Source: Actinomycetota bacterium (GTDB lineage: Bacteria > Actinomycetota > Coriobacteriia > Anaerosomatales > JAUXNU01). Taken from it: a stretch of DNA of 64,000 bases. Below are positions 1 through 64,000 of the stretch, piece after piece. Location of the stretch: NCBI GenBank assembly GCA_030682655.1, contig JAUXNU010000144.1, positions 27,991 to 91,990 on the forward strand, written 5' to 3'. How positions within the stretch are numbered: position 1 is the first letter of the stretch; every line of letters begins with the position of its first letter. The notes beneath the pieces are model-generated. The model was not told the DNA's origin, made no database searches, and worked only from the letters and a program-made list of their open reading frames with translations. The position numbers and the translations under genes are program-made.

Positions 1-626
1 CCTCGCGTCTCGGGAGACGCTGGTCGGTCGCGAACAGCGAGTAGTAGGACGACGATGGCGAGAGAACCAGGGATGGCCGAAAGCCAGAAGATCGTCCGGT
101 AGCCATCGGGGACGAAGGTGAGCACTGCCCACGCGATGATCGGGCCGATCGCTGCGCCGACGGTGTCCAGCGCCCGGTGCATACCGAACGCGCGACCTCT
201 CAGTTCAGGGGGCGCTGAGTCGGCGATGAGCGCGTCGCGGGGAGCGGTGCGAATACCCTTGCCCAACCGGTCGGCGAAACGCAGCAGCAGAACCGCCGGC
301 CACGAACCCGTGATCGCGAGCAAGGGCTTCATCACGTTGCTCAGGCTGTAGCCAAGGAGAATGAGGGGGCGACGGCGCTGGGTGCGGTCGGAGAACCAGC
401 CGGAGGCGACCTTGGTGAGCGACGCCGTGGCCTCGGCGATCGACTCGATGATGCCTATAGCGGTGACCGGAGCACCCAAGACGTTGACCAGGAAGAGCGG
501 GAGCACAGGGTACACGAGTTCCGAGGACGCGTCGGTGAGCAGGCTCACGATTCCAAGAGCGCGGACATTGCGCAGCTTGTGCGGCGTCCCGTCAACACTG
601 TCGGTGGTGTCGTTCGGCGCGCCCAT
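1..626 (-). CDS. MFS transporter, N-terminal part (gene runs off the left window edge)
   Basis: The reverse strand from ATG (complement of 626-624, GGAGGG 5 nt upstream) reads MGAPNDTT..GIVSLLTDASSELVYPVLPLFL..RFADRLGKGIRTAPRDALIAD... It is TM-rich and has an MFS loop2-3-like D-R-x-G-K-G motif. There is no stop before position 1, so it is missing from the ORF track. Confidence 0.7.
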   Translation of the reverse strand, partial: MGAPNDTTDSVDGTPHKLRNVRALGIVSLLTDASSELVYPVLPLFLVNVLGAPVTAIGIIESIAEATASLTKVASGWFSDRTQRRRPLILLGYSLSNVMKPLLAITGSWPAVLLLRFADRLGKGIRTAPRDALIADSAPPELRGRAFGMHRALDTVGAAIGPIIAWAVLTFVPDGYRTIFWLSAIPGSLAIVVLLLAVRDRPASPETR

Positions 627-925
627 TGCCCCCTCCTTGGCGCTCTTCGATAGAATGCTACATGATAGCGTTCGGGTCGGGGTGAGGACGTTGCCGACCG
701 GCTGAGCGCATTCCGGAGTGACGGGAGGGCCAACCTGCCCATCTGAGCATTCTTGGAATGCGCGGTAGGGAGTCGGGCTGCGGTGTCGAACACTATGAAT
801 GCCGGGTATGTCGTGCGCCGGCGACTCAAGGGCAAGTGGCGGGCGCTATTGACGGAAACGCCTGCAAGCAGGCCAAATGAGAATACGAAGCGGAGTCACG
901 GCCTCGGGGAGCATTGGGGGATTCT

Positions 926-1786
926 ATGAATCTGGTCCAGTTCAACATCTGGCTCGATACGGTTTTCACTATCATCTATGTGTGTGTGTGGCTGTTCCTC
1001 GCGTGGCACTTCTCGATGTCGATCATCAAAGGACGCTTCCGCAAGAGCTTCATCGAGGGACACTGGCCCGAGCACGACAGCCGTCCTCCGGGGCTACCCA
1101 AGTTCATCCACGCTCAGCACATGTTCATGATGATCTTGCTCGGCATCTCCGGCATGTACATCCGCTTCCCATACTTCAGCGGTGGCCGCATCGCGATGCG
1201 CTACATCCACTACTTCGCGATGATCGTCGTGACGATCAACCTCGTGTGGCGTGTCTGGTACGCGTTCTACTCCAAGGCCCGCGACTACAAGGAGTTCGCG
1301 ATCGGCAAGAAGGACGTCGCGAGTCTTGGCGGGATTCTCAAGTACTATGGCTACCTCAGCAATGAGAAGCCGCACGTGGCGAAGTACAACGTTGCGCAAA
1401 AGGCGGTCTACGACATATTCCTCCTCATGATGGTGCTGATGGCGTTCACGGGATTCGCGCTCGTCACGAAGCAGTTCATCTTCGGCTACAGCCCGCGCGA
1501 CCTCCTTGTCGGCTGGTGGCTCGGTGCGCTTGTAGGTAGCACGGACCTGGCCGGTTGGTATGCGCGCATGCTCCACTACGTTCTCAACTGGGTCTTCATT
1601 ATCATGACTACGATGCATGTCTACCTGTCTGCGACCATCGACATCCCGTGCACGCTCGACTTCTTCGGGCTCAAGGAGCTGCCGGTGAATCCGGACGCGT
1701 ATGGGCACGGCCCCGGCCACGACGATCACGGGGACTCCGATCACAACACGCCACCGACCTTCCCCGCGCCGGTGCAGCACTACTAG
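926..1786 (+). CDS. b-type cytochrome membrane subunit (HyaC/FdnI-like, cytochrome b561 family)
   Basis: Four TM helices carry conserved His residues (HAQHMF..GISGMYIRFPYF, YIHYFAM, KYNVAQKAVYD..FTGFAL, MLHYVLNW..TTMHVYLS). ATG 926 lies 5 nt after GGGGGA and was preferred over the TTG at 914. Confidence 0.6.
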   Translation: MNLVQFNIWLDTVFTIIYVCVWLFLAWHFSMSIIKGRFRKSFIEGHWPEHDSRPPGLPKFIHAQHMFMMILLGISGMYIRFPYFSGGRIAMRYIHYFAMIVVTINLVWRVWYAFYSKARDYKEFAIGKKDVASLGGILKYYGYLSNEKPHVAKYNVAQKAVYDIFLLMMVLMAFTGFALVTKQFIFGYSPRDLLVGWWLGALVGSTDLAGWYARMLHYVLNWVFIIMTTMHVYLSATIDIPCTLDFFGLKELPVNPDAYGHGPGHDDHGDSDHNTPPTFPAPVQHY

Positions 1787-1808
1787 CTCGCGTTCGTCGA
1801 GAACGGTT

Positions 1809-1843
1809 CCGGCCCGCATCGGCATCCGCCGGTAGCGGGCCGG
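1809..1843 (+). terminator. GC-rich hairpin after the cytochrome b gene
   Basis: CCGGCCCGC (1809-1817) pairs with GCGGGCCGG (1835-1843) as a 9-bp stem with a 17-nt loop, followed by ACCTTT. The U-tract is weak. Confidence 0.35.
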
Positions 1844-1865
1844 ACCTTTGAGCGTGGGGGTTGCT

Positions 1866-2129
1866 ATGGTGAACGACGACTTCATGCGGTCTATGGGCGA
1901 GACGAATGCGGACACACAGGCATTCGTCGATGGACTTGCGAGCAGGATCGCCAAGGAGAAGGAGCGCCTGGAGGCATCTCTCGCTTCGGGAGAGGTAGAG
2001 CCGGTCGGAGGTCGAGCCGACCTCGGTGCGAAACTCGATGACCTGCAGTTCGAGGTCTCGGAACTGCGGGGTATGCTCGAGTCCATGCGCGCGTCGCTTG
2101 ACTCCCTGACGGACAGCGACCACGAGTAG
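1866..2129 (+). CDS. small hypothetical acidic coiled-coil protein
   Basis: The ORF has an ATG 5 nt after GGGGG. It has heptad-like segments rich in charged residues (KEKERLEASL.., LQFEVSELRGMLESMRASL). I recognise no family. Confidence 0.4.
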   Translation: MVNDDFMRSMGETNADTQAFVDGLASRIAKEKERLEASLASGEVEPVGGRADLGAKLDDLQFEVSELRGMLESMRASLDSLTDSDHE

Positions 2130-2144
2130 CGCGAACACGCGGGG

Positions 2145-2978
2145 TCAGGTCGCCAGGGACTCCGCAGCGAGTTCGGCAGGGGACAAGACCGCATTCAGGC
2201 TTCCGGTGCGGTAGCCCTCGAGGTCTTGCGCCACAAATGAGAAGCCAGCCGCCTTTATCGCCGCCGTGACGCTGTCGCGGTTCTCCCACGCCGACTGCAT
2301 CTCATCGGGCTCCACTTCGAGCCGTGCGACCTCACCGTGCGCGCGCACCCGGAACTGGCGCAGTCCGAGATCGCGGAGCGCGGATTCAGCCGCGGCAACC
2401 ATGTGCAGCCGTTCCTCGGTGATCTCCTCACCGTAGGGGAAGCGGGACGCCAGGCACGCCATCGAAGGCTTGTCCCAGTTGGGCAGGCCAAGGAGCTGCG
2501 CAACCTCGCGTATCTCCTGCTTGGTGAACCCGACCTCACGCAGGGGGCTCACGATTCCGTACTCGCGAGCCGCACGGTTACCCGGCCGGTGGTCCGCCAG
2601 ATCGTCGACATTCGAGCCGTCGGCCACGATTCCGAGCCCGAGGTGGTCGGCGAGTGTTCTTAGAAGGCCGAAGAGCTCGGACTTGCAGTGGTAGCAGCGG
2701 TCCGGCGAGTTGGCGCGAAACGCTGGGTCAACGAGCTCGTAGGTCTCCACCTCGTGCAATCGAAGCCCTAGGTCACGGGCCACGCGCCGCGCGCACTCGA
2801 CTTCGCTGTCGGGGTACGTGTCTGAGATCGCAAGGACTGCGAGGCAGTTGCGGCCAAGTGCTACGTGGGCGCTGAATGCTAGAAGCGTCGAATCGACTCC
2901 GCCGCTGTACGCCACCATGACGCTGTCCATCTCCGCGAGAAGTTGCAGCAAAGCGTCGTACTTGGCGATCGGACTCAC
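2145..2978 (-). CDS. larE: LarE-like PP-loop ATP pyrophosphatase / sulfur transferase (TIGR00268-type)
   Basis: It has the PP-loop motif VAYSGGVDST, then DRCYHCK and SMACLASRFPYGE. The GTG start at 2978-2976 lies 10 nt after GGGAGAGG. The 104-codon N-terminal extension in the ORF track has no homology-like content. Confidence 0.75.
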   Translation of the reverse strand: MSPIAKYDALLQLLAEMDSVMVAYSGGVDSTLLAFSAHVALGRNCLAVLAISDTYPDSEVECARRVARDLGLRLHEVETYELVDPAFRANSPDRCYHCKSELFGLLRTLADHLGLGIVADGSNVDDLADHRPGNRAAREYGIVSPLREVGFTKQEIREVAQLLGLPNWDKPSMACLASRFPYGEEITEERLHMVAAAESALRDLGLRQFRVRAHGEVARLEVEPDEMQSAWENRDSVTAAIKAAGFSFVAQDLEGYRTGSLNAVLSPAELAAESLAT

Positions 2979-3186
2979 GAGTGTGGAGCCTCTCCCAGTT
3001 CCGGCAGATGGGGGGTTCAGTATAGTCCCTTCGGTTGCTGCCGTGACCTGACCGCGTGGGTCTTTCCGAACAGCGGCGGCATTTCCCCGAAGAGCGGGAG
3101 AGTTGCTGCCAAGCGCGAAGCAGGGCACGATAGACGGGAAGGTGAAGTAGTCCAGATATGCGACTGGCAACGCTTTGGGAGGCGGC

Positions 3187-5184
3187 ATGACGGACAACGG
3201 TTTGGACAAGGGATTCGAGCACCTGGCTTCCGAGGAGAGCGTCTTCGCACCACGCGAAGACATTGCGCGCGATGCGATCGTCGGGAGCATGGAACGCTAC
3301 CAGGAGCTCTACCAGCGCTCTCTCGATGATCCGGACGGTTTCTGGGGGGACATGGCGAGAGAGCATCTCACCTGGATCGAGCCGTTCAAGACCGTAGGGA
3401 GCGGCGACTTCGAGAAGCTGGACTACACGTGGTTCGACGGTGGGAAGCTGAACGTCTCGGCCAACTGCCTTGATCGGCATCTCGGGACATGGCGTCGCAA
3501 CAAGGCGGCTCTCATCTGGGAAGGTGACGACGGGAGTACGCGGACGTTCACCTATCAGCACCTGCACCATGAGGTCTGCAAGTTCGCGAACGTTCTACGC
3601 AAGAAGGGTGTCGAGAAGGGCGATCGTGTGGCCATCTACCTCCCGATGGTCCCCGAGCTTCCGATCGCTATGCTGGCGTGCACGCGGATCGGCGCCATCC
3701 ACTCGGTGATCTTCGGCGGGTTCAGTTCCTCGGCGCTCAAAGGGCGCATCCAGGACTGCGGCGCCAGATTGCTCATCACGGCAGACGAAGGCATTCGCGG
3801 CGGCCGCAAGGTGCCGCTCAAGGTCGCCGCCGACGAGGCGCTGTTCGAGTGCCCGAGCGTGGAGGCCTGCATCGTCGTCAAGCGCGGCGCCGGCGACGTG
3901 GACATGGAGCCCGGGCGCGACACCTGGTGGCACCAGGAGATCACCGCACCCGAGGTGCGCAAGCGCAACGAGCCCGAGCCGATGGACTCAGAAGACCCGC
4001 TGTTCATCCTGTACACGTCGGGTTCCACCGGCAAGCCCAAGGGCGTTCTGCACACGACCGCAGGCTACCTGCTCTACACGACGCTATCGTTCAAGACGGT
4101 CTTCGACTACAAGGACGAGGACGTGTTCTGGTGCACCGCCGACATCGGCTGGGTCACCGGGCACAGTTACATCGTCTACGGACCGCTTGCTGCAGGAGCA
4201 ACGACGATCATGTTCGAGGGCATCCCGACCTATCCCGACCCGGGGCGCTTCTGGTACGTCATCGAGAAGTTCCAGGTCAACACGTTCTACACCGCGCCGA
4301 CGGCCATTCGGGCGCTCATGCGCTACGGCGACGGGTGGCCGGAGCGCTACGACCTGTCGAGTCTGCGCGTCCTCGGCACTGTGGGCGAGCCGATAAACCC
4401 GGAAGTGTGGTCGTGGTATCACCGCGTCATCGGCAAGAGCGCGGTGCCGATCGTCGACACCTACTGGCAGACCGAGACCGGCGGGTTCCTGATCACGCCG
4501 TTCCCGGGAGCCACGCCGCTGAAGCCGGGCAGTGCGACCGTGCCGTTCTTCGGCGTGGAGCCGAAGGTGATTCGCGAGGACGGCAGCGAGGCCGACACCA
4601 ACGAGGGAGGCTACCTCGTGGTCGATCGTCCTTGGCCAGGCATGATGCGCGGAACGTGGGGCGATCCGGACCACAAGCGAATGCGCGAGGTCTACTTCGA
4701 GCGTTTTCCCGGGCGCTACTTCACCGGCGACGGAGCGCGACAGGACGCCGACGGGTACTTCTGGCTCCTTGGCCGTGTCGACGACGTCATCAACGTGAGC
4801 GGCCACAGGCTCGGTACGGCGGAGGTCGAGAGCGCGCTCGTTTCGCACGAAGCCGTGAGCGAGGCCGCTGTGGTCGGATTCCCGCACCCGGTCAAAGGCG
4901 AGGGCATCCACGCGTTCGTCATCCTGCGCGAGGGCCAGCTGCCATCGGAGGACCTGGCGAGCATGCTGAAGGGTCACGTGCGCAAGGTCATCGGTCCCAT
5001 TGCCAAGCCGGACCGGATCCAGTTCGCACGCGATGTGCCAAAGACGCGTTCGGGCAAGATCATGCGGAGGATCCTGCGCAAGATGGCTGCGGGCGAGACG
5101 GACATGGAGGCGTTCGGCGACATCTCGACGCTTGCCGACCCGAAGGTCGTGAAGGAGCTACTGATGGGAGCGGACTCCTACTGA
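3187..5184 (+). CDS. acs: acetyl-CoA synthetase (AMP-forming)
   Basis: Motifs [52 protein letters not shown] and [11 protein letters not shown] are present. ATG 3187 follows GGGAGGCGG. Confidence 0.95.
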
Positions 5185-5765
5185 CTCTGCGGTCCCGGGC
5201 CTCGCTCGGGATCCCAATAGATGTTGCCGCAGCCGCCGCGCTCGTTCGCGAAGATCGCGGCCGCGAACAGGAGGTCGCTCAGACGGTTGACGAATGCCAG
5301 CACATCGCTGTCGACAGCGTCTTCCTCGGCCAGGTCGAGCAGCGAGCGCTCCGCCCGGCGCACGACTGTGCGGGCGACGTGCAGCCGCGCCGCCGACTCG
5401 CAGCCGAAGGGGAGAACGAAGCCCTCGACGCTGGTCGCGGACATGAAGCGATCGATGGCGGCTTCGAGGACCGTGACGTCGTCGGGCGTGACGACGGGTG
5501 TCGCGTCACCGACGGCCTGCGTCGGGGTCGCGGTGTTGCTCGAGCAGTTGAAGAGGCGGTGCTGGGCGAAGTCCAGGATCGCATCGAGTTCGCGGTCGTC
5601 CTCGGCGAGCATCTCGAGGCAGGCCCGTGCTAGACCGACTGCGGAGTTCGCCTCGTCGAGCGTGCCATACGCGGCGACTCGCGCGGAGTTCTTGGTGACG
5701 CGCGATCCGTCTGCAAGTGACGTCTCGCCCTCGTCGCCTCGGCGCGTATAGATCGGTCCGCTCAT
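5178..5765 (-). CDS. ATP:cob(I)alamin adenosyltransferase, PduO/MMAB type
   Basis: The protein reads [37 protein letters not shown].. and has a typical PduO-type length (195 aa). It is convergent with acs and overlaps it by 7 nt. Confidence 0.85.
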
Positions 5766-5840
5766 GAGGTTCTCCCGTCTCCCATATGCTCTTGCACCAC
5801 TCTAGCGGAAGCATTCCCCTCACAGCGTCCGGTCACGCGC

Positions 5841-5849
5841 TGGTACACT
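5841..5849 (+). promoter_or_regulatory. putative extended -10 promoter element (TGGTACACT) for the SHOCT gene
   Basis: It matches the TGnTAYACT motif that recurs upstream of other genes in this window (21420, 29383, 35780). It lies 29 nt upstream of the ATG at 5878. Confidence 0.35.
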
Positions 5850-5877
5850 TGGCACGTACAGCTGCCAAGGAGGCGCA

Positions 5878-6150
5878 ATGTTCGGTATCGGCCCGATGGA
5901 ACTCCTCATCCTCGTCACCATCATCGCACTCGTGTTCGGCCCGGGTGCCGTCGTGCTGTGGATCCTCACGCGTGCGAAAGACGCTGCCGCGCCGCCCGCG
6001 CCGCCTATGCACGACAACGCGCTCGACATCGCGCGCGAGCGGTACGCGCGAGGCGAGATCGATGCTGAGCAGCTCGCGGAGATCACGCGGACGCTGGGCT
6101 ACGATGACGATGCCGAATCGCCGGACGAGGGTCCGGTCTCCAGCAGCTGA
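5878..6150 (+). CDS. small membrane protein with C-terminal SHOCT domain
   Basis: A strong RBS (AAGGAGG) precedes the ATG. An N-terminal TM helix (MFGIGPMELLILVTIIALVFGPG) is followed by the SHOCT-like segment ARERYARGEIDAEQLAEI. Confidence 0.6.
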   Translation: MFGIGPMELLILVTIIALVFGPGAVVLWILTRAKDAAAPPAPPMHDNALDIARERYARGEIDAEQLAEITRTLGYDDDAESPDEGPVSSS

Positions 6151-6163
6151 GCCGTCGGTCTCC

Positions 6164-8434
6164 CTAGCGCAGCTTCCGGAGCCGCATCGCAAGCTGGCCA
6201 AGGAGACCCGCTTCGCGCGGCACTTCGCCGGCGGCATCGGTGAGGCGGAAGACGTCGTGTGCCGTGCCTCCGCGAGTCGTCGCAGTGACCGACTGGATGT
6301 CGAGTCCGGACTCGGCGATGGCCCGGGCGATGTCGTAGAGCAGCCCGACCCGGTCGGCGGCGTGTACGACAAGCACTGCGGCGAACGGGTCGTCGGTGTC
6401 GATTGTGACCTTCGGCCGCGCCTGCGATGACGGGCGATAGTGCCGCTGCCGTTCCGCAAGCCTCACTCCAATGGCGAGTCGCCCGCGCAGAGCTGCGCTC
6501 AGGTTGCGCTCCAGGCGTGTCCAGCTCTGCGGGTCGACAGCGGCCAGCGTTGCGGAACGCACCGTGAAGGTGTCGAGGGCTATTCCTTGGCTGGTCGAGG
6601 TCGCTTCCACGCCAAGGATGTCGAGCCCGGAGAGAGCGATCACACCGGCGAGCGTTGCGAACAGGCCTGTGCGGTCAGGAGTGGCCACGGCAAGCCGGTA
6701 CGCGCCGTCAAAGGGCCCGAGCGTCACCTCGGTGGCGCTGGTTCGGGGGGCTCCTGCCGCGCTTGCACGGGCGACGAGCTCGGCGTGGCGGACGACGTCG
6801 GCCGGAGTCCGATCGGAGAGGTAACGGACATGTGCGTCGAGCACGAAGGCCCTGCGTCTCCCGTCGGTGTCGCCACGGACGAGCGAGAGAGCGGCGGTGC
6901 GCACGTCTTCGGCACGCGCTGCCATTCCCGCCCTGTCGACGTCGTTTGACAGCGCAGCGTCAAGCCGGGTCACCAGCTTGCCAAGGAGGGCCGCGTGCCA
7001 ATCCGACCATGCGCCCGGTCCAGTCGCGATCGAGTCGGCGACCGTCAGGACGTGCAGGGGGGCCACGAGACTGCGCTTCCCTATGCGATCGGCTGCCAGG
7101 AGGACGGCGTCCTCGTCGTCGAGATCCCGGTGAGTGGCTGTGTCTGCGAGGACCAGGTGGTTTTCAACGAGACTGGATACGTCGCCCGCGCGGTCTGCGA
7201 GTCCGAAGAGGAGTGCGGTTGCGCGGGCGGCGGTCGCTCCTCGCTCGGCATGGGACGGCCCGGGTTGCTCCTTGCCGATGTCATGGACGAGTGCGGCAAC
7301 GATCGGGACGCGCATGTCGGGGATGGCTGTCACCGAGCGCGCGGTCACGGTGTCGACACCCTCGCGGCCAGCGGCAACGTCGCCGATGATTGCTGCCGAC
7401 GCGAGACAGTGGGCACCGACGGTCAGAGTGTGCGCGAGTCCCGGACGGCGCAGCGTCATGAGCGCGCGCATACCGGGAATGAGATGATCGAGCCTTCCCG
7501 ACCATGCCGCCTCCTCAAGGGCGGGAAGCGCGGTGCGACCGGTGGCAAGTGACTCGACGATCTGCGCGGGGGACAGTCGCGCAGTCTCTGCCGGTCTCTC
7601 GCGGAGAGTTCGGCGTCGGGCTCGGTCGACCAGATGAAACGTGTCGGCAAGTGCCTGCTGGACACACTCCAGGTTGACCCGGGCGCCTGAGACCACCTCC
7701 TCGTCGAGCGTCGGTCCGGCTCCGGCGAGCTGGAGTTCCCACCGCGCGGTGGCGACTGCATCAGCTGCGGCATTCAGCCGCTCGAGTTCCGCGGGCTCGA
7801 GCACGCCAAGCGAGACGAGCGCGGAGGGGTCGGATTGCGGCGCCCCGGTGAGCACTGCGGCCGTCCAGGTGAGTTCATCGAAGTCGCGCCGCCCGCCCGC
7901 GCCCTCTTTGAGGTTAGGCTCAAGCAGGTACGGCGAGCCTGGCCGGGGTCGGCTGTGGAGCTCGCGCAACACCCGCGTTCTGCGTTTCCGGGCATCGGCA
8001 GCGCAGGCGTGAAGGACGTCTGCACCCAGCAGGTCGTCCCCGGCGATGGTGCGACCCGATAGCGTGGCAGTCAGCGTCGGCATGTCGGTGCGAACCGCCA
8101 GAAGCTGCTGCTTGCGGGTCCGCACCTGGTGGCCGACCTTGAGTCCTGCGTCCCAGAGCGGGTAGAGGAGGGCTTCGACAAAGGGCTTGAGGGTTGCCGG
8201 ACACGCGTTCGAGATCACCAGCAAGTCGAGATCGCTGCCGGGAAGGAGGGCGCCGGACCCGTATCCCCCAAGCGCGATGAGCGCCCAGGACGTTTGCGCG
8301 TCCAGGGACGTAGCAGCCTTCCCGGCGAGGTCGGCAAGCGCCTCGTCGGCCAGGCGAGCCAACCGCCGCGCCGAGGCTGTCCCCGGCACGGCGGTCGATA
8401 TGAGTCTCTCTCTTTGCGAGAGGTGGTCTTGCAT
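6164..8434 (-). CDS. glnD: [protein-PII] uridylyltransferase/uridylyl-removing enzyme
   Basis: It has a nucleotidyltransferase motif (LGGYGSGALLPGSDLDLL), an HD domain (ALVHDIGK) and two C-terminal ACT-like repeats. It lies downstream of amt-glnK. Confidence 0.85.
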   Translation of the reverse strand: MQDHLSQRERLISTAVPGTASARRLARLADEALADLAGKAATSLDAQTSWALIALGGYGSGALLPGSDLDLLVISNACPATLKPFVEALLYPLWDAGLKVGHQVRTRKQQLLAVRTDMPTLTATLSGRTIAGDDLLGADVLHACAADARKRRTRVLRELHSRPRPGSPYLLEPNLKEGAGGRRDFDELTWTAAVLTGAPQSDPSALVSLGVLEPAELERLNAAADAVATARWELQLAGAGPTLDEEVVSGARVNLECVQQALADTFHLVDRARRRTLRERPAETARLSPAQIVESLATGRTALPALEEAAWSGRLDHLIPGMRALMTLRRPGLAHTLTVGAHCLASAAIIGDVAAGREGVDTVTARSVTAIPDMRVPIVAALVHDIGKEQPGPSHAERGATAARATALLFGLADRAGDVSSLVENHLVLADTATHRDLDDEDAVLLAADRIGKRSLVAPLHVLTVADSIATGPGAWSDWHAALLGKLVTRLDAALSNDVDRAGMAARAEDVRTAALSLVRGDTDGRRRAFVLDAHVRYLSDRTPADVVRHAELVARASAAGAPRTSATEVTLGPFDGAYRLAVATPDRTGLFATLAGVIALSGLDILGVEATSTSQGIALDTFTVRSATLAAVDPQSWTRLERNLSAALRGRLAIGVRLAERQRHYRPSSQARPKVTIDTDDPFAAVLVVHAADRVGLLYDIARAIAESGLDIQSVTATTRGGTAHDVFRLTDAAGEVPREAGLLGQLAMRLRKLR

Positions 8435-8451
8435 GTGCGAGTCGCCGGCTC

Positions 8452-8802
<351 letters not shown>

Positions 8803-8843
8803 TCACTGGGTCGTCGAAAGGTTGCGTAGCGCCAAGGCGACCG

Positions 8844-10145
8844 CTAGGCCGTCGTGTCTGTCAGGACGAAGTCTGGGTAGGCACGGTTGCCGTGTTCACC
8901 GATGTCCAGGCCCTCGAGCTCCTCTTCCTCGCTTACGCGGATGCCGATGATCGCCTTGATGCCAAGCCATGCGACCATCGACGCGGCGAACACCGCTACG
9001 CCGACGGCCGCGATCCCGGTGAGCTGGCTCAGAAGCAGCCCCGTGCCGCCGCCGAAGAACAGGCCGTCCCCGGTCGTCCCCGGCATGAAGACGTCCTGAG
9101 CGAACAGTCCTACCGCCAATGTTCCGAAGATGCCGCCCATGCCGTGCACGGCGATCGCGCCTACCGGGTCGTCGAGGTGGACCTTGTCAAGGAACAGCAC
9201 GCCGAGAACGATCAGAATGCCCGCGAGCGCGCCGATGATGAGCGAGCTCGCGACACTGACGTAGGCGCAGCCGGCCGTGATTCCCACGAGTCCGGCGAGT
9301 GCGCCGTTGATGGTCATACCCACGTCCGGCTTGCCAAGAAGTCGCCATGCGATGGCGGTCGCCGCGAGTGCTCCGGCGGCAGCAGCCACGTTCGTCGTCA
9401 CGATGATGCGCGAGATGGCGTCAGGATCGGCGGCCATCGTGGAGCCGGGGTTGAACCCGAACCACCCGAACCACAGCACAAGGCAGCCGGTCATGGCGGA
9501 GGTCATGTTGTGACCTGGGATCGGGCGCACGCTTCCGTCCTTGGCGTATTTGCCGATGCGCGGGCCAAGGACGAGGACACCGGCGAGCGCCGCCCACGCA
9601 CCGACGGAGTGTACGACTGTCGAGCCTGCGAAATCGAAGAAGCCGAGTTCCGCGAGCCAGCCGCCGCCCCAGATCCAATGGCCGATGACCGGGTAGATGA
9701 AGGCGACGAGGATGAAGGAAAACACGATGAAGGACACGTACTTGATGCGCTCGGCGACCGCACCCGAGACGATAGTCGCGGCGGTTCCGGCGAATACGAG
9801 CTGGAAGAAGAACTTCGCCAGAAGCGGAACCCCGGTCCAGCTCATTGCCGAGTACACGCCGGAGTAGGCGTCCCCGACGGCCGGACTGTTGTCGGCGCCG
9901 CCCGCGAAGAACAGTCCCTTGAGGCCGATGAAGGCGTTGCCGTCGCCGTACATGAGCCCCCACCCGATGACCAGGAATGCGATGGTGGCCACGGCGAACA
10001 CCACGAAGTTCTTCGAGATGATGTTCACCGTGTTCTTCGCGCGGGCGAAGCCCGACTCCACCAGGGCGAACCCGAGGTTCATGAAGAACACCAGCATGCC
10101 CGCAATGAGCACCCACATGGTGTCTACTGCGACTTTCATGTCCAT
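8844..10145 (-). CDS. amt: ammonium transporter
   Basis: Amt/MEP signatures are present (FALVESG, DFAGSTVVHSVGAWAAL, VHGMGGIFGTLAVGLF). It has about 11 TM helices and sits upstream of glnK. Confidence 0.95.
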   Translation of the reverse strand: MDMKVAVDTMWVLIAGMLVFFMNLGFALVESGFARAKNTVNIISKNFVVFAVATIAFLVIGWGLMYGDGNAFIGLKGLFFAGGADNSPAVGDAYSGVYSAMSWTGVPLLAKFFFQLVFAGTAATIVSGAVAERIKYVSFIVFSFILVAFIYPVIGHWIWGGGWLAELGFFDFAGSTVVHSVGAWAALAGVLVLGPRIGKYAKDGSVRPIPGHNMTSAMTGCLVLWFGWFGFNPGSTMAADPDAISRIIVTTNVAAAAGALAATAIAWRLLGKPDVGMTINGALAGLVGITAGCAYVSVASSLIIGALAGILIVLGVLFLDKVHLDDPVGAIAVHGMGGIFGTLAVGLFAQDVFMPGTTGDGLFFGGGTGLLLSQLTGIAAVGVAVFAASMVAWLGIKAIIGIRVSEEEELEGLDIGEHGNRAYPDFVLTDTTA

Positions 10146-10221
10146 GCGTACCCTCCTCTTGGAGCCAGAACCATCGGCCCCAGTGCGATGTCTCGTACTA
10201 CCGTGAGAATCGCCGAGGAGT

Positions 10222-10237
10222 GTTTCGAGCGCGTTGC
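10222..10237 (-). promoter_or_regulatory. possible GlnR-type half operator upstream of amt
   Basis: The minus strand reads GCAAC-N6-GAAAC about 80 nt upstream of the amt ATG, resembling the actinobacterial GlnR box gTnAC-n6-GaAAC. I see only one convincing a/b pair. Confidence 0.25.
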
Positions 10238-10282
10238 GACGGAGTGAATCCTGATGGTCGATTGCCGGACTCGGGGTGGCGA

Positions 10283-11173
10283 CTACCGCTCGTAGGCGAC
10301 GAGCGTCACACCGCTGCCTTCGGGCACCTTGGCGCCGGCGTGCGGGAACTGCCGCTCCACCAGGGTCTCGCCGCCACGGTCCTCGGCGATGCGCACGATC
10401 TCTTCGCGCACCGAAAGACCCGCACGCCTGAGCAGGGAGTTGGCGATACCGACCTCCATGCCTCGAACGTCGGGGACATCAATGGGAGCCGCCCCTTTGG
10501 ACACGGTCAGGTCGACCGTCTCTCCGAGCTTCGTGTCCGTGCCGGGAGACGGCTCCTGGTCGATGACCAGACCTTCCTGGTAGCGGTCGTATTCTTTCGA
10601 GATGCTCGTCCGGAATCCGATGTCGTAGACGAACTGCTTTGCGTCCGTGTCCCACATGCCAAGGACGGGCGGTACCGGGGCACTTTCGGGGCCCTTCGAG
10701 ACGAGCAGCGTGATCTTCGTGCCCCTGGGGACCCAGAAGTCGTCGGAGGGGTCCTGTCCACAGATCTCACCGACGTCCATCCGGTCGTCGAAGACGCGCC
10801 TGACCCGGCCGCTCCTCAGTCCTGCGTCCTGGAGCGCACGACGGGCGGCGTCCTCGTCTTCGCCGATGACGTACGGAAGCATCACGAGGTCCGGACCGGA
10901 GATGACGATATGGACGCGCGCGCCGGCCACGGTGAGGTCTTCGGCGCGAGGCTTCTGCTGGATGACGACGCCCTGAGAGCCTTTTGCGTTCTCGTCGAAA
11001 TCGACGTCCCCGAGGCGGAAGCCTGCGTCGCGAAGCACGATTTCCGCCTGTTCGCGCGAATACCCGCTCACGTCGGGGACGGGCGTGTCACCCTTCGCGG
11101 TCACGGTGCATCCCACGAACATCATCAAGAGAATCAGAGCTACCGTTCCAAGGCAGCCGAACCGTCGGGACAT
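10283..11173 (-). CDS. lipoprotein with four PASTA domains (no kinase or PBP domain)
   Basis: A signal peptide with lipobox FVGC is followed by four repeats of about 65 aa of the type VPDV.G....A...L...G......V.....G.V..Q.P..G..V..G..V.L..S.G. Confidence 0.75.
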
Positions 11174-11276
11174 TGCCGGAATCCCCTACCCCTATCGCGC
11201 ACCGGCGTGCCGGTGGCCGCTGAGTGTCATGAACACTATACAACTCTGGAGCGGTGGACCGCGTTGCGATAGGATA

Positions 11277-11290
11277 CGAACATACGTTCG
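11277..11290 (+). promoter_or_regulatory. LexA (Cheo/SOS) box upstream of uvrA
   Basis: CGAACATACGTTCG is a near-perfect match to the Gram-positive SOS box CGAAC-N4-GTTCG. It lies 16 nt upstream of a TACAAT -10 hexamer (11306-11311) and 71 nt upstream of the uvrA GTG. Confidence 0.6.
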
Positions 11291-11360
11291 CTTTCGCTGG
11301 CATCGTACAATAGAGATTCGTCCGGAAACGCTAGTCGGCAGTGAAGGAAGGTCCTCTCCC

Positions 11361-14213
11361 GTGCCAATCGACTCCATCTCGATCCGAGGAGCCCGCGAGC
11401 ACAACCTCAAAGGATTCGACCTCGACATACCCCGCGACCAGCTCGTCGTCATCACCGGACTGTCCGGTTCAGGCAAGAGTTCGCTCGCGTTCGACACGAT
11501 CTACGCCGAAGGGCAGCGCAGATACGTGGAGTCGCTGTCCGCGTATGCGCGCCAGTTCCTGGGCCAGATGGACAAACCCGATGTCGATCACATCGAAGGC
11601 CTGTCGCCGGCGGTCTCTATCGACCAGAAGACGACCTCGAAGAACCCACGGTCCACGGTGGGGACTGTGACCGAGATCTACGACTACTTGCGATTGCTGT
11701 TCGCGCGCATCGGCGTGCCGCACTGCCCGGTGTGCGGGCGGCCGATCGAGCGGCAGACGAGCGATCAGATCGTCGACCGCATCATGGAGCTTCCCGGAGG
11801 CACCAAGTTCCAGGTGCTCGCACCCGTGGTCCGCGGACGCAAGGGAGAACACGAGAAGCTGCTGGACGAGCTCAAGCGTGAGGGCTTCACGCGCGTGCGC
11901 GTTGACGGGCAGGTGCGGTCGCTCGATGAGGAGATCGTTCTGGACAAGAAGTACCGTCACGACATCGACGTCGTGATCGATCGACTCGCGATGAAGGAGG
12001 GGCTCGGTTCGAGGTTGGCCGAGAGCGTCGAGACGGCGCTGCGCCTTGCTGCGGGCACGCTGGCGATCGCGGTCGTCGACGGCGAGGAGACGTCCTACTC
12101 TCAGGCCCTCGCGTGCCCGGTTCACGGCGTGTCGATGGACGACCTTGCGCCGCGCGACTTCTCGTTCAACTCGCCGTACGGTGCGTGTCCCGAGTGCGCA
12201 GGGCTGGGCTCGCGGCTCGAGGTCGACCCCGAACTGGTGGTTCCGGATGGACATCGTTCCTTGGCAGATGGAGCGATCAAGCCGTTCTCCTCGGGAACGC
12301 AGAACTACTACCCGGCACTGGTGGCGGCCGTGGCCAGCCACATGGGATTCGACCTGGACGTGCCCTGGAACGACCTGCCCGAAGCGGTGCGCGATGCGCT
12401 TTTGAACGGGCTCGGTGACCAGCGTATCCGCGTCGACTACACCACCCGCGACGGTCGCGAGACGCACTGGTACTCCCGGTACGAGGGTGCGGCCAACGCG
12501 ATCGCACGTCGCCACGAGGAGACCGAATCCGAGGGCAGTCGTGAGAAGCTCGAGGAGTATATGGCGGTCATCCCGTGCAAGACGTGCGGCGGCGCGCGCC
12601 TCAAGCCGGAAATCCTTGCGGTGACGGTGGGCGAGCGCAACATCAACGAGGTGACAACGCTGTCCGCCAAGGACTCACTCGCGTTCTTCGAGTCACTCGA
12701 GCTGTCCGAGCGCGACGGGCAGATCGCAGGCCGGGTGATCAAGGAGATCGTCGAGCGGTTGCGATTCCTGGTCGATGTGGGTCTCGACTACCTCACGCTC
12801 GACCGCGGGACGGCCACTCTGTCGGGAGGGGAGGCGCAGCGAATCCGGCTCGCCACACAGATCGGCTCCGGCCTCATGGGCGTGCTCTACATCCTCGATG
12901 AGCCGTCGATCGGCCTGCACCAGCGTGACAACGCCCGCCTCATCGCCACGATGGAGAGGCTGAGGGACCTCGGCAACACCGTGATCGTGGTCGAGCACGA
13001 CGAGGAGACGATACGGGCCGCAGACCACGTCATCGACATGGGTCCCGGTGCCGGCGAGCACGGCGGTGAGATCGTCTGCACAGGCGTGGCCGAGGACATC
13101 ATCGCGTGCGAGGACTCCCTCACCGGGGCCTACCTGGCCGGCCGCAAGCGCATAGCCGTGCCCGTGACGCGCCGCGCTCCCGGACGCGGCGCAATTCTGC
13201 TGACCGGTGCGTCGGAGCACAACCTCAAGACGATCGACGTGGAGATCCCACTCGGGACATTGACTCTCGTGACGGGCGTCTCCGGGTCCGGCAAGTCCTC
13301 GCTCGTGGCCGACACACTCGCGCCGGTGCTCACGAATGCCGTCTACCGTTCGCGAAGGCGTACCGGGAAGCACGAGCGCATCCAGGGTCTCGAGAGCGTC
13401 GACAAGGTCATCAACATCGATCAGTCACCCATCGGGAGAACGCCCCGGTCGAATCCTGCGACGTACACCGGCATGTGGGACGACGTACGGTCACTGTTTT
13501 CGTCGACACCCGAGGCGAAAGCGCGCGGCTACGCTCCGGGGCGGTTCTCCTTCAACGTGAAGGGCGGGCGCTGCGAGGCGTGCAAGGGCGACGGGCAGAT
13601 CAAGATAGAGATGCACTTCTTGCCCGACGTCTACGTGCCATGCGAGGTGTGCACGGGCAAGCGCTACAACCGGGAGACGCTTCAGGTCACCTACAAGGGC
13701 AAGAACGTGAGCGCCATCCTGGATATGACGGTCGAGGAGGCACTCCACTTCTTCGAGAACATCCCGCCGATCAAACGCAAGCTCCAGACACTCTTCGACG
13801 TCGGCCTCGGCTACATCCGTATGGGACAACCGGCCACCACGCTCTCGGGCGGGGAGGCCCAGCGCGTCAAGCTCGCGAGCGAACTGCAGAAGCGTTCGAC
13901 CGGACGCACGTTCTACATCCTCGACGAGCCCACAACGGGGCTGCACTTCGACGACGTGCGGCAGCTCCTCGACGTGCTCACGCGCCTTGTCGACCTGGGC
14001 AACACGGTGCTGGTCGTCGAGCACAACCTGGACGTGATCAAGAGTGCCGACTACGTGATCGATCTCGGCCCCGACGGCGGCGACGCAGGCGGAGAGGTCG
14101 TCGCGACGGGAACGCCGGAGGACATCGCCGTCAATCCGAGTTCATATACCGGTCGGTTCCTCGCGCCCGTGCTCCGCGGGGATGCTGCGACGGTTGCGCC
14201 GGCGCGAGACTGA
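11361..14213 (+). CDS. uvrA: excinuclease ABC subunit A
   Basis: The protein starts [55 protein letters not shown] and carries two ABC modules and zinc-finger Cys pairs. GTG 11361 follows GAAGGAAGG. The upstream extension in the ORF track has no UvrA-like sequence. Confidence 0.95.
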
Positions 14214-14214
14214 A

Positions 14215-14234
14215 CGCGCAGGAAATGCTGCGCG
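14215..14234 (+). terminator. weak hairpin after uvrA
   Basis: CGCGCAG-GAAATG-CTGCGCG forms a 7-bp stem with no U-tract. Confidence 0.3.
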
Positions 14235-14305
14235 CCGCACGCCCCATCCTGCGATAATGGAGTCGCATCGACCTGCGCGAAGCACGGGAAGGATGGCGTC
14301 GCTCC

Positions 14306-14806
14306 TTGGCTGATCGGAACCGTCATCGGGTGATGTGGCTCGCCGTGGCAGCGGTCGGTCTCATCGCTCTTGTCGTGCTCGGCGCGTCCTTCTATGCGCG
14401 CGGCGGGGGACCGGTGCCATCATGGTTCCCCTTCCAGTCGCGGCTGGGGGACCCGCTCTCAGCCTCTGGGCCTGCGGAAACCGCACTGCGGACCGTGCGC
14501 CTCGCCGGCTTCGAGCGCGCGGTTGTGGGGAATGGCGACGGTACCGCAGTGATGCGGCTGGAACTCCCGCAGGTCTCCTCGGCAGCCGATGTCGAGATCG
14601 CATGGCAGACGGGCTTCGCGGCCCTGGCTGCGGCGTATCCCGGCGACGACCGCTACGCAGTCCAGGTCTTCGATGGCTCCCGGTCGCTTGTTGAGGTGCG
14701 CGGCAAAGGTCGCGCGATTCGCGCGGCAGTCGAAGCAGACGATGGCGACGCGCTTCGGGACGCAGTGGAGTTCGTCTTCCTGTCCGAGGAGGGCGTCGAT
14801 GGATAG
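14306..14806 (+). CDS. hypothetical membrane-anchored protein
   Basis: The ORF has a TTG start 12 nt after GGAAGGA (GTG/ATG at 14330/14333 are alternatives). One N-terminal TM helix (WLAVAAVGLIALVVLGASF) is present. I recognise no family. Its stop overlaps the next start (ATGGATAG). Confidence 0.45.
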   Translation: MADRNRHRVMWLAVAAVGLIALVVLGASFYARGGGPVPSWFPFQSRLGDPLSASGPAETALRTVRLAGFERAVVGNGDGTAVMRLELPQVSSAADVEIAWQTGFAALAAAYPGDDRYAVQVFDGSRSLVEVRGKGRAIRAAVEADDGDALRDAVEFVFLSEEGVDG

Positions 14807-16481
14807 CCGTATCGTCCGCGTGCTTCTCGCATCGTTCCTGGCGGTCGTGTCATGCGCGCCGGCGGTTGCCTCTCCCTCGGCCGGCGGCTACGAGCATCAG
14901 TGGCAGGCGCAGGGCATGATGATCGGTGAGGTTGGAGCCACGAGCCTGCGTGTCGTGGACTCAAGAGTCGAGCTCAGCTACGAGAAGAGCGCCTTCCGGG
15001 GCGAGATCGTCTACTCCGACGTGCTCGGCATACGCGATACCGAGGGCACGGTCTCGCAGGAGTCCTCAATCGAGCTTCGTCTGACGGGCACGTCTCTGCA
15101 GGGTGGCACCGCCGCAGGCGGGACCTTCTCCGGGACGGCGACGCTGAAGCTGCGCGATGCAGCGAATCTCGATTCAGCTATCGCCGAGGAGATCGTCTCG
15201 GCCGCAGCACGTACGGAGACGTACGACGTCGGAGGACACTGGGGCGCGACTCTGTCGGGGACAATGGCCAGCGGCGAGGTCATATTCGAGCGTGCTGCGA
15301 TTGCTTCCGGGAGCGGTTCGGCCGGACGCGACGCGGCGTGGTTCAACCGCGCGGCGATCGCGAACCCCGACATGCTCGGTGACCCGCAGCTCTTTGCCGC
15401 GCGTGTCAGCGGACTGACGTCCGCATCTCCGGGTGATGGCGATGGCGGTGAAGACGGCGACTCCGGGACTCCCTCAGACGGGGCATCGTCAGGGAACTCG
15501 GGCTCGGCAGCCGGCACGGGCGGGGAGTCGGTAGTGGTCTACATCCTCAAGGGCATCCGCGGCGGTGACCTGGCGAGGCCGGTGCCGATCCCCGACGAGC
15601 TTGCCCGCGCAGCGCGTGACCTTGCCGACGCGCGCCCTGTGGGGGCGACCCCTCTCCCCGACAACTCCGTGGCCATCGACCGGGATATCGCCGGGGCCTA
15701 CCTCGATGCCAAGAATGCCGCCGCGGGCCTGCTCTCCGAGGACGGACCGTCCGGCCCGGTCGTCCAGTCCTTGGTCGACGCTGTCGCAGGTGCGCGCAAA
15801 GGCGTAGCAGGGATTGCGGCCGTCGATCCGGATGAGGATGCCGGTACGGTGTGGTCGCAGCGTGCAATTTCCGCTCTCGAGCCGCGAATGTCATCGCCCG
15901 GAGCGCAAGAGCTCGCTGACCAGCTGCGCGGGATAGCGCCGGGGGCCGACAGGGAGACCGTCGGCGCCTTACGCGTGTGGACACTCGCAGCGATCGCAAG
16001 TGGCGTGGACTCGTCGTACGGGTCGGTTCTGGAAGGGACGCACAGCGTGGCTACCGAGGTGGAGAGCGCTTCTCTCGCAGAAGGCGCTCCGTCGGATGCC
16101 GTGCTGGCAGCAGCCGATGATCCCGGCGCGCCGGAGACGGCGCTCGTGGTCAGCGGCTTTGTCAGGGAACCTTCGCTCGACACGAGTGCTACGGCAGATG
16201 GCGAGCTTCTGCCGAACCGCGTGCTCGCCACGAGCGGCAGCGGGAGCAAAGGAGGCGACGGGCTCGCGTATCTGTCGTCCGCAGGCCCGCGCCAGGTCGA
16301 TCCGGACGTCTGGCTGGCACACCGACGAGGAGACGGCACGGCTTTGTGGCTGGCCGGCGAGGGCGCCGATGTCGCGTTGCGCGATGTGTCCGTGCGTGGC
16401 TGGGCGTTCCGCATCGAGCGGGCGGCGCTTGTGGACGCATCACGGTGCGGGCGCATGCTGGCCGTCTTCGCCGCGAGATAG
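14799..16481 (+). CDS. hypothetical secreted protein (signal peptide, beta-rich N-half, G/S/D linker, Ala-rich C-half)
   Basis: ATG 14799 overlaps the previous stop. It has a signal peptide (MDSRIVRVLLASFLAVVSCAPAVASPSAG) and third-position GC bias consistent with coding. I recognise no family. Confidence 0.5.
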   Translation: MDSRIVRVLLASFLAVVSCAPAVASPSAGGYEHQWQAQGMMIGEVGATSLRVVDSRVELSYEKSAFRGEIVYSDVLGIRDTEGTVSQESSIELRLTGTSLQGGTAAGGTFSGTATLKLRDAANLDSAIAEEIVSAAARTETYDVGGHWGATLSGTMASGEVIFERAAIASGSGSAGRDAAWFNRAAIANPDMLGDPQLFAARVSGLTSASPGDGDGGEDGDSGTPSDGASSGNSGSAAGTGGESVVVYILKGIRGGDLARPVPIPDELARAARDLADARPVGATPLPDNSVAIDRDIAGAYLDAKNAAAGLLSEDGPSGPVVQSLVDAVAGARKGVAGIAAVDPDEDAGTVWSQRAISALEPRMSSPGAQELADQLRGIAPGADRETVGALRVWTLAAIASGVDSSYGSVLEGTHSVATEVESASLAEGAPSDAVLAAADDPGAPETALVVSGFVREPSLDTSATADGELLPNRVLATSGSGSKGGDGLAYLSSAGPRQVDPDVWLAHRRGDGTALWLAGEGADVALRDVSVRGWAFRIERAALVDASRCGRMLAVFAAR

Positions 16482-16483
16482 CG

Positions 16484-18376
16484 ATGGGCGACCCGAGCAT
16501 CCGCGAGCAGTTGGATGGCGTTCCCGACCGCCCCGGCGTCTACCTGTGGAAATCCGCCGAAGAGGTCCTCTATGTCGGTAAGGCCAAGTCGCTCCGCAAG
16601 CGGATGCGACAGTACGTCCTTGGCCAGGACGAGAGGGAGAAGGTCCCGCTCATGATGGAACAGGTGACCTCGTTCGACTACTTCGTGACCGACACCGAGG
16701 TCGAGTCGCTAATCCTCGAGAAGAACCTCATCCGGCAGTTCGGGCCGCCCTTCAATGTCGACTACCGCGATGACAAGTCGTACCCGTTCATCGCGCTGAC
16801 CACGGGCGACCCCTTCCCGGCGATCAAGTTCACGCGCGAGAAGCACCGTGCGGGTGTGCGCTACTTCGGCCCCTACACCGACGCGCGGGCCGCGCGCGAG
16901 ACCGTCGAGGTCGTCCGTCGGATCTATCCGATCTGCAGTGCGCAGTGCGTGGAGTGGAAGCGTGTCAACGCGCGGGGAGGGGAGCCCAGCGACAAGGCGT
17001 GCTTTGACTACGGGGTCGGCAAGGGGCCGGGCCCGTGTGTCGGGGCATGCACATTCGAGGAGTACGCGGAGAGTGTCGCGCACGTTGTCGCGTTCCTGCA
17101 GGGCAAGCGCGCGGGCGTGGCCGAGGAGCTCGAGACCGCAATGCGCGAGGCGGCGGCCGACCTCGACTTCGAGCGTGCTGCGCGCAACCGCAACCGGCTC
17201 GATGCCGTGCGCGGTATCGAACACAGGCAGAAGGTCGTGTCCAGCCGGCCGCTCGACATGGACGTGATAGGCGTGTGGCGCGAAGAGACGATCGCAGGGG
17301 TGCACCTCTTCGTGGTGCGCGAAGGTCGCGTGCTCATCGGCAACGAGTTCGTGCTCGACAAGGGCCTCGACGTGCCGCTTCCCGAGCTCGTCGAGGGCTT
17401 CTTGCTGCGCTACTACGATGATGCGTCCCACGTGCCGCACGAGGTGATAGTCCCCGAGCTGCCGCCCCGACCCGCCGTCGCCGAGGAGTGGCTAGGCTCG
17501 GTGCGTGGCGGCAGGGTGCATCTTCGCGTGCCCCAGCGTGGCGAGAAGCGCGATCTCGCACAGCTCGCGGAGACCAACGCCCGCCACACGCTCATGCGCT
17601 TCAAGGTGCGAACCCGCTACGACGAGGAACGCATCAACGCGGCACTCCTCCAGCTCGAAAGCGCACTTGCGCTGCCTGTGCCGCCGCTTCGCATCGAGTG
17701 TTACGACATCTCGACACTGCACGGCCGCCACTCGGTGGGCTCGATGGTGGTGTTCGCGGGCGGTCGCCCGGAACCGTCGCAGTACCGGCGATTCCGCGTC
17801 CGGATGGACACGCCGGAAGCCAACGACGTCGCGATGATGCGCGAGGTGCTTCTGCGCAGGTTCGCACCCGAGCGCATGGGTGACGGCCGCTTCGGCTCCC
17901 GGCCGAACCTCGTGATCGTGGACGGCGGGAAACCGCAGCTCTCCTCGGCGGTTGCCGCGCTCGCCGAATCCGGCGTCGGCGACATCCCCGTGGTCGGGCT
18001 GGCCAAGCGCGAAGAGGAGCTGTTCGTTCCCGGATGGGACGAGCCGGTCGTGCTTCCGGCGGGTTCTGCGTCGCTCTTCCTCGTGAAGCGCGTGCGCGAC
18101 GAGGCACACCGCTTCGCGATCACCTACCACCGCGAGCTCCGGGGCAAAGCCATGACCGCTTCGGTGCTCGACGACATCCCCGGCATCGGGCCAAAGCGCA
18201 AGAAGGCCTTGCTCGCCGCGTTCGGATCGGTGAAACGCCTGCGTGAGGCGTCAGTGACCGAGATTGCCTCCGTTCGCGGAATCCCCCGCGAACTCGCCGA
18301 GGAGATCGCAGCGGTTGTGAGACAATCCGGGAGAACGGCGGGGGACGCAGAAGCCGGTGTGGACGGCGACGGCTGA
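16484..18376 (+). CDS. uvrC: excinuclease ABC subunit C
   Basis: It has a GIY-YIG N-terminus (PGVYLWKSAEEVLYVGKAKSLRKRMRQY), a UVR domain (DFERAARNRNRL), an endonuclease V-like domain and a C-terminal HhH2 (IPGIGPKRKKALL). Confidence 0.95.
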   Translation: MGDPSIREQLDGVPDRPGVYLWKSAEEVLYVGKAKSLRKRMRQYVLGQDEREKVPLMMEQVTSFDYFVTDTEVESLILEKNLIRQFGPPFNVDYRDDKSYPFIALTTGDPFPAIKFTREKHRAGVRYFGPYTDARAARETVEVVRRIYPICSAQCVEWKRVNARGGEPSDKACFDYGVGKGPGPCVGACTFEEYAESVAHVVAFLQGKRAGVAEELETAMREAAADLDFERAARNRNRLDAVRGIEHRQKVVSSRPLDMDVIGVWREETIAGVHLFVVREGRVLIGNEFVLDKGLDVPLPELVEGFLLRYYDDASHVPHEVIVPELPPRPAVAEEWLGSVRGGRVHLRVPQRGEKRDLAQLAETNARHTLMRFKVRTRYDEERINAALLQLESALALPVPPLRIECYDISTLHGRHSVGSMVVFAGGRPEPSQYRRFRVRMDTPEANDVAMMREVLLRRFAPERMGDGRFGSRPNLVIVDGGKPQLSSAVAALAESGVGDIPVVGLAKREEELFVPGWDEPVVLPAGSASLFLVKRVRDEAHRFAITYHRELRGKAMTASVLDDIPGIGPKRKKALLAAFGSVKRLREASVTEIASVRGIPRELAEEIAAVVRQSGRTAGDAEAGVDGDG

Positions 18377-18395
18377 CGGTCTGTCAGGGGGCAAC

Positions 18396-21395
18396 ATGGC
18401 GCGTGCCAACGTGGCGGCATGGGAAGAGCTCGACAACATCGACTACTTCCTCGAACACCTCGCCCGGGCGGTGGAGCGCGGCGATGTTGCGCGCGAGTCC
18501 TACGACCGGCTCGCGCCCCGGTACCTTCAGCGTCGCCAGGACCTGGTCGAGATCATCCAGGGGCCAACCACGCAAGTGGCGGAGGAGCCGCCGGCCGCGC
18601 AGCCCGCATACGTGCGGGGTCAGCCTGCGGTGGAACCTGCCACGCAGCCGCCGCCGCGTACAACCGCCGCGCCGCACCCGTGGGACGCAAGGCCCACGAT
18701 GCCCGCGGCAAGTTCTCGCGAACCTCTCAAGTGGACCACGGTACTCACGTTCACGGGCGCATTCCTCGTCATCATCGCAGCGGCGATCTTCGCGGTCGCG
18801 ACCTGGGACCTGTACTCTGTCGTCTTCAAGCTGGTGTTCCTTGGCCTCCTGACAGCGGGCTTCTACGTCGCGGGCTCGCTCGTGCGGGAGCGGCTCGACC
18901 TGACCGGTGGAGGCATCGCGCTCACGGTCGTGGCCTCGGCCATGCTGCTGTTCGACGGCTGGATCGCCATCGATGGCTACAACATGCAGGGTGCGTGGCC
19001 GTGGGTCGGGTGGCTGCTCGTTTGCACGCTCGCGTACTGGTACACAGAGACCCGCATCGCCGGCAGCTTCTTCGGCGTGCTCGGCGCGACCGCGCAGATC
19101 GCATGGTGGTGGCTGCTCGGGCAAGGGCTCGGGTGGCAGGCTTCACCGCGGTTGGCGGGACTCGCGGTAGTGGCCCTGCTGTGGGCCGTCGCCTCGAGAC
19201 TCGCGTACGACCGCAAACCCGTTGCGTCGCTGGCCACCGTGCTGCAATGGGCGTCACCGGTGCTGTTCGTGGGCGTGACGGTCGGGCTAGTGCTGGACTT
19301 CGCTCTTGGGGATGTCGGCTGGGTGCAGATAATCAGCGCTGTCGTCGCGGCTGCCGCGTCCACCATCGGAATCGACATGCTCAGGCTGCCCCGGGGACTC
19401 GGTTCACCGTTGCAGCTGGTGGTGTTCGTGGCCGTGCTCGGCGCCGCGATGCCGGGCGCCGAGGTCGGCCATGCCGTCGTGATGTTCGTCGCTGCCGTCG
19501 CATGGCTCGTCCACGAGGCGTATCGCGGAGGCTGGGGCTACGGCGCATTGGCGCTGCTCGCCGAAGCGTTCGGCTGGCTCCTGCTGGCGAGCCGTTTTGA
19601 GTGGGCGGCCGACGTCACGGTAGCGGTCCTCGGTCTCGTGGCGGTCTCTTGGGTGCTTGCCGGCGTCGTCATCCGCCGCCGGGCCCCGGCCAAGGAGCCC
19701 GGTGCGCTCGCGGGTGCTGAATCGCTGGAAGTCATCGCGACTGCCGGCGGCTGGCTGCTTCTCGCTGCAAGCTCGCTAGCGATGCCGTTCTCGCGCGAGG
19801 TCCTTCCTCTGGCAGCCGTTGACGTCGCCGCCCGGGATGTCGCCCTCCCAGGATTGATCTGTGCGCTGTGGTTCTCCGCCGCATTCCTCCGCCGACGTGA
19901 ACCGGAGGGCATTCTCGCCACCGGTGTCGGTGTCGCCGCGTCGTTCTACCTGCTAGCGGCCGTATGCGCCTGGGTCGTACCCGATTGGCACAGCGCGCTG
20001 TACGCATCCGCCCTACTCGGTCTTGCCGCCGCCTGGCTGGCCTTGCGCGTGGTGACCGAGCGCTTCCTCGGCATGCCAAAGACGGTGTTCGGCGTGGCCC
20101 TGCGGGTCGCCACACTTGTGATCGTGTTTGCGGGCGTGATGGCTTCGGAGGTCTTCTTCGATGCTCGTGCGTGGCAGGTGGCCTTGTTGCTGGGTCTCGC
20201 CGGATTGATCTGGCTCGCCGACGCACTGACCTCCGAGGAACGCCCGGGTCTCATCGTCTCGGCGGCGTTGTTCGTTGCGTGCGCTACGGTTGCCGGATGG
20301 TGGCACTGGGACGCAGAGGCCGCGGGCATCGCAGGTGCCTCGACGGGCGCGGTCCTTGCGGCCGGTGGGTTGGCCGCGCGTTCGCGACGTGGCTGGAGGG
20401 ACGCGTGGCCCTGGGGCGCGGCGCTTGCGGCCTTGGCGGCTGCGGCCTTCGCTGTCGGCGATGTCGGCTCGCTCGCTGCTGCTCTGGCACTCGCCGCGCT
20501 GGCGTGGGCGTTCGCATCATTGGCAACACCGATTCCCGAGGGGGCCTTCGGCGCTGCGATCCTTGGCTCACTTGCGCTGCTCTCCACCCTCGCGCACATC
20601 GACGGAGCTCCGTGGATCACCGTCGTCGCGCTTTCCTCGGCGTCCGCGACACTGCTGGTGCCGTCGGCGTTGCTGCGCGATGGCAAGCCGAGGCGGACGG
20701 CACGCGCCCTCGCGGTCGCGGGGCTTGCGCTCGCCCTCGTGCACGTGCTCGTAGGCCTTGCGTCGAAAGCGGGGGGTGCGACCGGTTGGGCCGACATCGG
20801 CGAGCAGGGGCTCGCGGCCGCGCTGTGCGTGCTCGGCGGCTACGTGACCGTCGGCTCGATGCTGCACGATCTGGAGCCCGGCATCTACGCGGGACCGGTC
20901 GCGGTCATCGCCGCCTACTGGGTCGAGCTCGGGGCCTTCGACCTGGATACGCTCGAGCTGTACACCACCGTGCCTGCCGTCTACGTTGCCGTCGCCGGCT
21001 ACTGGTGGGCATCCAGGGATATCGGCCGGTCCGTTCCGGTGCTCACGGACATGATCTCGCCGGCGATCGGACTGATTCCGCCGTTACTGGCTGCGCTCGG
21101 GCCGACGACGCCACAGGATGCCGCCCGTCACGCGCTGTGGGTTGTCGCGCTGTCGCTCGCGTGGATCGGTGCAGGCGTGGGGCTCAGGGTGCGGGCGTAC
21201 TTCCTGGGCGGTGTCGGTGCGTTGCTCTTCATCGCGTTCTGGCGTACGTGGGTCTACCTTATGAGCTTCTGGTGGCTCCTCCTTGGCATCATCGGTATCG
21301 CGATGCTTGTGGTTGCGCTGACGTGGGAGCGCCAGCAGATGATCGTGCGGACGACGTCCCGACGTGTCCAAGACGCGCTGTCGGACTGGCGATAG
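18396..21395 (+). CDS. very large polytopic membrane protein (about 999 aa), function unknown, possibly DUF2339-like
   Basis: A soluble helical N-terminus (about 60 aa) and a Pro/Ala-rich linker are followed by more than 20 predicted Ala/Leu/Gly/Trp-rich TM helices. ATG 18396 follows GGGGG. Confidence 0.6.
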   Translation: MARANVAAWEELDNIDYFLEHLARAVERGDVARESYDRLAPRYLQRRQDLVEIIQGPTTQVAEEPPAAQPAYVRGQPAVEPATQPPPRTTAAPHPWDARPTMPAASSREPLKWTTVLTFTGAFLVIIAAAIFAVATWDLYSVVFKLVFLGLLTAGFYVAGSLVRERLDLTGGGIALTVVASAMLLFDGWIAIDGYNMQGAWPWVGWLLVCTLAYWYTETRIAGSFFGVLGATAQIAWWWLLGQGLGWQASPRLAGLAVVALLWAVASRLAYDRKPVASLATVLQWASPVLFVGVTVGLVLDFALGDVGWVQIISAVVAAAASTIGIDMLRLPRGLGSPLQLVVFVAVLGAAMPGAEVGHAVVMFVAAVAWLVHEAYRGGWGYGALALLAEAFGWLLLASRFEWAADVTVAVLGLVAVSWVLAGVVIRRRAPAKEPGALAGAESLEVIATAGGWLLLAASSLAMPFSREVLPLAAVDVAARDVALPGLICALWFSAAFLRRREPEGILATGVGVAASFYLLAAVCAWVVPDWHSALYASALLGLAAAWLALRVVTERFLGMPKTVFGVALRVATLVIVFAGVMASEVFFDARAWQVALLLGLAGLIWLADALTSEERPGLIVSAALFVACATVAGWWHWDAEAAGIAGASTGAVLAAGGLAARSRRGWRDAWPWGAALAALAAAAFAVGDVGSLAAALALAALAWAFASLATPIPEGAFGAAILGSLALLSTLAHIDGAPWITVVALSSASATLLVPSALLRDGKPRRTARALAVAGLALALVHVLVGLASKAGGATGWADIGEQGLAAALCVLGGYVTVGSMLHDLEPGIYAGPVAVIAAYWVELGAFDLDTLELYTTVPAVYVAVAGYWWASRDIGRSVPVLTDMISPAIGLIPPLLAALGPTTPQDAARHALWVVALSLAWIGAGVGLRVRAYFLGGVGALLFIAFWRTWVYLMSFWWLLLGIIGIAMLVVALTWERQQMIVRTTSRRVQDALSDWR

Positions 21396-21419
21396 ACTGC
21401 CTGAAACGACGGTCTCCGC

Positions 21420-21428
21420 TGGTATACT
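21420..21428 (+). promoter_or_regulatory. putative extended -10 promoter (TGGTATACT) for the holin-like/rapZ operon
   Basis: TGnTATACT lies 40 nt upstream of ATG 21469, in the only non-coding gap between the large membrane gene and the rapZ cluster. Confidence 0.4.
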
Positions 21429-21468
21429 CGATAGCGCGTGACCGCTCGTCGAGACCCGGGAGGCGTGC

Positions 21469-21834
21469 ATGAAGCTCGTCGTGAGACTGTTGCTGTCCAG
21501 CGCCGCGATCTTCGGCGTCGCGTACTTCTCTGGTGGCTCGCTTCTGCGGGTGGACGGTTGGGTCGCGGCGGCGTGGGCGGCGGTCGCACTCGGTCTCGTG
21601 AATCTCACGGTCAAGCCGGTCGTGCACGTCCTCGCGTTTCCCGCGACGATTCTGACGCTGGGTGTGTTCGCGCTTGTCATCAACGCGTTCATGCTCTACA
21701 TCGTGGCGTGGATCGTTCCGGGTGTTGATACCAGCGGCTTCCTTGCCACCATGGTCGCAGCGCTGGTGATCTCGGTAGCAACGTCTGCACTCACGAAGCT
21801 CGTGGAAAGCGACGACGATCGGCGGTCACGATGA
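21469..21834 (+). CDS. phage-holin-family-IV / YvlD (DUF360)-like 4-TM membrane protein
   Basis: The 121-aa protein has four TM helices and the family-typical core LVNLTVKPVVHVLAFPATILTLGVFALVINAFMLYIVAWIVPG. The RBS is GGGAGG. Confidence 0.7.
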   Translation: MKLVVRLLLSSAAIFGVAYFSGGSLLRVDGWVAAAWAAVALGLVNLTVKPVVHVLAFPATILTLGVFALVINAFMLYIVAWIVPGVDTSGFLATMVAALVISVATSALTKLVESDDDRRSR

Positions 21835-22760
21835 CGGACACGTCCCCACAAAGCCCTGCCGAGGAGACCCCTCACCCTTCCGGCCCCGAACTCGTCGTGA
21901 TCACGGGGATGTCAGGGGCGGGGCGAAGCGAGGCCATTCACACATTCGAGGACATCGGCTTCTTCTGCATCGATAACCTGCCGCCGTCCTTCTTCGGCCA
22001 GCTCGTGAACCTGACCGCTCTGCCCGGAAGCCGCATTCGCCGCATAGCTGTCGTCTGCGACTTGCGTGCGAAGTCGTTCTTTGACGAACTTGCGGGTGAG
22101 CTGGGGCGCCTGGAGGAAGGCGGTGTGCCGTTCCACCTGCTGTTCCTCGAGGCTGACGATGACGTGCTCGTACGCCGGTTCAGCGAGACGCGCCGCCGCC
22201 ACCCGCTCTGCGAGGACGAGGGCGGTTCTGTCGCGGACGCGATACGCGCCGAACGTGCCGCCCTCGCGGAAGTCAGGCTTCGCGCGGACCTCATCATCGA
22301 CACGAGCGACCTTGCCCCTCGCGACCTGCGCCGTCAGATCAAAGACCGCCTCTTCCTGGAGAATCTCGCGCCGTCGCTGGCTGTCACGGTCTCCTCGTTC
22401 GGCTTCAAGTACGGCGTCCCGATCGACGCCGACATCGTCATGGACGTCCGCTTCCTGCCGAATCCCTACTACGACCCCGAGCTTCGTCGACTGACCGGGC
22501 TCGACGATCCCGTGCGCGAGTTCGTGCTCGGGCGTGACGAGACCGCGGAGTTCACAGCCAAGTGGTTCGATCTGCTCTCGACGCTTGCCCCCGGCTACGT
22601 GATGGAAGGCAAGACGCACCTCTCGGTGGCCCTGGGATGTACCGGCGGCATGCATCGCAGCGTCGCACTTGCCGAGGAGACCGCCGCGTTCCTTGGCGGA
22701 CTCGGGTTCCGCGTGGCGACCAGCCACCGGGATATCGGCAGGGACCGGGAGCGGAGGTGA
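21831..22760 (+). CDS. rapZ: RNase adapter / nucleotide-binding protein RapZ (YvcJ)
   Basis: It has a Walker A motif (ITGMSGAGRSEA), the segment FGFKYGVP.DAD.V.DVRFLPNPY, and the C-terminal GCTGGMHRSV. Its ATGA overlaps the preceding gene. Confidence 0.9.
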   Translation: MTDTSPQSPAEETPHPSGPELVVITGMSGAGRSEAIHTFEDIGFFCIDNLPPSFFGQLVNLTALPGSRIRRIAVVCDLRAKSFFDELAGELGRLEEGGVPFHLLFLEADDDVLVRRFSETRRRHPLCEDEGGSVADAIRAERAALAEVRLRADLIIDTSDLAPRDLRRQIKDRLFLENLAPSLAVTVSSFGFKYGVPIDADIVMDVRFLPNPYYDPELRRLTGLDDPVREFVLGRDETAEFTAKWFDLLSTLAPGYVMEGKTHLSVALGCTGGMHRSVALAEETAAFLGGLGFRVATSHRDIGRDRERR

Positions 22761-23755
22761 CCGTTGCGAAGGTGACAAGTGCCGTCGCCATCGGCGGAGG
22801 CACGGGTCTGCCGCTCGTCCTACGGTGTCTGGTCGAGCAGGGCTGCGAGACGACCGCCGTCGTGACGATGGCCGATGACGGCGGCTCGACCGGGACTCTC
22901 CGGCGCGAGTTCGGAATGCTGCCGCCGGGCGATGTCCGGAACTGCCTTGTAGCGATGGCCGAAGACGACGGGCTCCTCGGCCAGCTCTTCCAGTATCGAT
23001 TCGAGCGGGGAGAGGGGCTCGAGGGCCACGCGGTTGGGAACTTGATCCTGGCGGCGCTCACCGAGATGTCGGGTGGATTCCCGGCTGCAATCGAGGCGGC
23101 GCAGCGGCTCCTTGGCACGCGTGGCCGTGTCCTGCCGAGCACGCTGGAAGACGTGCTGCTCACTGCGGTCGACGCGCATGGCGAGCCGGTGCGCGGACAG
23201 GCGCGCATAGCGGTCGGGAGGGGACCGATCGCCAACGTGACGAGCGAACCGGCCGACCCCGCAGCGTATCCTCCCGTCCTTGAGGCGGTTGAGCGTGCCG
23301 ACATCATCGTGATCGGACCGGGAAGCCTGTTCACGAGTATCGTGCCGAATTTCCTGGTCTCCGGCCTCGCGGATGCCGTGTGTGCGTCGCGGGCCACGAC
23401 GATTTACGTGTGCAATGTGGCCAACCAGCGGGGAGAGACCGCGGGCATGGATGCCGCAGACCACGTGCGCGCGCTTCTCGAGCATGGGCTTGAGGGTGCG
23501 ATCGACGTCGTGCTCGTGGATGAACCGTGCGAGCAAGATGACCCGGCGGGGTCCGCGCTGGTGTGCGATGATAGTGCGGCCTCGGGGGACGTCGAGCACG
23601 TGCGGGCCGATGTGGCGATCCGCACGCGGATCGAGGACATGGGGCCTACGGTTCGCGTGACCGACCTGGCCGACGCCGAGAACCCGCTGCATCACGAGCG
23701 ATCCAAGCTCTGCCGGGCGCTCAGAGAGGTCATCCAGGATGTCGTTCACGGCTGA
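22757..23755 (+). CDS. yvcK: YvcK/CofD-family gluconeogenesis factor
   Basis: Motifs AIGGGTGLPLVL, DDGGSTG.LR and PGSLFTSI.PN are present. GTG 22757 overlaps the rapZ stop (GTGA). Confidence 0.9.
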   Translation: MTVAKVTSAVAIGGGTGLPLVLRCLVEQGCETTAVVTMADDGGSTGTLRREFGMLPPGDVRNCLVAMAEDDGLLGQLFQYRFERGEGLEGHAVGNLILAALTEMSGGFPAAIEAAQRLLGTRGRVLPSTLEDVLLTAVDAHGEPVRGQARIAVGRGPIANVTSEPADPAAYPPVLEAVERADIIVIGPGSLFTSIVPNFLVSGLADAVCASRATTIYVCNVANQRGETAGMDAADHVRALLEHGLEGAIDVVLVDEPCEQDDPAGSALVCDDSAASGDVEHVRADVAIRTRIEDMGPTVRVTDLADAENPLHHERSKLCRALREVIQDVVHG

Positions 23756-24713
23756 GGTCAAAGAGGAGCTCTCGCGCATCGAGCCGCGTAGACAATGCTG
23801 CCTGAAAGCTGAGCTTGCGGCGCTGGTGCGTATCGAAGGCACGCTGCACATCTCCGGGAAGGAACGCTACCGGCTCGAGATCGCCACCGAGACCGCGCCC
23901 GTCGCCCGCAAGGCGATCAAGCTGCTGCACCGGCTATACGAGCTCAAGACCGAACTCACCGTCCGCCGGTCGGTCCTGCACAAGACGAACAACTACCTCA
24001 TCACGGTGGTCAGCCAGTCGCGGCTTCCTCAGGCGCTCAACGAACTCGGCATCCTGGACGATGGACTGACCCTCACCTACGGCATACTGCCGCGTGTCGT
24101 GCGGCGCGACTGTTGCGCGATCGCGTATCTGCGTGGTGCGTTCCTTGGCGGAGGATTCGTCGCGGACCCGCACGGCGACTTCCATTTCGAGCTCACCGCG
24201 GAGTCCGAGCAGATGGCCGAGGACCTGGCGTCCCTTATGGAACGCTTTGAAATACCGGCCAAACTCACCCGTCGAAGGGGGCTCTTCACCGTCTATCTCA
24301 AGGGTGCGGAGCACATCGTGACGTTCCTCGCACTCGTTGGCGCACATCGCGCTTTGCTCAGGACAGAGGACGTACGGGTCATCAAGTCGATGCGCAATGA
24401 CGTCAACCGGCTCGTGAATGCGGAAACGGCAAACCTGCAGAAAACGGCGGATGCGGCCATAGCGCAGGTTGAGGCGATTGAGTTGCTTGACGACGTGCGA
24501 GGTATCGACAACTTGCCTCCGGCACTGCAAGAATTGGCGCGACTCCGCTTGGAGAATCCGGATGTCAGCCTCCGTGAACTCGGTGAGCTGGCTGACCCTC
24601 CACTCTCGAAGTCGGCGGTATATCATAGGGTTCGTCGCATCGAGCAGCTCGCCTCCGACGCTGAGCAACAGGTGCGTGGTACCGGGAAGAAACAGCGGTC
24701 CGGCAAGCGCTGA
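23739..24713 (+). CDS. whiA: DNA-binding sporulation/cell-division regulator WhiA
   Basis: The sequence MSFTAEVKEEL..CC.KAELAALVR is followed by a LAGLIDADG-like core and a C-terminal HTH (LSKSAVYHRVRRI). It has the conserved position after yvcK. Confidence 0.95.
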   Translation: MSFTAEVKEELSRIEPRRQCCLKAELAALVRIEGTLHISGKERYRLEIATETAPVARKAIKLLHRLYELKTELTVRRSVLHKTNNYLITVVSQSRLPQALNELGILDDGLTLTYGILPRVVRRDCCAIAYLRGAFLGGGFVADPHGDFHFELTAESEQMAEDLASLMERFEIPAKLTRRRGLFTVYLKGAEHIVTFLALVGAHRALLRTEDVRVIKSMRNDVNRLVNAETANLQKTADAAIAQVEAIELLDDVRGIDNLPPALQELARLRLENPDVSLRELGELADPPLSKSAVYHRVRRIEQLASDAEQQVRGTGKKQRSGKR

Positions 24714-24725
24714 GGGGAAGATGAT

Positions 24726-24741
24726 GCGGCCACAAGGCCGC
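24726..24741 (+). other. short hairpin between whiA and gap
   Basis: GCGGCC-ACAA-GGCCGC forms a 6-bp stem immediately before the gap RBS (GGAGGGAG). Confidence 0.3.
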
Positions 24742-24760
24742 GACGAGGAGGGAGTCACAC

Positions 24761-25765
24761 GTGGCGATCAAGGTTGGTATCAATGGGTTCGGTCGTATCG
24801 GGCGTCTCGTATTCCGCGCAGCCGAGGCAGACCCGGCTCTTGAAGTCGTGGCAGTCAACGACCTGACGGATGCCCGCACGCTGGCGCATCTCCTCAAGTA
24901 CGATTCCGTGCACGGTCGCTTCGGGAACAGCGTGAAGGCCGAGGGTGACGGGTTCACCGTCGACGGACGCTTCGTGAAAGTGCTAGCCGAGCGCGATCCC
25001 GCTGCCTTGCCGTGGGGCGATCTCGGCGTCGACTTTGTGGTCGAGTCCACCGGCATCTTCACCGACGCGACCAAGGCACAGGCGCACCGTGACGCCGGTG
25101 CGAAGAAGGTTCTTATCTCGGCTCCTGCGAGCAACGAGGACATCACTATCGTCCTGGGTGTCAACGATGGGGACTACGATCCCGCCACGCATCACATCGT
25201 GAGCAACGCGTCTTGCACGACGAACTGCCTGGCGCCGTTCGCAAAGGTCCTTCATGACAATTTCGGGCTCAAGCAGGGTTTCATGAACACCATCCACAGC
25301 TACACGAACGACCAAAGCATTCTGGACCTTCCGCACAAGGACCTGCGTCGTGCCCGTGCGGCCGCGATGTCCATCATCCCGACGTCGACGGGTGCCGCGA
25401 AGGCCATCGGGCTCGTCATGCCCGAGATGAAGGGCCGCCTCGACGGCATGTCGATGCGGGTGCCGACCCCGGACGGCTCCGTGGTCGACCTCGTCGCCGA
25501 GCTTGAGACGACGGTGACCAAGGATCAGATCAACGCCGCGATGAAGGCTGCAGCCGAGGGTCCCATGAAGGGCTATCTCGAGTACTGCGAGGACCCGATC
25601 GTATCCGTCGACGTTGTCGGCAACCCGGCCTCGTCCGTCTTCGACTCGATGCAGACGATGGTCATGGGCGGCTCCGGGACTTTCGTGAAGTGCGTTTCCT
25701 GGTACGACAACGAGTGGGGCTACTCGAATCGCGTGATCGACCTTGCCAAACTGATGATGGCCTGA
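24761..25765 (+). CDS. gap: glyceraldehyde-3-phosphate dehydrogenase
   Basis: It has INGFGRIGR, the active site [10 protein letters not shown], and WYDNEWGYS. Confidence 0.97.
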
Positions 25766-25784
25766 AGCGCGCAAAGTGATGCCA

Positions 25785-25825
25785 CAACGGGCGTGTGGGG
25801 CTGACCGGGCCCGGCACGCCCGTTG
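25785..25825 (+). other. perfect 11-bp stem-loop in the gap-pgk intergenic region
   Basis: CAACGGGCGTG (25785-25795) pairs with CACGCCCGTTG (25815-25825). The 19-nt loop contains the palindrome CCGGGCCCGG. Confidence 0.45.
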
Positions 25826-25856
25826 TTGACACCACCTCGTCGATCGGAGGGATGCG

Positions 25857-27044
25857 ATGTTCGAGAAGAAGACCGTCCGCGATGCCGATGTCCGCGGAAA
25901 GCATGTGCTCGTTCGGGTCGACTTCAACGTGCCGCTGAAAGAGGGCACCGTTATCGACGACACCCGTGTCCGCGCCGCCTTGCCGACGCTGCGCTATCTC
26001 GTCGACCGTGGAGCGCGCCCCATCATCGTCAGCCACCTCGGGCGTCCGAAGGGCGAGCCCGATCCGCAGTACTCGCTGCGTCCCGTCCGCAGGGTCTTGG
26101 CCCGACTCCTCGGCAGGAACGTTCACTTCATCGACCAGACCGTCGGTCCCGATGTGACGGAGGCTGTCGGGCGGATGGTCGACGGCGAACTCATCATGCT
26201 CGAGAACCTCCGCTTCAACCCGGGCGAGAAGACCAACGACCCCGGGTTCTCGAAGCAACTGGCTGATCTCGCGGACGTCTACGTCGATGACGCGTTCGGA
26301 GCGTGCCATCGCGCTCACGCCTCGACCGTGGGCGTGACGGAGTTTCTGCCCGCCTACGCGGGCATGTTGCTCGCGCGTGAGGTCGAGATGCTCACCGAGA
26401 TGCTCACGCATCCGGACCGCCCGTTCGTGGCGATCCTTGGCGGATCCAAGGTGTCGGACAAGTTCGGGGTCATCGACCGGCTTCTGGAATGCGTGGACAC
26501 TCTCATCGTCGGCGGCGGAATGTGCTTCACTCTCCTCGTCGCCGAGGGTCTTGAGGTCGGCACGTCGATCGTCGAAGACGAGTGGATCGAACCAGCCAAG
26601 GAGATGCTTACCAAGGCGAGCGAGCGCGGCGTAGACCTGCTTCTGCCGGTTGATTTCGTCATTGCCGATCAGATCGTCGAGGATGCCGAGACGAAGGTTG
26701 TCGGTAGGGAGGAGATTCCCGCCGGTATGATGGGTCTAGACATCGGGCCAACCTCGGTCGAGCTCTTCAAGGGGGCGATCTCGTCGGCCAAGACCGTCTT
26801 CTGGAACGGGCCGATGGGGGTGTTCGAGATGACACCGTTCGAGCAGGGCACGAAAGAGGTGGCTACCGCAGTTGCCCGCAACAACAGAGCGGCTTCTGTC
26901 GTAGGAGGAGGCGACTCGGTGGCCGCACTCAAGAAGTTCGGGCTAGAGGAGCGGGTGACCTTCGTCTCGACGGGCGGAGGCGCCTCCATGAAGTTGCTCG
27001 AGGGTTCTGAGCTGCCGGGTCTGGAGGCTCTGCTCGACCGGTAG
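25857..27044 (+). CDS. pgk: phosphoglycerate kinase
   Basis: Motifs RVDFNVP, SHLGRPKG, GGGMCFT and STGGGASMKLLEG are present. Confidence 0.97.
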   Translation: MFEKKTVRDADVRGKHVLVRVDFNVPLKEGTVIDDTRVRAALPTLRYLVDRGARPIIVSHLGRPKGEPDPQYSLRPVRRVLARLLGRNVHFIDQTVGPDVTEAVGRMVDGELIMLENLRFNPGEKTNDPGFSKQLADLADVYVDDAFGACHRAHASTVGVTEFLPAYAGMLLAREVEMLTEMLTHPDRPFVAILGGSKVSDKFGVIDRLLECVDTLIVGGGMCFTLLVAEGLEVGTSIVEDEWIEPAKEMLTKASERGVDLLLPVDFVIADQIVEDAETKVVGREEIPAGMMGLDIGPTSVELFKGAISSAKTVFWNGPMGVFEMTPFEQGTKEVATAVARNNRAASVVGGGDSVAALKKFGLEERVTFVSTGGGASMKLLEGSELPGLEALLDR

Positions 27045-27084
27045 AGGTTCCGCGACAGTCGGACAGGAAGGGAAGGTGCGACTC

Positions 27085-27852
27085 ATGGCACGCCGACCGA
27101 TGATCGCCGGCAACTGGAAGATGTACAAGACCTCGGGCGAGGGCGCGATTCTGGTGCAACAGCTCGAAGAGCGCACGTCCGGCATGTGGGATCGCGTGGA
27201 CATCGTGGTCTGCCCGCCATTCACCGCTCTCAAGAGCATCTCGACAGTGATCGAGCTCGACCGTCTATCGTTCGGTCTGGGGGCGCAGAACGTCCACTGG
27301 GAAAACGAAGGCGCGTTTACGGGCGAGGTGTCCCCCCGGATGCTTGTCGAGTTGCGATGCGACTACGTCATCGTGGGTCACTCCGAACGGCGCGAGATGT
27401 TCGGCGAGACCGACGAGACGGTGAACAGGAAGGTGAAGGCGGTATTCGCGGCTGACATGGTGCCGATCATGTGTGTTGGGGAGGCTCTCGGCACTCGTGA
27501 GGCGGGTGACACCGACACGCACATACGCAGCCAGGTTCGCGCAGGGCTCGGGGGGCTCACGCAGGCGCAAGCGGAGAAGGTCGTGATCGCGTACGAGCCG
27601 ATCTGGGCGATAGGCACGGGTCGCACGCCTACCCCGGAGGCAGCCAACGATGTCGCCCGCTCGATACGGGCTACGGTAGGGGCGCTGTTCGCTCCTCCGG
27701 CGGCGATGGCCCTTCGTGTTCTGTACGGCGGGTCGGTCAAGGCCGAGAACGCGGTGATGTTCCTGGCCGAGCCCGACATCGATGGTGCGCTCGTTGGCGG
27801 GGCTGCGCTCGACGCGGAGTCTTTCGCGGGTATCGTCCGCGCCGCGCTCTGA
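27085..27852 (+). CDS. tpiA: triosephosphate isomerase
   Basis: Motifs IAGNWKMY, VGHSERR, AYEPIWAIGTG and YGGSV are present. ATG 27085 lies 9 nt after GGAAGGGAAGG. Confidence 0.95.
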   Translation: MARRPMIAGNWKMYKTSGEGAILVQQLEERTSGMWDRVDIVVCPPFTALKSISTVIELDRLSFGLGAQNVHWENEGAFTGEVSPRMLVELRCDYVIVGHSERREMFGETDETVNRKVKAVFAADMVPIMCVGEALGTREAGDTDTHIRSQVRAGLGGLTQAQAEKVVIAYEPIWAIGTGRTPTPEAANDVARSIRATVGALFAPPAAMALRVLYGGSVKAENAVMFLAEPDIDGALVGGAALDAESFAGIVRAAL

Positions 27853-27857
27853 TCGCG

Positions 27858-29393
27858 ATGTCGCAGAACCTCCCCGCGCTTCTTGTCATCATGGACGGCT
27901 TCGGTCTGGCGGAAGCCGGTCCAAGCAATGCCATCAGTCTTGCACACACGCCTCGGCTGGACGAGTTGTTCGCGCGATACCCGACCTCGCGCTTGTGCGC
28001 GTCCGGTCTTGCCGTGGGCCTGCCGGAGGGGCAGATGGGCAACTCCGAGGTCGGGCATCTCAACATCGGTGCCGGCCGCGTGGTCTACCAGGAGCTGACG
28101 CGCATATGCCGCGCCATAGATGACGGCTCTATTCAGGACAACGAAGTCCTTGCCGAGGCTATCGATGCCGCTGTGGCCGCTGGAGGTGCGGTGCACCTGA
28201 TGGGGCTGCTGTCGGACGGGGGAGTACACAGCCATCGAGACCATCTATACGCCCTAGTCCGAATGGCGAAGAGCCGGGGCGCCTCGCGCATCTTCATTCA
28301 CTGTTTCCTGGACGGACGGGACGTGCCACCGCGTTCGGGGCTCGGATTCGTCCGGGACCTGCAGGTGTTTCTAGACGAGGTTGGCGTCGGTGCGATTGCG
28401 ACGGTGATGGGCCGGTATTGGGCGATGGACCGCGACAATTGCTGGGAACGGGTTGAGAGGGCCTGGCGAGCAATGGTGGCAGGCCAGGGCCAGCCGTGCG
28501 CAGACGCTTGCGGCGGGGTTTCCGCGTCCTACTCCTCGGACGTCACCGACGAATTCGTGGAGCCCCTGGTAGTCACGCGCGCGGGAGTACCCGTGGCGCT
28601 CGTGGAAGACGGGGACAGCGTCGTGCTCTTCAACTTCCGGCCGGACCGCGCGCGAGAGATCACCCGGGCCTTCGTTGATGAAGCGTTCGATCGGTTTCCC
28701 CGACCGACTCGACCGAGTGTTCACTTCGTGTGCCTCACGGAATACGACCCGACGCTTCCCGTGGCGGTGGCGTTTCCGAAGGACATACCTTGCTGCGTGC
28801 TCGCCGACGTGCTCGCAGACGCGGGCCTCAGGCAGCTGCACATAGCGGAGACCGAGAAATACGCCCACGTCACGTTCTTCCTCAACGGGGGTCTTGAGAC
28901 ACCCAAGACGGGCGAAGAGCGGGTCTTGGTGCCCAGTCCGAAGGTGCCAACGTACGATCTACAGCCGGAGATGTCCGCACCGGAAGTCACGGCTCGTCTT
29001 GTCGAGGCGATCGAGGCGGACCGCGCCGACGTCTATGTCGTCAACTTCGCCAATTGCGACATGGTCGGGCATACCGGTGTGTTGTCGGCAGCGGTCGCAG
29101 CGGTTGAGACAGTCGACGATGCGGTTGGGAAGGTGGTCGATGCCATCCGGCGTGCAGGCGGAATCGCCATAGTCACCGCCGATCACGGCAACGCCGAGCG
29201 GATGGTCGCCGAGGACGGTTCAACGCCGTTCACGGCGCACACCCCTGCGGACGTGCCGGTGTGTGTCATCGCGGACGGTGTGCGCACGCTCGCTGACGGC
29301 GGGATTCTAGCTGACATATCGCCCACGCTCCTGTGCCTTCTTGGCATCCCGCAGCCTGACGAGTGGACGGGGCGCTCGCTCTTGCTATACTAG
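27858..29393 (+). CDS. gpmI: 2,3-bisphosphoglycerate-independent phosphoglycerate mutase
   Basis: Motifs LVIMDGFG, GNSEVGHLNIGAGR, SDGGVHSH and TADHGNAE are present. It is 511 aa. Confidence 0.95.
   Translation: MSQNLPALLVIMDGFGLAEAGPSNAISLAHTPRLDELFARYPTSRLCASGLAVGLPEGQMGNSEVGHLNIGAGRVVYQELTRICRAIDDGSIQDNEVLAEAIDAAVAAGGAVHLMGLLSDGGVHSHRDHLYALVRMAKSRGASRIFIHCFLDGRDVPPRSGLGFVRDLQVFLDEVGVGAIATVMGRYWAMDRDNCWERVERAWRAMVAGQGQPCADACGGVSASYSSDVTDEFVEPLVVTRAGVPVALVEDGDSVVLFNFRPDRAREITRAFVDEAFDRFPRPTRPSVHFVCLTEYDPTLPVAVAFPKDIPCCVLADVLADAGLRQLHIAETEKYAHVTFFLNGGLETPKTGEERVLVPSPKVPTYDLQPEMSAPEVTARLVEAIEADRADVYVVNFANCDMVGHTGVLSAAVAAVETVDDAVGKVVDAIRRAGGIAIVTADHGNAERMVAEDGSTPFTAHTPADVPVCVIADGVRTLADGGILADISPTLLCLLGIPQPDEWTGRSLLLY
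29383..29391 (+). promoter_or_regulatory. putative extended -10 promoter (TGCTATACT) for secG, embedded in the last codons of gpmI
   Basis: It is identical to the motif upstream of tRNA-Leu and lies 49 nt upstream of the secG ATG. Confidence 0.35.
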
Positions 29394-29440
29394 TGCGTCA
29401 GCTCGGCGGCTTGGATGGTCGCCTCAAGGTCAAAGGAGAC

Positions 29441-29692
29441 ATGCGGGTGAGCGCTCTTGTCGCAGTCATCATGGTCATCCATGTGATAGCTTCTGTCGGT
29501 CTTATCGCCTTCGTGCTACTACACTCGGGGAAGGGCACGGGGGTGTCCTCCATGTTCAGTGGAGTGATGCCCACGACCGCCAGTGGTACGGGCATCATCG
29601 AGAAGAACCTTGACCGGATCACCCTTGTTCTCGTGGGTGTGTTCACGGTGACGCTCCTTCTGCTGATGGTGCTCTACCGTCCTGGAGTGTAG
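29441..29692 (+). CDS. secG: preprotein translocase subunit SecG
   Basis: The 83-aa, two-TM protein has the family motif LLHSGKGTG. ATG 29441 follows AAGGAG. It has the conserved position after tpiA. Confidence 0.85.
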   Translation: MRVSALVAVIMVIHVIASVGLIAFVLLHSGKGTGVSSMFSGVMPTTASGTGIIEKNLDRITLVLVGVFTVTLLLLMVLYRPGV

Positions 29693-29723
29693 AACGCGTC
29701 CATCATACGATGCTATGCATGGA

Positions 29724-29756
29724 GCGGCCCCGGACATACACCGGGGCCGCTTTGCG
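29724..29756 (+). terminator. intrinsic terminator after secG
   Basis: GCGGCCCCGG-ACATACA-CCGGGGCCGC forms a 10-bp perfect stem, followed by TTTGCGTT. Confidence 0.7.
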
Positions 29757-29931
29757 TTCCATGAGAAGCTCCATGTCCTGACTCCGTTGATGTTGTCATT
29801 CTATGCAAAGAGGGGGACACTAAATGTGTAGTCTGGAGAGGCGCCGCTACATATCCACGCCGCAAGGGTGCTGGTAGGCGTGCGTTCGCCTCACATGGCA
29901 AGTAGACCCGATTCTGGAGGGAGGGTGCGCT

Positions 29932-31623
29932 TTGACAGGCAAATTCCGCAAGTTGGTTATGGGTGTGCTCAGCACTGCAATGGTCCTCACACTGGTGGGG
30001 GCGACTGGGTGCACGGGAGGTGACAAGGACACGAGCGGCGATGCGGGCGATGATGTCCAGAAGGGTGGGACATTCGCCTTCTACATCAGCGAACCGCCGT
30101 TCATCGATCCGGTCAACCTCCAGGATTCCGAGGGCGTTCAGGTCGGACAGGCGGTGTTCGACAGTCTCGTGACGTTCGATTACCTGACCTCAGAGATCGC
30201 GCCGGCCGCAGCGGAAAGCTGGGAGCCGAACGAGGACGCCTCGGTGTGGACGTTCCATCTGGCCAAGGATGCCAAGTTCCACAATGGTGACCCTGTCACT
30301 GCCCAGGACTTCAAGTACGCATGGGAGCGCATCTGCGATCCGAAGAACGAGTCCGAGATCTCATATCACCTGGCCCCGGTAATGGGCTTTGACGAGATGC
30401 AGGACGGTACGGGGACCGATTTTCCGGGCGTCAAGGCAATTGATGAGACGACTCTCGAGGTGACGCTGAACTACGCGTTTGCCGACTTCGAGTATGTTGT
30501 CGGTCACCCGGCCCTGGCCCCGGTCCCGAAGAGCGCCGTCGAGGGTGGAGTTGAGTACAACGGTGCCACGGTCGACTATTCGGAAATGCCTATCGGCAAC
30601 GGCCCCTTCAAGATGACGGAGCCCTGGAACCACGATCAGTACATCAAGGTTGCCAAGTTCGATGACTACTACGGCGATGAGCCCAACATCGATGGCGTCG
30701 ACTTCAAGATCTTCACCGATCAGGACACCGCGTTCCTTGAGTTCCAGGCGGGAACCGTGGACTTCACGCAGATTCCCAGCGGCCAGATCCAGTCGACCAT
30801 CGACCAGTACGGTGAGAGCGTCGACGGCTACAGCATGGAGCCGGGCAAGCAGACGGTCTTGGGCACCGAACTGGGTGTCTACTATCTGCTCATGAACAAC
30901 ATCGACGACACTTTCAAGGACCCGAAGATTCGCCAGGCGTTCTCGCTGGCGATCAACCGTCAGGCGATCTGCGATACGGTCTTCGAAGGCACGCGCGTTC
31001 CTGCAACGGGAATCGTTCCCGACGGCATCGTGGGCTTCCAGGACAACGCATGGAAGTACTCCGTGTACGATCCCGAGGAGGCCAAGACCATCCTCGCTGA
31101 TGCCGGCTATCCGGACGGCAAGGGTCTGCCCAAGCTCAAGCTCGAGTACAACACGGGCTCTGGGCACGAGGACATCCTGCAGCTCGTGCAGAACGACCTC
31201 AAGGCGATCGGCGTCGAGTCCGAGCTGGTGGGCACGGAGTGGGCGCAGTACCTCGACAAGCTCGATCAGCACACCTACCAGGCAGGTCGTCTGGGATGGC
31301 AGGCTGACTATCCGATCATGGACAACTTCCTGAACCCGCTCTTCCTGAGCAGCAGCTCCGACAACTACGCGTCGTACAAGAACGCCGATGTCGATGCAAA
31401 GCTCGACGAGGCGCGCAAGACGACCGATGCGGACGCACGCATCGCGCTGTACCAGGAAATAGAGACCATAGTCGGCGACGAGGCGGCTTGCGCTCCGTTG
31501 ATGTTCTACCGCCACACCCGCGTGGCATCTGACCGCGTCATGGACGGCGTGTTCAGCCCGATGAGCCTCTTCAACTTCGAGAAGGTATGGCTCAAGCAGG
31601 ACGCGGGCGGTTCGGAAAGCTAG
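29932..31623 (+). CDS. peptide/nickel ABC transporter substrate-binding lipoprotein (family 5, Opp/Dpp type)
   Basis: It has a signal peptide plus lipobox (LVGATGC) and SBP_bac_5-like core segments (e.g. WTFHLAKDAKFHNGDPVTAQDF). The TTG start lies 5 nt after GGAGGGAGGG. Confidence 0.9.
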   Translation: MTGKFRKLVMGVLSTAMVLTLVGATGCTGGDKDTSGDAGDDVQKGGTFAFYISEPPFIDPVNLQDSEGVQVGQAVFDSLVTFDYLTSEIAPAAAESWEPNEDASVWTFHLAKDAKFHNGDPVTAQDFKYAWERICDPKNESEISYHLAPVMGFDEMQDGTGTDFPGVKAIDETTLEVTLNYAFADFEYVVGHPALAPVPKSAVEGGVEYNGATVDYSEMPIGNGPFKMTEPWNHDQYIKVAKFDDYYGDEPNIDGVDFKIFTDQDTAFLEFQAGTVDFTQIPSGQIQSTIDQYGESVDGYSMEPGKQTVLGTELGVYYLLMNNIDDTFKDPKIRQAFSLAINRQAICDTVFEGTRVPATGIVPDGIVGFQDNAWKYSVYDPEEAKTILADAGYPDGKGLPKLKLEYNTGSGHEDILQLVQNDLKAIGVESELVGTEWAQYLDKLDQHTYQAGRLGWQADYPIMDNFLNPLFLSSSSDNYASYKNADVDAKLDEARKTTDADARIALYQEIETIVGDEAACAPLMFYRHTRVASDRVMDGVFSPMSLFNFEKVWLKQDAGGSES

Positions 31624-31643
31624 GACTTCGTATGATGACGTTT

Positions 31644-31674
31644 GTACCGGGACGCCAATGTGGCGTCCCGGTAC
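31644..31674 (+). terminator. strong hairpin after the binding-protein gene (possible attenuating terminator / mRNA stabiliser)
   Basis: GTACCGGGACGCCA-ATG-TGGCGTCCCGGTAC forms a 14-bp perfect stem with no U-tract. Confidence 0.5.
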
Positions 31675-31720
31675 GACGTACGCCTAGGCCCTTGAGCCCC
31701 GTATGACAAGATAGGATCCC

Positions 31721-32692
31721 ATGCTCAAGTACATCCTGCGACGGGTGCTGCAGATGATCCCCGTGTTCATCGGGGTGACAATGCTTCTGTTCATTCTCCG
31801 GGCACCGGGAATACTGCCGGGAGATCCTGTTCGGATGATCACCGGCGAACGCGCGATTTCCGACACGCTCAGGCAGCAAATAGTCGACGAGTACGGTTTG
31901 GACAAACCGATTTGGCGGCAGTACACGATCTACCTGAACGACCTCGCGCACGGTGACCTAGGGGAGTCCTTCCAGAAGGGCCGGGAAGTCACGGACATCT
32001 TCCGTGACAAGTTTCCCAACACTATTCGGCTAGCGCTCGCCGCGATAATCGTCGAGATCATCATCGGCATCGGCGCTGGAATCATATCGGCTGTGAAGCA
32101 GTATTCATTCGCAGATGTCTTGGTCACCCTGTCTACGTCTATTCTCGTGTCGATGCCGGTCTTCTGGCTTGGCATGTTGCTCCAGCTATCCTTCGGGATC
32201 GTGCTCAAGCGCTGGACGGGAGATGCCTTCTACCTCCCGATATCAGGAATGGGCAATCCGCCCGATTTCGTTCACCTGATCTTGCCTTCGATAACGCTCG
32301 CCTCGGTCTCTGCGGCGTATGTCGCTCGCATCATGCGTAGCCAGATGCTTGAAGCGATGAGTCAGGACTACATCAGGACTGCCGAGGCAAAAGGACTCAC
32401 CCGCAGTGCGGTCGTCTGGCGCCATGCGATGAAGAACGCGCTCATTCCGGTTGTGACCTTCATCGGTATCGATCTGGGCGTCATGATGAGCGGCGCGATC
32501 TTGACAGAGACCATCTTCAACTGGCCTGGCGTGGGGCGTGAGATATTCCTCGCTATCGGTCAGCGCGACTGGCCGGTTGTGATCGGTGGGGTCGTCGTTA
32601 TCGTCATCGCTGTCATGTTCATCAATCTGCTCGTGGACCTGAGCTACGCGTGGCTCGACCCCCGGATTCGCTACGGAGGGGCTGCCGAATGA
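31721..32692 (+). CDS. peptide ABC transporter permease (DppB/OppB-like)
   Basis: It starts MLKYILRRVLQMIPVFIGVT and has the EAA-loop region DYIRTAEAKGL. Confidence 0.9.
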   Translation: MLKYILRRVLQMIPVFIGVTMLLFILRAPGILPGDPVRMITGERAISDTLRQQIVDEYGLDKPIWRQYTIYLNDLAHGDLGESFQKGREVTDIFRDKFPNTIRLALAAIIVEIIIGIGAGIISAVKQYSFADVLVTLSTSILVSMPVFWLGMLLQLSFGIVLKRWTGDAFYLPISGMGNPPDFVHLILPSITLASVSAAYVARIMRSQMLEAMSQDYIRTAEAKGLTRSAVVWRHAMKNALIPVVTFIGIDLGVMMSGAILTETIFNWPGVGREIFLAIGQRDWPVVIGGVVVIVIAVMFINLLVDLSYAWLDPRIRYGGAAE

Positions 32693-33693
32693 GCGACGAA
32701 CACAGGCCACACAACCTTCCCGAGGATCGCAACATCCTTCGCGATGTCGAGGGACATCCAGTGGTCCCGCAGGGATCGCAGCTGCCCGTCCCGCCAGTGG
32801 ACGCCTATGACGACCTCTCTGAGGCTGTACAGGGCGGGCGCACTCTGTGGGGCGATGCCCTCTACCGCCTTCGCAAGAACAAGCTCGCAATCGCGGGTCT
32901 TGTGTGGGTGATCTTCATTCTGCTGGTGACTCTGACCGCCGATGTGTGGGTCAAGCCGATCTTCGGCGACCCGCTGACTGTGAATACGCAGATCGGCGCG
33001 AACCTGCAGCCACCGTCAGTGGAACACCCCTTCGGAACCGACAAGCTCGGCCGCGATGTGTTCTCTCGCGTCGCATATGGCTCCCGCATCTCACTCACGG
33101 TCGGCATCATCGCCGTCTCGATCTCGGTGGTGATCGGGCTGATCATGGGTGCTCTCTCGGGCTACTACGGGGGGTTCACCGACGCCCTCGTGATGCGTAC
33201 GGCGGACGTCTTCTTCGCGTTCCCGTACGTGCTCTTCGCCATCGCTCTCATCGCGGTGTTGGGGCCGAGCTACCGGAACGTGTTCATTGCGATAGGTATC
33301 CTTGGCTGGCCAAGCATCGCGCGTGTGTTCCGCAGCTCGATTCTCTCGGTGAAGGAGAACGAGTACATCGACGCTGCGCGTGCCATGGGCGCAGGCGACC
33401 TGAGGATCATGTCCCGGCACATCATGCCCAACGCGATAGCGCCCATCATCGTCTACGGCACTATGAGTATCGGCGGTGCGATCATCACCGAGGCTGCGCT
33501 GTCCTTCCTCGGCATGGGTGTTCAGCCGCCGACGCCGTCGTGGGGACTCATGCTCTCCGAGGCGCGGCCGCTTATGTTCCGCGCTCCGTGGATGATGATT
33601 TGGCCAGGTTTCGCGATTCTGACGACCGTTCTTGCTTTCGTGCTGATGGGCGACGGCCTGCGCGACGCTCTCGACGTGAAGATGAAGGACTGA
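32689..33693 (+). CDS. peptide ABC transporter permease (DppC/OppC-like)
   Basis: The ATGA overlaps the preceding gene. The segments HPFGTDKLGRDVFSRV and EYIDAARAMGA are present. Confidence 0.9.
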   Translation: MSDEHRPHNLPEDRNILRDVEGHPVVPQGSQLPVPPVDAYDDLSEAVQGGRTLWGDALYRLRKNKLAIAGLVWVIFILLVTLTADVWVKPIFGDPLTVNTQIGANLQPPSVEHPFGTDKLGRDVFSRVAYGSRISLTVGIIAVSISVVIGLIMGALSGYYGGFTDALVMRTADVFFAFPYVLFAIALIAVLGPSYRNVFIAIGILGWPSIARVFRSSILSVKENEYIDAARAMGAGDLRIMSRHIMPNAIAPIIVYGTMSIGGAIITEAALSFLGMGVQPPTPSWGLMLSEARPLMFRAPWMMIWPGFAILTTVLAFVLMGDGLRDALDVKMKD

Positions 33694-33696
33694 CCG

Positions 33697-34713
33697 ATGC
33701 CCTCATTGCTCGAAGTCACCAATCTGAAGACCCATTTCTTCACGCGCGACGGTGTTGTCAAAGCCGTTGACGGGGTGAGCTTCTCGCTCGAGGAGAGCAA
33801 GACACTCGCGGTTGTCGGCGAATCCGGCTCCGGGAAGTCGGTCAATGCGCTGACTCTCATGCGGCTCATCCCGCAGCCGCCAGGCAAGATCGTTGACGGC
33901 GAGATCCGGTTCAAGGGCGAGAGCGTTCTGGCGATGGACGACGCGTCGGTCCGAGCGCTGCGCGGGAACCGGATCGCGATGATATTCCAGGACCCCATGA
34001 CGTCGCTCAACCCGGTGTACCGGGTGGGGCGCCAGATCGGCGAGTCGCTTCAGCTCCACAAAGGCATGAATCGGAAAGAGGCTTTCGAGCGCGCGATCGA
34101 GCTGCTTGACACTGTCGGCATCCCGCAGGCTCGGCAGCGAGCGCGGGACTACCCGCACCAGTTCTCCGGGGGGATGCGCCAACGGGCGATGATCGCCATG
34201 GCACTCGCATGCGACCCGGATATCCTGATAGCCGATGAGCCAACCACCGCGCTCGACGTGACCATTCAGGCTCAGATTCTCGATCTCATGATAGAGCTCC
34301 AGCAACGCACGGGGACCGCCATCATCGTGATCACGCACGATCTCGGTGTCGTCGCGGACATGGCCGATGACGTCATGGTCATGTACGCAGGTAAACAGGT
34401 TGAGTACGGCCCGGCGGACGAGGTCTTCTACAAGCCGCTTCACCCCTACACATGGGGTCTGCTTGACAGCCTTCCCCGGCACGATATCGATGAGAAGGGC
34501 GACTTGTGCCCCATCAAGGGCCAGCCACCGAGCCTCATCAACGTGCCGAGCGGGTGCGCCTTCCACCCGCGTTGCCCCTACGCCAAGGAGATTTGCCGCA
34601 CGACCACCCCGGAACTTCGGGCTATCGATCGCTCGCATGCGGCTGCGTGTCACTTCGCAGGCGACGGAGGCTTCGTGCGGGGCGACGTAGCATGCGCGGG
34701 GGTGAGCTCCTGA
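33697..34713 (+). CDS. peptide ABC transporter ATPase (DppD/OppD-like)
   Basis: It has Walker A (GESGSGKS), the signature FSGGMRQR, Walker B ([11 protein letters not shown]) and a C-terminal oligopeptide-type Cys motif. Confidence 0.9.
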
Positions 34714-35762
34714 TGTCGGAGTTGCTCACGGTCACAAACCTGTGCAAGTACTTTCCGGTGGAGCAGGGCGTTCTCAGTTCGCGCATCGGCAAGAAGGTCT
34801 ACGCCGTCGACGATGTGAGTTTCGGGGTCAATGCGGGGGAGACACTCGGTCTCGTTGGCGAGTCCGGGTGTGGCAAGTCTACTACCGGGCGTTGCGTCAT
34901 ACGTCTTCTGGAGCCCACGCAGGGGTCGATCACATTTGCTGGTGATGATGTCCTGAAGATGCGCGGCGCCGCGTTGCGCGCGTACCGTCGTGACGTGCAG
35001 ATCATCTTCCAGGACCCCTACGCCTCGCTCAACCCGCGCATGACCATCGGCGAGCTCGTCTCCGAGCCGCTTGTCGTTCACAAGATCGGCACCAACGGTG
35101 AGCGTCGTGCGCGAGTCGAGGAGTTGCTCGACACAGTCGGGCTCAACCCGGAACACATCAACCGCTATCCACATGAGTTCTCCGGCGGGCAGCGCCAGCG
35201 CATCGGTATCGCTCGCTCGCTCGCGCTTCAACCCAAGCTGATCGTATGCGATGAGCCCGTTTCGGCGCTGGACGTTTCCATCCAGGCGCAAGTCATCAAC
35301 TTGCTCGACGACCTCCAGGACCGTCTCGGCCTGACGTACCTCTTCATCGCTCATGACCTGTCGGTCGTGCGACATATCTCTGATCGCGTGGCAGTCATGT
35401 ACCTTGGCAAGATTGTGGAGATCGGGGACTGGAAGGAACTCTACGATGCGCCTAGCCACCCCTACACGCAGTCGCTGCTTTCGGCAGTTCCGGTACCCGA
35501 TCCGGACAAGCAGCGCAAGCGCGAACGAATAATCCTCCAGGGAGATGTTCCAAGTCCGATCGATCCGCCGAGCGGGTGCCGCTTCCACACCCGTTGTCCG
35601 ATTGCGCAATTCCCGACATGCTCGGAACGGGAACCGGAGCTTCGCGAGCTCGTGCCTGGTCACAGAGCCGCGTGCCACTTCGCGGAGCCGTTCCCGATCA
35701 GGAGCTCGCACCATCACGCCGTCGCAGCCCACACCCCCAAACCCCCCGCTGAGCAGGGGTAG
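34713..35762 (+). CDS. peptide ABC transporter ATPase (DppF/OppF-like)
   Basis: It has Walker A (GESGCGKST), the signature FSGGQRQR and Walker B ([11 protein letters not shown]). ATG 34713 overlaps the previous stop; ATG 34692 is an alternative start. Confidence 0.9.
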
Positions 35763-35779
35763 GCAACGCTAGGACGTAT

Positions 35780-35788
35780 TGCTATACT
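35780..35788 (+). promoter_or_regulatory. putative extended -10 promoter (TGCTATACT) for tRNA-Leu
   Basis: It lies 31 nt upstream of the mature tRNA 5' end and is the same 9-mer as at 29383. Confidence 0.4.
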
Positions 35789-35819
35789 TGCCAACGCTGT
35801 CCCCCCGGGGACACCACAT

Positions 35820-35905
35820 GTCCGAGTGGCGGAATGGCAGACGCGCTAGGTTGAGGGCCTAGTGTCCTTAGGGACGTGCGAGTTCAACTCTCGCCTCGGA
35901 CACCA
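35820..35905 (+). tRNA. tRNA-Leu (anticodon GAG), CCA encoded
   Basis: Manual folding gives acceptor GTCCGAG/CTCGGAC, anticodon stem CTAGG/CCTAG with loop TTGAGGG, a long variable arm (TGTCCTTAGGGACGT), T-arm GCGAG-TTCAACT-CTCGC, discriminator A and CCA. Confidence 0.9.
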
Positions 35906-35915
35906 TGAGTGAACA

Positions 35916-35946
35916 GCGGCTCTTCCCGAAAGGGGAGGGCCGCTTT
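35916..35946. terminator. bidirectional terminator between tRNA-Leu and the convergent PP2C sensor gene
   Basis: GCGGCTCTTCCC-GAAA-GGGGAGGGCCGC forms a 12-bp stem with 2 G-U pairs and a GNRA loop, followed by TTTGCGCTT. Confidence 0.6.
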
Positions 35947-35952
35947 GCGCTT

Positions 35953-38394
35953 CTAGCTCCCTGCCGAGGACGGGTCGCTGTCGACGGTGCCCACACTGTC
36001 GGGTCCGAGGTAGCGGAAGGCTACGACGGCGATGTCGTCCGACGGATGCCCGCCGGCGTGTTCCTCGGCTGTCGCCAGCAGGCGTTCGACGACTACCTGA
36101 GGTGAGGCGTCACCTAGCGAGTCAAGCACGTCCCGGACACCGCTCTCGCCAAGGAACTCCGATCCGCGCCTTGAGTCGATCAACCCATCCGTGTACATGA
36201 CGAACCGGTCTCCGATTTCGAGCCGTGACTCGTACTCCTCGAAGATGCTGTCGGGATCGACGCCGAGCGGAAGGTTCCTCACGGTGATGTCCTCGGCACA
36301 TCCCGCGATCGTGCATACGACCGGGGCAGGATGCCCGGCGCACGCGACGCTCATGACTCCCGTGCCGAGATCGAGGACCCCGTAGATTGCCGTGATGAAG
36401 CGAGCTTCATCAATCTGCTGCGTGATCGCACGGTTCGCGGATGTGAGTACTTGTGCTGGGCGGTCCTCCCGGTATGCGAACGCCCGTATCGTGCTGCGTG
36501 CCATGGCGGTGAGCGTGGCCGCCTCAAGTCCCTTGCCCGCGACATCTCCTACCACGAATGCGACACGTCCCGGGTGAGCCTCGAACACGTCGTAGAAGTC
36601 ACCGCCGATCCTTGTCAGCTCGGCGACACTGCGATACGCCATCGCTAGGTCGACACCGGGAATCTCGGGAGCTGCGGTAAGAAGGGCTGCCTGGAGCGTA
36701 TCGGCAATGCGGTGCTGGGACTCGTACAGGCGTGCATTCTCGATGAACAGCGTGAGCATGACAGAGAGCTTCCGCGCGAAGTCGATCTCATCCTCGGTGA
36801 AGGCGTGTGGCTCCCCATGGAAGTTTACGTACAGAATGCCTATCCGCTCCTCGCGGAAGCGCATCGGGACGGCCATGGCCGAGGAAATGCCAAAGAGGTG
36901 CATCGTGGCCGAGTTTGCGCGGGGGTCTCCGGGCGCGTCGTCGAGAGCCAGCGGTTCGCTGTCGTCCTCGTCCCTGATCGGGATGGGCACGTCGGCATCC
37001 GTGAACGTGCTGCCGATGATGTCCTCGGGAAACTGCCATGCATGAACCGGTACCCACAGGTCGCCTTCGCGCAACATGATGGAGGCACTGTCGGCATCCA
37101 GGGCGGCGCCGGTCTCCTCGACCACGCGCCATAGGACCTCATCGATATCGAGAGAAGCGAGGATCGTCTGGTCGATGGCAGCGAGGGCGGCGTTGAGATC
37201 GCGGGAGGCGCGGAGGCGATACTCTGCACGCTTGCGACGGTCAATGTCCTCAACCGTTGCGATGAAGTACTTCGGGGCGCCCTCTTCGGTGGTGAGCAGC
37301 GTGCGGGTCGTATTGACCCAGATCACGGACTTGTCCTTGCGAATGTAGCGTTCTTCGAGGTCGTAGTCCGCGATCAGCTCGCCTACGAGAGCGTCGTCCA
37401 GCTTGCGCTGGCGCACGAGGTCTTCGGGATGCGTGATCGCGTCCGGCGACAGCTCCAGCAGCTCGTCAACGGGGTAGCCGGTGATGTTCGCGAACCGCGG
37501 GTTGACCGTCAGCCACGAGCCGTCAAGTCCGACGTGCGCGATTCCAAGACTTGCCTGCTCGAATGTCGACCGGTACCGGACTTCGCTGTCGCGAAGCGCA
37601 TCAGCAGTCTGGGTCAGTTCGCGAAACAGAACGTCGTACGGCCGCGTCAGCCCGATGTAGACGACCGCGCGATACAGCGCGAAGTAGGCGATGATGCGTA
37701 CGAAATGGCCGGCCAGGTTCCACGGTCCGAAGGGATGCGCGTACAGCGTGAACATCACCTCGGCGAGAGCGGAGGTCGCTATGCTGAGCGCGATGAATCG
37801 GGACACCCCTGGATCGAAGTGGCGGCGGGCGCGTGCGAACAGGGAAAGACCCACGAGAAACGCGGCAACGACGACCCACTCGCTCCAAATCTTGAACGGT
37901 GTCAGTCCTGAGTCCTCGATGAACGCCCGGGGAAAGATCCCTGCGATGATCGAGCCCACAAGCAGTACCGAGGCCGCTGCAAACACCCAGAACACCGTAG
38001 CTGGGCGCGCACGCCGGGTGACGAACAAGGGAGCCGCTAGAACCGCGACAGCCTGCAGGTAGCGTGCGGCCAGCCACAGCTGCGTGGGCAGGTCGGTGCT
38101 CACATCCGGGATAATACCGACCCCGCGGTAGGTGACTGCGTGCAGCAGGTCGATACCGGCCACGAAGAGGTAGGCGATCCCGAGAACGAGCAGGTAGCCG
38201 TTAGTGAAGTAGCGTCGGGCGTTCCATGTTACCGTGAACGCCAACGCTGCAACGACAACCGCGAAGAGCTCTACGAACAGGTGAAATGCCGGGTAACCAA
38301 GGGATTGTCGCACGATGAGAAGGACTCCTGCGACGGCGACCCAGCCGAGGGTGTAGGCAAACCAGCGGTTGTCGTACCGATGTTCGATCGTCAT
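35953..38394 (-). CDS. membrane sensor with PAS, GAF and SpoIIE/PP2C phosphatase domains
   Basis: An N-terminal block of about 8 TM helices is followed by PAS/PAC (FEQASLGIAHVGLDGSWLTVNPRF..RYIRKDKSVIWV), GAF (DIDEVLWRVVEE..) and C-terminal PP2C (GGDFYDVFE..VVGDVAGKG..YTDGLID). Confidence 0.8.
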   Translation of the reverse strand: MTIEHRYDNRWFAYTLGWVAVAGVLLIVRQSLGYPAFHLFVELFAVVVAALAFTVTWNARRYFTNGYLLVLGIAYLFVAGIDLLHAVTYRGVGIIPDVSTDLPTQLWLAARYLQAVAVLAAPLFVTRRARPATVFWVFAAASVLLVGSIIAGIFPRAFIEDSGLTPFKIWSEWVVVAAFLVGLSLFARARRHFDPGVSRFIALSIATSALAEVMFTLYAHPFGPWNLAGHFVRIIAYFALYRAVVYIGLTRPYDVLFRELTQTADALRDSEVRYRSTFEQASLGIAHVGLDGSWLTVNPRFANITGYPVDELLELSPDAITHPEDLVRQRKLDDALVGELIADYDLEERYIRKDKSVIWVNTTRTLLTTEEGAPKYFIATVEDIDRRKRAEYRLRASRDLNAALAAIDQTILASLDIDEVLWRVVEETGAALDADSASIMLREGDLWVPVHAWQFPEDIIGSTFTDADVPIPIRDEDDSEPLALDDAPGDPRANSATMHLFGISSAMAVPMRFREERIGILYVNFHGEPHAFTEDEIDFARKLSVMLTLFIENARLYESQHRIADTLQAALLTAAPEIPGVDLAMAYRSVAELTRIGGDFYDVFEAHPGRVAFVVGDVAGKGLEAATLTAMARSTIRAFAYREDRPAQVLTSANRAITQQIDEARFITAIYGVLDLGTGVMSVACAGHPAPVVCTIAGCAEDITVRNLPLGVDPDSIFEEYESRLEIGDRFVMYTDGLIDSRRGSEFLGESGVRDVLDSLGDASPQVVVERLLATAEEHAGGHPSDDIAVVAFRYLGPDSVGTVDSDPSSAGS

Positions 38395-38535
38395 GGGTCC
38401 TCGTCCGCAGGCGAGAGCTGTTCGGGGTTTGTGATCCTGGGGTATCGTGACATGCGCCGCGGCACACGGGCAACCGCCCGGTGGTGGGCTGCGCTATCCT
38501 AGACGGGTGACCTAGGGGAAGGTGCGTGGGAGTAC

Positions 38536-39255
38536 GTGATCGAGTTCGCCGAGATCACTGTTGGCCACGATGCGGGCGTCGGGTGTGTTCGCTGTCGCCC
38601 GACCCACCACATGATCGGTTCCTGCCGACCCAGGGAGGACATCGTTGCCGACATCGGATCGGCGGTCGACGGCTGGAGCTGGGGTTGCGGTCCGAACATC
38701 GTCCTGCTCGGCTGCGAGGCCTTCTCACATCCGGATCTGACCGAGGTCGTTGATTCTGCTGTTCGCGCCGGGGTAGTGCGCCTGTCCGTCAGGACAGATG
38801 GTGCGGCGCTTGCAGACCCGGACGCCGCTGAGCATTTCGTGCGCACGGGCGTGCGACGCATCGAGGTAACGCTTCTGGCCGGGTCCTCGGAGGTTCACGA
38901 CAGGCTCACAGGGTCACCTGGAAGCTTCGACTTGGCCATCGCCGGAATGCGTGCATTTGCCGCGGCTTCGAGCTCGCAGGACGTCAAGACGACTCTGTCC
39001 GGCCTGGTCCCCGCATGCGAGCACAACATCACCGGCATCCCCGACACAGTCCTTGCCTTCGCCCAGGCGGGGGCAAGCGTCGTCACTGTTGATGCCTCGC
39101 GCGCGAAGCGGCGCGCTCACGTACCCTGGCTCCAGGCCGCGGCGCTCACGGGCGTGCTCAATGCCGTGTGGGTATCCATCGAGGGTATCGAGCCGGAGAC
39201 GCTCGGCGAGGGGGCCGCGCACGCGGTGCCTGCCACGACTTGCAGGGGGGCTTGA
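38536..39255 (+). CDS. radical-SAM-like TIM-barrel protein lacking the canonical CX3CX2C and GGE motifs
   Basis: The core resembles MoaA/SPASM-type radical SAM enzymes (LLGCEAFSHPDL..VRLSVRTDGAAL..GVRRIEVTLLAGSSEVHDRLTGSPGSFD..GMRAF). The N-terminal Cys pattern is CVRC-x10-C, and GCE replaces GGE. Confidence 0.5.
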   Translation: MIEFAEITVGHDAGVGCVRCRPTHHMIGSCRPREDIVADIGSAVDGWSWGCGPNIVLLGCEAFSHPDLTEVVDSAVRAGVVRLSVRTDGAALADPDAAEHFVRTGVRRIEVTLLAGSSEVHDRLTGSPGSFDLAIAGMRAFAAASSSQDVKTTLSGLVPACEHNITGIPDTVLAFAQAGASVVTVDASRAKRRAHVPWLQAAALTGVLNAVWVSIEGIEPETLGEGAAHAVPATTCRGA

Positions 39256-39256
39256 G

Positions 39257-40552
39257 GTGTCCGCGGGTCCGCTGCGCGTGGCTCTGCTGGGGCTTAGTTC
39301 CTCCGGCTATCAGTCGCTTGCCCTTGGCTACCTGAGGGCGTCCGCCGAAGCTGACTCGCGGCTTGCGGGACGGGTCGGATTCCAGACACTCGATCTGACG
39401 GTCGACCTTGATCCATGGTGGGTCGCGTTTCGCGTTGTCGACATGAGACCGGATGTCCTTGGCATATCTGTGACCTGCTGGAATGCGCGGAAGGTATACG
39501 AGTTGTGCGACATCGTTCGGGGAGCGATGCCGGAGATCACTATCGTCCTCGGCGGCCCGGAGGTCGGACCGATCGCCGAACGTGTCCTGGAGCTGAACCC
39601 GGCCGTCGACATCATCGTCAGAGGTGAAGGCGAGGAGACCTTCTCTGACCTTCTGGACACATTGTCGCGTGGAGGGAAACCCTGGCGCGTCGAAGGCGTC
39701 ACAGCGCGTCGGGAGGGCTCGATCTCGTCCGCCCCTGACCGCTCCATAATCGGGACGCTCGACGCGATTGCTTCCCCGTACCTGTCCGGGGTATGTCAGC
39801 CCCTGGAGGGCTCCGCCTACATTGAGACATACCGGGGCTGCCCGCATAAGTGCGGGTACTGCTTCGAGGGCAAGGGATACGGGCGAGTGCGGTGCTTCTC
39901 GGACGAACGCGTCGAGGCCGAGGTAGCGGCGATCGTCGCGAGCGGCGTTCGCACATTCTCTTTCATCGACCCCGTGTTCAACCTGACCCGCGAACGGCTC
40001 GGTTGGCTCGCGGGTCTCATGGAGCCGTATGCGCGGGAGGGTGTCAGACTGCACACCATCGAGGTCGATATCGAGCGCATCGGTGCCGAGGAGGCAGCTC
40101 TGCTGAAGATGGCGGGAGTCATGTCCGTGGAGACCGGGCCCCAGACGGTGGGGAGTGCCGCGCTCGCTATCTGCCGGCGGTCCTTCGATCGCGACCGGTT
40201 CGCCGCCGGAGTGGGGGCCCTGCGTGCAGAGGGAATCAGCGTCGAGTGTGATTTCATCGTCGGGCTGCCCGGCGACACGCTTCAGGACTTCCTGGACGGC
40301 CTTCGCTTCGCACTCACGCTCGATCCCGGGAAGATCCAGATATCGACGCTTCATGTGCTGCCGGGGACCGACCTGTGGGAACGCGCGGACGAGTTCGGTC
40401 TCGTATTCCGCGAGGAGCCGCCGCACGAGGTGGTGTGTACCGCGCAGATGAGCTTCACGGATCTTCGCCGGGCTGAGGTCCTCGGCAGTTCGGTTGTTGC
40501 GCAGTACAGCGCCCGCACGGGTCCGCCGGTCGCAGGGGCGGTGGCGTCGTGA
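39257..40552 (+). CDS. B12-binding-domain radical SAM enzyme (class B type)
   Basis: An N-terminal Rossmann-like cobalamin-binding region (VLGISVTCWN..IVLGGPEV..IIVRGEGEETF) is followed by ETYRGCPHKCGYCFEG (CX3CX2C). GTG 39257 lies 1 nt after the upstream stop. Confidence 0.8.
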   Translation: MSAGPLRVALLGLSSSGYQSLALGYLRASAEADSRLAGRVGFQTLDLTVDLDPWWVAFRVVDMRPDVLGISVTCWNARKVYELCDIVRGAMPEITIVLGGPEVGPIAERVLELNPAVDIIVRGEGEETFSDLLDTLSRGGKPWRVEGVTARREGSISSAPDRSIIGTLDAIASPYLSGVCQPLEGSAYIETYRGCPHKCGYCFEGKGYGRVRCFSDERVEAEVAAIVASGVRTFSFIDPVFNLTRERLGWLAGLMEPYAREGVRLHTIEVDIERIGAEEAALLKMAGVMSVETGPQTVGSAALAICRRSFDRDRFAAGVGALRAEGISVECDFIVGLPGDTLQDFLDGLRFALTLDPGKIQISTLHVLPGTDLWERADEFGLVFREEPPHEVVCTAQMSFTDLRRAEVLGSSVVAQYSARTGPPVAGAVAS

Positions 40553-41715
40553 GTGGTGTCTCGCGCCGCGCGCAGGCGATTCGGCCGTTCGTGGTCATGG
40601 ACATCGTTGCGCGGGCGAAGGAACTTCAGGCTCAAGGTCGTGACATCGTTCGGCTCGAGATCGGCGATCCTGACCTTCCCACGCCGGATGTTGTCAAGCG
40701 GGCCGCCGAGGAAGCGATGGAGCGTGGGGACACGGGGTATACGCAGTCTCTCGGCATCCCCGATCTTCGCGACGCCGTATCCCGGCACTATGCGCGGACA
40801 TACGGCGTCGAGGTTGACCCGGATCACATCATCGTCACCCAGGGCACGTCTCCGGCGATGCTGCTGCTCTTTGGCGCTCTGCTCGATCCCGGCGACGAAG
40901 TGATCGTCTCCGATCCGTGCTACACGGCCTACCCGAACTACATCGATTTCCTTGGCGGCGCTACCGTTCGTGTCCCTGTGCGTGCCGAGGAGGGCTATCG
41001 CTTCCGGCCTGAGGAGGTGCGCGCGGCGATCACGCCACGGACCAGGGCGGTGATGATCAACTCGCCGGCCAACCCGATGGGGACGACTCTCGGACCCGAT
41101 GACCTTCGTGCTCTGGCGCAGATTGCCGAGGAGACCGGCGTCTACATCGCGAGCGATGAGATCTACCACGGGCTGTGCTTCGACAGTGAGGATCGCTCGA
41201 TCCTGCAGTTCACCGACCGCGCGTTCGTGCTGAACGGCTTCTCCAAGACGTATGCCATGACCGGGTGGCGGCTGGGATACCTCATCGCGCCAGAGGAGTT
41301 CGTCCGTCCTGCCGAGAAGATTCAGCAGAACTTCTTCCTGTGCGCGAATCACTTCGTGCAAGTCGCCGGCGTTGTTGCGCTGGAGAAGACAGATGCGGAG
41401 GTCGCGCGGATGAAAGCGATCTATGACGAACGGCGGCGCTTCCTGGTCCCGGCTCTGAGGGACATTGGTCTGCTGGTGGCTTCTGAGCCTTCGGGCGCGT
41501 TCTATGTGTTTGCGGACGCCCGCGCGTGGGGTTCGGACTCTCTCGTTCTCGCCCGTCGTCTACTCGAGGAGGTCGGCGTCTCCGTTGCGCCCGGCATCGA
41601 CTTCGGGGCAGGCGGCGAAGGCTTCCTGCGCTTCAGCTATGCTACCTCCCTTGATCGTCTGCGGGAGGGCGTCGAACGCCTGCGTGTGTGGGCGGACGAG
41701 AACGTGCATGCGTGA
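40549..41715 (+). CDS. class I/II PLP-dependent aminotransferase (AspC-like)
   Basis: Segments LEIGDPD, NSPANPMG and FSKTYAMTGWRLGY (PLP lysine) are present. The GTGA overlaps the radical SAM gene. Confidence 0.85.
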   Translation: MSGVSRRAQAIRPFVVMDIVARAKELQAQGRDIVRLEIGDPDLPTPDVVKRAAEEAMERGDTGYTQSLGIPDLRDAVSRHYARTYGVEVDPDHIIVTQGTSPAMLLLFGALLDPGDEVIVSDPCYTAYPNYIDFLGGATVRVPVRAEEGYRFRPEEVRAAITPRTRAVMINSPANPMGTTLGPDDLRALAQIAEETGVYIASDEIYHGLCFDSEDRSILQFTDRAFVLNGFSKTYAMTGWRLGYLIAPEEFVRPAEKIQQNFFLCANHFVQVAGVVALEKTDAEVARMKAIYDERRRFLVPALRDIGLLVASEPSGAFYVFADARAWGSDSLVLARRLLEEVGVSVAPGIDFGAGGEGFLRFSYATSLDRLREGVERLRVWADENVHA

Positions 41716-41947
41716 GGCGGTGCTCCCCGAGTTGCGGTTCCGGGCGTTGAGCCCGATGATGACCGGCAAGGATGTGCAGTCATCCCGCGGAATCATCCAT
41801 TCGTCGCGGGAAGCTCCAGCTTCTTGGGAGCAACGACGATGAACACTGTAGTATGTGATGTACGACACTGTGCAGCGGCATGGAAGTTGCTTTCATTTGA
41901 GAGACACCAACCAGTCGCTGCATGGCGCAACCGAGGGGACACGAGAC

Positions 41948-42673
41948 GTGATCGATAGTTGGGGCAAGGCCGACCTCCACATCCATACCGCTCACAGCGA
42001 TGGCATCGCGCGGGTCCCCGAGGTAATGGACTACGTGCAGGAGCACACGGACCTGCAGGTAATCGCCATAACCGATCACAACACGATCGAAGGGGCCCTG
42101 TTTGCCAAGTCCCTGGAGGAGCTCTACGACTTCGAGGTCGTCGTGGGCGAGGAGATCTCTTCCCGTTCCGGCCACATCATCGGCCTATACCTGGAGCACC
42201 CGATTCGGGCGGGACTATCGGCCGCTGAGACCATCTCCCGAATCAACGAGCAGAACGGTGTGGCGATCATCCCGCACCCGTTCTCGAATCAGGGGGTCTT
42301 TGGTCCATTCGGCATGAACGCATTCGGTGCTGCGCTCAACGACCTGGCGTTTCACGCGCTCGAGGTCTACAACTCGATGCCGTTCCTGGTCTATGCGAAC
42401 CGGGTCGCTTCAATGATGTTCGCGGGTGGACAGGGTATCGCCGCGACAGGGGGATCCGATGCCCACGTGCTGCATGGCATCGGCAAGGGCTACACCGTCT
42501 TCAAAGGGTCAACGGCCGAGGAGCTAAGGACCAGCATCGACAATCTCGAGACGCGTGCCGAAACCGGTCGCGGGGGCTTGTCTGTGGCCTTGCGCTACGC
42601 GTTCCGCGACCCGCAGATCCGTCGCCAGCAATCGCTGAACTGGGAGCGCTGCAAATCCCCCGCACGCTCGTAG
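41948..42673 (+). CDS. PHP-family metal-dependent phosphoesterase
   Basis: Segments DLHIHTAHSDG, ITDHN and IIPHPFS are present. GTG 41948 (8 nt after GAGGGGA) was preferred over the ATG at 41855. Confidence 0.7.
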   Translation: MIDSWGKADLHIHTAHSDGIARVPEVMDYVQEHTDLQVIAITDHNTIEGALFAKSLEELYDFEVVVGEEISSRSGHIIGLYLEHPIRAGLSAAETISRINEQNGVAIIPHPFSNQGVFGPFGMNAFGAALNDLAFHALEVYNSMPFLVYANRVASMMFAGGQGIAATGGSDAHVLHGIGKGYTVFKGSTAEELRTSIDNLETRAETGRGGLSVALRYAFRDPQIRRQQSLNWERCKSPARS

Positions 42674-42728
42674 TGCGGCGTGCGCACCGATCCACGATCC
42701 AGGACCGCTGTACTCTCCGTACGGTGCC

Positions 42729-44018
42729 CTAGCGTCGTTCCAGGTCCGATTTGGCTGCCAGTACAGCGCTCCTCAGCGCCTCCGCAACCACCGGGTCTTC
42801 CCCCCACGCGGACAGGCGAGTCACGTATACGTGTGAATCGACGCGTGCCTGGCGCATTGCAACAGTCAGGTCGAGAACAGTCGAGACCGACTCAAGCGGG
42901 TAGCACGCGGGGACGACAAGTATTCGTGTGCATCCGAGTGCTGCAAGATGGCGAACTGTCTCGGTCACGTCGGGAGGACGCCAGTCCGCCCAACACAATC
43001 GGATGTTGTTCTCCGCAAGGCCCTTCTCGATGAGTGTTATCCGCACCCTGTTCACGAATGCGTTCTCCTGCACGTCGAACCCGGCGTGCGTGCGTTCCCG
43101 GCCCTCGGACTGCCCGTGCATGAGAAGTGCGACACCGGTGGTCGAGGGATTCTGTGTGCTTGCCGCGATGCGCGCTGAGACCATGTTGACGATGCGATCT
43201 GACGCCCACAGCGGAGAGGTGTAGACGACTTCGAGGCCGGCGGCTTCGGGTCGCAGCGTATCAATCGATGCCTTGGCCCGGTCAATATCGAATGACTCCG
43301 CCACTGAGAGCGCGGCGACGATAATGCGGCGAAACCCACGGCGGTAGAGCCGCGCGACGTTTGCAGCGAGGGACTCCTTGCTGCCGCAAGTCACGAGATC
43401 GACGCGAGGGAACTGCTCTCGCCCAAGAAGCCCTTGAAGCTGGGCTGTGACAGACCGCGCCTGTGCGGCGGCGGGACTACGTCCTCCCACAGCACGGTAG
43501 CGCGCCTTCTGAGCAGCATACAGAAACGGCGTGATACCTATGCCTGCTTCCGGCAGCCCGGCGTCAGCGAGGTCGATCAGGTCGCGCGCGGTTGCGGACG
43601 GATCGTACGTTTCGGGCTCGATGCACGCCAAGACGACGACTGCTATTGGATTCCCGTCCGAGATGGGACCCTCATCCACCAGTTCCACCGAGGGTGTCCG
43701 GGAAGCCATGTGAGTCAAGACCGAAGAGGCAAGGCCAAACCCGCCTCCAACGACGCCAAGGGCAAGAAGCGCAGCGAAGAGGGTGACCTCGGTCCTTCCG
43801 TACGCGATGACGATGCGAGCGAGGCCAGCGCCAACGAGGCTGGTTGAAACGAGCGCAACGACCAAAGCGAGCGGTTCGCGCGAGCGCTTCAAGCTCAAGA
43901 GTCCCACGACGGCAGCTCCGGTCACCAACGCGCCGCCGAGGAGTTCTATCCAAGCAATCGTGGGCACACCCGGAACCTCTCTACGCATGTCATCCGATAA
44001 TACCCCTAGTGAAGCCAT
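42729..44018 (-). CDS. membrane-anchored class II chelatase (ferrochelatase/CbiX-superfamily) protein
   Basis: About 4 N-terminal TM helices are followed by two ferrochelatase-like half-domains (YRAVGGRSPAAAQARSVTAQLQGLL..; LLMHGQSEG..RILVVPACYPLESVSTVLDL). ATG 43988 is an alternative start. Confidence 0.55.
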   Translation of the reverse strand: MASLGVLSDDMRREVPGVPTIAWIELLGGALVTGAAVVGLLSLKRSREPLALVVALVSTSLVGAGLARIVIAYGRTEVTLFAALLALGVVGGGFGLASSVLTHMASRTPSVELVDEGPISDGNPIAVVVLACIEPETYDPSATARDLIDLADAGLPEAGIGITPFLYAAQKARYRAVGGRSPAAAQARSVTAQLQGLLGREQFPRVDLVTCGSKESLAANVARLYRRGFRRIIVAALSVAESFDIDRAKASIDTLRPEAAGLEVVYTSPLWASDRIVNMVSARIAASTQNPSTTGVALLMHGQSEGRERTHAGFDVQENAFVNRVRITLIEKGLAENNIRLCWADWRPPDVTETVRHLAALGCTRILVVPACYPLESVSTVLDLTVAMRQARVDSHVYVTRLSAWGEDPVVAEALRSAVLAAKSDLERR

Positions 44019-44032
44019 CGGGATTGACAGCG

Positions 44033-44051
44033 ATACCCCAGGGGGTATACT
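44033..44051 (+). promoter_or_regulatory. CsoR-type operator fused to a TATACT -10 hexamer, in the chelatase/trxA divergent region
   Basis: ATACCCCAGGGGGTATACT carries the inverted repeat ATACCCC/GGGGTAT. It is nearly identical to the site at 45401-45420 and resembles the B. subtilis CsoR copZA operator (TACCC-N4-5-GGGTA type). Confidence 0.6.
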
Positions 44052-44096
44052 TGATACGTACGCAGTATATGAGGACAGATCGTGAGGAGTAACTCC

Positions 44097-44426
44097 ATGG
44101 ATGGTTCAGTGAGAGATGTTTCGAGCAAGGACTTCACTTCCGAGGTTCTAGATGCGAGCATGCCGGTGGTCGTGGATTTCTGGGCTCCATGGTGCGGGCC
44201 GTGTCGGGTCGTTGGTCCGGAGATTGAGAAACTCGCCGCGACGATGGGCGATTCGGTGAAGTTCGTGAAGGTCAACATCGATGACAACCGGGAGCTTGCC
44301 GTCACGTATGGAGTCATGAGCATCCCGACGATAGCCAAGTTCGAACGCGGGAGCCTGGTTGCACAGGTGGTTGGCACCCGAGGTGCGGACGGACTTCGTG
44401 CGGAACTCGCGCTTGCTGCGAGCTGA
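44097..44426 (+). CDS. trxA: thioredoxin
   Basis: The active site is VVDFWAPWCGPCRVVGP and the segment YGVMSIPT is present. ATG 44097 lies 7 nt after GAGGAG. Confidence 0.9.
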   Translation: MDGSVRDVSSKDFTSEVLDASMPVVVDFWAPWCGPCRVVGPEIEKLAATMGDSVKFVKVNIDDNRELAVTYGVMSIPTIAKFERGSLVAQVVGTRGADGLRAELALAAS

Positions 44427-44431
44427 TAAGA

Positions 44432-44626
44432 TTGCCTACGTATGACCTGCAGTGTCAGGATTGTCGGGAGCGGTTCGAGTTGTTCGTCCCGCGCCTGATC
44501 CGGGACGAGGACAAGATCTGTCCGCGTTGTGGTTCGGATCGTGTGAAGACCGGCGTAGGCGGCGGGCTCCTTGGCCGGGGTACCAGGGCGACGAATCCCT
44601 CGTGCGGCACAGGGGGATTCACGTGA
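44432..44626 (+). CDS. FmdB-family zinc-ribbon protein
   Basis: The sequence MPTYDLQCQDC..ICPRCGS has the family-typical MP.Y.Y.C..C start, two CxxC pairs and a Gly-rich tail ending in C..GG. The start codon is TTG. Confidence 0.75.
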   Translation: MPTYDLQCQDCRERFELFVPRLIRDEDKICPRCGSDRVKTGVGGGLLGRGTRATNPSCGTGGFT

Positions 44627-44670
44627 GGATGAGCTAGGCCCTTCGGACGAAGGGCAGACGAGGCGGCTCT

Positions 44671-45042
44671 GTGGAATACGCCTACAAACGTGTTGGGACC
44701 ATGAACTTCACCAAGACGATCGAAGCCGTGGAGCGATCAGCTCGCGACCACGGCTTCGATGTGCTTCACTACCACGACATCACAGCGGCGCTCGCCGCCA
44801 AGGGGTTTCCGATTCGTCCGCTTGCGATCTTCGAGATCGCTCCTGCGGGCGTGGAGCTGGAAGTGCCGGTCTCCCTGCTCATGCCATGCCGGGTCAACGT
44901 TTACGAGCAGGATTCGGAAGTCGTCATCGCCGCGCTCCGGCCTACGCTCTTCAGTGCTGTCTACCCCGAGCACGGACTCGACGAGATAGCTCTCGAGTTC
45001 GAGAAGGCCGTGGTAGCGGTCGTGGACGGAGCGGTTGGCTGA
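44671..45042 (+). CDS. DUF302 domain protein
   Basis: Its size (about 120 aa) and pattern (..FTKTIEAVERSARDHGFDV..HDI......KG......AIFEI..P..) fit DUF302. Confidence 0.7.
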   Translation: MEYAYKRVGTMNFTKTIEAVERSARDHGFDVLHYHDITAALAAKGFPIRPLAIFEIAPAGVELEVPVSLLMPCRVNVYEQDSEVVIAALRPTLFSAVYPEHGLDEIALEFEKAVVAVVDGAVG

Positions 45043-45051
45043 CCGTTCCGT

Positions 45052-45348
45052 CTACTGGACGCACGACGAGTACTTGAGGAACACGGCGATTGCATCGTCG
45101 ATCAGCTCGTCCCGGGTCTTGTCAGTGTCATCGATCAGGCAGCGCTTCATCGAGTGCCCGATGATGTGCATCCCGACCTGATTGAGTGCCGACTTGGCCG
45201 CCATGATCTGGGTGAGGACGGCCTCACATTCCTTCTCGGACTCGATCATTGTCTGCAGGCCGCGAATCTGACCTTCGAGACGTTTGAGACGGTTGATGAT
45301 GCGCCGGCGCTCGCTGTCGTCGGGGATGGTTGCGGAGATGTCAGCCAT
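45052..45348 (-). CDS. CsoR/RcnR-family metal- or persulfide-sensing transcriptional repressor
   Basis: The sequence is RRRIINRLKRLEGQIRGLQTMIESEKECEAVLTQIMAAKSALNQVGMHIIGHSMKRC. I chose the start at MADIS (ATG, complement of 45348-45346). The 88-codon upstream extension in the ORF track is non-homologous. Confidence 0.85.
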   Translation of the reverse strand: MADISATIPDDSERRRIINRLKRLEGQIRGLQTMIESEKECEAVLTQIMAAKSALNQVGMHIIGHSMKRCLIDDTDKTRDELIDDAIAVFLKYSSCVQ

Positions 45349-45400
45349 TGGTCGCTCCCGGTCTTTGGATTGCGGTATTATTGGGCGTTGCCTGTAGGAT

Positions 45401-45420
45401 AATATACCCCCTGGGGGTAT
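45401..45420 (-). promoter_or_regulatory. CsoR-type operator fused to a TATATT -10, in the csoR/CDF divergent region
   Basis: The minus strand reads ATACCCCCAGGGGGTATATT. The plus-strand 17-mer ATACCCCCTGGGGGTAT (45404-45420) is a perfect palindrome. It lies 55 nt upstream of the csoR ATG and 25 nt upstream of the CDF ATG. Confidence 0.65.
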
Positions 45421-45444
45421 GCCACACAACCGTGCGGGAGAACC

Positions 45445-46392
45445 ATGGGCTATCGCAGGGAGGAAGGTGCAGGGGCGGGAGCGTCGCCCAGGGTACGCCG
45501 GATCAGGCGGATCCTGTGGGCGATTCTCGTCCTGAACCTCGCGGTCGCCGTCGCGAAGATGGCCTGGGGGTATGTCACGGGCTCGGTGGCGATGCAGGCA
45601 GACGGCTTCCATTCACTGTTTGACGGCGCTTCGAACGTCGTGGGACTTGTTGGGATGTACGTCGCCGGCCGGCCCGCCGACCGCGAGCACCCCTACGGCC
45701 ACGGCAAGTTCGAGACGTATGCATCAGCGGCCATCGGCGCGATGCTCGCATTGGCTGCATACCGCGTGGGCAGCAGTGCCATCCATGCGCTCGTTGACGG
45801 TGGCGCACCGCCCCGCGTCGACGCGGTGTCCTTCGGGATCATGATCGGCACGCTCGCTGTCAACATCGGTGTCACGACGTATGAGCGTCGCGTGGGACGC
45901 AAGCTCGGTAGCGAGATTCTCGTCGCGGACGCAAGCCATACGGGAAGCGATGTTCTCGTGAGTCTCGGCGTTATCGCTGGGCTGGTGGCCGTGCGTCTCG
46001 GCTTCCCGATCGCCGACCCGATCATCGCGCTCGGGGTATCCGTAGCGATCGCATACACCGCATGGGCGGTCTTTCGACAGGCCAATGAGACCCTGTCGGA
46101 CAGCGCCCGCATCGACCCGGGAGAGATTTGCGGAGCGGCCTGCCTGGTCGAAGGTGTCCTTGGCTGCCACAGTGTCCGGACGCGCGGTTCGGAGTCGGAG
46201 GTCTACGTCGATCTGCATATCCAGGTCGACCCGTCGTCTACTGTCAAGGAAGGACATGCCGTGGCCGAGGAGGTCGAGCGCGCAGTCTGCGTGGCCTTCC
46301 CTTCGGTGGTCGACGTGATAGCGCACCTGGAGCCTCTCGACGAATACCAGGCGTCAAAGACCGCCGAGGAGATCGATGCCGGTCTCGTCTGA
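45445..46392 (+). CDS. cation diffusion facilitator (CDF) family divalent-metal efflux protein
   Basis: Six TM helices carry the CDF metal-site motifs (GSVAMQADGFHSLFDGASN; ADASHTGSDVLVS) and a C-terminal cytoplasmic domain. The RBS is GGGAGAA. Confidence 0.85.
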   Translation: MGYRREEGAGAGASPRVRRIRRILWAILVLNLAVAVAKMAWGYVTGSVAMQADGFHSLFDGASNVVGLVGMYVAGRPADREHPYGHGKFETYASAAIGAMLALAAYRVGSSAIHALVDGGAPPRVDAVSFGIMIGTLAVNIGVTTYERRVGRKLGSEILVADASHTGSDVLVSLGVIAGLVAVRLGFPIADPIIALGVSVAIAYTAWAVFRQANETLSDSARIDPGEICGAACLVEGVLGCHSVRTRGSESEVYVDLHIQVDPSSTVKEGHAVAEEVERAVCVAFPSVVDVIAHLEPLDEYQASKTAEEIDAGLV

Positions 46393-47350
46393 TCAACCCT
46401 CGCACGCCTGGAAGGGCTACGCTCTTGCCGTGTTGGCTGCTGCGAGCTGGGCCACCGGCGGGCTCACGGCGAAGTGGCTCTTCAGTCCGCTTGACGCCAC
46501 GACGTCGGCGTGGCCGCTTCCTCCACTCGGAATGCAGATCGATCCAGCCGTTCTGTCGGGAGCCCGTGCTCTGACGGCCTTTGCGTTGCTTGCCGCGTAT
46601 CTCGTGTTTCACAGACCGGGCGAGATCCGGGTGTCCATCCGGGAGGTGCCGTTTCTTGCCGTCTTCGGGGTCTTCGGTCTCGCGGCGGTCCACTTCACCT
46701 ACTTCAAGGCGATCTCCTACACGAACGTCGCCACGGCGATTCTGCTGGAGTACCTGGCGCCTGTGATCGTGTTGGTCTTCTCCGTGGCTTTCCTCGGTGA
46801 GCGTCTGACGTGGTCGCTCCCCGCCGGTGTGGCACTTTCGATAACGGGGTGTGCGTTGGTCGTGGGCGCAGCATCACCCGGTGGCATAGTCGTGTCGGTC
46901 CGGGGCGTCGCGTGGGGTCTGGCCGCCGCGGCGTTCTTCGCCCTTTACTCTCTCCTCGGAAAGCACGCCGCAGGGCGATTCTCGCCCTGGAGACTACTTG
47001 TCTTTGGGCTCGGGTTCGCGACGCTGTTCTGGGTCATCTACTTGCGCGGTGTCACCGCGATCTTCGGGGCCATGTCGTCTCCGGGCGGAGCAGCGTCAAT
47101 CGTGTACGTGGCGGTCGTGAGCACGATCGTTCCGTTCTCGGCTTTCCTCAAGGCGTTGCACTATATCGATGCAACCCGGGCGACTGTGACCGCCACTCTG
47201 GAGCCCGTGATAGCGGGAATCGCCGCATGGTTGCTCCTCGGCGAGACCTTCGACGGCACGCAGCTTGCCGGAGGCGCGTTCGTCATGTGCGCGATTCTGC
47301 TTGTTCAGCGCACGGGACACGCTAGGGAGTCGCTGCCGCCAGCCACGTAG
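46376..47350 (+). CDS. EamA/DMT-family transporter
   Basis: Ten TM helices form two EamA repeats. Its start overlaps the CDF gene by 17 nt. Confidence 0.8.
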   Translation: MPVSSDQPSHAWKGYALAVLAAASWATGGLTAKWLFSPLDATTSAWPLPPLGMQIDPAVLSGARALTAFALLAAYLVFHRPGEIRVSIREVPFLAVFGVFGLAAVHFTYFKAISYTNVATAILLEYLAPVIVLVFSVAFLGERLTWSLPAGVALSITGCALVVGAASPGGIVVSVRGVAWGLAAAAFFALYSLLGKHAAGRFSPWRLLVFGLGFATLFWVIYLRGVTAIFGAMSSPGGAASIVYVAVVSTIVPFSAFLKALHYIDATRATVTATLEPVIAGIAAWLLLGETFDGTQLAGGAFVMCAILLVQRTGHARESLPPAT

Positions 47351-47391
47351 GAGACCCGGTCCCGTGGGGCCGCGGCAAGGTCCGCGCAGAG

Positions 47392-47407
47392 TGGTATATA
47401 GTTTGCT
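47392..47407 (+). promoter_or_regulatory. promoter upstream of rpoN, readable as an extended -10 (TGGTATATA) or as a sigma-54 -24/-12 element (TGGTAT-N5-TTGCT)
   Basis: In TGGTATATAGTTTGCT the GG and GC are spaced exactly as in TGGCAC-N5-TTGC. The first 9 nt also match the TGnTAYACT housekeeping-type motif seen elsewhere in the window. Confidence 0.4.
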
Positions 47408-47463
47408 AGGGCGCGGTATTTCCTCGGCGCCCGCAGGTGCGGATCACCCCCCGGAGGAGCACC

Positions 47464-48861
47464 GTGGAGCTCGGTCAGCGACCAGAACTGCGACAGAAGG
47501 TCACCCTGTCGCCTCAGGTCTACCAGGGACTGAGTATTCTGGCGATGCCCATCGCCGATCTCGAGCTTCTCGTGGAGGCGGAGATGCTGGAGAATCCACT
47601 CCTCGAGGTCGACGAGCTCGAGTCGGAACCCGATGAGATGGAAGACGAGCGCGTGGAGTCGGCCGAGGAAGAACGAGCCTGGGACGATTGGCTCGAGATG
47701 TACGACGAGCTCGAGTCCATGGACACCTCGGCCCCCCGGGATCCCAATGCCGAAGCGCCCAATACCGAGGAGTACGTCGGCGGCGTTCTCTCATTCAGCG
47801 ACTACCTGATAGACCAGGTGGCACTACTCGATACTCCCGACGATGTCAGCCGTGCGGCGCGCGCAGTGATCGGCTTGCTTGATGGCGATGGTTTCTTCGA
47901 GGGGGATTGCGCGGAGATAGCCGCGCTCGCCGGTGTTTCGGGCGAGTCAGCGGAGCAGGGTCTTGGCGTCGTTCAACAACTCGATCCCCCCGGCGTCGGG
48001 GCCAGGAATGTGATCGAGGCCCTGATGATTCAATCGGCGTACCTGGGTCTTGAGGAGCCTCTGCTCGAGCGGCTGATCCGTTCGCATCTCGATGACGTCG
48101 CGGCGAGCCACTTCCGCAAGATCTCTCGTGCACTGCGTGTCGACGAGCGGGAGATATGGCGGCTCGTCGACGTGCTGAAGACATTGAACCCTCGTCCGGC
48201 AGGTGCGTTCTCGCCCGGCCCGTCGCCCGGGTACATCGTTCCGGACGTGACTCTGCGTCGCTTCGACGACGAGTGGCTCATCGTTTCGAACAACGAGTCC
48301 ATCCCGACCCTACGCGTCAGTCCGAAGTACCGCTCCATGTTGCGTTCCGGCTCAACAGCCGACGAAGACACCAGACGCTACCTTCGCGAGAAGATTCGGT
48401 CGGCCGAGAGCTTCATCAAGAACATCGACCGCCGCAAGGACACGGTGAGCAGGATCATCCGCATCATCCTGGAGGTTCAGGATGAGTTCTTCAAGGACGG
48501 TAGGGGCGATTTGAGGCCGTTGCGTCTCGAAGACGTGGCGGTCGAATTGGGGGTCCACCTCTCGACCGTCAGTCGTGGAGTGACGGCCAAGTACATGGCG
48601 ACCCCGTATGGGCTATTCGAGCTCAAGCACTTCTTCAGCGGTGGGTATCGGACGCGGCAAGGCGTAGATGTCTCTTCGACAAGCATCAAGCAGCACCTCA
48701 AGGGCATTGTGACCGCCGAAGACCCCAACCACCCGTTCTCGGATCAGAGACTCGCTGAGACGCTTTCCGACGAAGGCGTTCAGGTGGCTCGCAGGACGGT
48801 CGCGAAGTACCGGGAGGAACTCGGAATCGAGCCCTCGTGGGCGCGGAAGAGGCGACCGTGA
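47464..48861 (+). CDS. rpoN: RNA polymerase sigma-54 factor
   Basis: Region I (LRQKVTLSPQVYQGLSILAMPIADLELLVEAEMLENPLLEV), the HTH (LSTVSRGVTAKY) and the RpoN box (ARRTVAKYREELGI) are present. GTG 47464 lies 4 nt after GGAGGAG and was preferred over 47437. Confidence 0.9.
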   Translation: MELGQRPELRQKVTLSPQVYQGLSILAMPIADLELLVEAEMLENPLLEVDELESEPDEMEDERVESAEEERAWDDWLEMYDELESMDTSAPRDPNAEAPNTEEYVGGVLSFSDYLIDQVALLDTPDDVSRAARAVIGLLDGDGFFEGDCAEIAALAGVSGESAEQGLGVVQQLDPPGVGARNVIEALMIQSAYLGLEEPLLERLIRSHLDDVAASHFRKISRALRVDEREIWRLVDVLKTLNPRPAGAFSPGPSPGYIVPDVTLRRFDDEWLIVSNNESIPTLRVSPKYRSMLRSGSTADEDTRRYLREKIRSAESFIKNIDRRKDTVSRIIRIILEVQDEFFKDGRGDLRPLRLEDVAVELGVHLSTVSRGVTAKYMATPYGLFELKHFFSGGYRTRQGVDVSSTSIKQHLKGIVTAEDPNHPFSDQRLAETLSDEGVQVARRTVAKYREELGIEPSWARKRRP

Positions 48862-50396
48862 GCGAACCCACGACGACATTGAAGCCCGGTGCGGAGAATC
48901 CCAACGGAACCCGGAGGGCAACCCGCAACAGAGCGGTCCGTGCGGTTGGCCTTGTGGCCGCGATGCTTGTCGCCGTCACCGTGCTCCATCTCTTCACGGC
49001 TGTTAGCGGCGGCAACACCATGATTCATCTGCTCTACCGGCGGCTGTACTACATTCCGATTCTCTATGCGGCGTTCGTGTTCGGGAAGCGGGGTGGCCTT
49101 CTCGCGGCTCTTGGGGCCTCGACACCTTTCGCGCTGCACGCACAGGTGTCACTCGGTGGCTTGTTCGGGGCGCATGCGGATAACACGTATGAGGTGGTGA
49201 TGTACTTCGCCATGGGAGTGCTGTTCGGTACTCTTCGCGACATGGAGGAACGCAAGACTCACGACCTCCGACAGGTGAGTCTGCGCCTTGAGGATGCGTA
49301 CAAGAAGCTTGAGGAGCGCGCGATTCAGCTCATCAACATCCAGGACTACACGCAATCCATCCTGCGTTCGATCACCTCCGGTGTCTTGACGGTGGGTCCG
49401 GATGGATCTGTGACGACGGTGAACCCGGCTGCCGAGCGCATGCTGGGCATCTCCGAGTACGAGATGGTTCCCAAGCCGATCGGCGCCGTCCTGAAGGACG
49501 ACGGGGGGTTGTCCGCCGATGTCGAGAAGGTGCTGTCAGGACGCCTTCCCCTGACGTTGCGGGAGGTCAAGGTTGTCACGCAGTCTGACAAGACCATTCA
49601 TGTCCAGGCTTCCACCTCCCGTATGCGCGCCGTCGGAGGTCGCATCCTTGGCGCCGTTGTGACTGTCGAAGACATCTCGGAGGTCAAGAGCCTCACGGAG
49701 CAGCTGATCCGTGCCGACCGTCTGGCGGCAATGGGTGAGTTGACAGCGGGCGTGGCTCACGAGGTGCGCAACCCCCTCGGGATCATCCGGGCGTCCGTAC
49801 AGCTTCTCGAAGAGAGCAAGTGCGACGAGGACCGAATCCGTGAGGCTGCCGGCGTGATCAAGCAGGAGATCGATCGGTTGGACAAGGTGATCAAGGCCTT
49901 GCTGGACTTCGGGAGGCCGAGCAAGCCGACGTTCGTCGAGACCGATGTCGAGAGCGTGCTGAGTGATGTGGTTCTCTTCACCAAGCGGTTTGCGAAACAG
50001 GCTGACGTGGCGATCGAAGAGCACTTCTCGGCCAGCCTCCCTCTTGTCCATGCCGATCCCGATCAGTTGAAGCAGGTGTTCCTGAATCTCGTGACCAATG
50101 CAGTCCAGGTAATGGAGGAATCCGGGGGGACTATCGCAATCGAGACTGGCCATGTGCCGGGCTACGTCTTCGTCACCGTGTCAGATACCGGGCCCGGCAT
50201 TTCGGAAGCATCCCTCGGCAAGGTGTTCGATCCCTTCTTCTCCACGCGCGACGAAGGCACCGGTCTTGGACTGACGATGGTACACAGAATCATCGACGAG
50301 CATGATGGGCATATCGAAGTGGGGAGCGGGTCAGACGGAACCGTGTTTCGCGTGTCACTTCCCGTGGCGGCCCACAACGACATTGATGAGGAGTGA
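48858..50396 (+). CDS. sensor histidine kinase (membrane domain - PAS - HisKA - HATPase), NtrB/AtoS-like
   Basis: It has the H-box GVAHEVRNPLG, the N-box LNLVTNAVQ, and G-boxes DTGPGI and GTGLGL. GTG 48858 overlaps the rpoN stop; GTG 48837 is an alternative start. Confidence 0.85.
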   Translation: MSEPTTTLKPGAENPNGTRRATRNRAVRAVGLVAAMLVAVTVLHLFTAVSGGNTMIHLLYRRLYYIPILYAAFVFGKRGGLLAALGASTPFALHAQVSLGGLFGAHADNTYEVVMYFAMGVLFGTLRDMEERKTHDLRQVSLRLEDAYKKLEERAIQLINIQDYTQSILRSITSGVLTVGPDGSVTTVNPAAERMLGISEYEMVPKPIGAVLKDDGGLSADVEKVLSGRLPLTLREVKVVTQSDKTIHVQASTSRMRAVGGRILGAVVTVEDISEVKSLTEQLIRADRLAAMGELTAGVAHEVRNPLGIIRASVQLLEESKCDEDRIREAAGVIKQEIDRLDKVIKALLDFGRPSKPTFVETDVESVLSDVVLFTKRFAKQADVAIEEHFSASLPLVHADPDQLKQVFLNLVTNAVQVMEESGGTIAIETGHVPGYVFVTVSDTGPGISEASLGKVFDPFFSTRDEGTGLGLTMVHRIIDEHDGHIEVGSGSDGTVFRVSLPVAAHNDIDEE

Positions 50397-50399
50397 CAA

Positions 50400-51749
50400 A
50401 TGAAGCAGCGCGTGCTGATCGTCGATGACGAGAAGAACATGCGTTGGGTGCTCGCCCAAGCGCTGGAGGCGGTGGGTTTCGATGTGGGCCAGGCCGCGGA
50501 CGGCAAGGAAGCGCTCGCAGCCGTAGCGGACCAGGAGCCAGACATAATGGTGCTCGACCACCGCATGCCCGCTCCCGACGGCATGGAGGTGCTGCGCCGT
50601 TTGCGCGCCGAGGGCAGGACGTTCCCCGTCATCATGCTGACGGCGCATGGCAACGTGGCCACGGCAGTAGACGCGATGAAGGCCGGCGCCAACGAGTACC
50701 TGACGAAGCCGTTCGATCTCGAGGAGCTAAAGCTCGCCATCGAGAAGGCTCTCAGGTTGAGTACCCTCGCCGCCGAGGTCGAAAGGCTGCGAGAGGAGCT
50801 GGATCGCGAGTACGATGTCGAGGGCATCGTCGCTGCAGACGAACGCATGACCGGTGTTCTCGAGACGGTCCAGCGCGTTGCGCCGACCAGTGCGACGGTG
50901 ATGATCTATGGCGAGTCGGGTACCGGCAAGGAGTTGGTGGCCCGCGCGATACATGCTCTGTCCGAGCGCTCATCCAAGCCCTTCGTGTCGGTGAGCGCTG
51001 GCGCGCTTCCCGAGACACTCCTCGAAAGCGAGCTCTTTGGATTCGAGAAGGGGGCATTCACCGGCGCGATCACCGCCAAACCGGGTCGATTCGAACTCGC
51101 GAACAGTGGGACGCTGTTCCTCGACGAGGTCGGTGACATCCCTCCGTCGGTGCAGGTCAAGCTGCTTCGCGTGCTCCAGGAGCGGCAATTCGAGCGCCTC
51201 GGCGGTACGCGCACGATCGAGGTGGACGTGCGGGTAGTAGCTGCGACCAATCGCGACCTGCAGCAGCTCATCGCCGAGGACATGTTCCGCGAAGACCTCT
51301 TCTACCGGCTTAACGTCGTGCCGGTCACCCTTCCGCCCCTGCGCAAGCGTCCGGGAGACATTGCGCCGCTGGTCGCGCATTTCCTCGACAAGTACAACGC
51401 GGGTAGCCGAACCATCTCAAGTGAGGCGATGGAGGCAATGGCGGCGTACCAGTGGCCGGGTAATGTGCGCGAACTGGAGAACACGATCGAGCGGATACTG
51501 ATTCTGGCTCATGGTGACGAGATCGGTATCGGAGACTTGCCAGCAGAAGTGAGACTGGGCTCCATCGCGTGCGACAGGTCGGCAGTCGGAATCGTGCTGC
51601 CAGAAGACGGATGCAGCCTGGAAGAGGTCGAGCTAGACCTCATCCGTCAGGCGCTTGACCGTAGCGGCGGGGCCGCTCCGAAGGCGGCGAAACTATTGGG
51701 GCTGACCACCAAGACTCTTGAGGCCCGGATGGCGCGCCTGGGGTTGTGA
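50400..51749 (+). CDS. sigma-54-dependent response regulator (REC - AAA+ - Fis-type HTH), NtrC family
   Basis: It has a REC Asp (IMVLDHRMP), Walker A (GESGTGKE), the GAFTGA loop (EKGAFTGAI), Walker B (LFLDEVG) and a C-terminal HTH (AAKLLGLTTKTLEARM). Confidence 0.92.
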   Translation: MKQRVLIVDDEKNMRWVLAQALEAVGFDVGQAADGKEALAAVADQEPDIMVLDHRMPAPDGMEVLRRLRAEGRTFPVIMLTAHGNVATAVDAMKAGANEYLTKPFDLEELKLAIEKALRLSTLAAEVERLREELDREYDVEGIVAADERMTGVLETVQRVAPTSATVMIYGESGTGKELVARAIHALSERSSKPFVSVSAGALPETLLESELFGFEKGAFTGAITAKPGRFELANSGTLFLDEVGDIPPSVQVKLLRVLQERQFERLGGTRTIEVDVRVVAATNRDLQQLIAEDMFREDLFYRLNVVPVTLPPLRKRPGDIAPLVAHFLDKYNAGSRTISSEAMEAMAAYQWPGNVRELENTIERILILAHGDEIGIGDLPAEVRLGSIACDRSAVGIVLPEDGCSLEEVELDLIRQALDRSGGAAPKAAKLLGLTTKTLEARMARLGL

Positions 51750-52195
51750 TGCGCGCGACTGCCGTTCCCGTTTCTTGGCACACGCCTTGCAACTCCAGTG
51801 CTGACAGCTCGATGAACCGGGAAATCGTGGACCGCATACACCTCACACGAACGTACCTTCTTGCACCGATAGCAGTCGTCGCCACGGCGGCCGCCGCCGC
51901 GTTAGTGATCGCCATCGAGACGGGCGGCGGGATCGGTGGCTGTACGTCAACTGCTGCATTCCGGTGGTTCGTGCCGCTGCTTGCTGCTGCGGTGATCGGC
52001 GGAGTAGCGATCATGCTGCTCGAGGGCTCTCCTTCCGAGTCCGCTTCCACCGACACGCTGCAATCGGGCACGTGCGCGGTCTGCGGTTCGGCAATCATGG
52101 ATGAGTGGAAGCTCTGTCCGCATTGCGGTGCGCTTCTTGAGTGCGATGTCAGGATGCCGCTGACGGGCGCCGGATACGGAGAGCGCGAGAACTGA
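51746..52195 (+). CDS. two-TM membrane protein with C-terminal zinc-ribbon (CxxC..CxxC)
   Basis: GTG 51746 overlaps the regulator stop; ATG 51812 is an alternative start. The zinc-ribbon segment is CAVCGSAIMDEWKLCPHCG. Confidence 0.5.
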   Translation: MMRATAVPVSWHTPCNSSADSSMNREIVDRIHLTRTYLLAPIAVVATAAAAALVIAIETGGGIGGCTSTAAFRWFVPLLAAAVIGGVAIMLLEGSPSESASTDTLQSGTCAVCGSAIMDEWKLCPHCGALLECDVRMPLTGAGYGEREN

Positions 52196-52202
52196 GCCGA
52201 TC

Positions 52203-53360
52203 GTGGATGTATTCCTGCTCATGCTCGGTCTGGGACTTGTGACGAGCGTCCACTGCGTTGCGATGTGTGGAACCCTTGTGGCGACCTATGCGCTCAAGGA
52301 AGGCTCCTCAGGGCGAGTCTCACAGGGCATGACACCTCACCTGGTGTACCAGTCCGCAAAGATCCTCAGCTACGTCCTCGTGGGCTTGATTCTTGGCACA
52401 TTGGGTGAAGTCTTCGACCTGGCCGGGGTGCGCGGATGGGTGCAACTTGCCGCTGGCCTCTTCATGGTGTTGCTCGGCATCAACATGCTGGGCCGGTTCC
52501 CGCTGCTCAGGAAGCTCGCCCTGAGAACCCCGCGTGCCGTGACTGCGGCGCTCGTGCGCACGCGCAAGAAGGCCTTGGCCGAGGAGAGAGAAGACTCCCA
52601 CAACCTCGTCACGCCCGCGACCTTCGGCCTACTGACAGGCCTGATGCCCTGCGGGCCCTTGCAGGCAGCGCAGTTGTCGGCCGCAGCAACCGGTAGCGCC
52701 TTGTCGGGAGCCACAGCGATGCTCGGCTTCGGCCTCGGCGCTGCACCCTTGATGCTGGCGTTCGGCCTGGGGTCCGGCTACCTGGGATCGGCATTCAAGA
52801 AGCGTATGACTGCGGTTGCGGCCATTGCGATCATCGTGCTCGGGCTGGTGATGTTCAATCGCGGATCCATGTTGGTCGGGTCACCCTTGACGCTCCGAGC
52901 CGCGAAGCAGGCCGTCATGGGTTCGGCGGCCCGGACCGAGGCGAGTCCTGAGTATCGCGCAGGCGCCGACGGCGTCATCGAGATCGATCTGGTCATCCAG
53001 AACACCCGGTTCGTGCCCGAAACAGTCTCGGTCCCGGTTGACCGTCCGTTCAGGCTCGTCGTGGAACGCCGGGAAGACGGTGCGTGCTCCGACCAGATCG
53101 CTGTTCCGCAGGTCGGCATCCTGGCAGACCTGGCGCCCAACGGCGTCACGGCTGTCGAGTTTCCGCCAATGGGATCCGGTGCGTACACTTTGACCTGCGG
53201 AATGGGGATGATGTCCGGCAGGATCTTGGCCGGTGATGCTGCTGCCGAGGTCACGGGAACGCCGATTGTGGGCATAGCACTAGGAGCGCTACTCGTCGGC
53301 ATCTTCGGCTACGCCGCAAGTCGCAAGACACGGCCGCGAGATGGCGCGGCGCTAGGTTGA
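52203..53360 (+). CDS. DsbD_2/UreH-like membrane domain fused to a cupredoxin_1-like domain
   Basis: The membrane motifs SVHCVAMCG and GLMPCGPL are followed by the C-terminal segment IQNTRFVPETV..AYTLTCGMGMMSGRI and a final TM helix. Confidence 0.65.
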   Translation: MDVFLLMLGLGLVTSVHCVAMCGTLVATYALKEGSSGRVSQGMTPHLVYQSAKILSYVLVGLILGTLGEVFDLAGVRGWVQLAAGLFMVLLGINMLGRFPLLRKLALRTPRAVTAALVRTRKKALAEEREDSHNLVTPATFGLLTGLMPCGPLQAAQLSAAATGSALSGATAMLGFGLGAAPLMLAFGLGSGYLGSAFKKRMTAVAAIAIIVLGLVMFNRGSMLVGSPLTLRAAKQAVMGSAARTEASPEYRAGADGVIEIDLVIQNTRFVPETVSVPVDRPFRLVVERREDGACSDQIAVPQVGILADLAPNGVTAVEFPPMGSGAYTLTCGMGMMSGRILAGDAAAEVTGTPIVGIALGALLVGIFGYAASRKTRPRDGAALG

Positions 53361-53372
53361 TCGCCACGGAGT

Positions 53373-53388
53373 TGGCACTTGGTTCGCA
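53373..53388 (+). promoter_or_regulatory. sigma-54 (-24/-12) promoter upstream of copZ
   Basis: Compared with the consensus TGGCAC-N5-TTGCW, TGGCACTTGGTTCGCA has a perfect -24 hexamer, correctly spaced GG/GC and one mismatch in the -12 element. It lies in the 85-nt gap before copZ. The implied TSS is about 48 nt upstream of ATG 53446. Confidence 0.6.
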
Positions 53389-53445
53389 ACGCGTTACACC
53401 TGCATGTTCGACGTGCTGTCGGCAGCGATGCGGAGGAGAACGACT

Positions 53446-53667
53446 ATGGCTGAACTGACCGAGGCAAGACTCATGACGACCGGGCTTCACTGCCGGTCAT
53501 GCTCCATGCTTGTAGACATGACCGTTGGGGATCTCGACGGCGTCGATAGCGTCAGCACGGACTACGTGACAGGTGCGACCGACGTGATGTTCGATTCGGA
53601 TGTGGTGACAACCGAAGATATCGTGGCTGCGATACGGTCGGCGGGCTATGACGTTGACGATGCCTAG
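53446..53667 (+). CDS. copZ: heavy-metal-associated (HMA) domain metallochaperone, CopZ-like
   Basis: The 73-aa protein has the CxxC motif in GLHCRSCS and a ferredoxin-like HMA pattern (..VD.V.GV.SV........V.FD......I..AI..AGY). ATG 53446 follows GGAGGAG. Confidence 0.8.
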   Translation: MAELTEARLMTTGLHCRSCSMLVDMTVGDLDGVDSVSTDYVTGATDVMFDSDVVTTEDIVAAIRSAGYDVDDA

Positions 53668-54221
53668 AGAATCCGAAGCGGACATGACTGGGCATTCCTA
53701 CACAACGGGCTCCCGCAGAAAGTACCTACTGGTGGGCGCGCTCGCCCTGTTGGCGTTTGTCGGCGCATATGGCGTGGCCTCGGCCACCAGCAGGACGCCC
53801 GACCCCTCGGTAGCTGTCGCCGGTGTGGGGCAGAGCACAGGGGCGGGTCAGGGGGCTGGGGCAGGTCAGGGGGCTGGGGCAGGTCAGGACGGCGGAGCGT
53901 GCGGCGGGGAGTGCTGCGGCACGGGGGGCGTCGAAACCGAGGGCTCGGCTGCAGTCTCGGATGGTGTGCAGCGAATACAAGTCGATGTGTCGGCCGGCTT
54001 CTTCGATCCGACCGTCATTCGCGCGCAGGCCAGGGTACCCCTGGAGATTTCATTCGGTGAGGGATCCGGCTGTTTGGCGGAGGTGCACTCTCCCCAGCTG
54101 GGTGTATTTCGAGGATCTCACTCGCGGTGGCGCCACCGTCAATCTGAAGGCGCTTGACCCCGGCACGTATGGCTTCTCGTGCGGCATGGAGATGGCGTCC
54201 GGTACGCTGGTGGTCGAATAG
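53648..54221 (+). pseudogene. membrane-anchored cupredoxin_1-like protein, interrupted by a +1 frameshift at TTT 54107-54109
   Basis: One frame encodes a TM anchor, a Gly-rich linker and ..VQRIQVDVSAGFFDPTVI..GCLAEVHSPQLGV, ending at 54157. The +1 frame continues FEDLTRGGATVNLKALDPGTYGFSCGMEMASGTLVVE to 54221. The joined sequence aligns with the cupredoxin domain of the 52203 gene (ACSDQIAVPQVGILADL..YTLTCGMGMMSGRI). Confidence 0.6.
53840..53887 (+). repeat. in-frame tandem repeat encoding (GAGQ)(GAGAGQ)x2
   Basis: The 18-nt unit GGGGCTGGGGCAGGTCAG is perfectly duplicated (53852-53869 and 53870-53887), preceded by a 12-nt partial copy. Confidence 0.85.
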
Positions 54222-54230
54222 GGGGCGGCA

Positions 54231-56864
54231 ATGTCCGAAGAGACTTCGGCGCGCGCTGATGCGCGTGACGAGACCGCTCCCCACGATGGTGAGGAGAGCG
54301 TCGATTTCGCCGTCACAGGCATGACGTGTGCCTCATGCGCGGCCGTGATCGAGAAGACCCTGGCCAAAACGGAGGGGGTCGATTCTGCTGCAGTCAACCT
54401 TGCTGCGGAGAGACTGCGGGTCACATTCGACCCGACCAGGATCGACATCGATGAGATCGTTTCGCAGGTAGAGAGTGCCGGCTACGGAGCCACTAGCATG
54501 TCCAAGGCCGTGGCTTCCCCTGCGACCGGGCACGTGGACCTGGTGGTCACAGGGATGACCTGCGCTTCGTGCAGCGCCGTCATCGAGAAATCGCTCGACA
54601 AGGTCGACGGTGTCTCGGCGGCGGTTGTGAACCTGGCTCGGGAAAGTGCATCCGTCGATTTCGATCCGGTGATCGTCGGGCCGGAAGAGATCATCTCTGC
54701 AGTCATCGCTGCCGGATACGGAGCGGAGCTCAAGACGGAGAGCGTTGTCGGTGCCGGTGTGGAGGCAGACGCACAGAGTGCCGCGCAGCGCGCGTTCTAT
54801 CAGCATCAGCGTAACCTGCTCGTGTTCTCCGCCACCCTCTCCATTCCTCTGCTCTTTGTGGCCATGGTGCCGCCGTTCATGGAGGCGATTCCGACATGGA
54901 TCGCCTCGATATTCGGGATCTCGGGCGAGTCCGGCGTCATGATGGTTCACAAGTACATCATGCTGGTGCTCGCCACCCCTGTGCAGTTCTACGCCGGCGC
55001 ACAGTACTACCGTGGGTTCTGGCATGCACTGAAGCGACGCACCGGCAACATGGACACGCTGGTTGCGATCGGAACGACCGCCGCGTTCGCGTACAGCGTG
55101 GCGGCCACATTCTGGATAACCGAGCAGCCCGCGTTCTACGAAACGAGCGCATTGCTCATCACATTCGTTCTCCTTGGCAAGATGCTTGAGGCGCGGGCCA
55201 AAGGTCGCACGGGGGACGCGATCAAGAAGCTCATGGGACTTGCGGCCAAGACGGCGCGCGTTGTGCGCGGCGGGGAGGAACTCGACGTTGCCGTGGAGCA
55301 GGTCGTGGTGGGCGATATCGTCATCGTCCGGCCGGGCGAGAAGGTCCCTGTCGATGGTGTACTGACCGAGGGCGGGTCCTCGGTCGACGAATCGATGCTG
55401 ACGGGCGAGTCCATACCCGTTGAGAAGAACCCCGGAGACACGGTCATCGGTGCGACGCTGAACAAGCTCGGCTCGTTCAGGATGCGGGCCACCAAGGTCG
55501 GCCGGGACACCGCCCTCGCGCAGATCATCCGACTCGTCGAGGAAGCGCAGGGCTCCAAGGCCCCGGTGCAACGGTTCGCGGATCGCATCAGTGCGGTGTT
55601 CGTCCCCGCAGTCGTCGGGACGGCGCTTGCGACGTTTCTGTTCTGGCTGATCGCAGGACCGGTCATCTTTGGCGCAGCACCCGATCCCGCAGCCTACGCG
55701 ACGGTGTTGCACCCGATACTGAGGGCTGCGGCCGGCAGCGGGTGGTTCGTGGCTGCGCTTCTCGCGGGCACAGCGGCCGTGGTCATCGCGTGTCCATGCG
55801 CTCTCGGGCTCGCGACGCCGACGGCCATCATGGTCGGAACCGGGAAGGGCGCCGAGAACGGCGTGCTCATCAAGAGCGGCGAAGCCCTCGAGACGGCGTA
55901 TCGAATCGATGCCATCGTCTTCGACAAGACCGGCACACTGACCCACGGGCAGCCCAAGGTGACCGATGTCGTAGCCCTCGATTCCGAGGACCCCACACGG
56001 ATTCTGGAGCTGGCCGCCTCTCTCGAGCGCTCGAGCGAGCATCCCCTGGCCGAGGCCATAGTGGGGCATGCGAATGACACCGGAGTTGCAGTGCACCCCG
56101 TGATCTCCTTCTCCGCGATACCCGGGCATGGCGTGGCGGGCGAGGTAGATGGAACGCGGGTCGTACTCGGCAATCGCAAGCTCATGGAGCGCGAGGCCCT
56201 CGCGTGCGACTCGTGCGAGCGCGAGATCGCGGAGCTTGAGTCGCAGGGCAAGACCGTGATGATCGTTGGGATCTCGGGAGTCCGGCCGGTGGGACTCATC
56301 GCCGTTGCCGACACGCTGAAGGAGCACTCCAAGCCCGCAGTTGCGCGCCTGCGTGAGATGGGTGTGGAGGTCTACATGATCACGGGCGACAACCGGACGA
56401 CGGCACAGGCTGTTGCCCTGCAGGCCGGAATCTCCTCGGATCACGTTCTCGCTGAAGTGCTTCCCGAGGACAAGGCGACGAGAGTCGCAGCTCTGCAGAG
56501 CCAAGGACTGCGAACCGCGATGGTCGGCGACGGCATCAACGATACACCGGCACTTGCCCAGGCCGATGTCGGCATCGCGATGGGCGCGGGCACGGATGTT
56601 GCCATGGAGACGGGCGGCATCGTGCTCATCAAGAACGATCTTCGCGATGTGGTGACCGCCATCGAGCTGTCTCGCGCGACGATGCGCAAGATCAAGTCGA
56701 ACTTCGTCTGGGCGCTCGGCTACAACACACTGGGCATTCCTGTGGCGGCGATAGGCCTGCTCTCGCAGTTCCCGTGGCTTGCTGGGGCTGCGATGGCGTT
56801 TTCCAGCGTCAGCGTCGTGACGAACTCCTTGCTGCTACGCCGATTCCGTCCCTCCATGCGATAA
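54231..56864 (+). CDS. copA: copper-translocating P1B-type ATPase
   Basis: It has two N-terminal HMA domains (GMTCASC twice), TGES, the CPC motif ([11 protein letters not shown]), DKTGTLT, HP (SEHPLA) and [10 protein letters not shown]. Confidence 0.95.
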
Positions 56865-56918
56865 CAGGACAGCCGCCGCTCTGGGATATCATCAGGAAGA
56901 CCTCATGAAGGGAACCGC

Positions 56919-57644
56919 ATGGAGAATTCCGTTGGACTAGCTGCTGCTTTTGCAGCCGGTCTCGTCTCGTTTCTTTCGCCGTGCGTCCTTCCGCTGATTC
57001 CGGCATACATCTCATTCATCACCGGGATGTCCGCTTCGGAACTGGCCAAGGAGAGAGCGCCGCTCCGTGTGGTACTCGCACCGAGCCTGTTGTTCGTTGC
57101 CGGGTTCTCGCTGGTGTTTGTCGCATTGGGCGCTTCTGCATCCCTTTTGGGTGCGTTTCTGGTGGCGTACCGGCTGCTGCTGGTGAGAATCGCTGGCGGA
57201 GCGCTGTTGGTACTCGGATTCTTCATGCTCGGTGTCATAGAGGTGCCCTGGCTGTATGGCGAGGCGCGATTCGAGATGGGGAAGGCCCGCGCTTTCGGTC
57301 GTGGCGCGGCGCTGGTCATGGGCATGGCCTTCGCGTTCGGTTGGACGCCGTGCGTCGGGCCGATTCTGGGCTCGATTCTCGCCGTAGCCGGCTCGTCCGG
57401 AAGCGTTGGTACTGGCGTTCTTCTGCTCTCCGCGTACTCTCTGGGTCTCGGAGTCCCCTTTGTCTTGGTGGCGTTGCTGTTCGGTAAGCTGGGGGGCACA
57501 CTGCGTTGGCTTGGCCGGCACTCCTTGGCCATCAACAGGGTGGCGGGAGCGGTGCTGATCGCGGTCGGCGTTCTTATGATCACCGGCCGACTCGGAGTAC
57601 TGTCCGGATGGCTCTCAACCGTGCTGCCATCCGTCGGATTGTAG
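56919..57644 (+). CDS. ccdA: cytochrome c biogenesis / thiol-disulfide electron transfer protein CcdA (DsbD family)
   Basis: Six TM helices carry the motifs LSPCVLPLIPAYISF and FGWTPCVGPILG. Confidence 0.85.
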   Translation: MENSVGLAAAFAAGLVSFLSPCVLPLIPAYISFITGMSASELAKERAPLRVVLAPSLLFVAGFSLVFVALGASASLLGAFLVAYRLLLVRIAGGALLVLGFFMLGVIEVPWLYGEARFEMGKARAFGRGAALVMGMAFAFGWTPCVGPILGSILAVAGSSGSVGTGVLLLSAYSLGLGVPFVLVALLFGKLGGTLRWLGRHSLAINRVAGAVLIAVGVLMITGRLGVLSGWLSTVLPSVGL

Positions 57645-57721
57645 GAGCGCTTTGTCCCCCGGCTCCGGGGCGGTACGATTGGAGCAGTGACCTGAGGGGC
57701 GGCAGGAGCAACGGTGTGAGG

Positions 57722-60700
57722 ATGGAGCGCAGCACACGCAGGGGGAGCCTGGCCGCCAATCTGATGGTTCTTGTTCTGATGGTCGTGGGCGTCTCGGTTA
57801 CGATTATCAGCCTCGCAGCACTCTCCGGCGTTTTCGATCTCGCGCGCAGTCAGGTTGCGGCGCGGCAGAAGGCCTACCGCCAGGCTGCGGCGAGTGAGAT
57901 CGAAGTGCACTTCGACGGCGCGTTTCGCGTGGTGGAGCGGGCGATTGGTGTCATCTCCGATCCCGCTGCTGGCGGAATCGACCAGGTGAAGCTGGCAGCG
58001 ACCCATGAGACCGGCGTTGAGTACATCGACCGGCTCGTGGTGTTCGCGACCGATGGCGCGATCTTGAGCGCGCACCCGTCCTACGTGGCGCGCGAGCCGC
58101 TCCCCAAGCCGGAGATACTGAGCGCGGCCTTGAGCGAGACCCCGAGCTTGTACTGGGACAAGTCGCGGGCACGTCTGTGGGTCGCGCGCCGTGCCACGGC
58201 TGCAGACGGAACCGAAACGGTCGTAGCTGTACGCGCACGCATGGGCTACCTGGGCGGTCTGCTGGACGGTTTCGCTTCGGAGAGCTCTGATCGGTGGCTT
58301 GCGGTGCTCGACAGCGACCGCAGCGTGATCGCGTCGAGCGCCATCGGTCCCAACGTCGAGCCCTTGTCGATCGAGTACGAACCCGACAAGGAGAACCCGG
58401 CAACAGGGGCGGTGAAGGCCACGTCTTCGAGTGGTGCCGTGATGTGGGGGGAGTACGCGGAACTGGAGGGCTATCGCGGAATAGCCTGGAGGGTGGTCAC
58501 GGCCGAACCGCGCAGCGCTGTCGCAGTAGACACCATGCGTGCGCTCATTCCCGCCGTGGGAGCACTCGTGTTCAGCGTGGCATTCTCGCTCATGTTCACC
58601 GGCCTGTTCTCCCGGCGCTTGGTGGCGCCCCTGAAGGATCTTGAGTTTCACGCGCAGCAGGCAGTGTCGGGCGCGTACGTCCGCTCCATCGAGACGGACA
58701 GGACCGACGAGATTGGCCGTCTAGCCGATGCGTTCAACGCAGTCGCACTGCGGCTCAATGCCCTCCACGACCTCTCCCAACTCCTTGCGAGCTCTTCAAG
58801 CCTGGATCAGGTGCTCGATGGCATTCTTTCGGCGATGAGCCATATCGTCGGATCGTCCAGCGTTGCCGTGTACCTCGTCAATGACGTGGGCGAGGCGCTT
58901 TCGCTCGCCCGAACCCGCGGCGTTCAGCATCCCGGTGACGTGACCGTACCGCTTTCGAGCTCATCTCGGCTTGCGGACGCATTGTATTCGAGCGGCCCCG
59001 TCCCCTTTGGCGATCCCGATCCCGACATAGCGGCGGCATTTGGCCTGGCAGCGGATTCGCCCGCGTCCGGGTTGGTTGCCCCGCTGGTCGTCGGCAACGA
59101 ACCCCTCGGAGTCATCGCCGTTCTGAACACCGACCACCACGTGTTCTCACAGGCCGAGATGGAAATGGTTCGAACGTTCTCGGCGCAAGCCGCCATCGCT
59201 GTGCACAATTCACGCCTCTTCGAAGAGGAGATTCGTTCCCGTCATGAAGCCGAGGCCATGCGCGAGGTGGCGGAGAGGCTTGCGATGCCGGGTGAGCTTG
59301 AGACGGCGCTGGGGGACGTTGCGAAGCGTGTTGCGGTTCTGCTTGACGCCGTGGATTGGAGTGTTGCGGTGGTGGACCGCGATCTGCTCGGCATGGAGGC
59401 GGCGTCCGACGCTGCGAACGAGCGCAACATCCTGCGCATGTGGGGACGTGCGCTTGTGGGTCGCGACCAGCGTCATGTCTTGCGCCTGGGTCCGGGCGAT
59501 GACCCGCTTGTGGACGAGTATCTCGTCAAGCAAGACGCCCACTTCCTCCTGATGGCTACGGTGATACGCGGCGGCACACCTGGCGCGGTTCTCGCCTTCG
59601 CGGTGCGCAGGCCAGGAGCCCTGGCCGACTCCCACGAGACTGGCGTAGTCGAAGCGCTTGCAACTCAGATTGCCCTTGCCCTCGACAACGCCTTCTACTT
59701 CGAGCAGGCCCGTACCCGGTCAGCGAATATCGAGACGATCTTCCGCATCTCGCAGGCCGTGAGCTCGTCCCTCCAGATCAAGGTCGTTCTGAATCGCGTG
59801 CTCGACGTCGTTCAGAAGATATTCACAGCCGACACGGTGAGTCTGATGATCTTCGACGAACAGAAGCGGGTCATAGACACTGCCATGGCCCGTGGTCTTG
59901 TATCCAATGACATCCTGCATTTCTCATGCGCTCCGGGACAGGAGTTCCCAGGGGCCGTATTCGAGAGCGGGGAGCCTGCCAAGATCGACGAACTTGTGAC
60001 GACGGTTGGCCTGCTGGCTGCTGCGGCCGTTCGCCAGGGTCTTCACGCAGCTCTTGCAGTCCCTCTTCTTGCGCGCGGGCGCAGTCTCGGCGTTCTGACC
60101 GTTTTCTCCTCGGAACCCGGGGTCTTCACCGAGGAGGACAGGGGCTTGCTGCATACGTTCGCCTCTCAGGCAGCGCTGGCGATCGACACGGCAGACATGT
60201 ACGGCCGAGAGCATATGGTGGCGTCGGTGCTTCAGTCGAGCATCTTGCCGGAGACGCTCCCGGAGTACCCCGAGATCAAGTCGAGCAGCGTGTATCAGGC
60301 GGCTGGGAACGAGGCGGAGATTGGCGGGGACTACTTCGACCTGTTCAAGACGCCTGCAGGCAATATCGTCATGGCCATTGCTGATGTGTGCGGCAAGGGC
60401 GTTGTTGCCGCGACGAAGACCTCGATGATCAAGTACACCGTCAGGGGGCTTGCAGCGACGGGGCTTTCGCCTGCGCGCATGGTCGCTCAGGTCAACCGCA
60501 TGGTCGCAGAGGGTGGTACGCCAAGCGATATCGTCACACTGTGGCTGGGCGTGTTCGATGTCGCCGCAGGGACACTTGTGTATGCCAACGGGGGACATCC
60601 TCCGGCACTTTTTCGATTTGCCGACGGTTCAGGCGTCGAGCGGCTGGCGACAACCGGACCATTGCTCGGGGCTATCGCAGACGCCAGCTACGGGGAACAG

Positions 60701-60970
60701 GTCGTTCCTGTTGTGCCCGGCGACACCGTGCTGCTCTACACTGACGGTGTCACCGAGGCCCGTAGGGGGAATAGATTCTTCGGCGAGGGTCGGGTGCGCA
60801 GGTCGCTGCGATACGGTGGCACTCCCGATGATATTGCGAAGAGATTGCTGGCAGCGCTCTCTCGCTTCGCTCCCGGGCAGCTGCGTGATGATGCAGCGAT
60901 TCTGGCCGTGACATTCGGGCCGTTACCGGGTGATATCGCCGCGGGCGATCCGTTGGCCGCAAACGAGTAG
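57722..60970 (+). CDS. membrane sensor: extracytoplasmic domain - HAMP - tandem GAF - SpoIIE/PP2C phosphatase
   Basis: Two TM helices flank an extracytoplasmic region of about 300 aa. This is followed by HAMP (DEIGRLADAFNAVALRL), at least two GAF-like regions and PP2C (IGGDYFDLF..IADVCGKG..YTDGVTEAR). I chose ATG 57722 as the start. Confidence 0.8.
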   Translation: MERSTRRGSLAANLMVLVLMVVGVSVTIISLAALSGVFDLARSQVAARQKAYRQAAASEIEVHFDGAFRVVERAIGVISDPAAGGIDQVKLAATHETGVEYIDRLVVFATDGAILSAHPSYVAREPLPKPEILSAALSETPSLYWDKSRARLWVARRATAADGTETVVAVRARMGYLGGLLDGFASESSDRWLAVLDSDRSVIASSAIGPNVEPLSIEYEPDKENPATGAVKATSSSGAVMWGEYAELEGYRGIAWRVVTAEPRSAVAVDTMRALIPAVGALVFSVAFSLMFTGLFSRRLVAPLKDLEFHAQQAVSGAYVRSIETDRTDEIGRLADAFNAVALRLNALHDLSQLLASSSSLDQVLDGILSAMSHIVGSSSVAVYLVNDVGEALSLARTRGVQHPGDVTVPLSSSSRLADALYSSGPVPFGDPDPDIAAAFGLAADSPASGLVAPLVVGNEPLGVIAVLNTDHHVFSQAEMEMVRTFSAQAAIAVHNSRLFEEEIRSRHEAEAMREVAERLAMPGELETALGDVAKRVAVLLDAVDWSVAVVDRDLLGMEAASDAANERNILRMWGRALVGRDQRHVLRLGPGDDPLVDEYLVKQDAHFLLMATVIRGGTPGAVLAFAVRRPGALADSHETGVVEALATQIALALDNAFYFEQARTRSANIETIFRISQAVSSSLQIKVVLNRVLDVVQKIFTADTVSLMIFDEQKRVIDTAMARGLVSNDILHFSCAPGQEFPGAVFESGEPAKIDELVTTVGLLAAAAVRQGLHAALAVPLLARGRSLGVLTVFSSEPGVFTEEDRGLLHTFASQAALAIDTADMYGREHMVASVLQSSILPETLPEYPEIKSSSVYQAAGNEAEIGGDYFDLFKTPAGNIVMAIADVCGKGVVAATKTSMIKYTVRGLAATGLSPARMVAQVNRMVAEGGTPSDIVTLWLGVFDVAAGTLVYANGGHPPALFRFADGSGVERLATTGPLLGAIADASYGEQVVPVVPGDTVLLYTDGVTEARRGNRFFGEGRVRRSLRYGGTPDDIAKRLLAALSRFAPGQLRDDAAILAVTFGPLPGDIAAGDPLAANE

Positions 60971-60989
60971 TACGCGTGAAGTGAGCAGG

Positions 60990-61775
60990 ATGGCGCAGGA
61001 CACCGAGCGACACGAGGATCTGAGGACCGCCGTTGTGCACGTGGACGGCGACATGGACCTGGCTGTCGTACCCAAGATGAAGGCCAGCCTGGCCGATCTC
61101 ATCGAGGCGGGATACACGAACATCGTGTTCGAACTCTCCCATGCGACGTACGTCGATTCCTCGGCGTTGAGCTTGCTTGTCTGGCTGGATCGAGAGCTTG
61201 CAGGGACTCCAGGCAAGGTGGTTCTTGTGGGTGCGAACAGGGACATCGCACGCGTTCTCGCGATATCGGGTCTCGTAGCGATCACCCGTGTGAAGTGTCG
61301 CGAGGAGAGCGTCGACGATGTCTTGCAGGGAATAGAGACAGTCTCGGACTCCGTGGAACCACTGTGGACCGAGGAGTTGTCGATGGCCGGAAGAGCTGAC
61401 GCGCTCGCCCCGGTGCGTGAGCGCGTCAGCGAGCTTGTCCAGACACTAGGGTTCGGCGATGCGGCGCTGTTCGACATCAAGGTGGCGCTGGGCGAGGCCT
61501 TGGCCAATGCGGTGCGCCACGGCTGTCCGGGAGACGGGAACGGGATAATCGGAATCTCGGTTCGGGCGTTCGAAGAGAAGGTTGAGATCGAGGTAGTGGA
61601 CACCGGCACCGGGTTCGATGGCGAGCATGTGTGCAGCGATGACCTGTACGCGTCTGGCGGGCGCGGCATAGTGTTCATGCGCGCCTTGATGGATCGGGTC
61701 GCCTTCCGTCCGGCACCTTCGGGCGGAACTACTGTTACCCTGGTCAAGCACAGGGCGCCTGCAGAAGTCTCTTGA
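60990..61775 (+). CDS. fusion protein: STAS (anti-sigma antagonist, SpoIIAA/RsbV-like) + HATPase_c Ser kinase (RsbW/SpoIIAB-like)
   Basis: The N-terminal STAS domain has a phosphorylatable-Ser context (ATYVDSSALSLLV). The C-terminal part has N-box GEALANAVRHG, G1 DTGTGF and G2 GGRGIVFM. Confidence 0.75.
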   Translation: MAQDTERHEDLRTAVVHVDGDMDLAVVPKMKASLADLIEAGYTNIVFELSHATYVDSSALSLLVWLDRELAGTPGKVVLVGANRDIARVLAISGLVAITRVKCREESVDDVLQGIETVSDSVEPLWTEELSMAGRADALAPVRERVSELVQTLGFGDAALFDIKVALGEALANAVRHGCPGDGNGIIGISVRAFEEKVEIEVVDTGTGFDGEHVCSDDLYASGGRGIVFMRALMDRVAFRPAPSGGTTVTLVKHRAPAEVS

Positions 61776-61818
61776 CCGCCCTGCCGACAAGTCAGTCGCG
61801 AAGGGCGGTCCCCGCATA

Positions 61819-62925
61819 GTGCCCGATCGAAAGCGCGTCCTGATACTCGGCGCCTCTTCCGGAGGTGGCCTCGGCGCGGCCGCCCGGGCGCTGCAGAGCT
61901 ACTATGGGGATCACTACTCCCGCGAGATCGAAGTCCGGCTGGTCGACTTCTTCGAGGAGTTCGCACCAAGCCTGAACATTCTCGCAAAGTTCGCCTACCA
62001 GCAACCGGGACAGTTCTTCCCGGCGTTCTCCGGCACGTTCGGCGACGCCTCCCGGGACATGCCGGGCAACCCAGTGGTTCAGGCGCTCGAGAGTGTGGGG
62101 ATCGACCGCGCCCGCGCTTTCGTCCACGAGTACGCACCGCACGCCGTGATCTCGACATTCCCGATCGCCGGCGGAATAGTCGCGGACCTCAAGGGCGATC
62201 GCGAGTTCTTGGCAGCGACCGTGATCGCCGACTACAGCGCGCAGCAAGCATGGTTGCACCCGGCGACAGACATCTACTTCGCCGCCTGCAGAGAGGCTCG
62301 CGAGAACCTGGTGATCCGAGGAGCCGCTTGGGAGAAAGTGGTCGTGTCGGGCGTACCCATCCATGAGAGGTTCGCCGAGGCCGGAGATCGCACCAAAGCG
62401 CGAAACCACCACGAGCTGGCAGACCGCTTCACCGTCATGCTCGCACCTAGCTTCGGAACCCACGGTGACCTGGGGGACCTCGCACGGAAGCTGGCTGCAG
62501 CAGGCGTCCAGGTCGCGGCTGTTGCCGGCCATAACAAGCGGCTGGGGCGGAGAATCGAGGAAGTAGCCCGAGGAGTTGTATTGCTGAAGGGATACGGTTT
62601 TGTTGAGGGAATGAATACAATGATGATGGCGGTCGATGTGATCATCGGCCAAGCGGGTGGGCTTATGGTGTCCGAGGCGCTCGCGATGGGCTTGCCGATG
62701 ATCATGTACGGTTCTGTGCCGGGACAAGAACTCCACAGCGTCGACTTCATTGTGAACAGCGGGGCAGGGTTCGTTTCACGAGACGATGATGATGTTGTCG
62801 AGAAGGTGAGGTTCCTGTCCACGCATCCGGAGCGTCTCGGGCAGATGGCATCGAACGCTGCGGCACTCGGCAAGCCGGCGGCGGCGCGAGTGGTGTGTGA
62901 GCGTGTCATGGCTGCTTTGAGATAG
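61819..62925 (+). CDS. MGDG-synthase/UgtP-like glycosyltransferase (GT28 family)
   Basis: An N-terminal segment (RVLILGASSGGGLGAAARAL) and a C-terminal GT-B segment (KGYGFVEGMNTMMMAVDVIIGQAGGLMVSEALAMGLPMI) are present. Confidence 0.7.
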   Translation: MPDRKRVLILGASSGGGLGAAARALQSYYGDHYSREIEVRLVDFFEEFAPSLNILAKFAYQQPGQFFPAFSGTFGDASRDMPGNPVVQALESVGIDRARAFVHEYAPHAVISTFPIAGGIVADLKGDREFLAATVIADYSAQQAWLHPATDIYFAACREARENLVIRGAAWEKVVVSGVPIHERFAEAGDRTKARNHHELADRFTVMLAPSFGTHGDLGDLARKLAAAGVQVAAVAGHNKRLGRRIEEVARGVVLLKGYGFVEGMNTMMMAVDVIIGQAGGLMVSEALAMGLPMIMYGSVPGQELHSVDFIVNSGAGFVSRDDDDVVEKVRFLSTHPERLGQMASNAAALGKPAAARVVCERVMAALR

Positions 62926-62954
62926 GCGACGTTTTGGCCAGGAGGTAGGTCGGT

Positions 62955-63524
62955 ATGGATCTATTCGAGGCATTTGAGAAGCGTCACTCGGTTCGCTCGT
63001 TCTCTCCGGAACCGGTTCCGAAGGAGCTCATCGACAAGCTCATCTACGCAGCATCCCTTGCTCCTTCATCTCTGAATGAACAACCCTGGCGCTTCTACGT
63101 CGTTCGTGGCGAGTCACGGACCAAGCTCGGGCAGATCATGGCGCAGAGCACTTCATACCTCGAGGAGTACCTGAAGATCCTCGGCAAGGAGATGGACGAC
63201 CACGTTGTGCAGTGGTACTCGGAGCTTGGCGGGGCGCCTGTGGTCATGGCGTGCACGATGCCGCGCGTGGAGGACGACTTCGCGCGGCTGAACAAGCACA
63301 TCGCCGCCGGCGCCGCCCTCGAGCACATCCTGCTTGCTGCTACCGACCTTGGTCTTGGCGCCTGCATGGTGACATTCTCCTTCTGGGTCCGCGACGACAT
63401 CGGCAGGGAACTGGGCATCCCCGACGAGAGGGCCATCGTGGCGCTGGTTGTCCTTGGCTATCCGAGTGACGAGCCGCCGCTGGTGCCTCCCAAGCGACAC
63501 GATGTCGGGGTCTACCTCGACTGA
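62955..63524 (+). CDS. nitroreductase family protein
   Basis: The N-terminus FEKRHSVRSFSPEPVPKELIDKLIYAASLAPSSLNEQPWRFYVV is typical. The RBS is AGGAGG. Confidence 0.85.
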   Translation: MDLFEAFEKRHSVRSFSPEPVPKELIDKLIYAASLAPSSLNEQPWRFYVVRGESRTKLGQIMAQSTSYLEEYLKILGKEMDDHVVQWYSELGGAPVVMACTMPRVEDDFARLNKHIAAGAALEHILLAATDLGLGACMVTFSFWVRDDIGRELGIPDERAIVALVVLGYPSDEPPLVPPKRHDVGVYLD

Positions 63525-64000
63525 TGATGGCCGAAGGGGTCTTCTTCGACGTCGGAAACACGCTCCTGTATCCCTATCCGAGCGTGTCCGAAGTCTGCAG
63601 AGAGGTCCTTCGCAGCGCCGGACATGACCGGGAGCTTGACTCCATCGAGCAGGTCATGCCGCTGGTCGACGCCTACTATGAGGACCGCTACCGGGAGGAC
63701 GACACCTTCTGGACCGATGAGGGCGAGACCTCCTCCGTATGGGTGGGGATGTACTCGCTGTTGTGCCGCAGACTCGGCATCGCCGAGGAGGCCGAGACGC
63801 TTGCTCGCCGCGTGTACGATGAGTTCGGTCGTCCCGATAGGTGGCGGGTCTACGATGACGTGTTTCCGGTTCTCCGCAGGCTGAGAGAGCGTGGCATCAA
63901 GACCGGCATCATCTCCAACTGGGATCGCAGGCTACCCGTGCTCCTCGAGGGACTAGGATTCGGAGACTTCGTAGACGTGGTGATCTCCTCGGCGGTCGTA
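63524..64000 (+). CDS. HAD-superfamily hydrolase (REG-2-like subfamily IA), C-terminus beyond the window
   Basis: The ATG overlaps the previous stop. Motif I-like FFDVGNTL is followed by GIKTGIISNWD. The frame is open to position 64000. Confidence 0.7.
   Translation, partial: MMAEGVFFDVGNTLLYPYPSVSEVCREVLRSAGHDRELDSIEQVMPLVDAYYEDRYREDDTFWTDEGETSSVWVGMYSLLCRRLGIAEEAETLARRVYDEFGRPDRWRVYDDVFPVLRRLRERGIKTGIISNWDRRLPVLLEGLGFGDFVDVVISSAVV

Follow-up and report, generated by a model that had tools for sequence, protein, structure and literature searches.

A tightly coupled three-gene array in Anaerosomatales

The window, a stretch of 64,000 nucleotides from an uncultured, anaerobic Actinomycetota bacterium of the order Anaerosomatales, carries three tightly spaced genes on its plus strand between positions 38536 and 41715. 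The first (38536..39255, plus strand; 239 aa, GTG start), which we call the partner gene, encodes a protein with a predicted radical SAM half-barrel fold and a degenerate cluster motif. The second (39257..40552, plus strand; 431 aa, GTG start), which we call the B12 gene, encodes a predicted short class B (cobalamin-dependent) radical SAM enzyme, and the third (40549..41715, plus strand; 388 aa, GTG start) encodes a PLP enzyme, a class I, AspAT-like aminotransferase of the subgroup Ib type (PF00155, E 1e-63) with its SKTYAMTGWR motif in place. The stop codon of the partner gene (TGA, 39253-39255) is followed by a single G (39256) and by the GTG start codon of the B12 gene (39257-39259), leaving a 1-nt gap, and the B12 gene overlaps the aminotransferase gene by 4 nt (GTG from 40549, TGA at 40550-40552). 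When 20 related loci were inspected, the B12 start codon overlapped the partner stop codon by 4 nt in most of them, and the junction between the B12 and aminotransferase genes was likewise mostly an overlap or a short gap, indicating that the coupling of these genes is not due to chance.

A fourth gene (41948..42673, plus strand), encoding a CehA/McbA-type PHP-domain metallohydrolase (NF038032, 86.7 bits for a cut-off of 80; PF13263 also matched), follows the aminotransferase gene after a gap of 232 nt; its GTG start at 41948 is backed by the gene call in a close relative (L137). On the other side, a divergent intergenic region of 141 nt (38395..38535, no strand assigned; delimited from the ORF map and the sequence) separates the partner gene from a minus-strand gene encoding a MASE3-PAS-GAF-SpoIIE sensor. 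As no other non-coding stretch lies 5' of the coupled genes, their promoter presumably resides here. Scanning it for a consensus sigma-70 promoter gave no match, no Rfam element was detected in it, and it is too diverged to be aligned across Anaerosomatales. In this order, then, the pair made of the partner and B12 genes lies between a divergent, presumed promoter region and an AspAT-like gene, and the three genes form one tightly coupled array. The local description given by the original prediction stood up to these analyses, from the spacing of the genes and the aminotransferase motif to the gap before the PHP gene; our ORF inventory also agrees that the interior of the cassette holds no precursor-like ORF, transporter or regulator.

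The B12 gene encodes a predicted C-methyltransferase without a cap domain

The product of the B12 gene matches the cobalamin-binding domain PF02310 over residues 41-132 (E 4e-15) and the radical SAM domain PF04055 (E 2e-18), and the CPHKCGYC motif noticed earlier is in place: its cluster cysteines C195, C199 and C202 (CX3CX2C) are invariant in 21 orthologs from four phyla. These features identify it, at the level of sequence, as a class B radical SAM protein. Its best curated match is the KedN5 family (NF033712), with a score of 175 bits for a cut-off of 700 over profile positions 18-398 of 624, so that the profile search that had been proposed for placing the enzyme found no curated subgroup that fits. 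Sequence searches retrieved TokK (3e-28) and CysS (6e-27), with an alignment covering residues 11-402 of the 681 residues of TokK. These two proteins were also the best Foldseek matches of its AF2 model (pLDDT 92), with a TMq of 0.82-0.85 and a TMt of 0.55-0.60 (0.85 and 0.60, respectively, for CysS).

TokK carries a cobalamin motif, A70-x-S72-x-Y74-x-W76, with the Trp located beneath the corrin (PMC9204698). The motif G69-x-S71-x-T73-x-W75 of the B12 enzyme aligns with it column for column, placing W75 opposite Trp76, and S71 does not vary among the orthologs, with W75 kept in at least 90% of them. Since CobS is encoded in the genome, cobalamin is plausibly available in these cells. The nearest characterised relatives (TokK, CysS and the KedN5 family) methylate unactivated carbons, as had been anticipated from the class B assignment, and we infer for the B12 enzyme the activity of a C-methyltransferase of the TokK/CysS type that depends on methylcobalamin. 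Its gene has a low dN/dS of 0.07-0.08.

One part of the expected architecture is absent, namely the C-terminal cap domain that would bind the substrate: the chain stops about 30 residues past the barrel, and relatives that come without a partner have 507-794 aa, compared with 431 aa here. In TokK and TsrM, the substrate is bound by the C-terminal domains (PMC9204698).

The conserved unit is a pair of genes

The functional unit at this locus is a two-gene module, made of the small radical-SAM-fold partner and the short cobalamin radical SAM enzyme, with overlapping frames that couple their translation. Orthologs of the B12 enzyme were found in about 33 of 40 Anaerosomatales genomes, and the partner was present each time. 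The pair, with overlaps of 4-10 nt, was also found in other Actinomycetota classes, and it occurs as well in Nitrospirota/Thermodesulfovibrionia and in two groups of DPANN archaea (Nanoarchaeota and Aenigmatarchaeota). In every lineage examined outside Anaerosomatales, the pair stands without any aminotransferase gene, and the lineages share no other neighbour.

This distribution bears directly on the pathway that had originally been proposed for the whole triad, in which the B12 enzyme would C-methylate a keto or amino acid while the aminotransferase interconverts the two forms, so that either a methylated amino acid or the head group of an amino-lipid would result. Such a pathway would fit the 4-nt overlap between the second and third genes, the recurrence of overlaps or short gaps at this junction in relatives, and the position of the aminotransferase gene, directly after the pair in 43 of the 47 Anaerosomatales loci with enough downstream sequence. 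However, this adjacency sits within a block of about 14 kb whose synteny extends over the entire order, and it therefore says little about function. Moreover, both the aminotransferase gene and the PHP gene keep their place in the block in three genomes that have no pair (G007, the closed genome G017, and G022), and they also do so in two others (G006 and G016) where the pair is located elsewhere in the genome. Co-conservation of the three genes across genomes, which had been named beforehand as the point to check, is thus absent: only the first two genes travel together.

The aminotransferase behaves as a core enzyme in its own right. It is the only AspAT-like gene product of the genome (the next paralogs being DapL and PatB), its dN/dS of 0.09 is as low as that of the B12 gene, and it keeps 70-81% identity across Anaerosomatales. 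It is collinear with the Thermus thermophilus AspAT (residues 2-378 to 2-378, E 7e-85) and reaches no NCBIfam equivalog cut-off, the best model being PRK08960 (401 bits for a cut-off of 554). At position 109 of this alignment, where wild-type T. thermophilus AspAT presumably has a Lys that recognises the distal carboxylate of aspartate, our protein has a Gly, and the aligned AspAT chain is itself a mutant; with this Gly, the enzyme is only a putative aspartate aminotransferase. Altogether, we consider a three-gene pathway quite improbable: the tight operon and the class B enzyme of the original interpretation are retained, and the triad as a single pathway is not. The aminotransferase looks like a general-metabolism neighbour that is coupled in translation here and kept independently of the pair, rather than a core component of the module, and the PHP gene is a conserved neighbour of the aminotransferase whether the pair is present or not. 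The coupling seen in those 43 loci may nevertheless reflect a functional link of the aminotransferase that is specific to this lineage.

The partner has degenerated in one order and is still under selection

The partner matches PF04055 weakly (E 2e-8). Where a CX3CX2C motif would be expected, it has A13 in place of the first Cys, followed by C17-x2-C20. Its GGE motif reads G59-C60-E61-A62 and the protein ends at residue 239, without a C-terminal auxiliary-cluster tail. Orthologs from outside the order have the complete set, with C13-N15-C17-C20 (CX3CX2C), GGEP, and tail cysteines C211, C242, C245 and C251. The Cys at position 13 is present in 10/10 of these orthologs and missing from all 38 aligned Anaerosomatales partners; scored more broadly over about 50 Anaerosomatales loci, its loss affects all of them. 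The auxiliary-cluster tail was counted in 51 Anaerosomatales copies and is missing in 38 and kept in 13. Among the 38 aligned partners, three positions of the SAM-binding motif are mostly retained (G59 in 97%, E61 in 76% and P62 in 71%). The AF2 model of the partner (pLDDT 95) gave DesII, BlsE and SkfB as best Foldseek matches. DesII and BlsE act on sugar nucleotides.

Despite these losses, the partner gene is under purifying selection in Anaerosomatales, with a dN/dS of 0.09-0.17 compared with 0.07-0.08 for the B12 gene. Four residues, C17, C20, C161 and H163, are conserved in 100% of the 38 Anaerosomatales sequences, while in the canonical orthologs C161 is variable and H163 is not conserved; in the AF2 model, C161 follows strand beta-5. 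Together, these residues may still bind a metal or a cluster, in which case the partner is perhaps not catalytically dead. Both proteins could then be active radical SAM enzymes that act on the same substrate in two consecutive radical steps, the cluster of the partner having been moved onto C17, C20, C161 and perhaps H163. Non-canonical cluster spacings are known elsewhere in the radical SAM superfamily (ThiC, QueE variants and Dph2), and the strong purifying selection and the retained positions of the SAM-binding motif would also fit an enzyme that remains active. On the other hand, the alignment of the cluster loop offers no local substitute for C13, most copies have lost the auxiliary-cluster tail, and the Cys3-His set is equally compatible with a structural zinc site, so we regard a pair of active enzymes as rather unlikely.

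Hints at a substrate encoded elsewhere

For the canonical partner orthologs, the best curated families are HxsC4 and HxsC (87-108 bits for cut-offs of 268-500), while the window partner scores 41 bits against HxsC4 (cut-off 500). The Nanoarchaeota pair is located in a radical SAM island together with an HxsD-domain protein, and in the Aenigmatarchaeota partner a PqqD-like N-terminus replaces the cluster region (PF05402, E 0.017, below threshold). All these observations, either sub-threshold or from single loci, are weak hints that the substrate is more likely a ribosomal peptide or protein, encoded at another place, than a small molecule. They have to be weighed against the nearest characterised relatives of the B12 enzyme (TokK, CysS and KedN5), whose substrates are small or carrier-bound molecules, and against the best structural matches of the partner, DesII and BlsE, which use sugar nucleotides. 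No HxsA-like HxS-repeat protein was found in this genome; a search for HxsD gave zero matches, but its control matched nowhere either, making that search uninformative.

The HXS likeness also raises a different reading, in which the pair would be a mobile accessory or defence-type module that matures an effector, much like the HXS antiphage system (PMC13128918), rather than a metabolic one. Its distribution is indeed patchy, with the pair present in 14 of 401 sampled Actinomycetota genomes and in 1 of 201 genomes of the phylum of the Nitrospirota example, and with sporadic, genus-level losses inside Anaerosomatales. In several lineages it adjoins a toxin-antitoxin system, a PIN-domain gene, a transposase, a group II intron or an integrase. 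The B12 enzyme furthermore matches the PADLOC candidate PDC-M51A (117-142 bits); for the partner, prokaryotic viperins gave a weak match. Yet the partner matches no PDC-M51 component, every family score is far under membership level, the repeat protein expected of an HXS system was not found in the genome, and in Anaerosomatales the pair lies in a stable core-genome block without mobile genes. A mobile accessory or defence-type role therefore seems very improbable to us.

Discussion

The reading that we prefer, at somewhat better than even confidence, is a two-subunit methyltransferase in which a B12 enzyme without a cap works with a partner that has become a non-catalytic subunit, the pair being a unit that does not include the aminotransferase. 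In this model, the B12 enzyme would abstract a hydrogen atom with a 5'-deoxyadenosyl radical and pass a methyl group from methylcobalamin to the substrate, while the partner, as a tightly bound subunit, would fill the role of the substrate-binding cap in trans; both the complex and the cap in trans are proposed from the coupling of the genes and the missing domain. The ancestor of the partner would have been a genuine radical SAM enzyme carrying a single auxiliary cluster, as it still seems to be in other phyla. The Anaerosomatales partner would have lost the first cluster Cys and usually the auxiliary cluster too, and would persist under selection as a subunit that probably no longer cleaves SAM and either presents the substrate or serves as a scaffold. 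That a radical-SAM-fold, substrate-binding subunit became a pseudoenzyme in one order while the complex still methylates a peptide or protein of ribosomal origin whose gene lies elsewhere in the genome is a more specific proposal, and we hold it to be unlikely in that full form.

To our knowledge, class B radical SAM enzymes are a very large and mostly uncharacterised group, and we know of no solved class B methyltransferase that does not bring its own C-terminal domain for substrate binding. The short form found here is conserved in bacteria and in DPANN archaea, each time with a second protein of the radical-SAM fold, which points to an as yet undescribed design of two subunits. Such an arrangement, if real, would add a new two-subunit architecture to the class B radical SAM enzymes and would be a datable case of pseudoenzyme evolution within the radical SAM superfamily, in which the order-wide loss of a catalytic Cys under continued selection amounts to a natural experiment that separates the structural from the catalytic role of the partner. 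The locus also calls for caution: where a whole block is syntenic throughout a lineage, the tight coupling of genes in an operon should not be taken as evidence of a shared pathway.

Among known systems, TokK, ThnK, CysS and KedN5 (NF033712; PDB 7kdx, 9n1b) share several features with the B12 enzyme: a cobalamin-binding Rossmann domain at the N-terminus precedes a radical SAM barrel, the CX3CX2C motif is intact, and a common (A/G)-x-S-x-(Y/T)-x-W motif is present. However, they have 624-681 aa, and the B12 enzyme lacks their entire C-terminal substrate-binding domain, is in every case accompanied by a distinct protein of the radical-SAM fold, and is not surrounded by a natural-product gene cluster. 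As for the third gene, its product shares full-length collinearity and the PLP-lysine motif with T. thermophilus AspAT (subgroup Ib; PDB 1bjw, 1gc3), and differs from it by the Gly at position 109 and by scores below all NCBIfam equivalog cut-offs.

The partner itself has two points of comparison. Like HxsC and HxsC4 maturases, it is a small radical SAM protein working beside a second radical SAM enzyme, but this second enzyme is a B12 radical SAM protein instead of HxsB, the window partner is without the first cluster Cys, and the genome is without an HxsA-like substrate. Like pseudo-radical-SAM proteins such as the pseudo-SAM/SPASM family TIGR04347, it has kept the fold while its cluster motif is degenerate; it matches that family with 31 bits for a cut-off of 525 and is not a member. 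Two features set the partner apart from such proteins: its degeneration can be dated to a single order, since orthologs elsewhere are intact, and its coupling to a B12 radical SAM enzyme is obligate.

The partner and B12 enzyme genes form a robust unit that does not include the aminotransferase

The original prediction suggested that three consecutive genes may together produce a C-methylated or otherwise modified amino acid or amino-lipid head group. They lie in the 2.9-Mb assembly (97% complete) of an uncultured bacterium from Anaerosomatales, an order of the Coriobacteriia, and the description of their layout turned out to be exact: three ORFs with GTG starts, a TGA-G-GTG junction at 39253-39259 and a GTGA overlap at 40549-40552. 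Pfam searches gave a weak radical SAM match for the first protein, hereafter the partner (239 aa; 38536-39255, + strand), B12-binding and radical SAM domains for the second, the B12 enzyme (431 aa; 39257-40552, + strand), and a class I/II aminotransferase domain for the third (388 aa; 40549-41715, + strand). None of the three proteins scored above the cut-off of an NCBIfam model. The next gene, also on the + strand, encodes a PHP domain; judging by the gene call in a close relative, its most probable start is GTG 41948, so that a 232-nt gap follows the aminotransferase gene. Neither the cassette nor this gap contains a plausible small ORF for a precursor peptide. Rfam searches around the cassette found no riboswitch or other element, the sole match being a tRNA gene at 35820-35902 (RF00005, 51.6 bits), between transporter genes and a sensor phosphatase gene; a promoter scan, uninformative for this phylum, detected nothing at the cassette.

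We then compared 15-kb regions around B12-enzyme orthologs from 20 genomes representing many families of the order. The whole block was syntenic in this sample, with genes for an oligopeptide transporter, a MASE3-PAS-GAF-SpoIIE sensor, the partner/B12 enzyme pair, the aminotransferase, the PHP protein, a membrane ferrochelatase-like protein, thioredoxin, DUF302, CsoR, CDF and EamA in this order, and gene adjacency there therefore says little about function. This synteny of about 14 kb (33697-47350 in the window, from the oligopeptide transporter ATPases to EamA), kept across many Anaerosomatales families, is unusually stable for an order-level comparison.

Within the order, B12-enzyme and partner orthologs always occurred together. 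An aminotransferase ortholog was found in three genomes that lack the pair (G007, which is 99% complete, G017, which is a single closed contig, and G022), and also in two whose pair is on another contig (G006 and G016); in all five, the PHP gene still follows the aminotransferase gene in the same block. The displaced pair adjoins a tyrosine recombinase gene in G006 and, in G016, is flanked by an ArsR-type regulator on one side and a two-component system on the other, with no aminotransferase gene nearby in either case. In G006, the tyrosine recombinase gene and phage-like genes come directly after the pair (locus L027, 8542-9714), which hints that the pair is able to move. To ask whether the pair lies behind an old promoter of the aminotransferase, we also compared, by alignment, the sequence 5' of the partner gene with that 5' of the aminotransferase gene in pair-less genomes; these regions have diverged too far to decide the question.

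Outside the order, the B12 enzyme was found in other classes of Actinomycetota (9 of the 14 positive genomes among 401 surveyed). At all four checkable loci from these classes, the partner gene is directly upstream of the B12 gene and overlaps it, and none has an aminotransferase or PHP gene nearby. A scan of species-representative genomes revealed further pairs in Nitrospirota/Thermodesulfovibrionia and in one MAG each of Nanoarchaeota and Aenigmatarchaeota. Here, too, the partner gene is immediately 5' of the B12 gene; in the Nanoarchaeota MAG, a single partner gene precedes three B12 paralogs in tandem. When neighbors at 13 such loci were clustered all against all, no further gene was found to be common to different lineages. 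Since the aminotransferase is kept without the pair inside the order and the pair is found without the aminotransferase elsewhere, co-conservation of all three genes, whose absence the original prediction named as a ground for its refutation, does not hold for the aminotransferase. Altogether, it is the partner and B12 enzyme genes that form a robust unit.

Several of these distant loci have neighborhoods of their own. The Nanoarchaeota contig (JAHIYL010000254.1; L134, 1-20861) is a 20-kb island with about ten radical SAM genes, including the partner, the three B12 paralogs and one gene each of HxsB-like and MiaB-like type, together with genes for an HxsD-domain protein, a type I phosphodiesterase, a CysD-like protein and a PMT_2 glycosyltransferase-like membrane protein, and a second HxsD-like small ORF. 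On two Nitrospirota contigs (L133 and L136), mnmG and rsmG (gidA and gidB) point away from the pair, which is followed by PemK/MazE toxin-antitoxin genes, then by genes for a HAD hydrolase and an Aas-like acyl-ACP synthetase/acyltransferase. A transposase is also present on one of these contigs, as is a group II intron. A HAD gene is found upstream of the pair in four other Nitrospirota loci, and about 4 kb downstream of the Nitrospirota pair at L118 (5300-9248) contain no ORF above about 120 aa and no Rfam match.

The aminotransferase is predicted to serve general metabolism

The aminotransferase is collinear over its full length with the aspartate aminotransferase (AspAT) of Thermus thermophilus (E 7e-85) and is the sole AspAT-like protein encoded in the source genome, followed among the paralogs by an LL-diaminopimelate aminotransferase, whose score exceeds its cut-off, and a PatB C-S lyase. 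Its identity across the order, 70-81%, is higher than that of either radical SAM protein. We read it as a predicted general-metabolism enzyme that the pair merely happens to precede. At position 109 of the alignment with the T. thermophilus enzyme it carries a glycine, where a lysine of the wild-type enzyme recognizes the distal carboxylate, and its substrate range may differ from that of classical AspATs.

The B12 enzyme resembles cobalamin-dependent methyltransferases

The best curated family for the B12 enzyme is KedN5, one of methylcobalamin-dependent C-methyltransferases, with 175 bits against a cut-off of 700 and a match limited to profile positions 18-398 of 624; the BchE, HpnJ, HpnR, PhpK, BzaD and ladderane NCBIfam families all scored below it. 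Its closest solved relatives are TokK and CysS, onto which its AlphaFold model (pLDDT 92) superimposes with TM scores of 0.82-0.85 over the query, covering only 0.55-0.60 of these targets. All three cluster cysteines (C195, C199 and C202) are conserved without exception in four phyla, and G69-x-S71-x-T73-x-W75 aligns with A70-x-S72-x-Y74-x-W76 of TokK, in which the motif tryptophan sits under the cobalt (PMC9204698). That the B12 enzyme is a methyltransferase is a reasonable inference from these similarities, although it cannot be assigned to the TokK family because its score falls short of the family cut-off and it lacks the C-terminal domain. Homologs lacking a partner (30-36% identity) are 507-794 aa long.

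CobS is encoded in the source genome. It is also present in four pair-less genomes tested, the match in G017 being fragmentary only, and absence of the pair is not linked to a loss of cobalamin synthesis.

Possible substrates and biological role

Weak hints point to a peptide or protein substrate. The curated families nearest to the partner in its canonical form are HxsC4 and HxsC, the latter a peptide-modifying family, with scores far under their cut-offs; the Nanoarchaeota pair has an HxsD-domain gene and several further radical SAM genes next to it; and the Aenigmatarchaeota partner carries a PqqD-like N-terminal segment (E 0.017, below the Pfam threshold). Hints at a small molecule come from the nearest characterized relatives.

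Several specific routes found no support in the source genome: a phosphonate route, as no PEP mutase was found; tetraether or membrane-spanning lipids, as no Tes scored above its cut-off; and an HXS system, as the genome yielded no HxS-repeat protein. An HxsD search also came back empty, but so did its control, which makes this result uninformative. In cultured Anaerosomatales, fatty acids are mainly unbranched (C16-C18) and quinones were not detected (PMC9686372), which leaves lipid or quinone methylation unsupported as well.

The distribution of the pair is patchy, its losses within the order are sporadic, and toxin-antitoxin genes, a transposase, an intron or an integrase adjoin it in several lineages, which fits an accessory function that moves horizontally. 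A role in defense is conceivable on slender grounds.

A two-subunit methyltransferase with a substrate-presenting partner is proposed

Partners were compared in an alignment of 38 sequences from Anaerosomatales and 10 from outside the order. The latter, about 285 aa long, are ordinary radical SAM enzymes with a C13-x-N15-x-C17-x2-C20 motif, GGEP and four C-terminal cysteines (C211, C242, C245 and C251), in keeping with a single auxiliary cluster. Among the Anaerosomatales sequences, C13 is gone from every one, while C17, C20, C161 and H163 are invariant; the cysteine tail is absent at 38 of 51 Anaerosomatales loci. The AlphaFold model of the partner (pLDDT 95) is a partial radical SAM barrel, with DesII, BlsE, SkfB and GDGT-MAS as best structural matches (TM about 0.65). 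Against a relative at 84% amino-acid identity, dN/dS was 0.17 for the partner, 0.08 for the B12 enzyme, 0.09 for the aminotransferase and 0.05 for the PHP protein, and the partner value was 0.09-0.10 against a more distant relative: the partner gene is not decaying.

Other variants were also seen. Two pair copies per genome were found in G009 (C108 and C168) and in JACRBU01 (L089 and L096), one with a short partner and the other with a long partner that keeps the cysteine tail. In the Aenigmatarchaeota MAG (WAQT01000051.1; L127, 58-792), the gene at the partner position lacks the cluster cysteines and has a C-terminal half that is still partner-like; the top Pfam match of its first ~90 residues, over the full profile, is PqqD (PF05402; E 0.017, below threshold), and this segment may serve in peptide recognition. 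Among proteins P0254-P0400, many of the top-scoring matches to the profile of canonical partners are 550-1400 aa long, with two to six tandem radical SAM domains; such long proteins have no B12 domain, and no Rosetta-stone fusion of partner and B12 enzyme was found.

The main rival explanation is that C161 and H163, both invariant, might substitute for the cluster ligand lost with C13, in which case the partner would still be an enzyme. Considering the universal translational coupling of the two genes, the B12 enzyme that lacks a C-terminal domain and the survival of the partner after loss of a catalytic cysteine, we instead propose that the partner and the B12 enzyme are the two subunits of a methyltransferase: the partner would bind or present the substrate for the B12 enzyme and, in Anaerosomatales, would do nothing else. 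The C-terminal domains of TokK and TsrM participate in substrate binding (PMC9204698). The B12 enzyme stops shortly past its barrel, without the C-terminal domain of TokK and CysS.

What the first reader, a model, noticed from the sequence alone, without database searches (positions are those of the whole stretch)
47392..57644. Complete sigma-54 regulatory module placed directly upstream of a copper/thiol-handling operon, in an actinobacterial-type synteny context
**Seen:**
- rpoN (region I, HTH, RpoN box), a PAS histidine kinase and an NtrC-type activator with an intact GAFTGA loop form one tightly packed, overlapping gene string.
- A zinc-ribbon membrane protein and a DsbD_2-cupredoxin fusion follow.
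- After an 85-nt gap holding a -24/-12 promoter come copZ, a second cupredoxin protein, copA (2 HMA domains, CPC, DKTGT) and ccdA.

**Established:**
- Copper efflux operons of Gram-positives are normally derepressed by CsoR or CopY.
- Sigma-54 is generally reported as absent from Actinobacteria.
- amt-glnK-glnD and uvrC-rapZ-yvcK-whiA-gap-pgk-tpi-secG are the typical actinobacterial arrangements.

**Inference:** This lineage may control copper (or extracytoplasmic thiol/metal) stress through enhancer-dependent transcription, with rpoN itself carried in the locus. I cannot verify taxonomy or novelty from the window.
Basis: partly seen in the sequence, partly recalled or inferred. Interest (0 to 1): 0.75.

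Follow-up and report, generated by a model that had tools for sequence, protein, structure and literature searches.

The report
Sigma-54 copper module in an actinobacterium
An uncultured actinobacterial lineage, from a phylum said to lack sigma-54, carries a complete sigma-54 gene with its own sensor kinase and activator, followed by conserved sigma-54 promoters in front of copper-handling genes.

Summary
All the genes named are present: rpoN, a PAS kinase, an NtrC-type activator with GAFTGA, a Zn-ribbon protein, a DsbD_2-cupredoxin fusion, copZ, a second cupredoxin gene, copA and ccdA. The -24/-12 site in the 85-nt gap before copZ (P2) is real.

- **P1.** A perfect sigma-54 promoter, TGGCACacgccTTGCA, lies at 51776-51791 just after ntrC. 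It is present in all 24 related loci that cover this region.
- **P0.** A third sigma-54-like site lies before rpoN.
- **cup2.** The second cupredoxin gene carries a +1 frameshift.
- **CsoR.** A CsoR-family repressor with two palindromic operators sits just upstream.

The contig is Actinomycetota, class Coriobacteriia, apparently order Anaerosomatales. The whole locus is syntenic in more than 20 independent assemblies. A short form lacks copA and the fusion; a long form matches the window.

Both cupredoxin domains are homologues of the pneumococcal Cu(I) chaperone CupA and keep its copper ligands. A Clostridial relative pairs a homologous kinase and activator with a sigma-54 promoter and the same gene set.

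Published surveys (2011, 2025) state that Actinomycetota lack a functional sigma-54. Sigma-54 control of copper genes is already known in Myxococcus (CorSR). I rate this a new variant of a known kind in an unexpected phylum. All evidence is computational.

The parts
47392..47407 (+). P0: sigma-54-like site TGGTATatagtTTGCT, 57 nt upstream of the rpoN start codon. It may also act as an extended -10 promoter.
   Evidence: TGGTAY-N5-TTGCW is kept at the same position in 19 loci, and as CGGTAT in three more. It stays intact where the TATA-like core is replaced by TACGGC or TACGTA.
47464..48861 (+). rpoN (sigma-54), 465 aa
   Evidence: Pfam AID 3.5e-12, CBD 1.3e-45, DBD 9.6e-56. RpoN box ARRTVAKYR. 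100% identical to an NCBI MAG protein labelled Actinomycetota. More than 100 homologues at 72-91% identity in Coriobacteriia or Anaerosomatales MAGs.
48837..50396 (+). Sensor histidine kinase: N-terminal membrane domain of 3-4 helices (weakly DUF4118/MASE1-like), then PAS, HisKA and HATPase
   Evidence: Best NCBIfam hits are AtoS and ZraS, both below cut-off.
50400..51749 (+). NtrC-type enhancer-binding response regulator (REC, AAA+ with GAFTGA, HTH_8)
   Evidence: Pfam Sigma54_activat 9e-71, Response_reg 1.8e-33, HTH_8 1.7e-11. Sequence motifs. Orthologues at 73-81% identity in 16 GTDB species representatives; the next best hits are about 50%.
51776..51791 (+). P1: perfect sigma-54 promoter TGGCACacgccTTGCA, 27 nt after the ntrC stop codon
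   Evidence: Only perfect match in 64 kb; 0.04 expected. Present in all 24 related loci that cover the region. TGGCA and TTGCA are the only invariant columns of the intergenic alignment.
51812..52195 (+). Membrane protein with a C-terminal CxxC...CxxC zinc ribbon (start ATG 51812 or GTG 51831); first gene after P1
   Evidence: Weak Zn_ribbon hits. It holds the same position in all relatives, and in Clostridial locus L021 behind a sigma-54 promoter.
52203..53360 (+). DsbD_2 (six helices) fused to a CupA-like cupredoxin domain (about 52965-53228), plus a C-terminal helix
   Evidence: Pfam DsbD_2 3.2e-44, Cupredoxin_1 2.8e-11. PDB CupA 2MRY/4F2E at 1.8e-9, with C...CGMxM ligands kept. Present only in long-form loci.
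53373..53388 (+). P2: sigma-54 promoter TGGCACttggtTCGCA, 58 nt before the copZ start codon
   Evidence: The same TGGCAY-N5-TCGCA lies before copZ in L004, L005, L084, L086 and L093.
53446..53667 (+). copZ-type HMA metallochaperone (motif HCRSC)
   Evidence: Pfam HMA 1.1e-12. NCBIfam CopZ-type hits below cut-off. Conserved in all relatives.
53660..54221 (+). cup2: membrane-anchored CupA-like cupredoxin protein, interrupted by a +1 frameshift (extra T at 54107-54109)
   Evidence: The repaired protein hits Cupredoxin_1 at 4.8e-12 and PDB CupA at 1.4e-7, with ligands kept. It is intact in L004, L014, L084, L086 and L088.
54231..56864 (+). copA: P1B-1 Cu(I) P-type ATPase with two N-terminal HMA domains
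   Evidence: Pfam. TIGR01511 at 610.7 bits against a cut-off of 397. CPC, N-x6-YN-x4-P, M-x2-SS-x5-N and DKTGT are read directly from the sequence. Five of five sampled homologues lie in the same locus.
56919..57644 (+). ccdA (DsbD_TM thiol-disulfide electron transporter)
   Evidence: Pfam 4.4e-17. Cysteines in SPCVLP and TPCVGP. The 54-nt gap after copA has no CsoR operator, unlike many relatives.
45052..45348 (-). CsoR/RcnR-family metal-sensing repressor (flanking second regulon)
   Evidence: PF02583. NCBIfam RicR, FrmR and RcnR hits below cut-off. C41, H61, H65 and C70.
45404..45420 (.). CsoR-type operator ATACCCCCTGGGGGTAT between csoR and the CDF-EamA genes that precede rpoN
   Evidence: 0.00 expected. 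Conserved in relatives.
44033..44048 (.). Second CsoR-type operator ATACCCCAGGGGGTAT, upstream of thioredoxin (44097-44426)

Best explanation
This is a chromosomal, vertically inherited locus of the Anaerosomatales branch of Coriobacteriia (Actinomycetota). A complete sigma-54 system sits next to the genes it most likely controls.

**Proposed mechanism**
1. rpoN, a membrane-embedded PAS histidine kinase and an NtrC-type activator form one operon.
2. On a still unidentified signal, the kinase phosphorylates the activator. The signal is most plausibly Cu(I)/Ag(I) excess, or the thiol damage it causes at the membrane.
3. The activator uses ATP to open sigma-54 RNA polymerase complexes at two promoters:
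   - P1, driving the Zn-ribbon protein and the DsbD_2-CupA-like fusion;
   - P2, driving copZ, the cupA-like cup2, copA and ccdA.
4. The products then do the following:
   - chaperone cytoplasmic Cu(I) (CopZ);
   - export it (CopA, a P1B-1 ATPase);
   - bind or reduce copper on CupA-like Cys/Met sites, which I predict face outward;
   - keep those thiols reduced (DsbD_2 domain and CcdA, fed by thioredoxin).
5. A sigma-54-type site before rpoN (P0) suggests autoregulation.
6. A neighbouring CsoR-family repressor controls thioredoxin and the CDF-EamA genes that read towards rpoN. In many relatives it also controls ccdA. Two metal/thiol regulons are therefore interleaved.

**Shown:** gene identities, motif integrity, promoter conservation, synteny and taxonomy.

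**Inferred:** which activator serves which promoter, the inducing signal, protein topology, the electron path and the sign of autoregulation.
For: **The machinery is intact**
- Sigma-54 and the activator have all their domains and motifs.

**The promoters are conserved**
- P1 is perfect and is the only invariant element of an otherwise unconserved intergenic region in 24 of 24 loci.
- P2 recurs in 6 loci with the same TCGCA variant.
- The pattern gives 49 hits in 477 kb, all at the three homologous positions and none elsewhere.
- No sigma-70 consensus promoter was found in 47200-58000.

**The locus is native to the lineage**
- Synteny covers both the short and the long form, including contigs of 1.2-2.7 Mb.
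- The module's GC (0.627) matches the window's (0.637).
- WhiA and RpoN homologues appear to sit on the same contigs, judging by matching contig lengths in the two hit lists.

**The cargo is copper**
- copA carries the P1B-1 signature motifs and passes the TIGR01511 cut-off.
- Both cupredoxin domains match CupA and keep residues equivalent to C74, C111, M113 and M115.
- The CupA paper left open which electron donor re-reduces CupA's cysteines, naming thioredoxin as a candidate. Here DsbD_2, CcdA and thioredoxin are adjacent.

**Independent associations**
- In Pseudobacteroides cellulosolvens a DUF4118-PAS kinase and an NtrC (49% identity) lie next to a sigma-54 promoter. Behind it come a Zn-ribbon protein, an HMA-DsbD_2-cupredoxin fusion and copA, with ccdA and a thioredoxin-like gene alongside.
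- Locus L090 has rpoN-HK-NtrC plus a perfect sigma-54 promoter before a cupredoxin_1 gene.

**Precedent**
- Myxococcus CorSR is a sigma-54-dependent system that regulates a cupredoxin_1 gene, cuoA and copA.
Against: - There are no transcript, start-site or binding data; everything is comparative.
- No enhancer (UAS) motif shared by the three promoters was found.
- The kinase's membrane domain has no conserved Cys/His/Met cluster that would indicate direct copper sensing.
- The short-form loci lack copA and the fusion, so the ancestral regulon may not be copper export as such.
- P2 has a C at -14 and is missing from some long-form loci, L088 and L089.
- P0 could be an extended -10 sigma-70 promoter in about half of the loci (L090).
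- cup2 is frameshifted in this genome.
Confidence: 0.75

Rival explanations
1. The module responds to envelope thiol/disulfide or general membrane stress rather than to copper. Copper genes were added later to a pre-existing sigma-54 regulon consisting of the Zn-ribbon protein, an HMA protein and, where it lacks its own CsoR operator, CcdA.
For: - Short-form loci (L002-L018) have only ZnR-HMA-(cup2)-CcdA behind P1.
- The kinase has no obvious metal ligands in its membrane domain and carries a cytoplasmic PAS domain.
- CcdA, DsbD_2 and thioredoxin are redox components.
- A CsoR-family sensor already sits in the locus.
Against: - An HMA CxxC chaperone is in the core of every locus.
- Every sampled lineage copA homologue (5 of 5) is in this locus.
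- The CupA-like domains keep their Cu(I) ligands.
- The Clostridial counterpart also includes copA.
- Copper stress and thiol stress are mechanistically linked, so the two readings overlap.
Confidence: 0.2
2. Sigma-54 in this lineage is a general sigma factor with a broad regulon and several activators. Its position next to this kinase-activator pair and the copper genes is a conserved accident of gene order, not a dedicated module.
For: - In most bacteria rpoN serves many activators.
- I could not survey whole genomes for other activators.
- Only about 2-3% of a genome was examined.
Against: - No other sigma-54-type site occurs in the 64 kb window or in 477 kb of related loci. This includes the amt-glnK-glnD nitrogen genes, which are typical sigma-54 targets elsewhere.
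- rpoN is joined to the kinase by an overlap or a short gap (33 nt at most in the loci read) in the loci held.
- The distant L090 lineage keeps rpoN-HK-NtrC.
- A broad regulon would not contradict control of P1 and P2 by this module.
Confidence: 0.35
3. copZ-copA is mainly controlled by the adjacent CsoR-family repressor or by a housekeeping promoter. The -24/-12 matches are non-functional relics or chance.
For: - The CsoR-family gene and its operators lie within 2-3 kb.
- Relatives have an operator directly before ccdA.
- Actinobacterial sigma-70 promoters are poorly captured by the consensus scan.
Against: - No CsoR operator lies anywhere between ntrC and ccdA in the window.
- The -24 and -12 blocks are invariant while their flanks drift across 24 loci.
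- The chance expectation is 0.04 for P1.
- rpoN and the activator are under evident purifying selection, at 72-91% and 73-81% identity across species.
Confidence: 0.05
4. The locus is a recent horizontal transfer or an assembly/binning chimera from a Firmicute or a proteobacterium. In that case 'sigma-54 in Actinomycetota' is an artefact.
For: - The nearest outgroups of RpoN (40-43%) and of the activator (about 50%) include Bacillota.
- One relative is labelled Eubacteriales.
Against: - rpoN lies on the same contig as whiA, gap, pgk and uvrC.
- Identical synteny occurs in more than 20 independent assemblies.
- The GC content is the same as the surrounding window.
- RpoN divergence (72-77%) roughly parallels WhiA divergence (76-88%) in hit lists that share many contig lengths.
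- An independent Logan assembly is identical over 17 kb.
- An ancient transfer into the order's ancestor remains possible and does not make the finding an artefact.
Confidence: 0.03

Closest known systems
Myxococcus xanthus CorSR / curA operon (PMC3707914)
   Same: - A two-component system whose response regulator is a sigma-54-dependent NtrC-type activator.
- It sits inside a copper-induced cluster that holds a Cupredoxin_1 (PF13473) protein and a CopA P1B ATPase.
- The cluster has several internal -24/-12 promoters.
   Different: - CorS has a periplasmic sensor and a HAMP domain. The kinase here has a DUF4118-like membrane domain and a PAS domain.
- rpoN is not part of the Myxococcus cluster.
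- That operon has a multicopper oxidase and no CopZ, DsbD_2 or CcdA.
- The host is a diderm deltaproteobacterium rich in sigma-54 activators.
- Orthology of the regulators was not tested.
Streptococcus pneumoniae copY-cupA-copA and the CupA Cu(I) chaperone (PDB 4F2E/2MRY; PMC5646241)
   Same: - Both cupredoxin domains here match CupA, and cup2 also clearly matches the CopA N-terminal domain 4F2F (1.2e-6; the fusion's match, 0.084, is marginal).
- They keep the ligands C74, C111, M113 and M115.
- They are membrane-anchored and encoded next to copA.
   Different: - Regulation there is by the CopY repressor, not sigma-54.
- One copy here is fused to a DsbD_2 membrane domain. By the positive-inside rule both copies are predicted to face outward (inference), whereas CupA hands Cu(I) to the cytoplasmic domain of CopA.
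- CopA here has classical HMA domains, and a CopZ is also present.
E. coli ZraPSR (zinc-responsive sigma-54 two-component system)
   Same: - A kinase plus an NtrC-type activator turn on a small envelope-stress or metal operon from sigma-54 promoters.
- The first target gene may be an accessory protein.
- ZraS and ZraR are among the better NCBIfam hits.
   Different: - Scores are far below the equivalog cut-offs (200 against 479, and 386 against 760).
- The sensor architecture differs and there is no ZraP homologue.
- The targets here are copper, CupA-like and thiol-transfer genes.
CsoR-regulated copZA operons of Gram-positive bacteria
   Same: - A copZ-copA pair.
- A CsoR-family repressor with GC-tract palindromic operators in the neighbourhood.
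   Different: - In the window the operators lie before thioredoxin and the CDF transporter, not before copZ or copA.
- copZ-copA is instead preceded by sigma-54 promoters.
Single-activator sigma-54 systems (Borrelia Rrp2-RpoN, Chlamydia CtcBC-sigma-54), as mentioned in PMC3162934
   Same: Possibly a sigma-54 that serves one activator and a small regulon.
   Different: - To my knowledge rpoN there is not contiguous with its activator and its target operon.
- Whether this lineage has a single activator is untested.

Membership tests
Sigma-54 (RpoN) | Three regions: activator-interacting region I, core-binding domain, and DNA-binding domain with HTH and RpoN box | tested here: met
   Pfam AID 46.4 bits, CBD 155.9 bits and DBD 188.4 bits, all above cut-off. 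ARRTVAKYR is present.
Sigma-54 (RpoN) | Binds -24 GG / -12 GC promoters and needs an ATP-dependent activator for open-complex formation | not testable with these tools
   Only indirect support: conserved GG-N10-GC promoters next to the gene.
Bacterial enhancer-binding protein, NtrC (response-regulator) class | Receiver domain with acidic pocket and phospho-acceptor Asp; AAA+ domain with Walker A/B and the GAFTGA loop; C-terminal HTH_8 | tested here: met
   - Pfam Response_reg, Sigma54_activat, AAA_lid_14 and HTH_8.
- DDEK, VLDHRMP, GESGTGKE, LFLDEVG and GAFTGA read from the sequence.
- No NCBIfam equivalog cut-off is reached; AtoC, NtrC and ZraR all fall below.
Sigma-54-dependent promoter | TGGCAC-N5-TTGCW with GG and GC exactly one helical turn apart, in an intergenic region on the coding strand | tested here: met
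   P1 has 0 mismatches, P2 has 1 and P0 has 2. Position and core are conserved across 24, 6 and 19 loci respectively.
Sigma-54-dependent promoter | Upstream activator-binding sites (enhancer), and a start site about 12 nt downstream of GC | tested here: inconclusive
   No shared upstream motif was found. The start site cannot be tested here.
P1B-1 Cu(I)/Ag(I) P-type ATPase (CopA) | CPC in the metal-binding helix; N-x6-YN-x4-P; M-x2-SS-x5-N/S; DKTGT; N-terminal HMA CxxC domains | tested here: met
   - The motifs [37 protein letters not shown] and two GMTCASC are read from the sequence.
- TIGR01511 scores 610.7 against a cut-off of 397.
CupA-type cupredoxin Cu(I) chaperone | Cupredoxin fold with a binuclear Cu(I) site formed by one Cys plus C-x-M-x-M, and a membrane anchor | tested here: met
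   - phmmer against PDB 2MRY/4F2E gives 1.4e-7 (cup2) and 1.8e-9 (fusion).
- The aligned ligands are conserved.
- The fold was not modelled, and copper binding is untested.
CopZ metallochaperone | Ferredoxin-like domain of about 70 aa with a CxxC motif in the first loop | tested here: met
   Pfam HMA at 48.5 bits. The motif is HCRSC. NCBIfam CopZ models are below cut-off.
CcdA / DsbD transmembrane electron transporter | Six-helix core with one essential Cys in each of two PC-containing helices | tested here: met
   DsbD_TM at 62.5 bits. SPCVLP and TPCVGP are present.
CsoR/RcnR family repressor (neighbouring regulon) | PF02583 fold, a Cys/His/Cys-type ligand set, and a GC-tract inverted-repeat operator | tested here: inconclusive
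   - PF02583 is present.
- C41 and C70 are spaced as in CsoR, but the His is offset by one residue. This rests on my recollection of the M. tuberculosis CsoR sequence.
- Operators ATACCCC-N-GGGGTAT are present.
- The metal sensed is unknown.
Myxococcus CorSR system | Orthology of kinase and regulator; periplasmic sensor plus HAMP; copper induction | not tested
   Only a functional analogy from the paper. From the domain lists, the kinase architectures clearly differ.

The most novel reading that the evidence does not exclude
In Anaerosomatales, sigma-54 is a 'private' sigma factor. rpoN, one kinase, one activator and their copper/thiol operon would form a self-contained cassette. It would be autoregulated through P0 and primed by read-through from a CsoR-controlled promoter. 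It would have been acquired anciently as a unit from a Firmicute-like donor and be the only sigma-54 regulon in the genome. Sigma-54 would then be used like an ECF sigma factor for a single stress response, in a 63% GC actinobacterium. That would contradict the proposal that high GC content excludes sigma-54 from the phylum.
Probability: 0.3. Interest if true: 0.8.

Novelty: new variant of a known kind. Interest (0 to 1): 0.62.

Why it matters
**It contradicts published surveys.** A 2011 survey and a 2025 survey both conclude that Actinomycetota lack a functional sigma-54. The 2025 paper attributes this to high GC content. Here a whole order-level lineage at about 63% GC keeps an intact rpoN and activator, plus promoters that stand out cleanly from the background. 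In 477 kb the pattern gives no hits away from the three sites. This counters both the distribution claim and the GC argument.

**It offers a compact natural module.** Sigma factor, sensor, activator, promoters and targets lie within 10 kb. That makes the system attractive for reconstitution and for asking how a sigma-54 system becomes established in a new phylum.

**It suggests an answer to an open point in copper biology.** The electron donor that re-reduces CupA's cysteines is unknown. Here CupA-like domains are fused to a DsbD-like membrane domain or encoded next to CcdA and thioredoxin. This points to a thiol-reductant pathway that can be tested directly.

**The same logic occurs in a cultivable organism.** Pseudobacteroides cellulosolvens (Clostridia) has the same kinase, activator and target arrangement, so experiments are feasible there.

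Tried and rejected
- **Enhancer search.** I enumerated gapped palindromes and shared 7-mers upstream of P0, P1 and P2 across loci, and ran an inverted-repeat search in the window. Only a coding-region palindrome in the ntrC 3' end turned up (AGGTC-N6-GACCT, in 9 of 17 loci). Nothing was shared among the promoters.
- **Sigma-70 promoters and terminators, 47200-58000.** No promoter and no convincing terminator was found.
- **Rfam, 43000-62000.** No known RNA family.
- **CsoR control of copZ/copA.** No operator lies between ntrC and ccdA in the window, so I rejected this for the window. An operator does sit before ccdA in many relatives.
- **Recent horizontal transfer or chimera.** Rejected on GC content, synteny, an identical independent assembly and RpoN and WhiA hit lists that share contig lengths.
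- **Metal ligands in the kinase membrane domain.** None is conserved.
- **Naming the RpoN outgroups and finding cultured carriers.** The clusters carry no taxon names. Context identified one outgroup as Firmicute-like.
- **Literature on sigma-54 in Coriobacteriia, OPB41 or Anaerosomatales, and on PF13386.** Nothing relevant was found.
- **Other activator homologues at about 50% identity (64 loci in other phyla).** Only two Clostridial loci have convincing copper genes nearby; one further locus (L043) shows a weak CopA-like match.
- **Census of activators per genome.** This was not possible with the capped tools.

Full report
**1. What is in the sequence**

The + strand between 47.4 and 57.6 kb carries a tight gene string, confirmed with Pfam. 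It holds these genes:
- rpoN, 47464-48861. All three sigma-54 domains are present, and the RpoN box ARRTVAKYR is visible.
- A histidine kinase, 48837-50396. It has an N-terminal membrane domain of 3-4 helices that is weakly DUF4118/MASE1-like, followed by PAS, HisKA and HATPase.
- An NtrC-type activator, 50400-51749. It has REC, an AAA+ domain with GAFTGA, and HTH_8.
- A small membrane protein ending in a CxxC...CxxC zinc ribbon, 51812 or 51831 to 52195.
- A DsbD_2 + Cupredoxin_1 fusion, 52203-53360.
- An HMA chaperone, copZ, 53446-53667.
- A second cupredoxin gene, cup2.
- copA, 54231-56864.
- ccdA, 56919-57644, with both PC-motif cysteines.

copA carries the P1B-1 signature. CPC, N-x6-YN-x4-P, M-x2-SS-x5-N, DKTGT and two GMTCASC domains are read. 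It also passes the TIGR01511 cut-off.

One correction concerns cup2. It is split between two frames by an extra T in GTATTTCGAG, at 54107-54109. Removing that T restores a Cupredoxin_1 protein (4.8e-12). Orthologues are single ORFs of 174-177 aa. The frameshift is identical in an independent Logan assembly of run SRR13727541.

**2.

A consensus scan found a perfect sigma-54 promoter, TGGCACacgccTTGCA, at 51776-51791. It lies 27 nt after the ntrC stop codon and just before the Zn-ribbon gene. It is the only perfect match in 64 kb, against 0.04 expected. I call it P1, and the copZ site P2.

A third element, TGGTATatagtTTGCT at 47392-47407 (P0), lies 57 nt before the rpoN start codon.

With the pattern TGGYAY-N5-TYGCW, which I derived after seeing the sites, these three are the only hits in the window on either strand. 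0.26 hits are expected, and 0 of 100 shuffles reach 3. No such site precedes amt-glnK-glnD, which are typical sigma-54 targets in other phyla.

**3. Taxonomy and conservation**

RpoN, CopA and WhiA of the window are each 100% identical to proteins of one NCBI MAG labelled Actinomycetota (contig of 97 kb). More than 100 RpoN homologues at 72-91% identity all come from MAGs labelled Coriobacteriia, Anaerosomatales or Actinomycetota.

WhiA homologues at 76-88% identity come from hit lists that share many contig lengths with the RpoN list. The module's GC (0.627) equals that of the window (0.637). NCBI taxonomy places Anaerosomatales in Coriobacteriia, Actinomycetota.

A scan of GTDB species representatives with the activator found 16 orthologous loci at 73-81% identity. 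Identity then drops to about 50% in Bacillota, Acidobacteriota and Desulfobacterota.

tblastn mapping and gene calls show one conserved order: DUF302, csoR (- strand), CDF, EamA, rpoN, kinase, ntrC, Zn-ribbon, [DsbD_2-cupredoxin], copZ, [cup2], [copA], ccdA, HAMP-GAF-GAF-PP2C, STAS-HATPase. Two forms exist:
- A short form without the fusion and copA (L002-L018).
- A long form identical to the window (L084, L086/87, L088/89, L092, L093).

All five copA homologues I sampled (67-73% identity) lie in the long-form locus. Being wired behind rpoN is therefore the normal position of copA in this lineage where it is present.

**4. Promoter footprints**

| Site | Loci where it is kept | Source |
|---|---|---|
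| P1 | All 24 loci that cover the ntrC 3' flank (TGGCAY-N5-TTGCA) | |
| P2 | 6 loci, always with the TCGCA variant, 38-61 nt before copZ in the four with measured spacing | |
| P0 | 19 loci as TGGTAY-N5-TTGCW, and CGGTAT in three more | |

In an alignment of 12 P1 regions, TGGCA and TTGCA are the only invariant columns. The flanks and the spacer drift, with 53% mean identity.

Across 25 loci (477 kb, both strands) the pattern gives 49 hits. All are on the coding strand at these three positions, and none lies elsewhere. This is the strongest evidence that the sites are functional.

P0 is ambiguous. In about half of the loci it also reads as an extended -10 promoter (TGnTATAnT). A distant lineage (L090) has a plain TGGTAGAAT before its rpoN. 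On the other hand, TTGCT is kept at a fixed distance even where the core is TACGGC or TACGTA. I read P0 as a sigma-54 binding site that may overlap a housekeeping promoter. Positive or negative autoregulation cannot be decided here.

**5. What the products do**

Sequence search of the PDB shows that both cupredoxin domains are homologues of Streptococcus pneumoniae CupA (2MRY/4F2E), at 1.4e-7 for cup2 and 1.8e-9 for the fusion. cup2 also clearly matches the cupredoxin-like N-terminal domain of pneumococcal CopA (4F2F, 1.2e-6); the fusion's match to it is marginal (0.084). The binuclear Cu(I) ligands are conserved: one Cys plus C-G-M-x-M, equivalent to C74, C111, M113 and M115 (ligand roles from PMC5646241).

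That paper leaves open which electron donor re-reduces CupA's cysteines and mentions thioredoxin as a candidate. In this locus one CupA-like domain is fused to a DsbD_2 membrane domain. The operon ends with CcdA, and thioredoxin lies 3 kb upstream.

By the positive-inside rule, both CupA-like domains should face outward. This is my inference from the sequences.

Together with CopZ and a P1B-1 CopA, the cargo is very probably Cu(I), possibly also Ag(I).

**6. A second regulon in the same place**

In fact a CsoR/RcnR-family gene lies at 45052-45348 on the - strand. Two near-perfect operators are present, with 0.00 expected by chance:
- ATACCCCCTGGGGGTAT at 45404-45420, between csoR and the CDF-EamA genes that read towards rpoN.
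- ATACCCCAGGGGGTAT at 44033-44048, before thioredoxin.

In many relatives a third operator lies directly before ccdA. The window has only a 54-nt copA-ccdA gap and no operator there. In L092 the CDF-EamA genes are missing, and the operator lies 94 nt upstream of P0.

No operator lies before copZ or copA. Copper export therefore appears sigma-54-dependent, while thioredoxin, the CDF transporter and often ccdA are CsoR-type targets. Read-through from the CsoR-controlled promoter could supply basal rpoN expression. That last point is speculation.

**7. Relatives outside the lineage**

A search of 50%-identity representatives puts the lineage's RpoN in its own cluster. The next best hits are only 40-43% identical. 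Two of them could be placed by context:
- The 43% hit (L090, GC 64%, taxon unknown) again has rpoN-kinase-ntrC. It also has a perfect sigma-54 promoter before a small ORF and a Cupredoxin_1 gene.
- A 40% hit has the Firmicute arrangement rpoN-cggR-gap-pgk-tpi-pgm-eno.

In Pseudobacteroides cellulosolvens (Clostridia, L021), a DUF4118-PAS kinase and an NtrC (49% identity) lie beside ccdA and a thioredoxin-like gene. A sigma-54 promoter (TGGCATgattcTTGCT) follows. Behind it come a Zn-ribbon membrane protein, an FtrD-like protein, an HMA-DsbD_2-Cupredoxin_1 fusion and copA.

The sensor, activator and target set is therefore older than the actinobacterial lineage and is shared with Firmicutes. What is special here is the host phylum and the physical attachment of rpoN.

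**8. Comparison with what is known**

Francke et al. 2011 state that Actinobacteria lack the sigma-54 system. [quoted passage not shown] The paper describing Anaerosomatales does not mention sigma factors. Searches combining sigma-54 with Coriobacteriia or OPB41 found nothing relevant.

Sigma-54/NtrC-type control of copper genes is, however, known. Myxococcus CorSR regulates a cupredoxin_1 gene, cuoA and copA from putative -24/-12 promoters.

The finding is therefore not a new kind of mechanism. It is a new variant of a known kind, with three new features:
- A new phylum for sigma-54.
- rpoN in cis with its activator and targets.
- A new target set: CupA-like domains with DsbD-type partners.

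**9. Limits**

- Everything is comparative, and no start sites or expression data exist.
- No enhancer motif was found.
- The signal sensed by the kinase is unknown, and its membrane domain has no conserved metal ligands.
- I could not count activators per genome, so I cannot say whether sigma-54 is dedicated to this regulon.
- No cultured carrier was identified.

**10. Verdict**

| Item | Verdict |
|---|---|
| Observation | Confirmed, with four additions: P1, P0, the cup2 frameshift and the CsoR regulon |
| Confidence in sigma-54-dependent, two-component-activated control of a copper-handling operon in an Anaerosomatales genome | 0.75 |
| Novelty | New variant of a known kind |
| Interest | 0.62 |

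Noticed in passing
window 54101-54116 (extra T at 54107-54109): The cupA-like gene cup2 carries a +1 frameshift in a TTT run. The frameshift is identical in the NCBI MAG and in a Logan assembly of SRR13727541. Orthologues are intact. It is either a pseudogene or a shared sequencing error.
   Followed up: partly
window 44033-44048 and 45404-45420; relatives e.g. L002 14914, L084 12660, L088 12941: CsoR-type palindromic operators (ATACCCC-N0-3-GGGGTAT) lie before thioredoxin and between csoR and the CDF-EamA genes. Many relatives have a third operator directly before ccdA. This defines a CsoR-family regulon interleaved with the sigma-54 regulon.
   Followed up: partly
window 57608-61775 (+), and 35953-38394 (-): A HAMP-GAF-GAF-PP2C (SpoIIE-type) phosphatase and a STAS-HATPase fusion follow ccdA in every relative, as in partner-switching modules. 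A second MASE3-PAS-GAF-PP2C gene lies 10 kb upstream on the other strand. Their relation to the metal locus is unknown.
   Followed up: no
window 6164-10145 (- strand): amt-glnK-glnD are present, but no sigma-54-type site lies near them. Nitrogen genes do not appear to belong to the sigma-54 regulon in this organism.
   Followed up: partly
L021 6302-17341 (Pseudobacteroides cellulosolvens): A Clostridial counterpart of the module. It has a double-Zn-ribbon gene, a DUF4118-PAS kinase, NtrC, divergent ccdA and a thioredoxin-like gene. A sigma-54 promoter at 11134-11149 is followed by a Zn-ribbon protein, an FtrD-like protein, an HMA-DsbD_2-cupredoxin fusion and copA. I did not find it described in the literature searched.
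   Followed up: partly
L090 1750-1765 and 7602-11073: A high-GC (64%) contig of unknown taxon has rpoN (43% identity)-kinase-ntrC. It also has a perfect sigma-54 promoter before a 128-aa ORF and a Cupredoxin_1 gene. This may be a second lineage with the same logic.
   Followed up: partly
window 51620-51645: A palindrome, GGAAGAGGTCGAG/CTAGACCTCATCC, lies inside the 3' end of ntrC, about 170 nt upstream of the predicted P1 start. The AGGTC-N6-GACCT core is kept in 9 of 17 loci. It could be an enhancer or only a by-product of the coding sequence LEEVELDL.
   Followed up: partly
window 44445-44625: A small ORF between thioredoxin and DUF302 encodes a CxxC...CxxC zinc-ribbon peptide that looks FmdB-like. 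I read it by eye only.
   Followed up: no
window 18357-21395, 14589-16481, 1094-3290: Several long ORFs gave no Pfam match at 1e-5. They may be wrong-frame ORFs in GC-rich DNA or genuinely unassigned genes.
   Followed up: no
L092 2044-2600: In one relative the CDF and EamA genes are missing. csoR is then directly divergent from rpoN, with the CsoR operator 94 nt upstream of P0. This hints that CsoR-controlled transcription can feed rpoN expression.
   Followed up: partly

Follow-up and report, generated by a model that had tools for sequence, protein, structure and literature searches.

The interval in front of copZ, a metallochaperone-like gene in a genome of the actinobacterial order Anaerosomatales, contains a sequence, referred to here as P2, that resembles a -24/-12 promoter of the sigma-54 type. 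Whereas this type of promoter is standard in itself, the host belongs to a phylum that has been reported to lack sigma-54. A survey from 2011 describes the Actinobacteria as devoid of a sigma-54 system (PMC3162934), and the paper describing the Anaerosomatales does not mention one. This raises the questions of whether P2 is a functional promoter, which activator would serve it, and what it would contribute next to the other promoters of the locus. We consider it very likely that P2 functions as a sigma-54 promoter, namely as an internal second promoter of a copper/thiol regulon, because the machinery is encoded nearby, the site is conserved in relatives, a spacing control separates it from chance matches, and a position weight matrix (PWM) derived from the clade recognizes it. 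The activity of P2, its start point, the acting activator and the place where it binds, as well as the inducing signal, are inferred.

A sigma-54-type site within a copper and thiol gene string

The window analysed is a stretch of 64,000 nucleotides (G000:C124:27991-91990) from a metagenome-derived assembly of an uncultured bacterium, which comprises 2.94 Mb with 64% G+C in 221 contigs. Genes were assigned on the basis of Pfam domains, lists of open reading frames and our own gene calls (Table 1).

Table 1. Features of the copZ locus; positions are those of the window
Feature	Position	Strand	Details
P0, sigma-54-type site TGGTATATAGTTTGCT	47392-47407	+	intergenic; 2 mismatches; 56 nt before rpoN start
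rpoN (sigma-54)	47464-48861	+	Sigma54_AID, Sigma54_CBD, Sigma54_DBD, E 3.5e-12 to 9.6e-56; RpoN box ARRTVAKYR
Sensor histidine kinase	48837-50396	+	Pfam PAS, HisKA, HATPase_c; N-terminus predicted to be membrane-embedded (translation)
NtrC-type enhancer-binding response regulator	50400-51749	+	REC, AAA+ with GAFTGA, HTH_8; Sigma54_activat E 9e-71
Near-palindrome AGGTCGAGCTAGACCT	51625-51640 (G000:C124:79615)		151 nt before P1, inside activator gene; at most 1 mismatch in 11 of 17 loci
P1, predicted sigma-54 promoter TGGCACACGCCTTGCA	51776-51791	+	perfect; TGGCAC-N5-TTGCA
znr, small zinc-ribbon membrane protein	51812-52195	+	weak Pfam zinc-ribbon matches
DsbD_2 transmembrane domain fused to cupredoxin-like domain	52203-53360	+	DsbD_2 E 3.2e-44; Cupredoxin_1 E 2.8e-11
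P2, sigma-54-type site TGGCACTTGGTTCGCA	53373-53388	+	TGGCAC-TTGGT-TCGCA
Predicted transcription start of P2	53398-53400	+	standard -24/-12 geometry, C at 53387 taken as -12
Ribosome-binding site of copZ	53433-53439	+	GGAGGAG
copZ-like HMA metallochaperone	53446-53667	+	73 residues; HMA E 7e-13; motif GLHCRSC
orfX, cupredoxin-like gene	53648-54221	+	two overlapping frames, 53648-54157 and 54102-54221
CopA	54231-56864	+	E1-E2_ATPase, Hydrolase, 2 x HMA (N-terminal)
CcdA-like thiol-reductant transporter	56919-57644	+	DsbD_TM E 4.4e-17; last gene of conserved cluster

P2 is intergenic and co-oriented with copZ, and it begins 12 nt past the TGA (53358-53360) of the DsbD_2-cupredoxin gene. An initial annotation of this DNA had described a perfect TGGCAC hexamer with the GG and GC dinucleotides spaced exactly as in the consensus TGGCAC-N5-TTGC, and a single deviation in the -12 element, TCGC for TTGC. 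Both observations hold: the GG of the -24 element (53374-53375) and the GC of the -12 element (53386-53387) are 10 nt apart, and the C in place of T at -14 is the sole mismatch among the ten fixed positions. The distance from the C at -12 to the ATG of copZ (53446) is 59 nt, and the copZ orthologues align from the first residue encoded by this ATG. A transcript from P2 would start near 53399 and carry a 5' untranslated region of about 47 nt.

The same annotation regarded position 53373 as the only well-placed intergenic TGGCAC in the window. This proved incorrect, as there is also the perfect site P1. Altogether the window has 34 occurrences of TGGCAC, five of which are followed by a correctly spaced GC, and two of these five are intergenic (53373 and 51776). 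Probably, an open reading frame that the earlier reader started from the GTG at 51746 hid P1.

The genes for sigma-54, the sensor kinase and the NtrC-type regulator are located 1.6-6 kb upstream of P2 in the same gene string. Genome-wide, the regulator gene at 50400-51749 is the only one that encodes a complete enhancer-binding protein. A contig of 2.4 kb (C186:1-2440) carries a further rpoN-kinase-activator string, which is truncated and shares 69-80% identity with the copy in the window; this second string may represent a paralogue from a recent duplication or a binning contamination (estimated at 4.6%). Each relative searched has one copy of rpoN.

Downstream of P2, the translation of CopA, which we take to be a P1B-type ATPase, reads with the motifs CPC, YN and MxxSS. 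Between copZ and copA, relatives have one conserved gene at the position of orfX, and the reading of orfX in two frames suggests an apparent frameshift or an assembly error. A consensus scan of 51600-54400 revealed neither a sigma-70-like promoter nor an intrinsic terminator.

Candidate sigma-54 sites elsewhere in the locus and in the genome

P1 is located 1.6 kb upstream of P2, between the activator gene, whose stop (51749) is 27 nt away, and znr, whose ATG (51812) follows after 21 nt. In the form TGGCA[CT]-N5-TTGCA it follows the activator gene in 33 of the 35 loci that include the activator 3' end, and znr orthologues are located downstream of P1 in most loci. By its placement, P1 is the predicted promoter that drives znr and the genes after it. 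A site of the form TGGTA[TC]-N5-TTGC[TA], equivalent to P0, occurs at the same place before rpoN in 35 of 38 loci of the order. This conservation suggests that the rpoN-kinase-activator operon is autoregulated through P0.

A further site, P3, precedes stand-alone DsbD_2-cupredoxin-copZ-cupredoxin-copA clusters of relatives. In 22 of the 25 such loci, which have no linked activator gene, a sigma-54-type site is found roughly 450-600 nt before the DsbD_2 gene. The genome under study also harbours a stand-alone paralogous cluster (C170:45844-50830). It consists of a small membrane gene and genes for a DsbD_2-cupredoxin protein (51% identity), a cupredoxin-like protein and CopA (67% identity), and CGGCACGAACATTGCT is present 33-36 nt before the first gene.

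Outside of the copper and thiol genes, a clpC-type AAA+ gene has TGGCATTTGACTTGCT 110 nt upstream (G000:C87:55312-55329), and a gene for a class A penicillin-binding protein (PBP1A) is preceded by TGGCACACAGTTCGCG (G000:C158:45670-45687). Among the 29 relatives listed, 26 have kept the clpC site, TGGCA[CT]-N5-TTGCT. With the site of this genome included, 23 of 27 clpC sites have C or T at position 7, T being common there. For the PBP1A gene, 15 of the 29 relatives listed have TGGCA[CT]-N5-TCGC approximately 115-135 nt upstream, where the site is flanked by a conserved GGCACAAT box downstream and a conserved GGYAACG upstream. When the base at -14 is compared across the groups, every P2 and PBP1A site has C, and every P1, P0 and clpC site has T. 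This pattern suggests that there may be two grades of promoter.

More TGGCAC-N5-TCGC sequences in promoter position were noticed at C216:9725 and C216:9844, C33:14392, C169:32157, C45:26741, C19:10749 and C177:30993. Judged by eye from the translations, the genes behind these sites code for an NlpC/P60-like protein, a SHOCT membrane protein, a PAS protein, a NifU-like protein, a family-2 glycosyltransferase, a polysaccharide deacetylase and a small protein of unknown function. The site before the glycosyltransferase gene is absent from the sole close orthologue among the relatives.

P2 is conserved in several families of the Anaerosomatales

The genes for the sigma-54 machinery are a regular feature of the order. 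Among 41 genomes, 38 have rpoN and 39 the DsbD_2-cupredoxin gene, and the cluster rpoN-kinase-activator-znr-copZ-(cupredoxin-like gene)-ccdA is nearly universal. Of 401 genomes drawn evenly from the phylum, 12 have an rpoN above the family cut-off, five of them from this order.

Eight or nine other genomes of the order have a P2-type site at a distance of 40-68 nt from the copZ start; the carriers are G000 (the genome under study), G010, G011, G017, G030, G037, G040 and G009, with a weaker version in G006. For a systematic view, we scored the best site in the 160 nt before copZ in 33 genomes with an enterobacterial PWM; the copZ of G009, which does have a P2-type site, was left out of this set. 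The scores are bimodal. Eight of the 33 genomes have a site of 7.8-14.8 bits at 40-68 nt from the start (14.5-14.8 bits in five of them), and the other 25 reach 6.2 bits at most. All six genomes with a DsbD_2-cupredoxin gene between znr and copZ have the site before copZ. As the genomes compared are related, these counts are descriptive and do not represent independent trials.

An alignment of seven genomes across the region before copZ shows GGCA and TCGC as the only invariant columns, at a mean column identity of 47%. Since there is no close relative of the genome under study, the function of P2 in this genome rests on orthology with the sites of other families. Together with rpoN and the activator gene upstream, the presence of the site in several families backs the original proposal that a sigma-54 promoter precedes copZ.

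The alignment also bears on a different assignment of the same bases. TTGGCA (53372-53377) matches the -35 hexamer TTGACA at five of six positions and might thus belong to a promoter for the housekeeping sigma factor, with a CsoR-type repressor controlling copZ as in other actinobacteria; a CsoR-family gene is indeed present in the window (45052-45348). However, the scan of 51600-54400 mentioned above revealed no sigma-70-like promoter, and TACACC, located 17 nt downstream, does not end in the T expected of a -10 element. The alignment shows no conserved -10-like hexamer, whereas TCGC is invariant right where the spacer would be. We regard a housekeeping promoter under CsoR control as extremely improbable.

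To place the gains and losses of the site, the P2-bearing genomes were mapped on a maximum-likelihood tree of RpoN, kinase and activator. They are scattered over the tree, which requires seven changes, with well-supported branches forcing at least five. Therefore, the site has been lost or gained repeatedly. About 25 genomes of the order have copZ behind P1 and no P2, and therefore P2 is dispensable.

Tests of P2 against chance matches

How often a sequence like P2 arises by chance was assessed in the window, in the whole genome and with two PWMs. Within the window, seven sites have at most one mismatch to the consensus versus 3.7 ± 2.0 in shuffled sequences, a difference that is not significant, as 10 of 100 shuffles reach seven.

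For the genome-wide counts, gene boundaries came from our own simple codon-usage caller, which is crude (2833 genes, 88.7% coding), and promoter position was defined as intergenic, co-oriented and within 300 nt of a start. Sites with at most one mismatch to TGGCAC-N5-TTGC, GG and GC being fixed, number 19 in promoter position, 11 in other intergenic regions and 90 in coding regions. When the spacer is varied, one-mismatch sites in promoter position amount to 18 for N5, and spacers of 1-4 and 6-10 nt give 6 on average. The exact type of P2, TGGCAC-N5-TCGC, occurs seven times in promoter position, 12 times in coding regions and not at all in other intergenic regions. With nine wrong spacings (1-4 and 6-10 nt), TGGCAC and TCGC yield a mean of 0.33 in promoter position versus the seven at N5.

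The enterobacterial PWM was built from 29 intergenic Salmonella sigma-54 sites (PMC3844500, Table 3). On this matrix, P2 scores 10.2 bits and thus falls below all training sites (13.9-19.8 bits). As many as 366 genome positions score equally well or better, and the band of 10-12 bits is not enriched in intergenic regions. In this respect, the term 'high-quality' used in the initial annotation was an overstatement. The matrix penalises T at position 7 and C at -14. Because both bases are common in conserved sites of the clade, the enterobacterial PWM does not transfer to this clade and misjudges its promoters.

We compiled a clade PWM from 95 conserved sites of relatives (32 P1, 22 P3, 15 PBP1A and 26 clpC sites), a training set that contains no P2 site and none from the genome under study. 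P2 scores 15.05 bits on this matrix, inside the training range of 11.9-20.6 bits, a level that no more than 28 of the 5.9 million genome positions attain. Of the 28, ten occupy a promoter position and another three are found at most 35 nt away from a called start. By chance, about one match in promoter position would be expected, as roughly estimated from the rate in coding regions. The comparison with genomic background that had been proposed as a check thus gave two answers: with the enterobacterial matrix P2 is at the level of background, which speaks against it, and with the clade matrix it ranks among the 28 best sites.

Taken together, P2 stands significantly above chance in the genome-wide spacing control, in its conservation among relatives and in the clade PWM. 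If P2 were a chance match without function, the modest count in the window and the failure of the enterobacterial PWM to separate P2 from background would be readily explained. Such a reading is nevertheless very unlikely, considering that the spacing control gives seven sites against 0.33, that eight or nine other genomes have the site equally far from copZ, and that the clade PWM places P2 among the best sites of the genome.

The activator of P2 and its binding site

As the only complete enhancer-binding protein of the genome, the regulator encoded at 50400-51749 is by elimination the predicted activator of P2. A single enhancer-binding protein is also found in most genomes of the order, and a second, longer one in 7 of 41 (open frames of about 530-650 residues). 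The initial annotation had named the adjacent activator as well, placing its binding site within the 3' end of the 52203-53360 gene. Elimination argues for the activator, but the site was not found there, in agreement with the remark of the earlier reader that this region has no convincing palindrome of an upstream activating sequence (UAS).

We enumerated 5+5 palindromes upstream of P1 and P2, and none rose above shuffled controls. Likewise, expectation-maximisation motif searches in nine P2 regions plus two displaced P1 regions, and in 22 P3 regions, returned no motif above shuffled controls. A UAS common to P2 and the other promoters was not found.

The palindrome AGGTCGAGCTCGACCT, which is located inside the activator gene 135-206 nt before P1 in 11 of 17 loci, was considered as a shared enhancer. 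It was rejected, since its bases code for the conserved peptide VELDL and nothing comparable is present upstream of P2; the best matches upstream of P2 have 5-7 mismatches, as in random DNA. An inverted repeat (53097-53114/53192-53209) sits in conserved cupredoxin coding sequence.

In a broader scenario for the Anaerosomatales, the single activator encoded in one operon with sigma-54 would drive a dispersed regulon composed of its own operon, the copper/thiol genes, clpC and the PBP1A gene. As the searches revealed no enhancer common to these promoters, it might do so independently of a conventional upstream site, and the invariant C at -14 would have been selected to tune promoter strength or tightness. 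We consider this broader scenario rather unlikely as a whole.

A model for transcription from P2

In the model that we favour, sigma-54 RNA polymerase, its sigma factor being encoded 4.5 kb upstream, would bind the GG at -24 and the GC at -12 of P2 as a closed complex. The PAS histidine kinase would phosphorylate the NtrC-type regulator, which in its phosphorylated form would open the closed complex through ATP hydrolysis. Transcription would then proceed from about 53399 through copZ, the cupredoxin-like gene and copA, and probably ccdA. Because there is no terminator between copZ and the upstream genes, P2 would add to read-through from P1. Where 1.2 kb of extra coding sequence intervenes after P1, P2 may restore direct access of a promoter to copZ.

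Alternatively, P2 may bind the sigma-54 holoenzyme or be a decaying relic, in either case with little transcription of its own, so that copZ and copA depend mainly on read-through from P1. The missing terminator between the DsbD_2-cupredoxin gene and copZ would permit this, most genomes of the order manage without P2, and the site scores 10.2 bits on the enterobacterial PWM versus 14.5-14.8 bits for orthologues. On the other hand, GGCA and TCGC have remained invariant across families although their flanks have diverged to 47% identity, the site before copZ is kept wherever the DsbD_2-cupredoxin insertion of 1.2 kb is present, and T at position 7 is tolerated in the conserved clpC sites. We thus find it improbable that P2 is a weak or relic site, and retain the functional second promoter as our model.

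As for the signal, the target genes point to metal, thiol or envelope stress, since they encode a Cu(I)-type ATPase, a metallochaperone, cupredoxin-like proteins, DsbD/CcdA proteins, ClpC and PBP1A. Most likely, the inducer would be copper, another thiol-reactive metal, or envelope stress.

Comparison with known systems

P2 represents direct sequence evidence for the use of sigma-54 in an actinobacterial order, and the layout of P0, P1 and P2 predicts how the regulon could be wired. With this analysis, P2 has been identified in this genome, the claim that it is the only such site has been corrected, and a matrix from enterobacteria has been found to misjudge the promoters of the clade.

A sequence precedent for P2 is the glnAp2 promoter of E. 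coli and Salmonella, TGGCACAGATTTCGCT (PMC2831329, PMC3844500). Its -24 hexamer is identical to that of P2, and its -12 element departs from the consensus in the same way, as TCGC. Unlike P2, glnAp2 is part of a nitrogen regulon for which NtrC enhancers have been mapped, and its hosts are unrelated to the bacterium studied here; the parallel is restricted to the sequence.

With regard to gene content, the closest comparison is with CorSR and the curA operon of Myxococcus xanthus. CorSR is a sigma-54-dependent copper-responsive two-component system, and the operon has four putative sigma-54 promoters, one of them directly before copA, and includes a Cupredoxin_1 protein besides copA (PMC3707914). 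In both cases an NtrC-type regulator (REC, Sigma54_activat, HTH_8) and a kinase adjoin copper genes with sigma-54-type promoters. Whereas CorS is described as having a periplasmic sensor and a HAMP domain (PMC3707914), the kinase encoded in the window has a PAS domain, a hydrophobic N-terminus and no HAMP match in Pfam. In M. xanthus, copA has an ECF-sigma promoter in addition (PMC3707914), of which none was seen here. Moreover, the system described here differs from CorSR in that the operon includes rpoN and the genome encodes no other complete activator, and the host, unlike M. xanthus, is a monoderm actinobacterium.

A similar regulatory logic is known from ZraSR of E. coli and Salmonella, where an NtrC-type regulator activates the sigma-54 promoters of a metal/envelope-stress gene and of its own operon. 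The zraP and hydH sites are both contained in the Salmonella sigma-54 table (PMC3844500). In place of zraP, the predicted targets in the genome under study are znr, copZ, copA and ccdA, and while binding sites of ZraR are known, none were found here. Another difference concerns the number of activators: enterobacteria have many enhancer-binding proteins, in contrast to the single one of this genome. With a single activator, all sigma-54 promoters of the genome should respond to the same signal, and the regulon would therefore lend itself to simple tests in members of the order that are in culture (PMC9686372).
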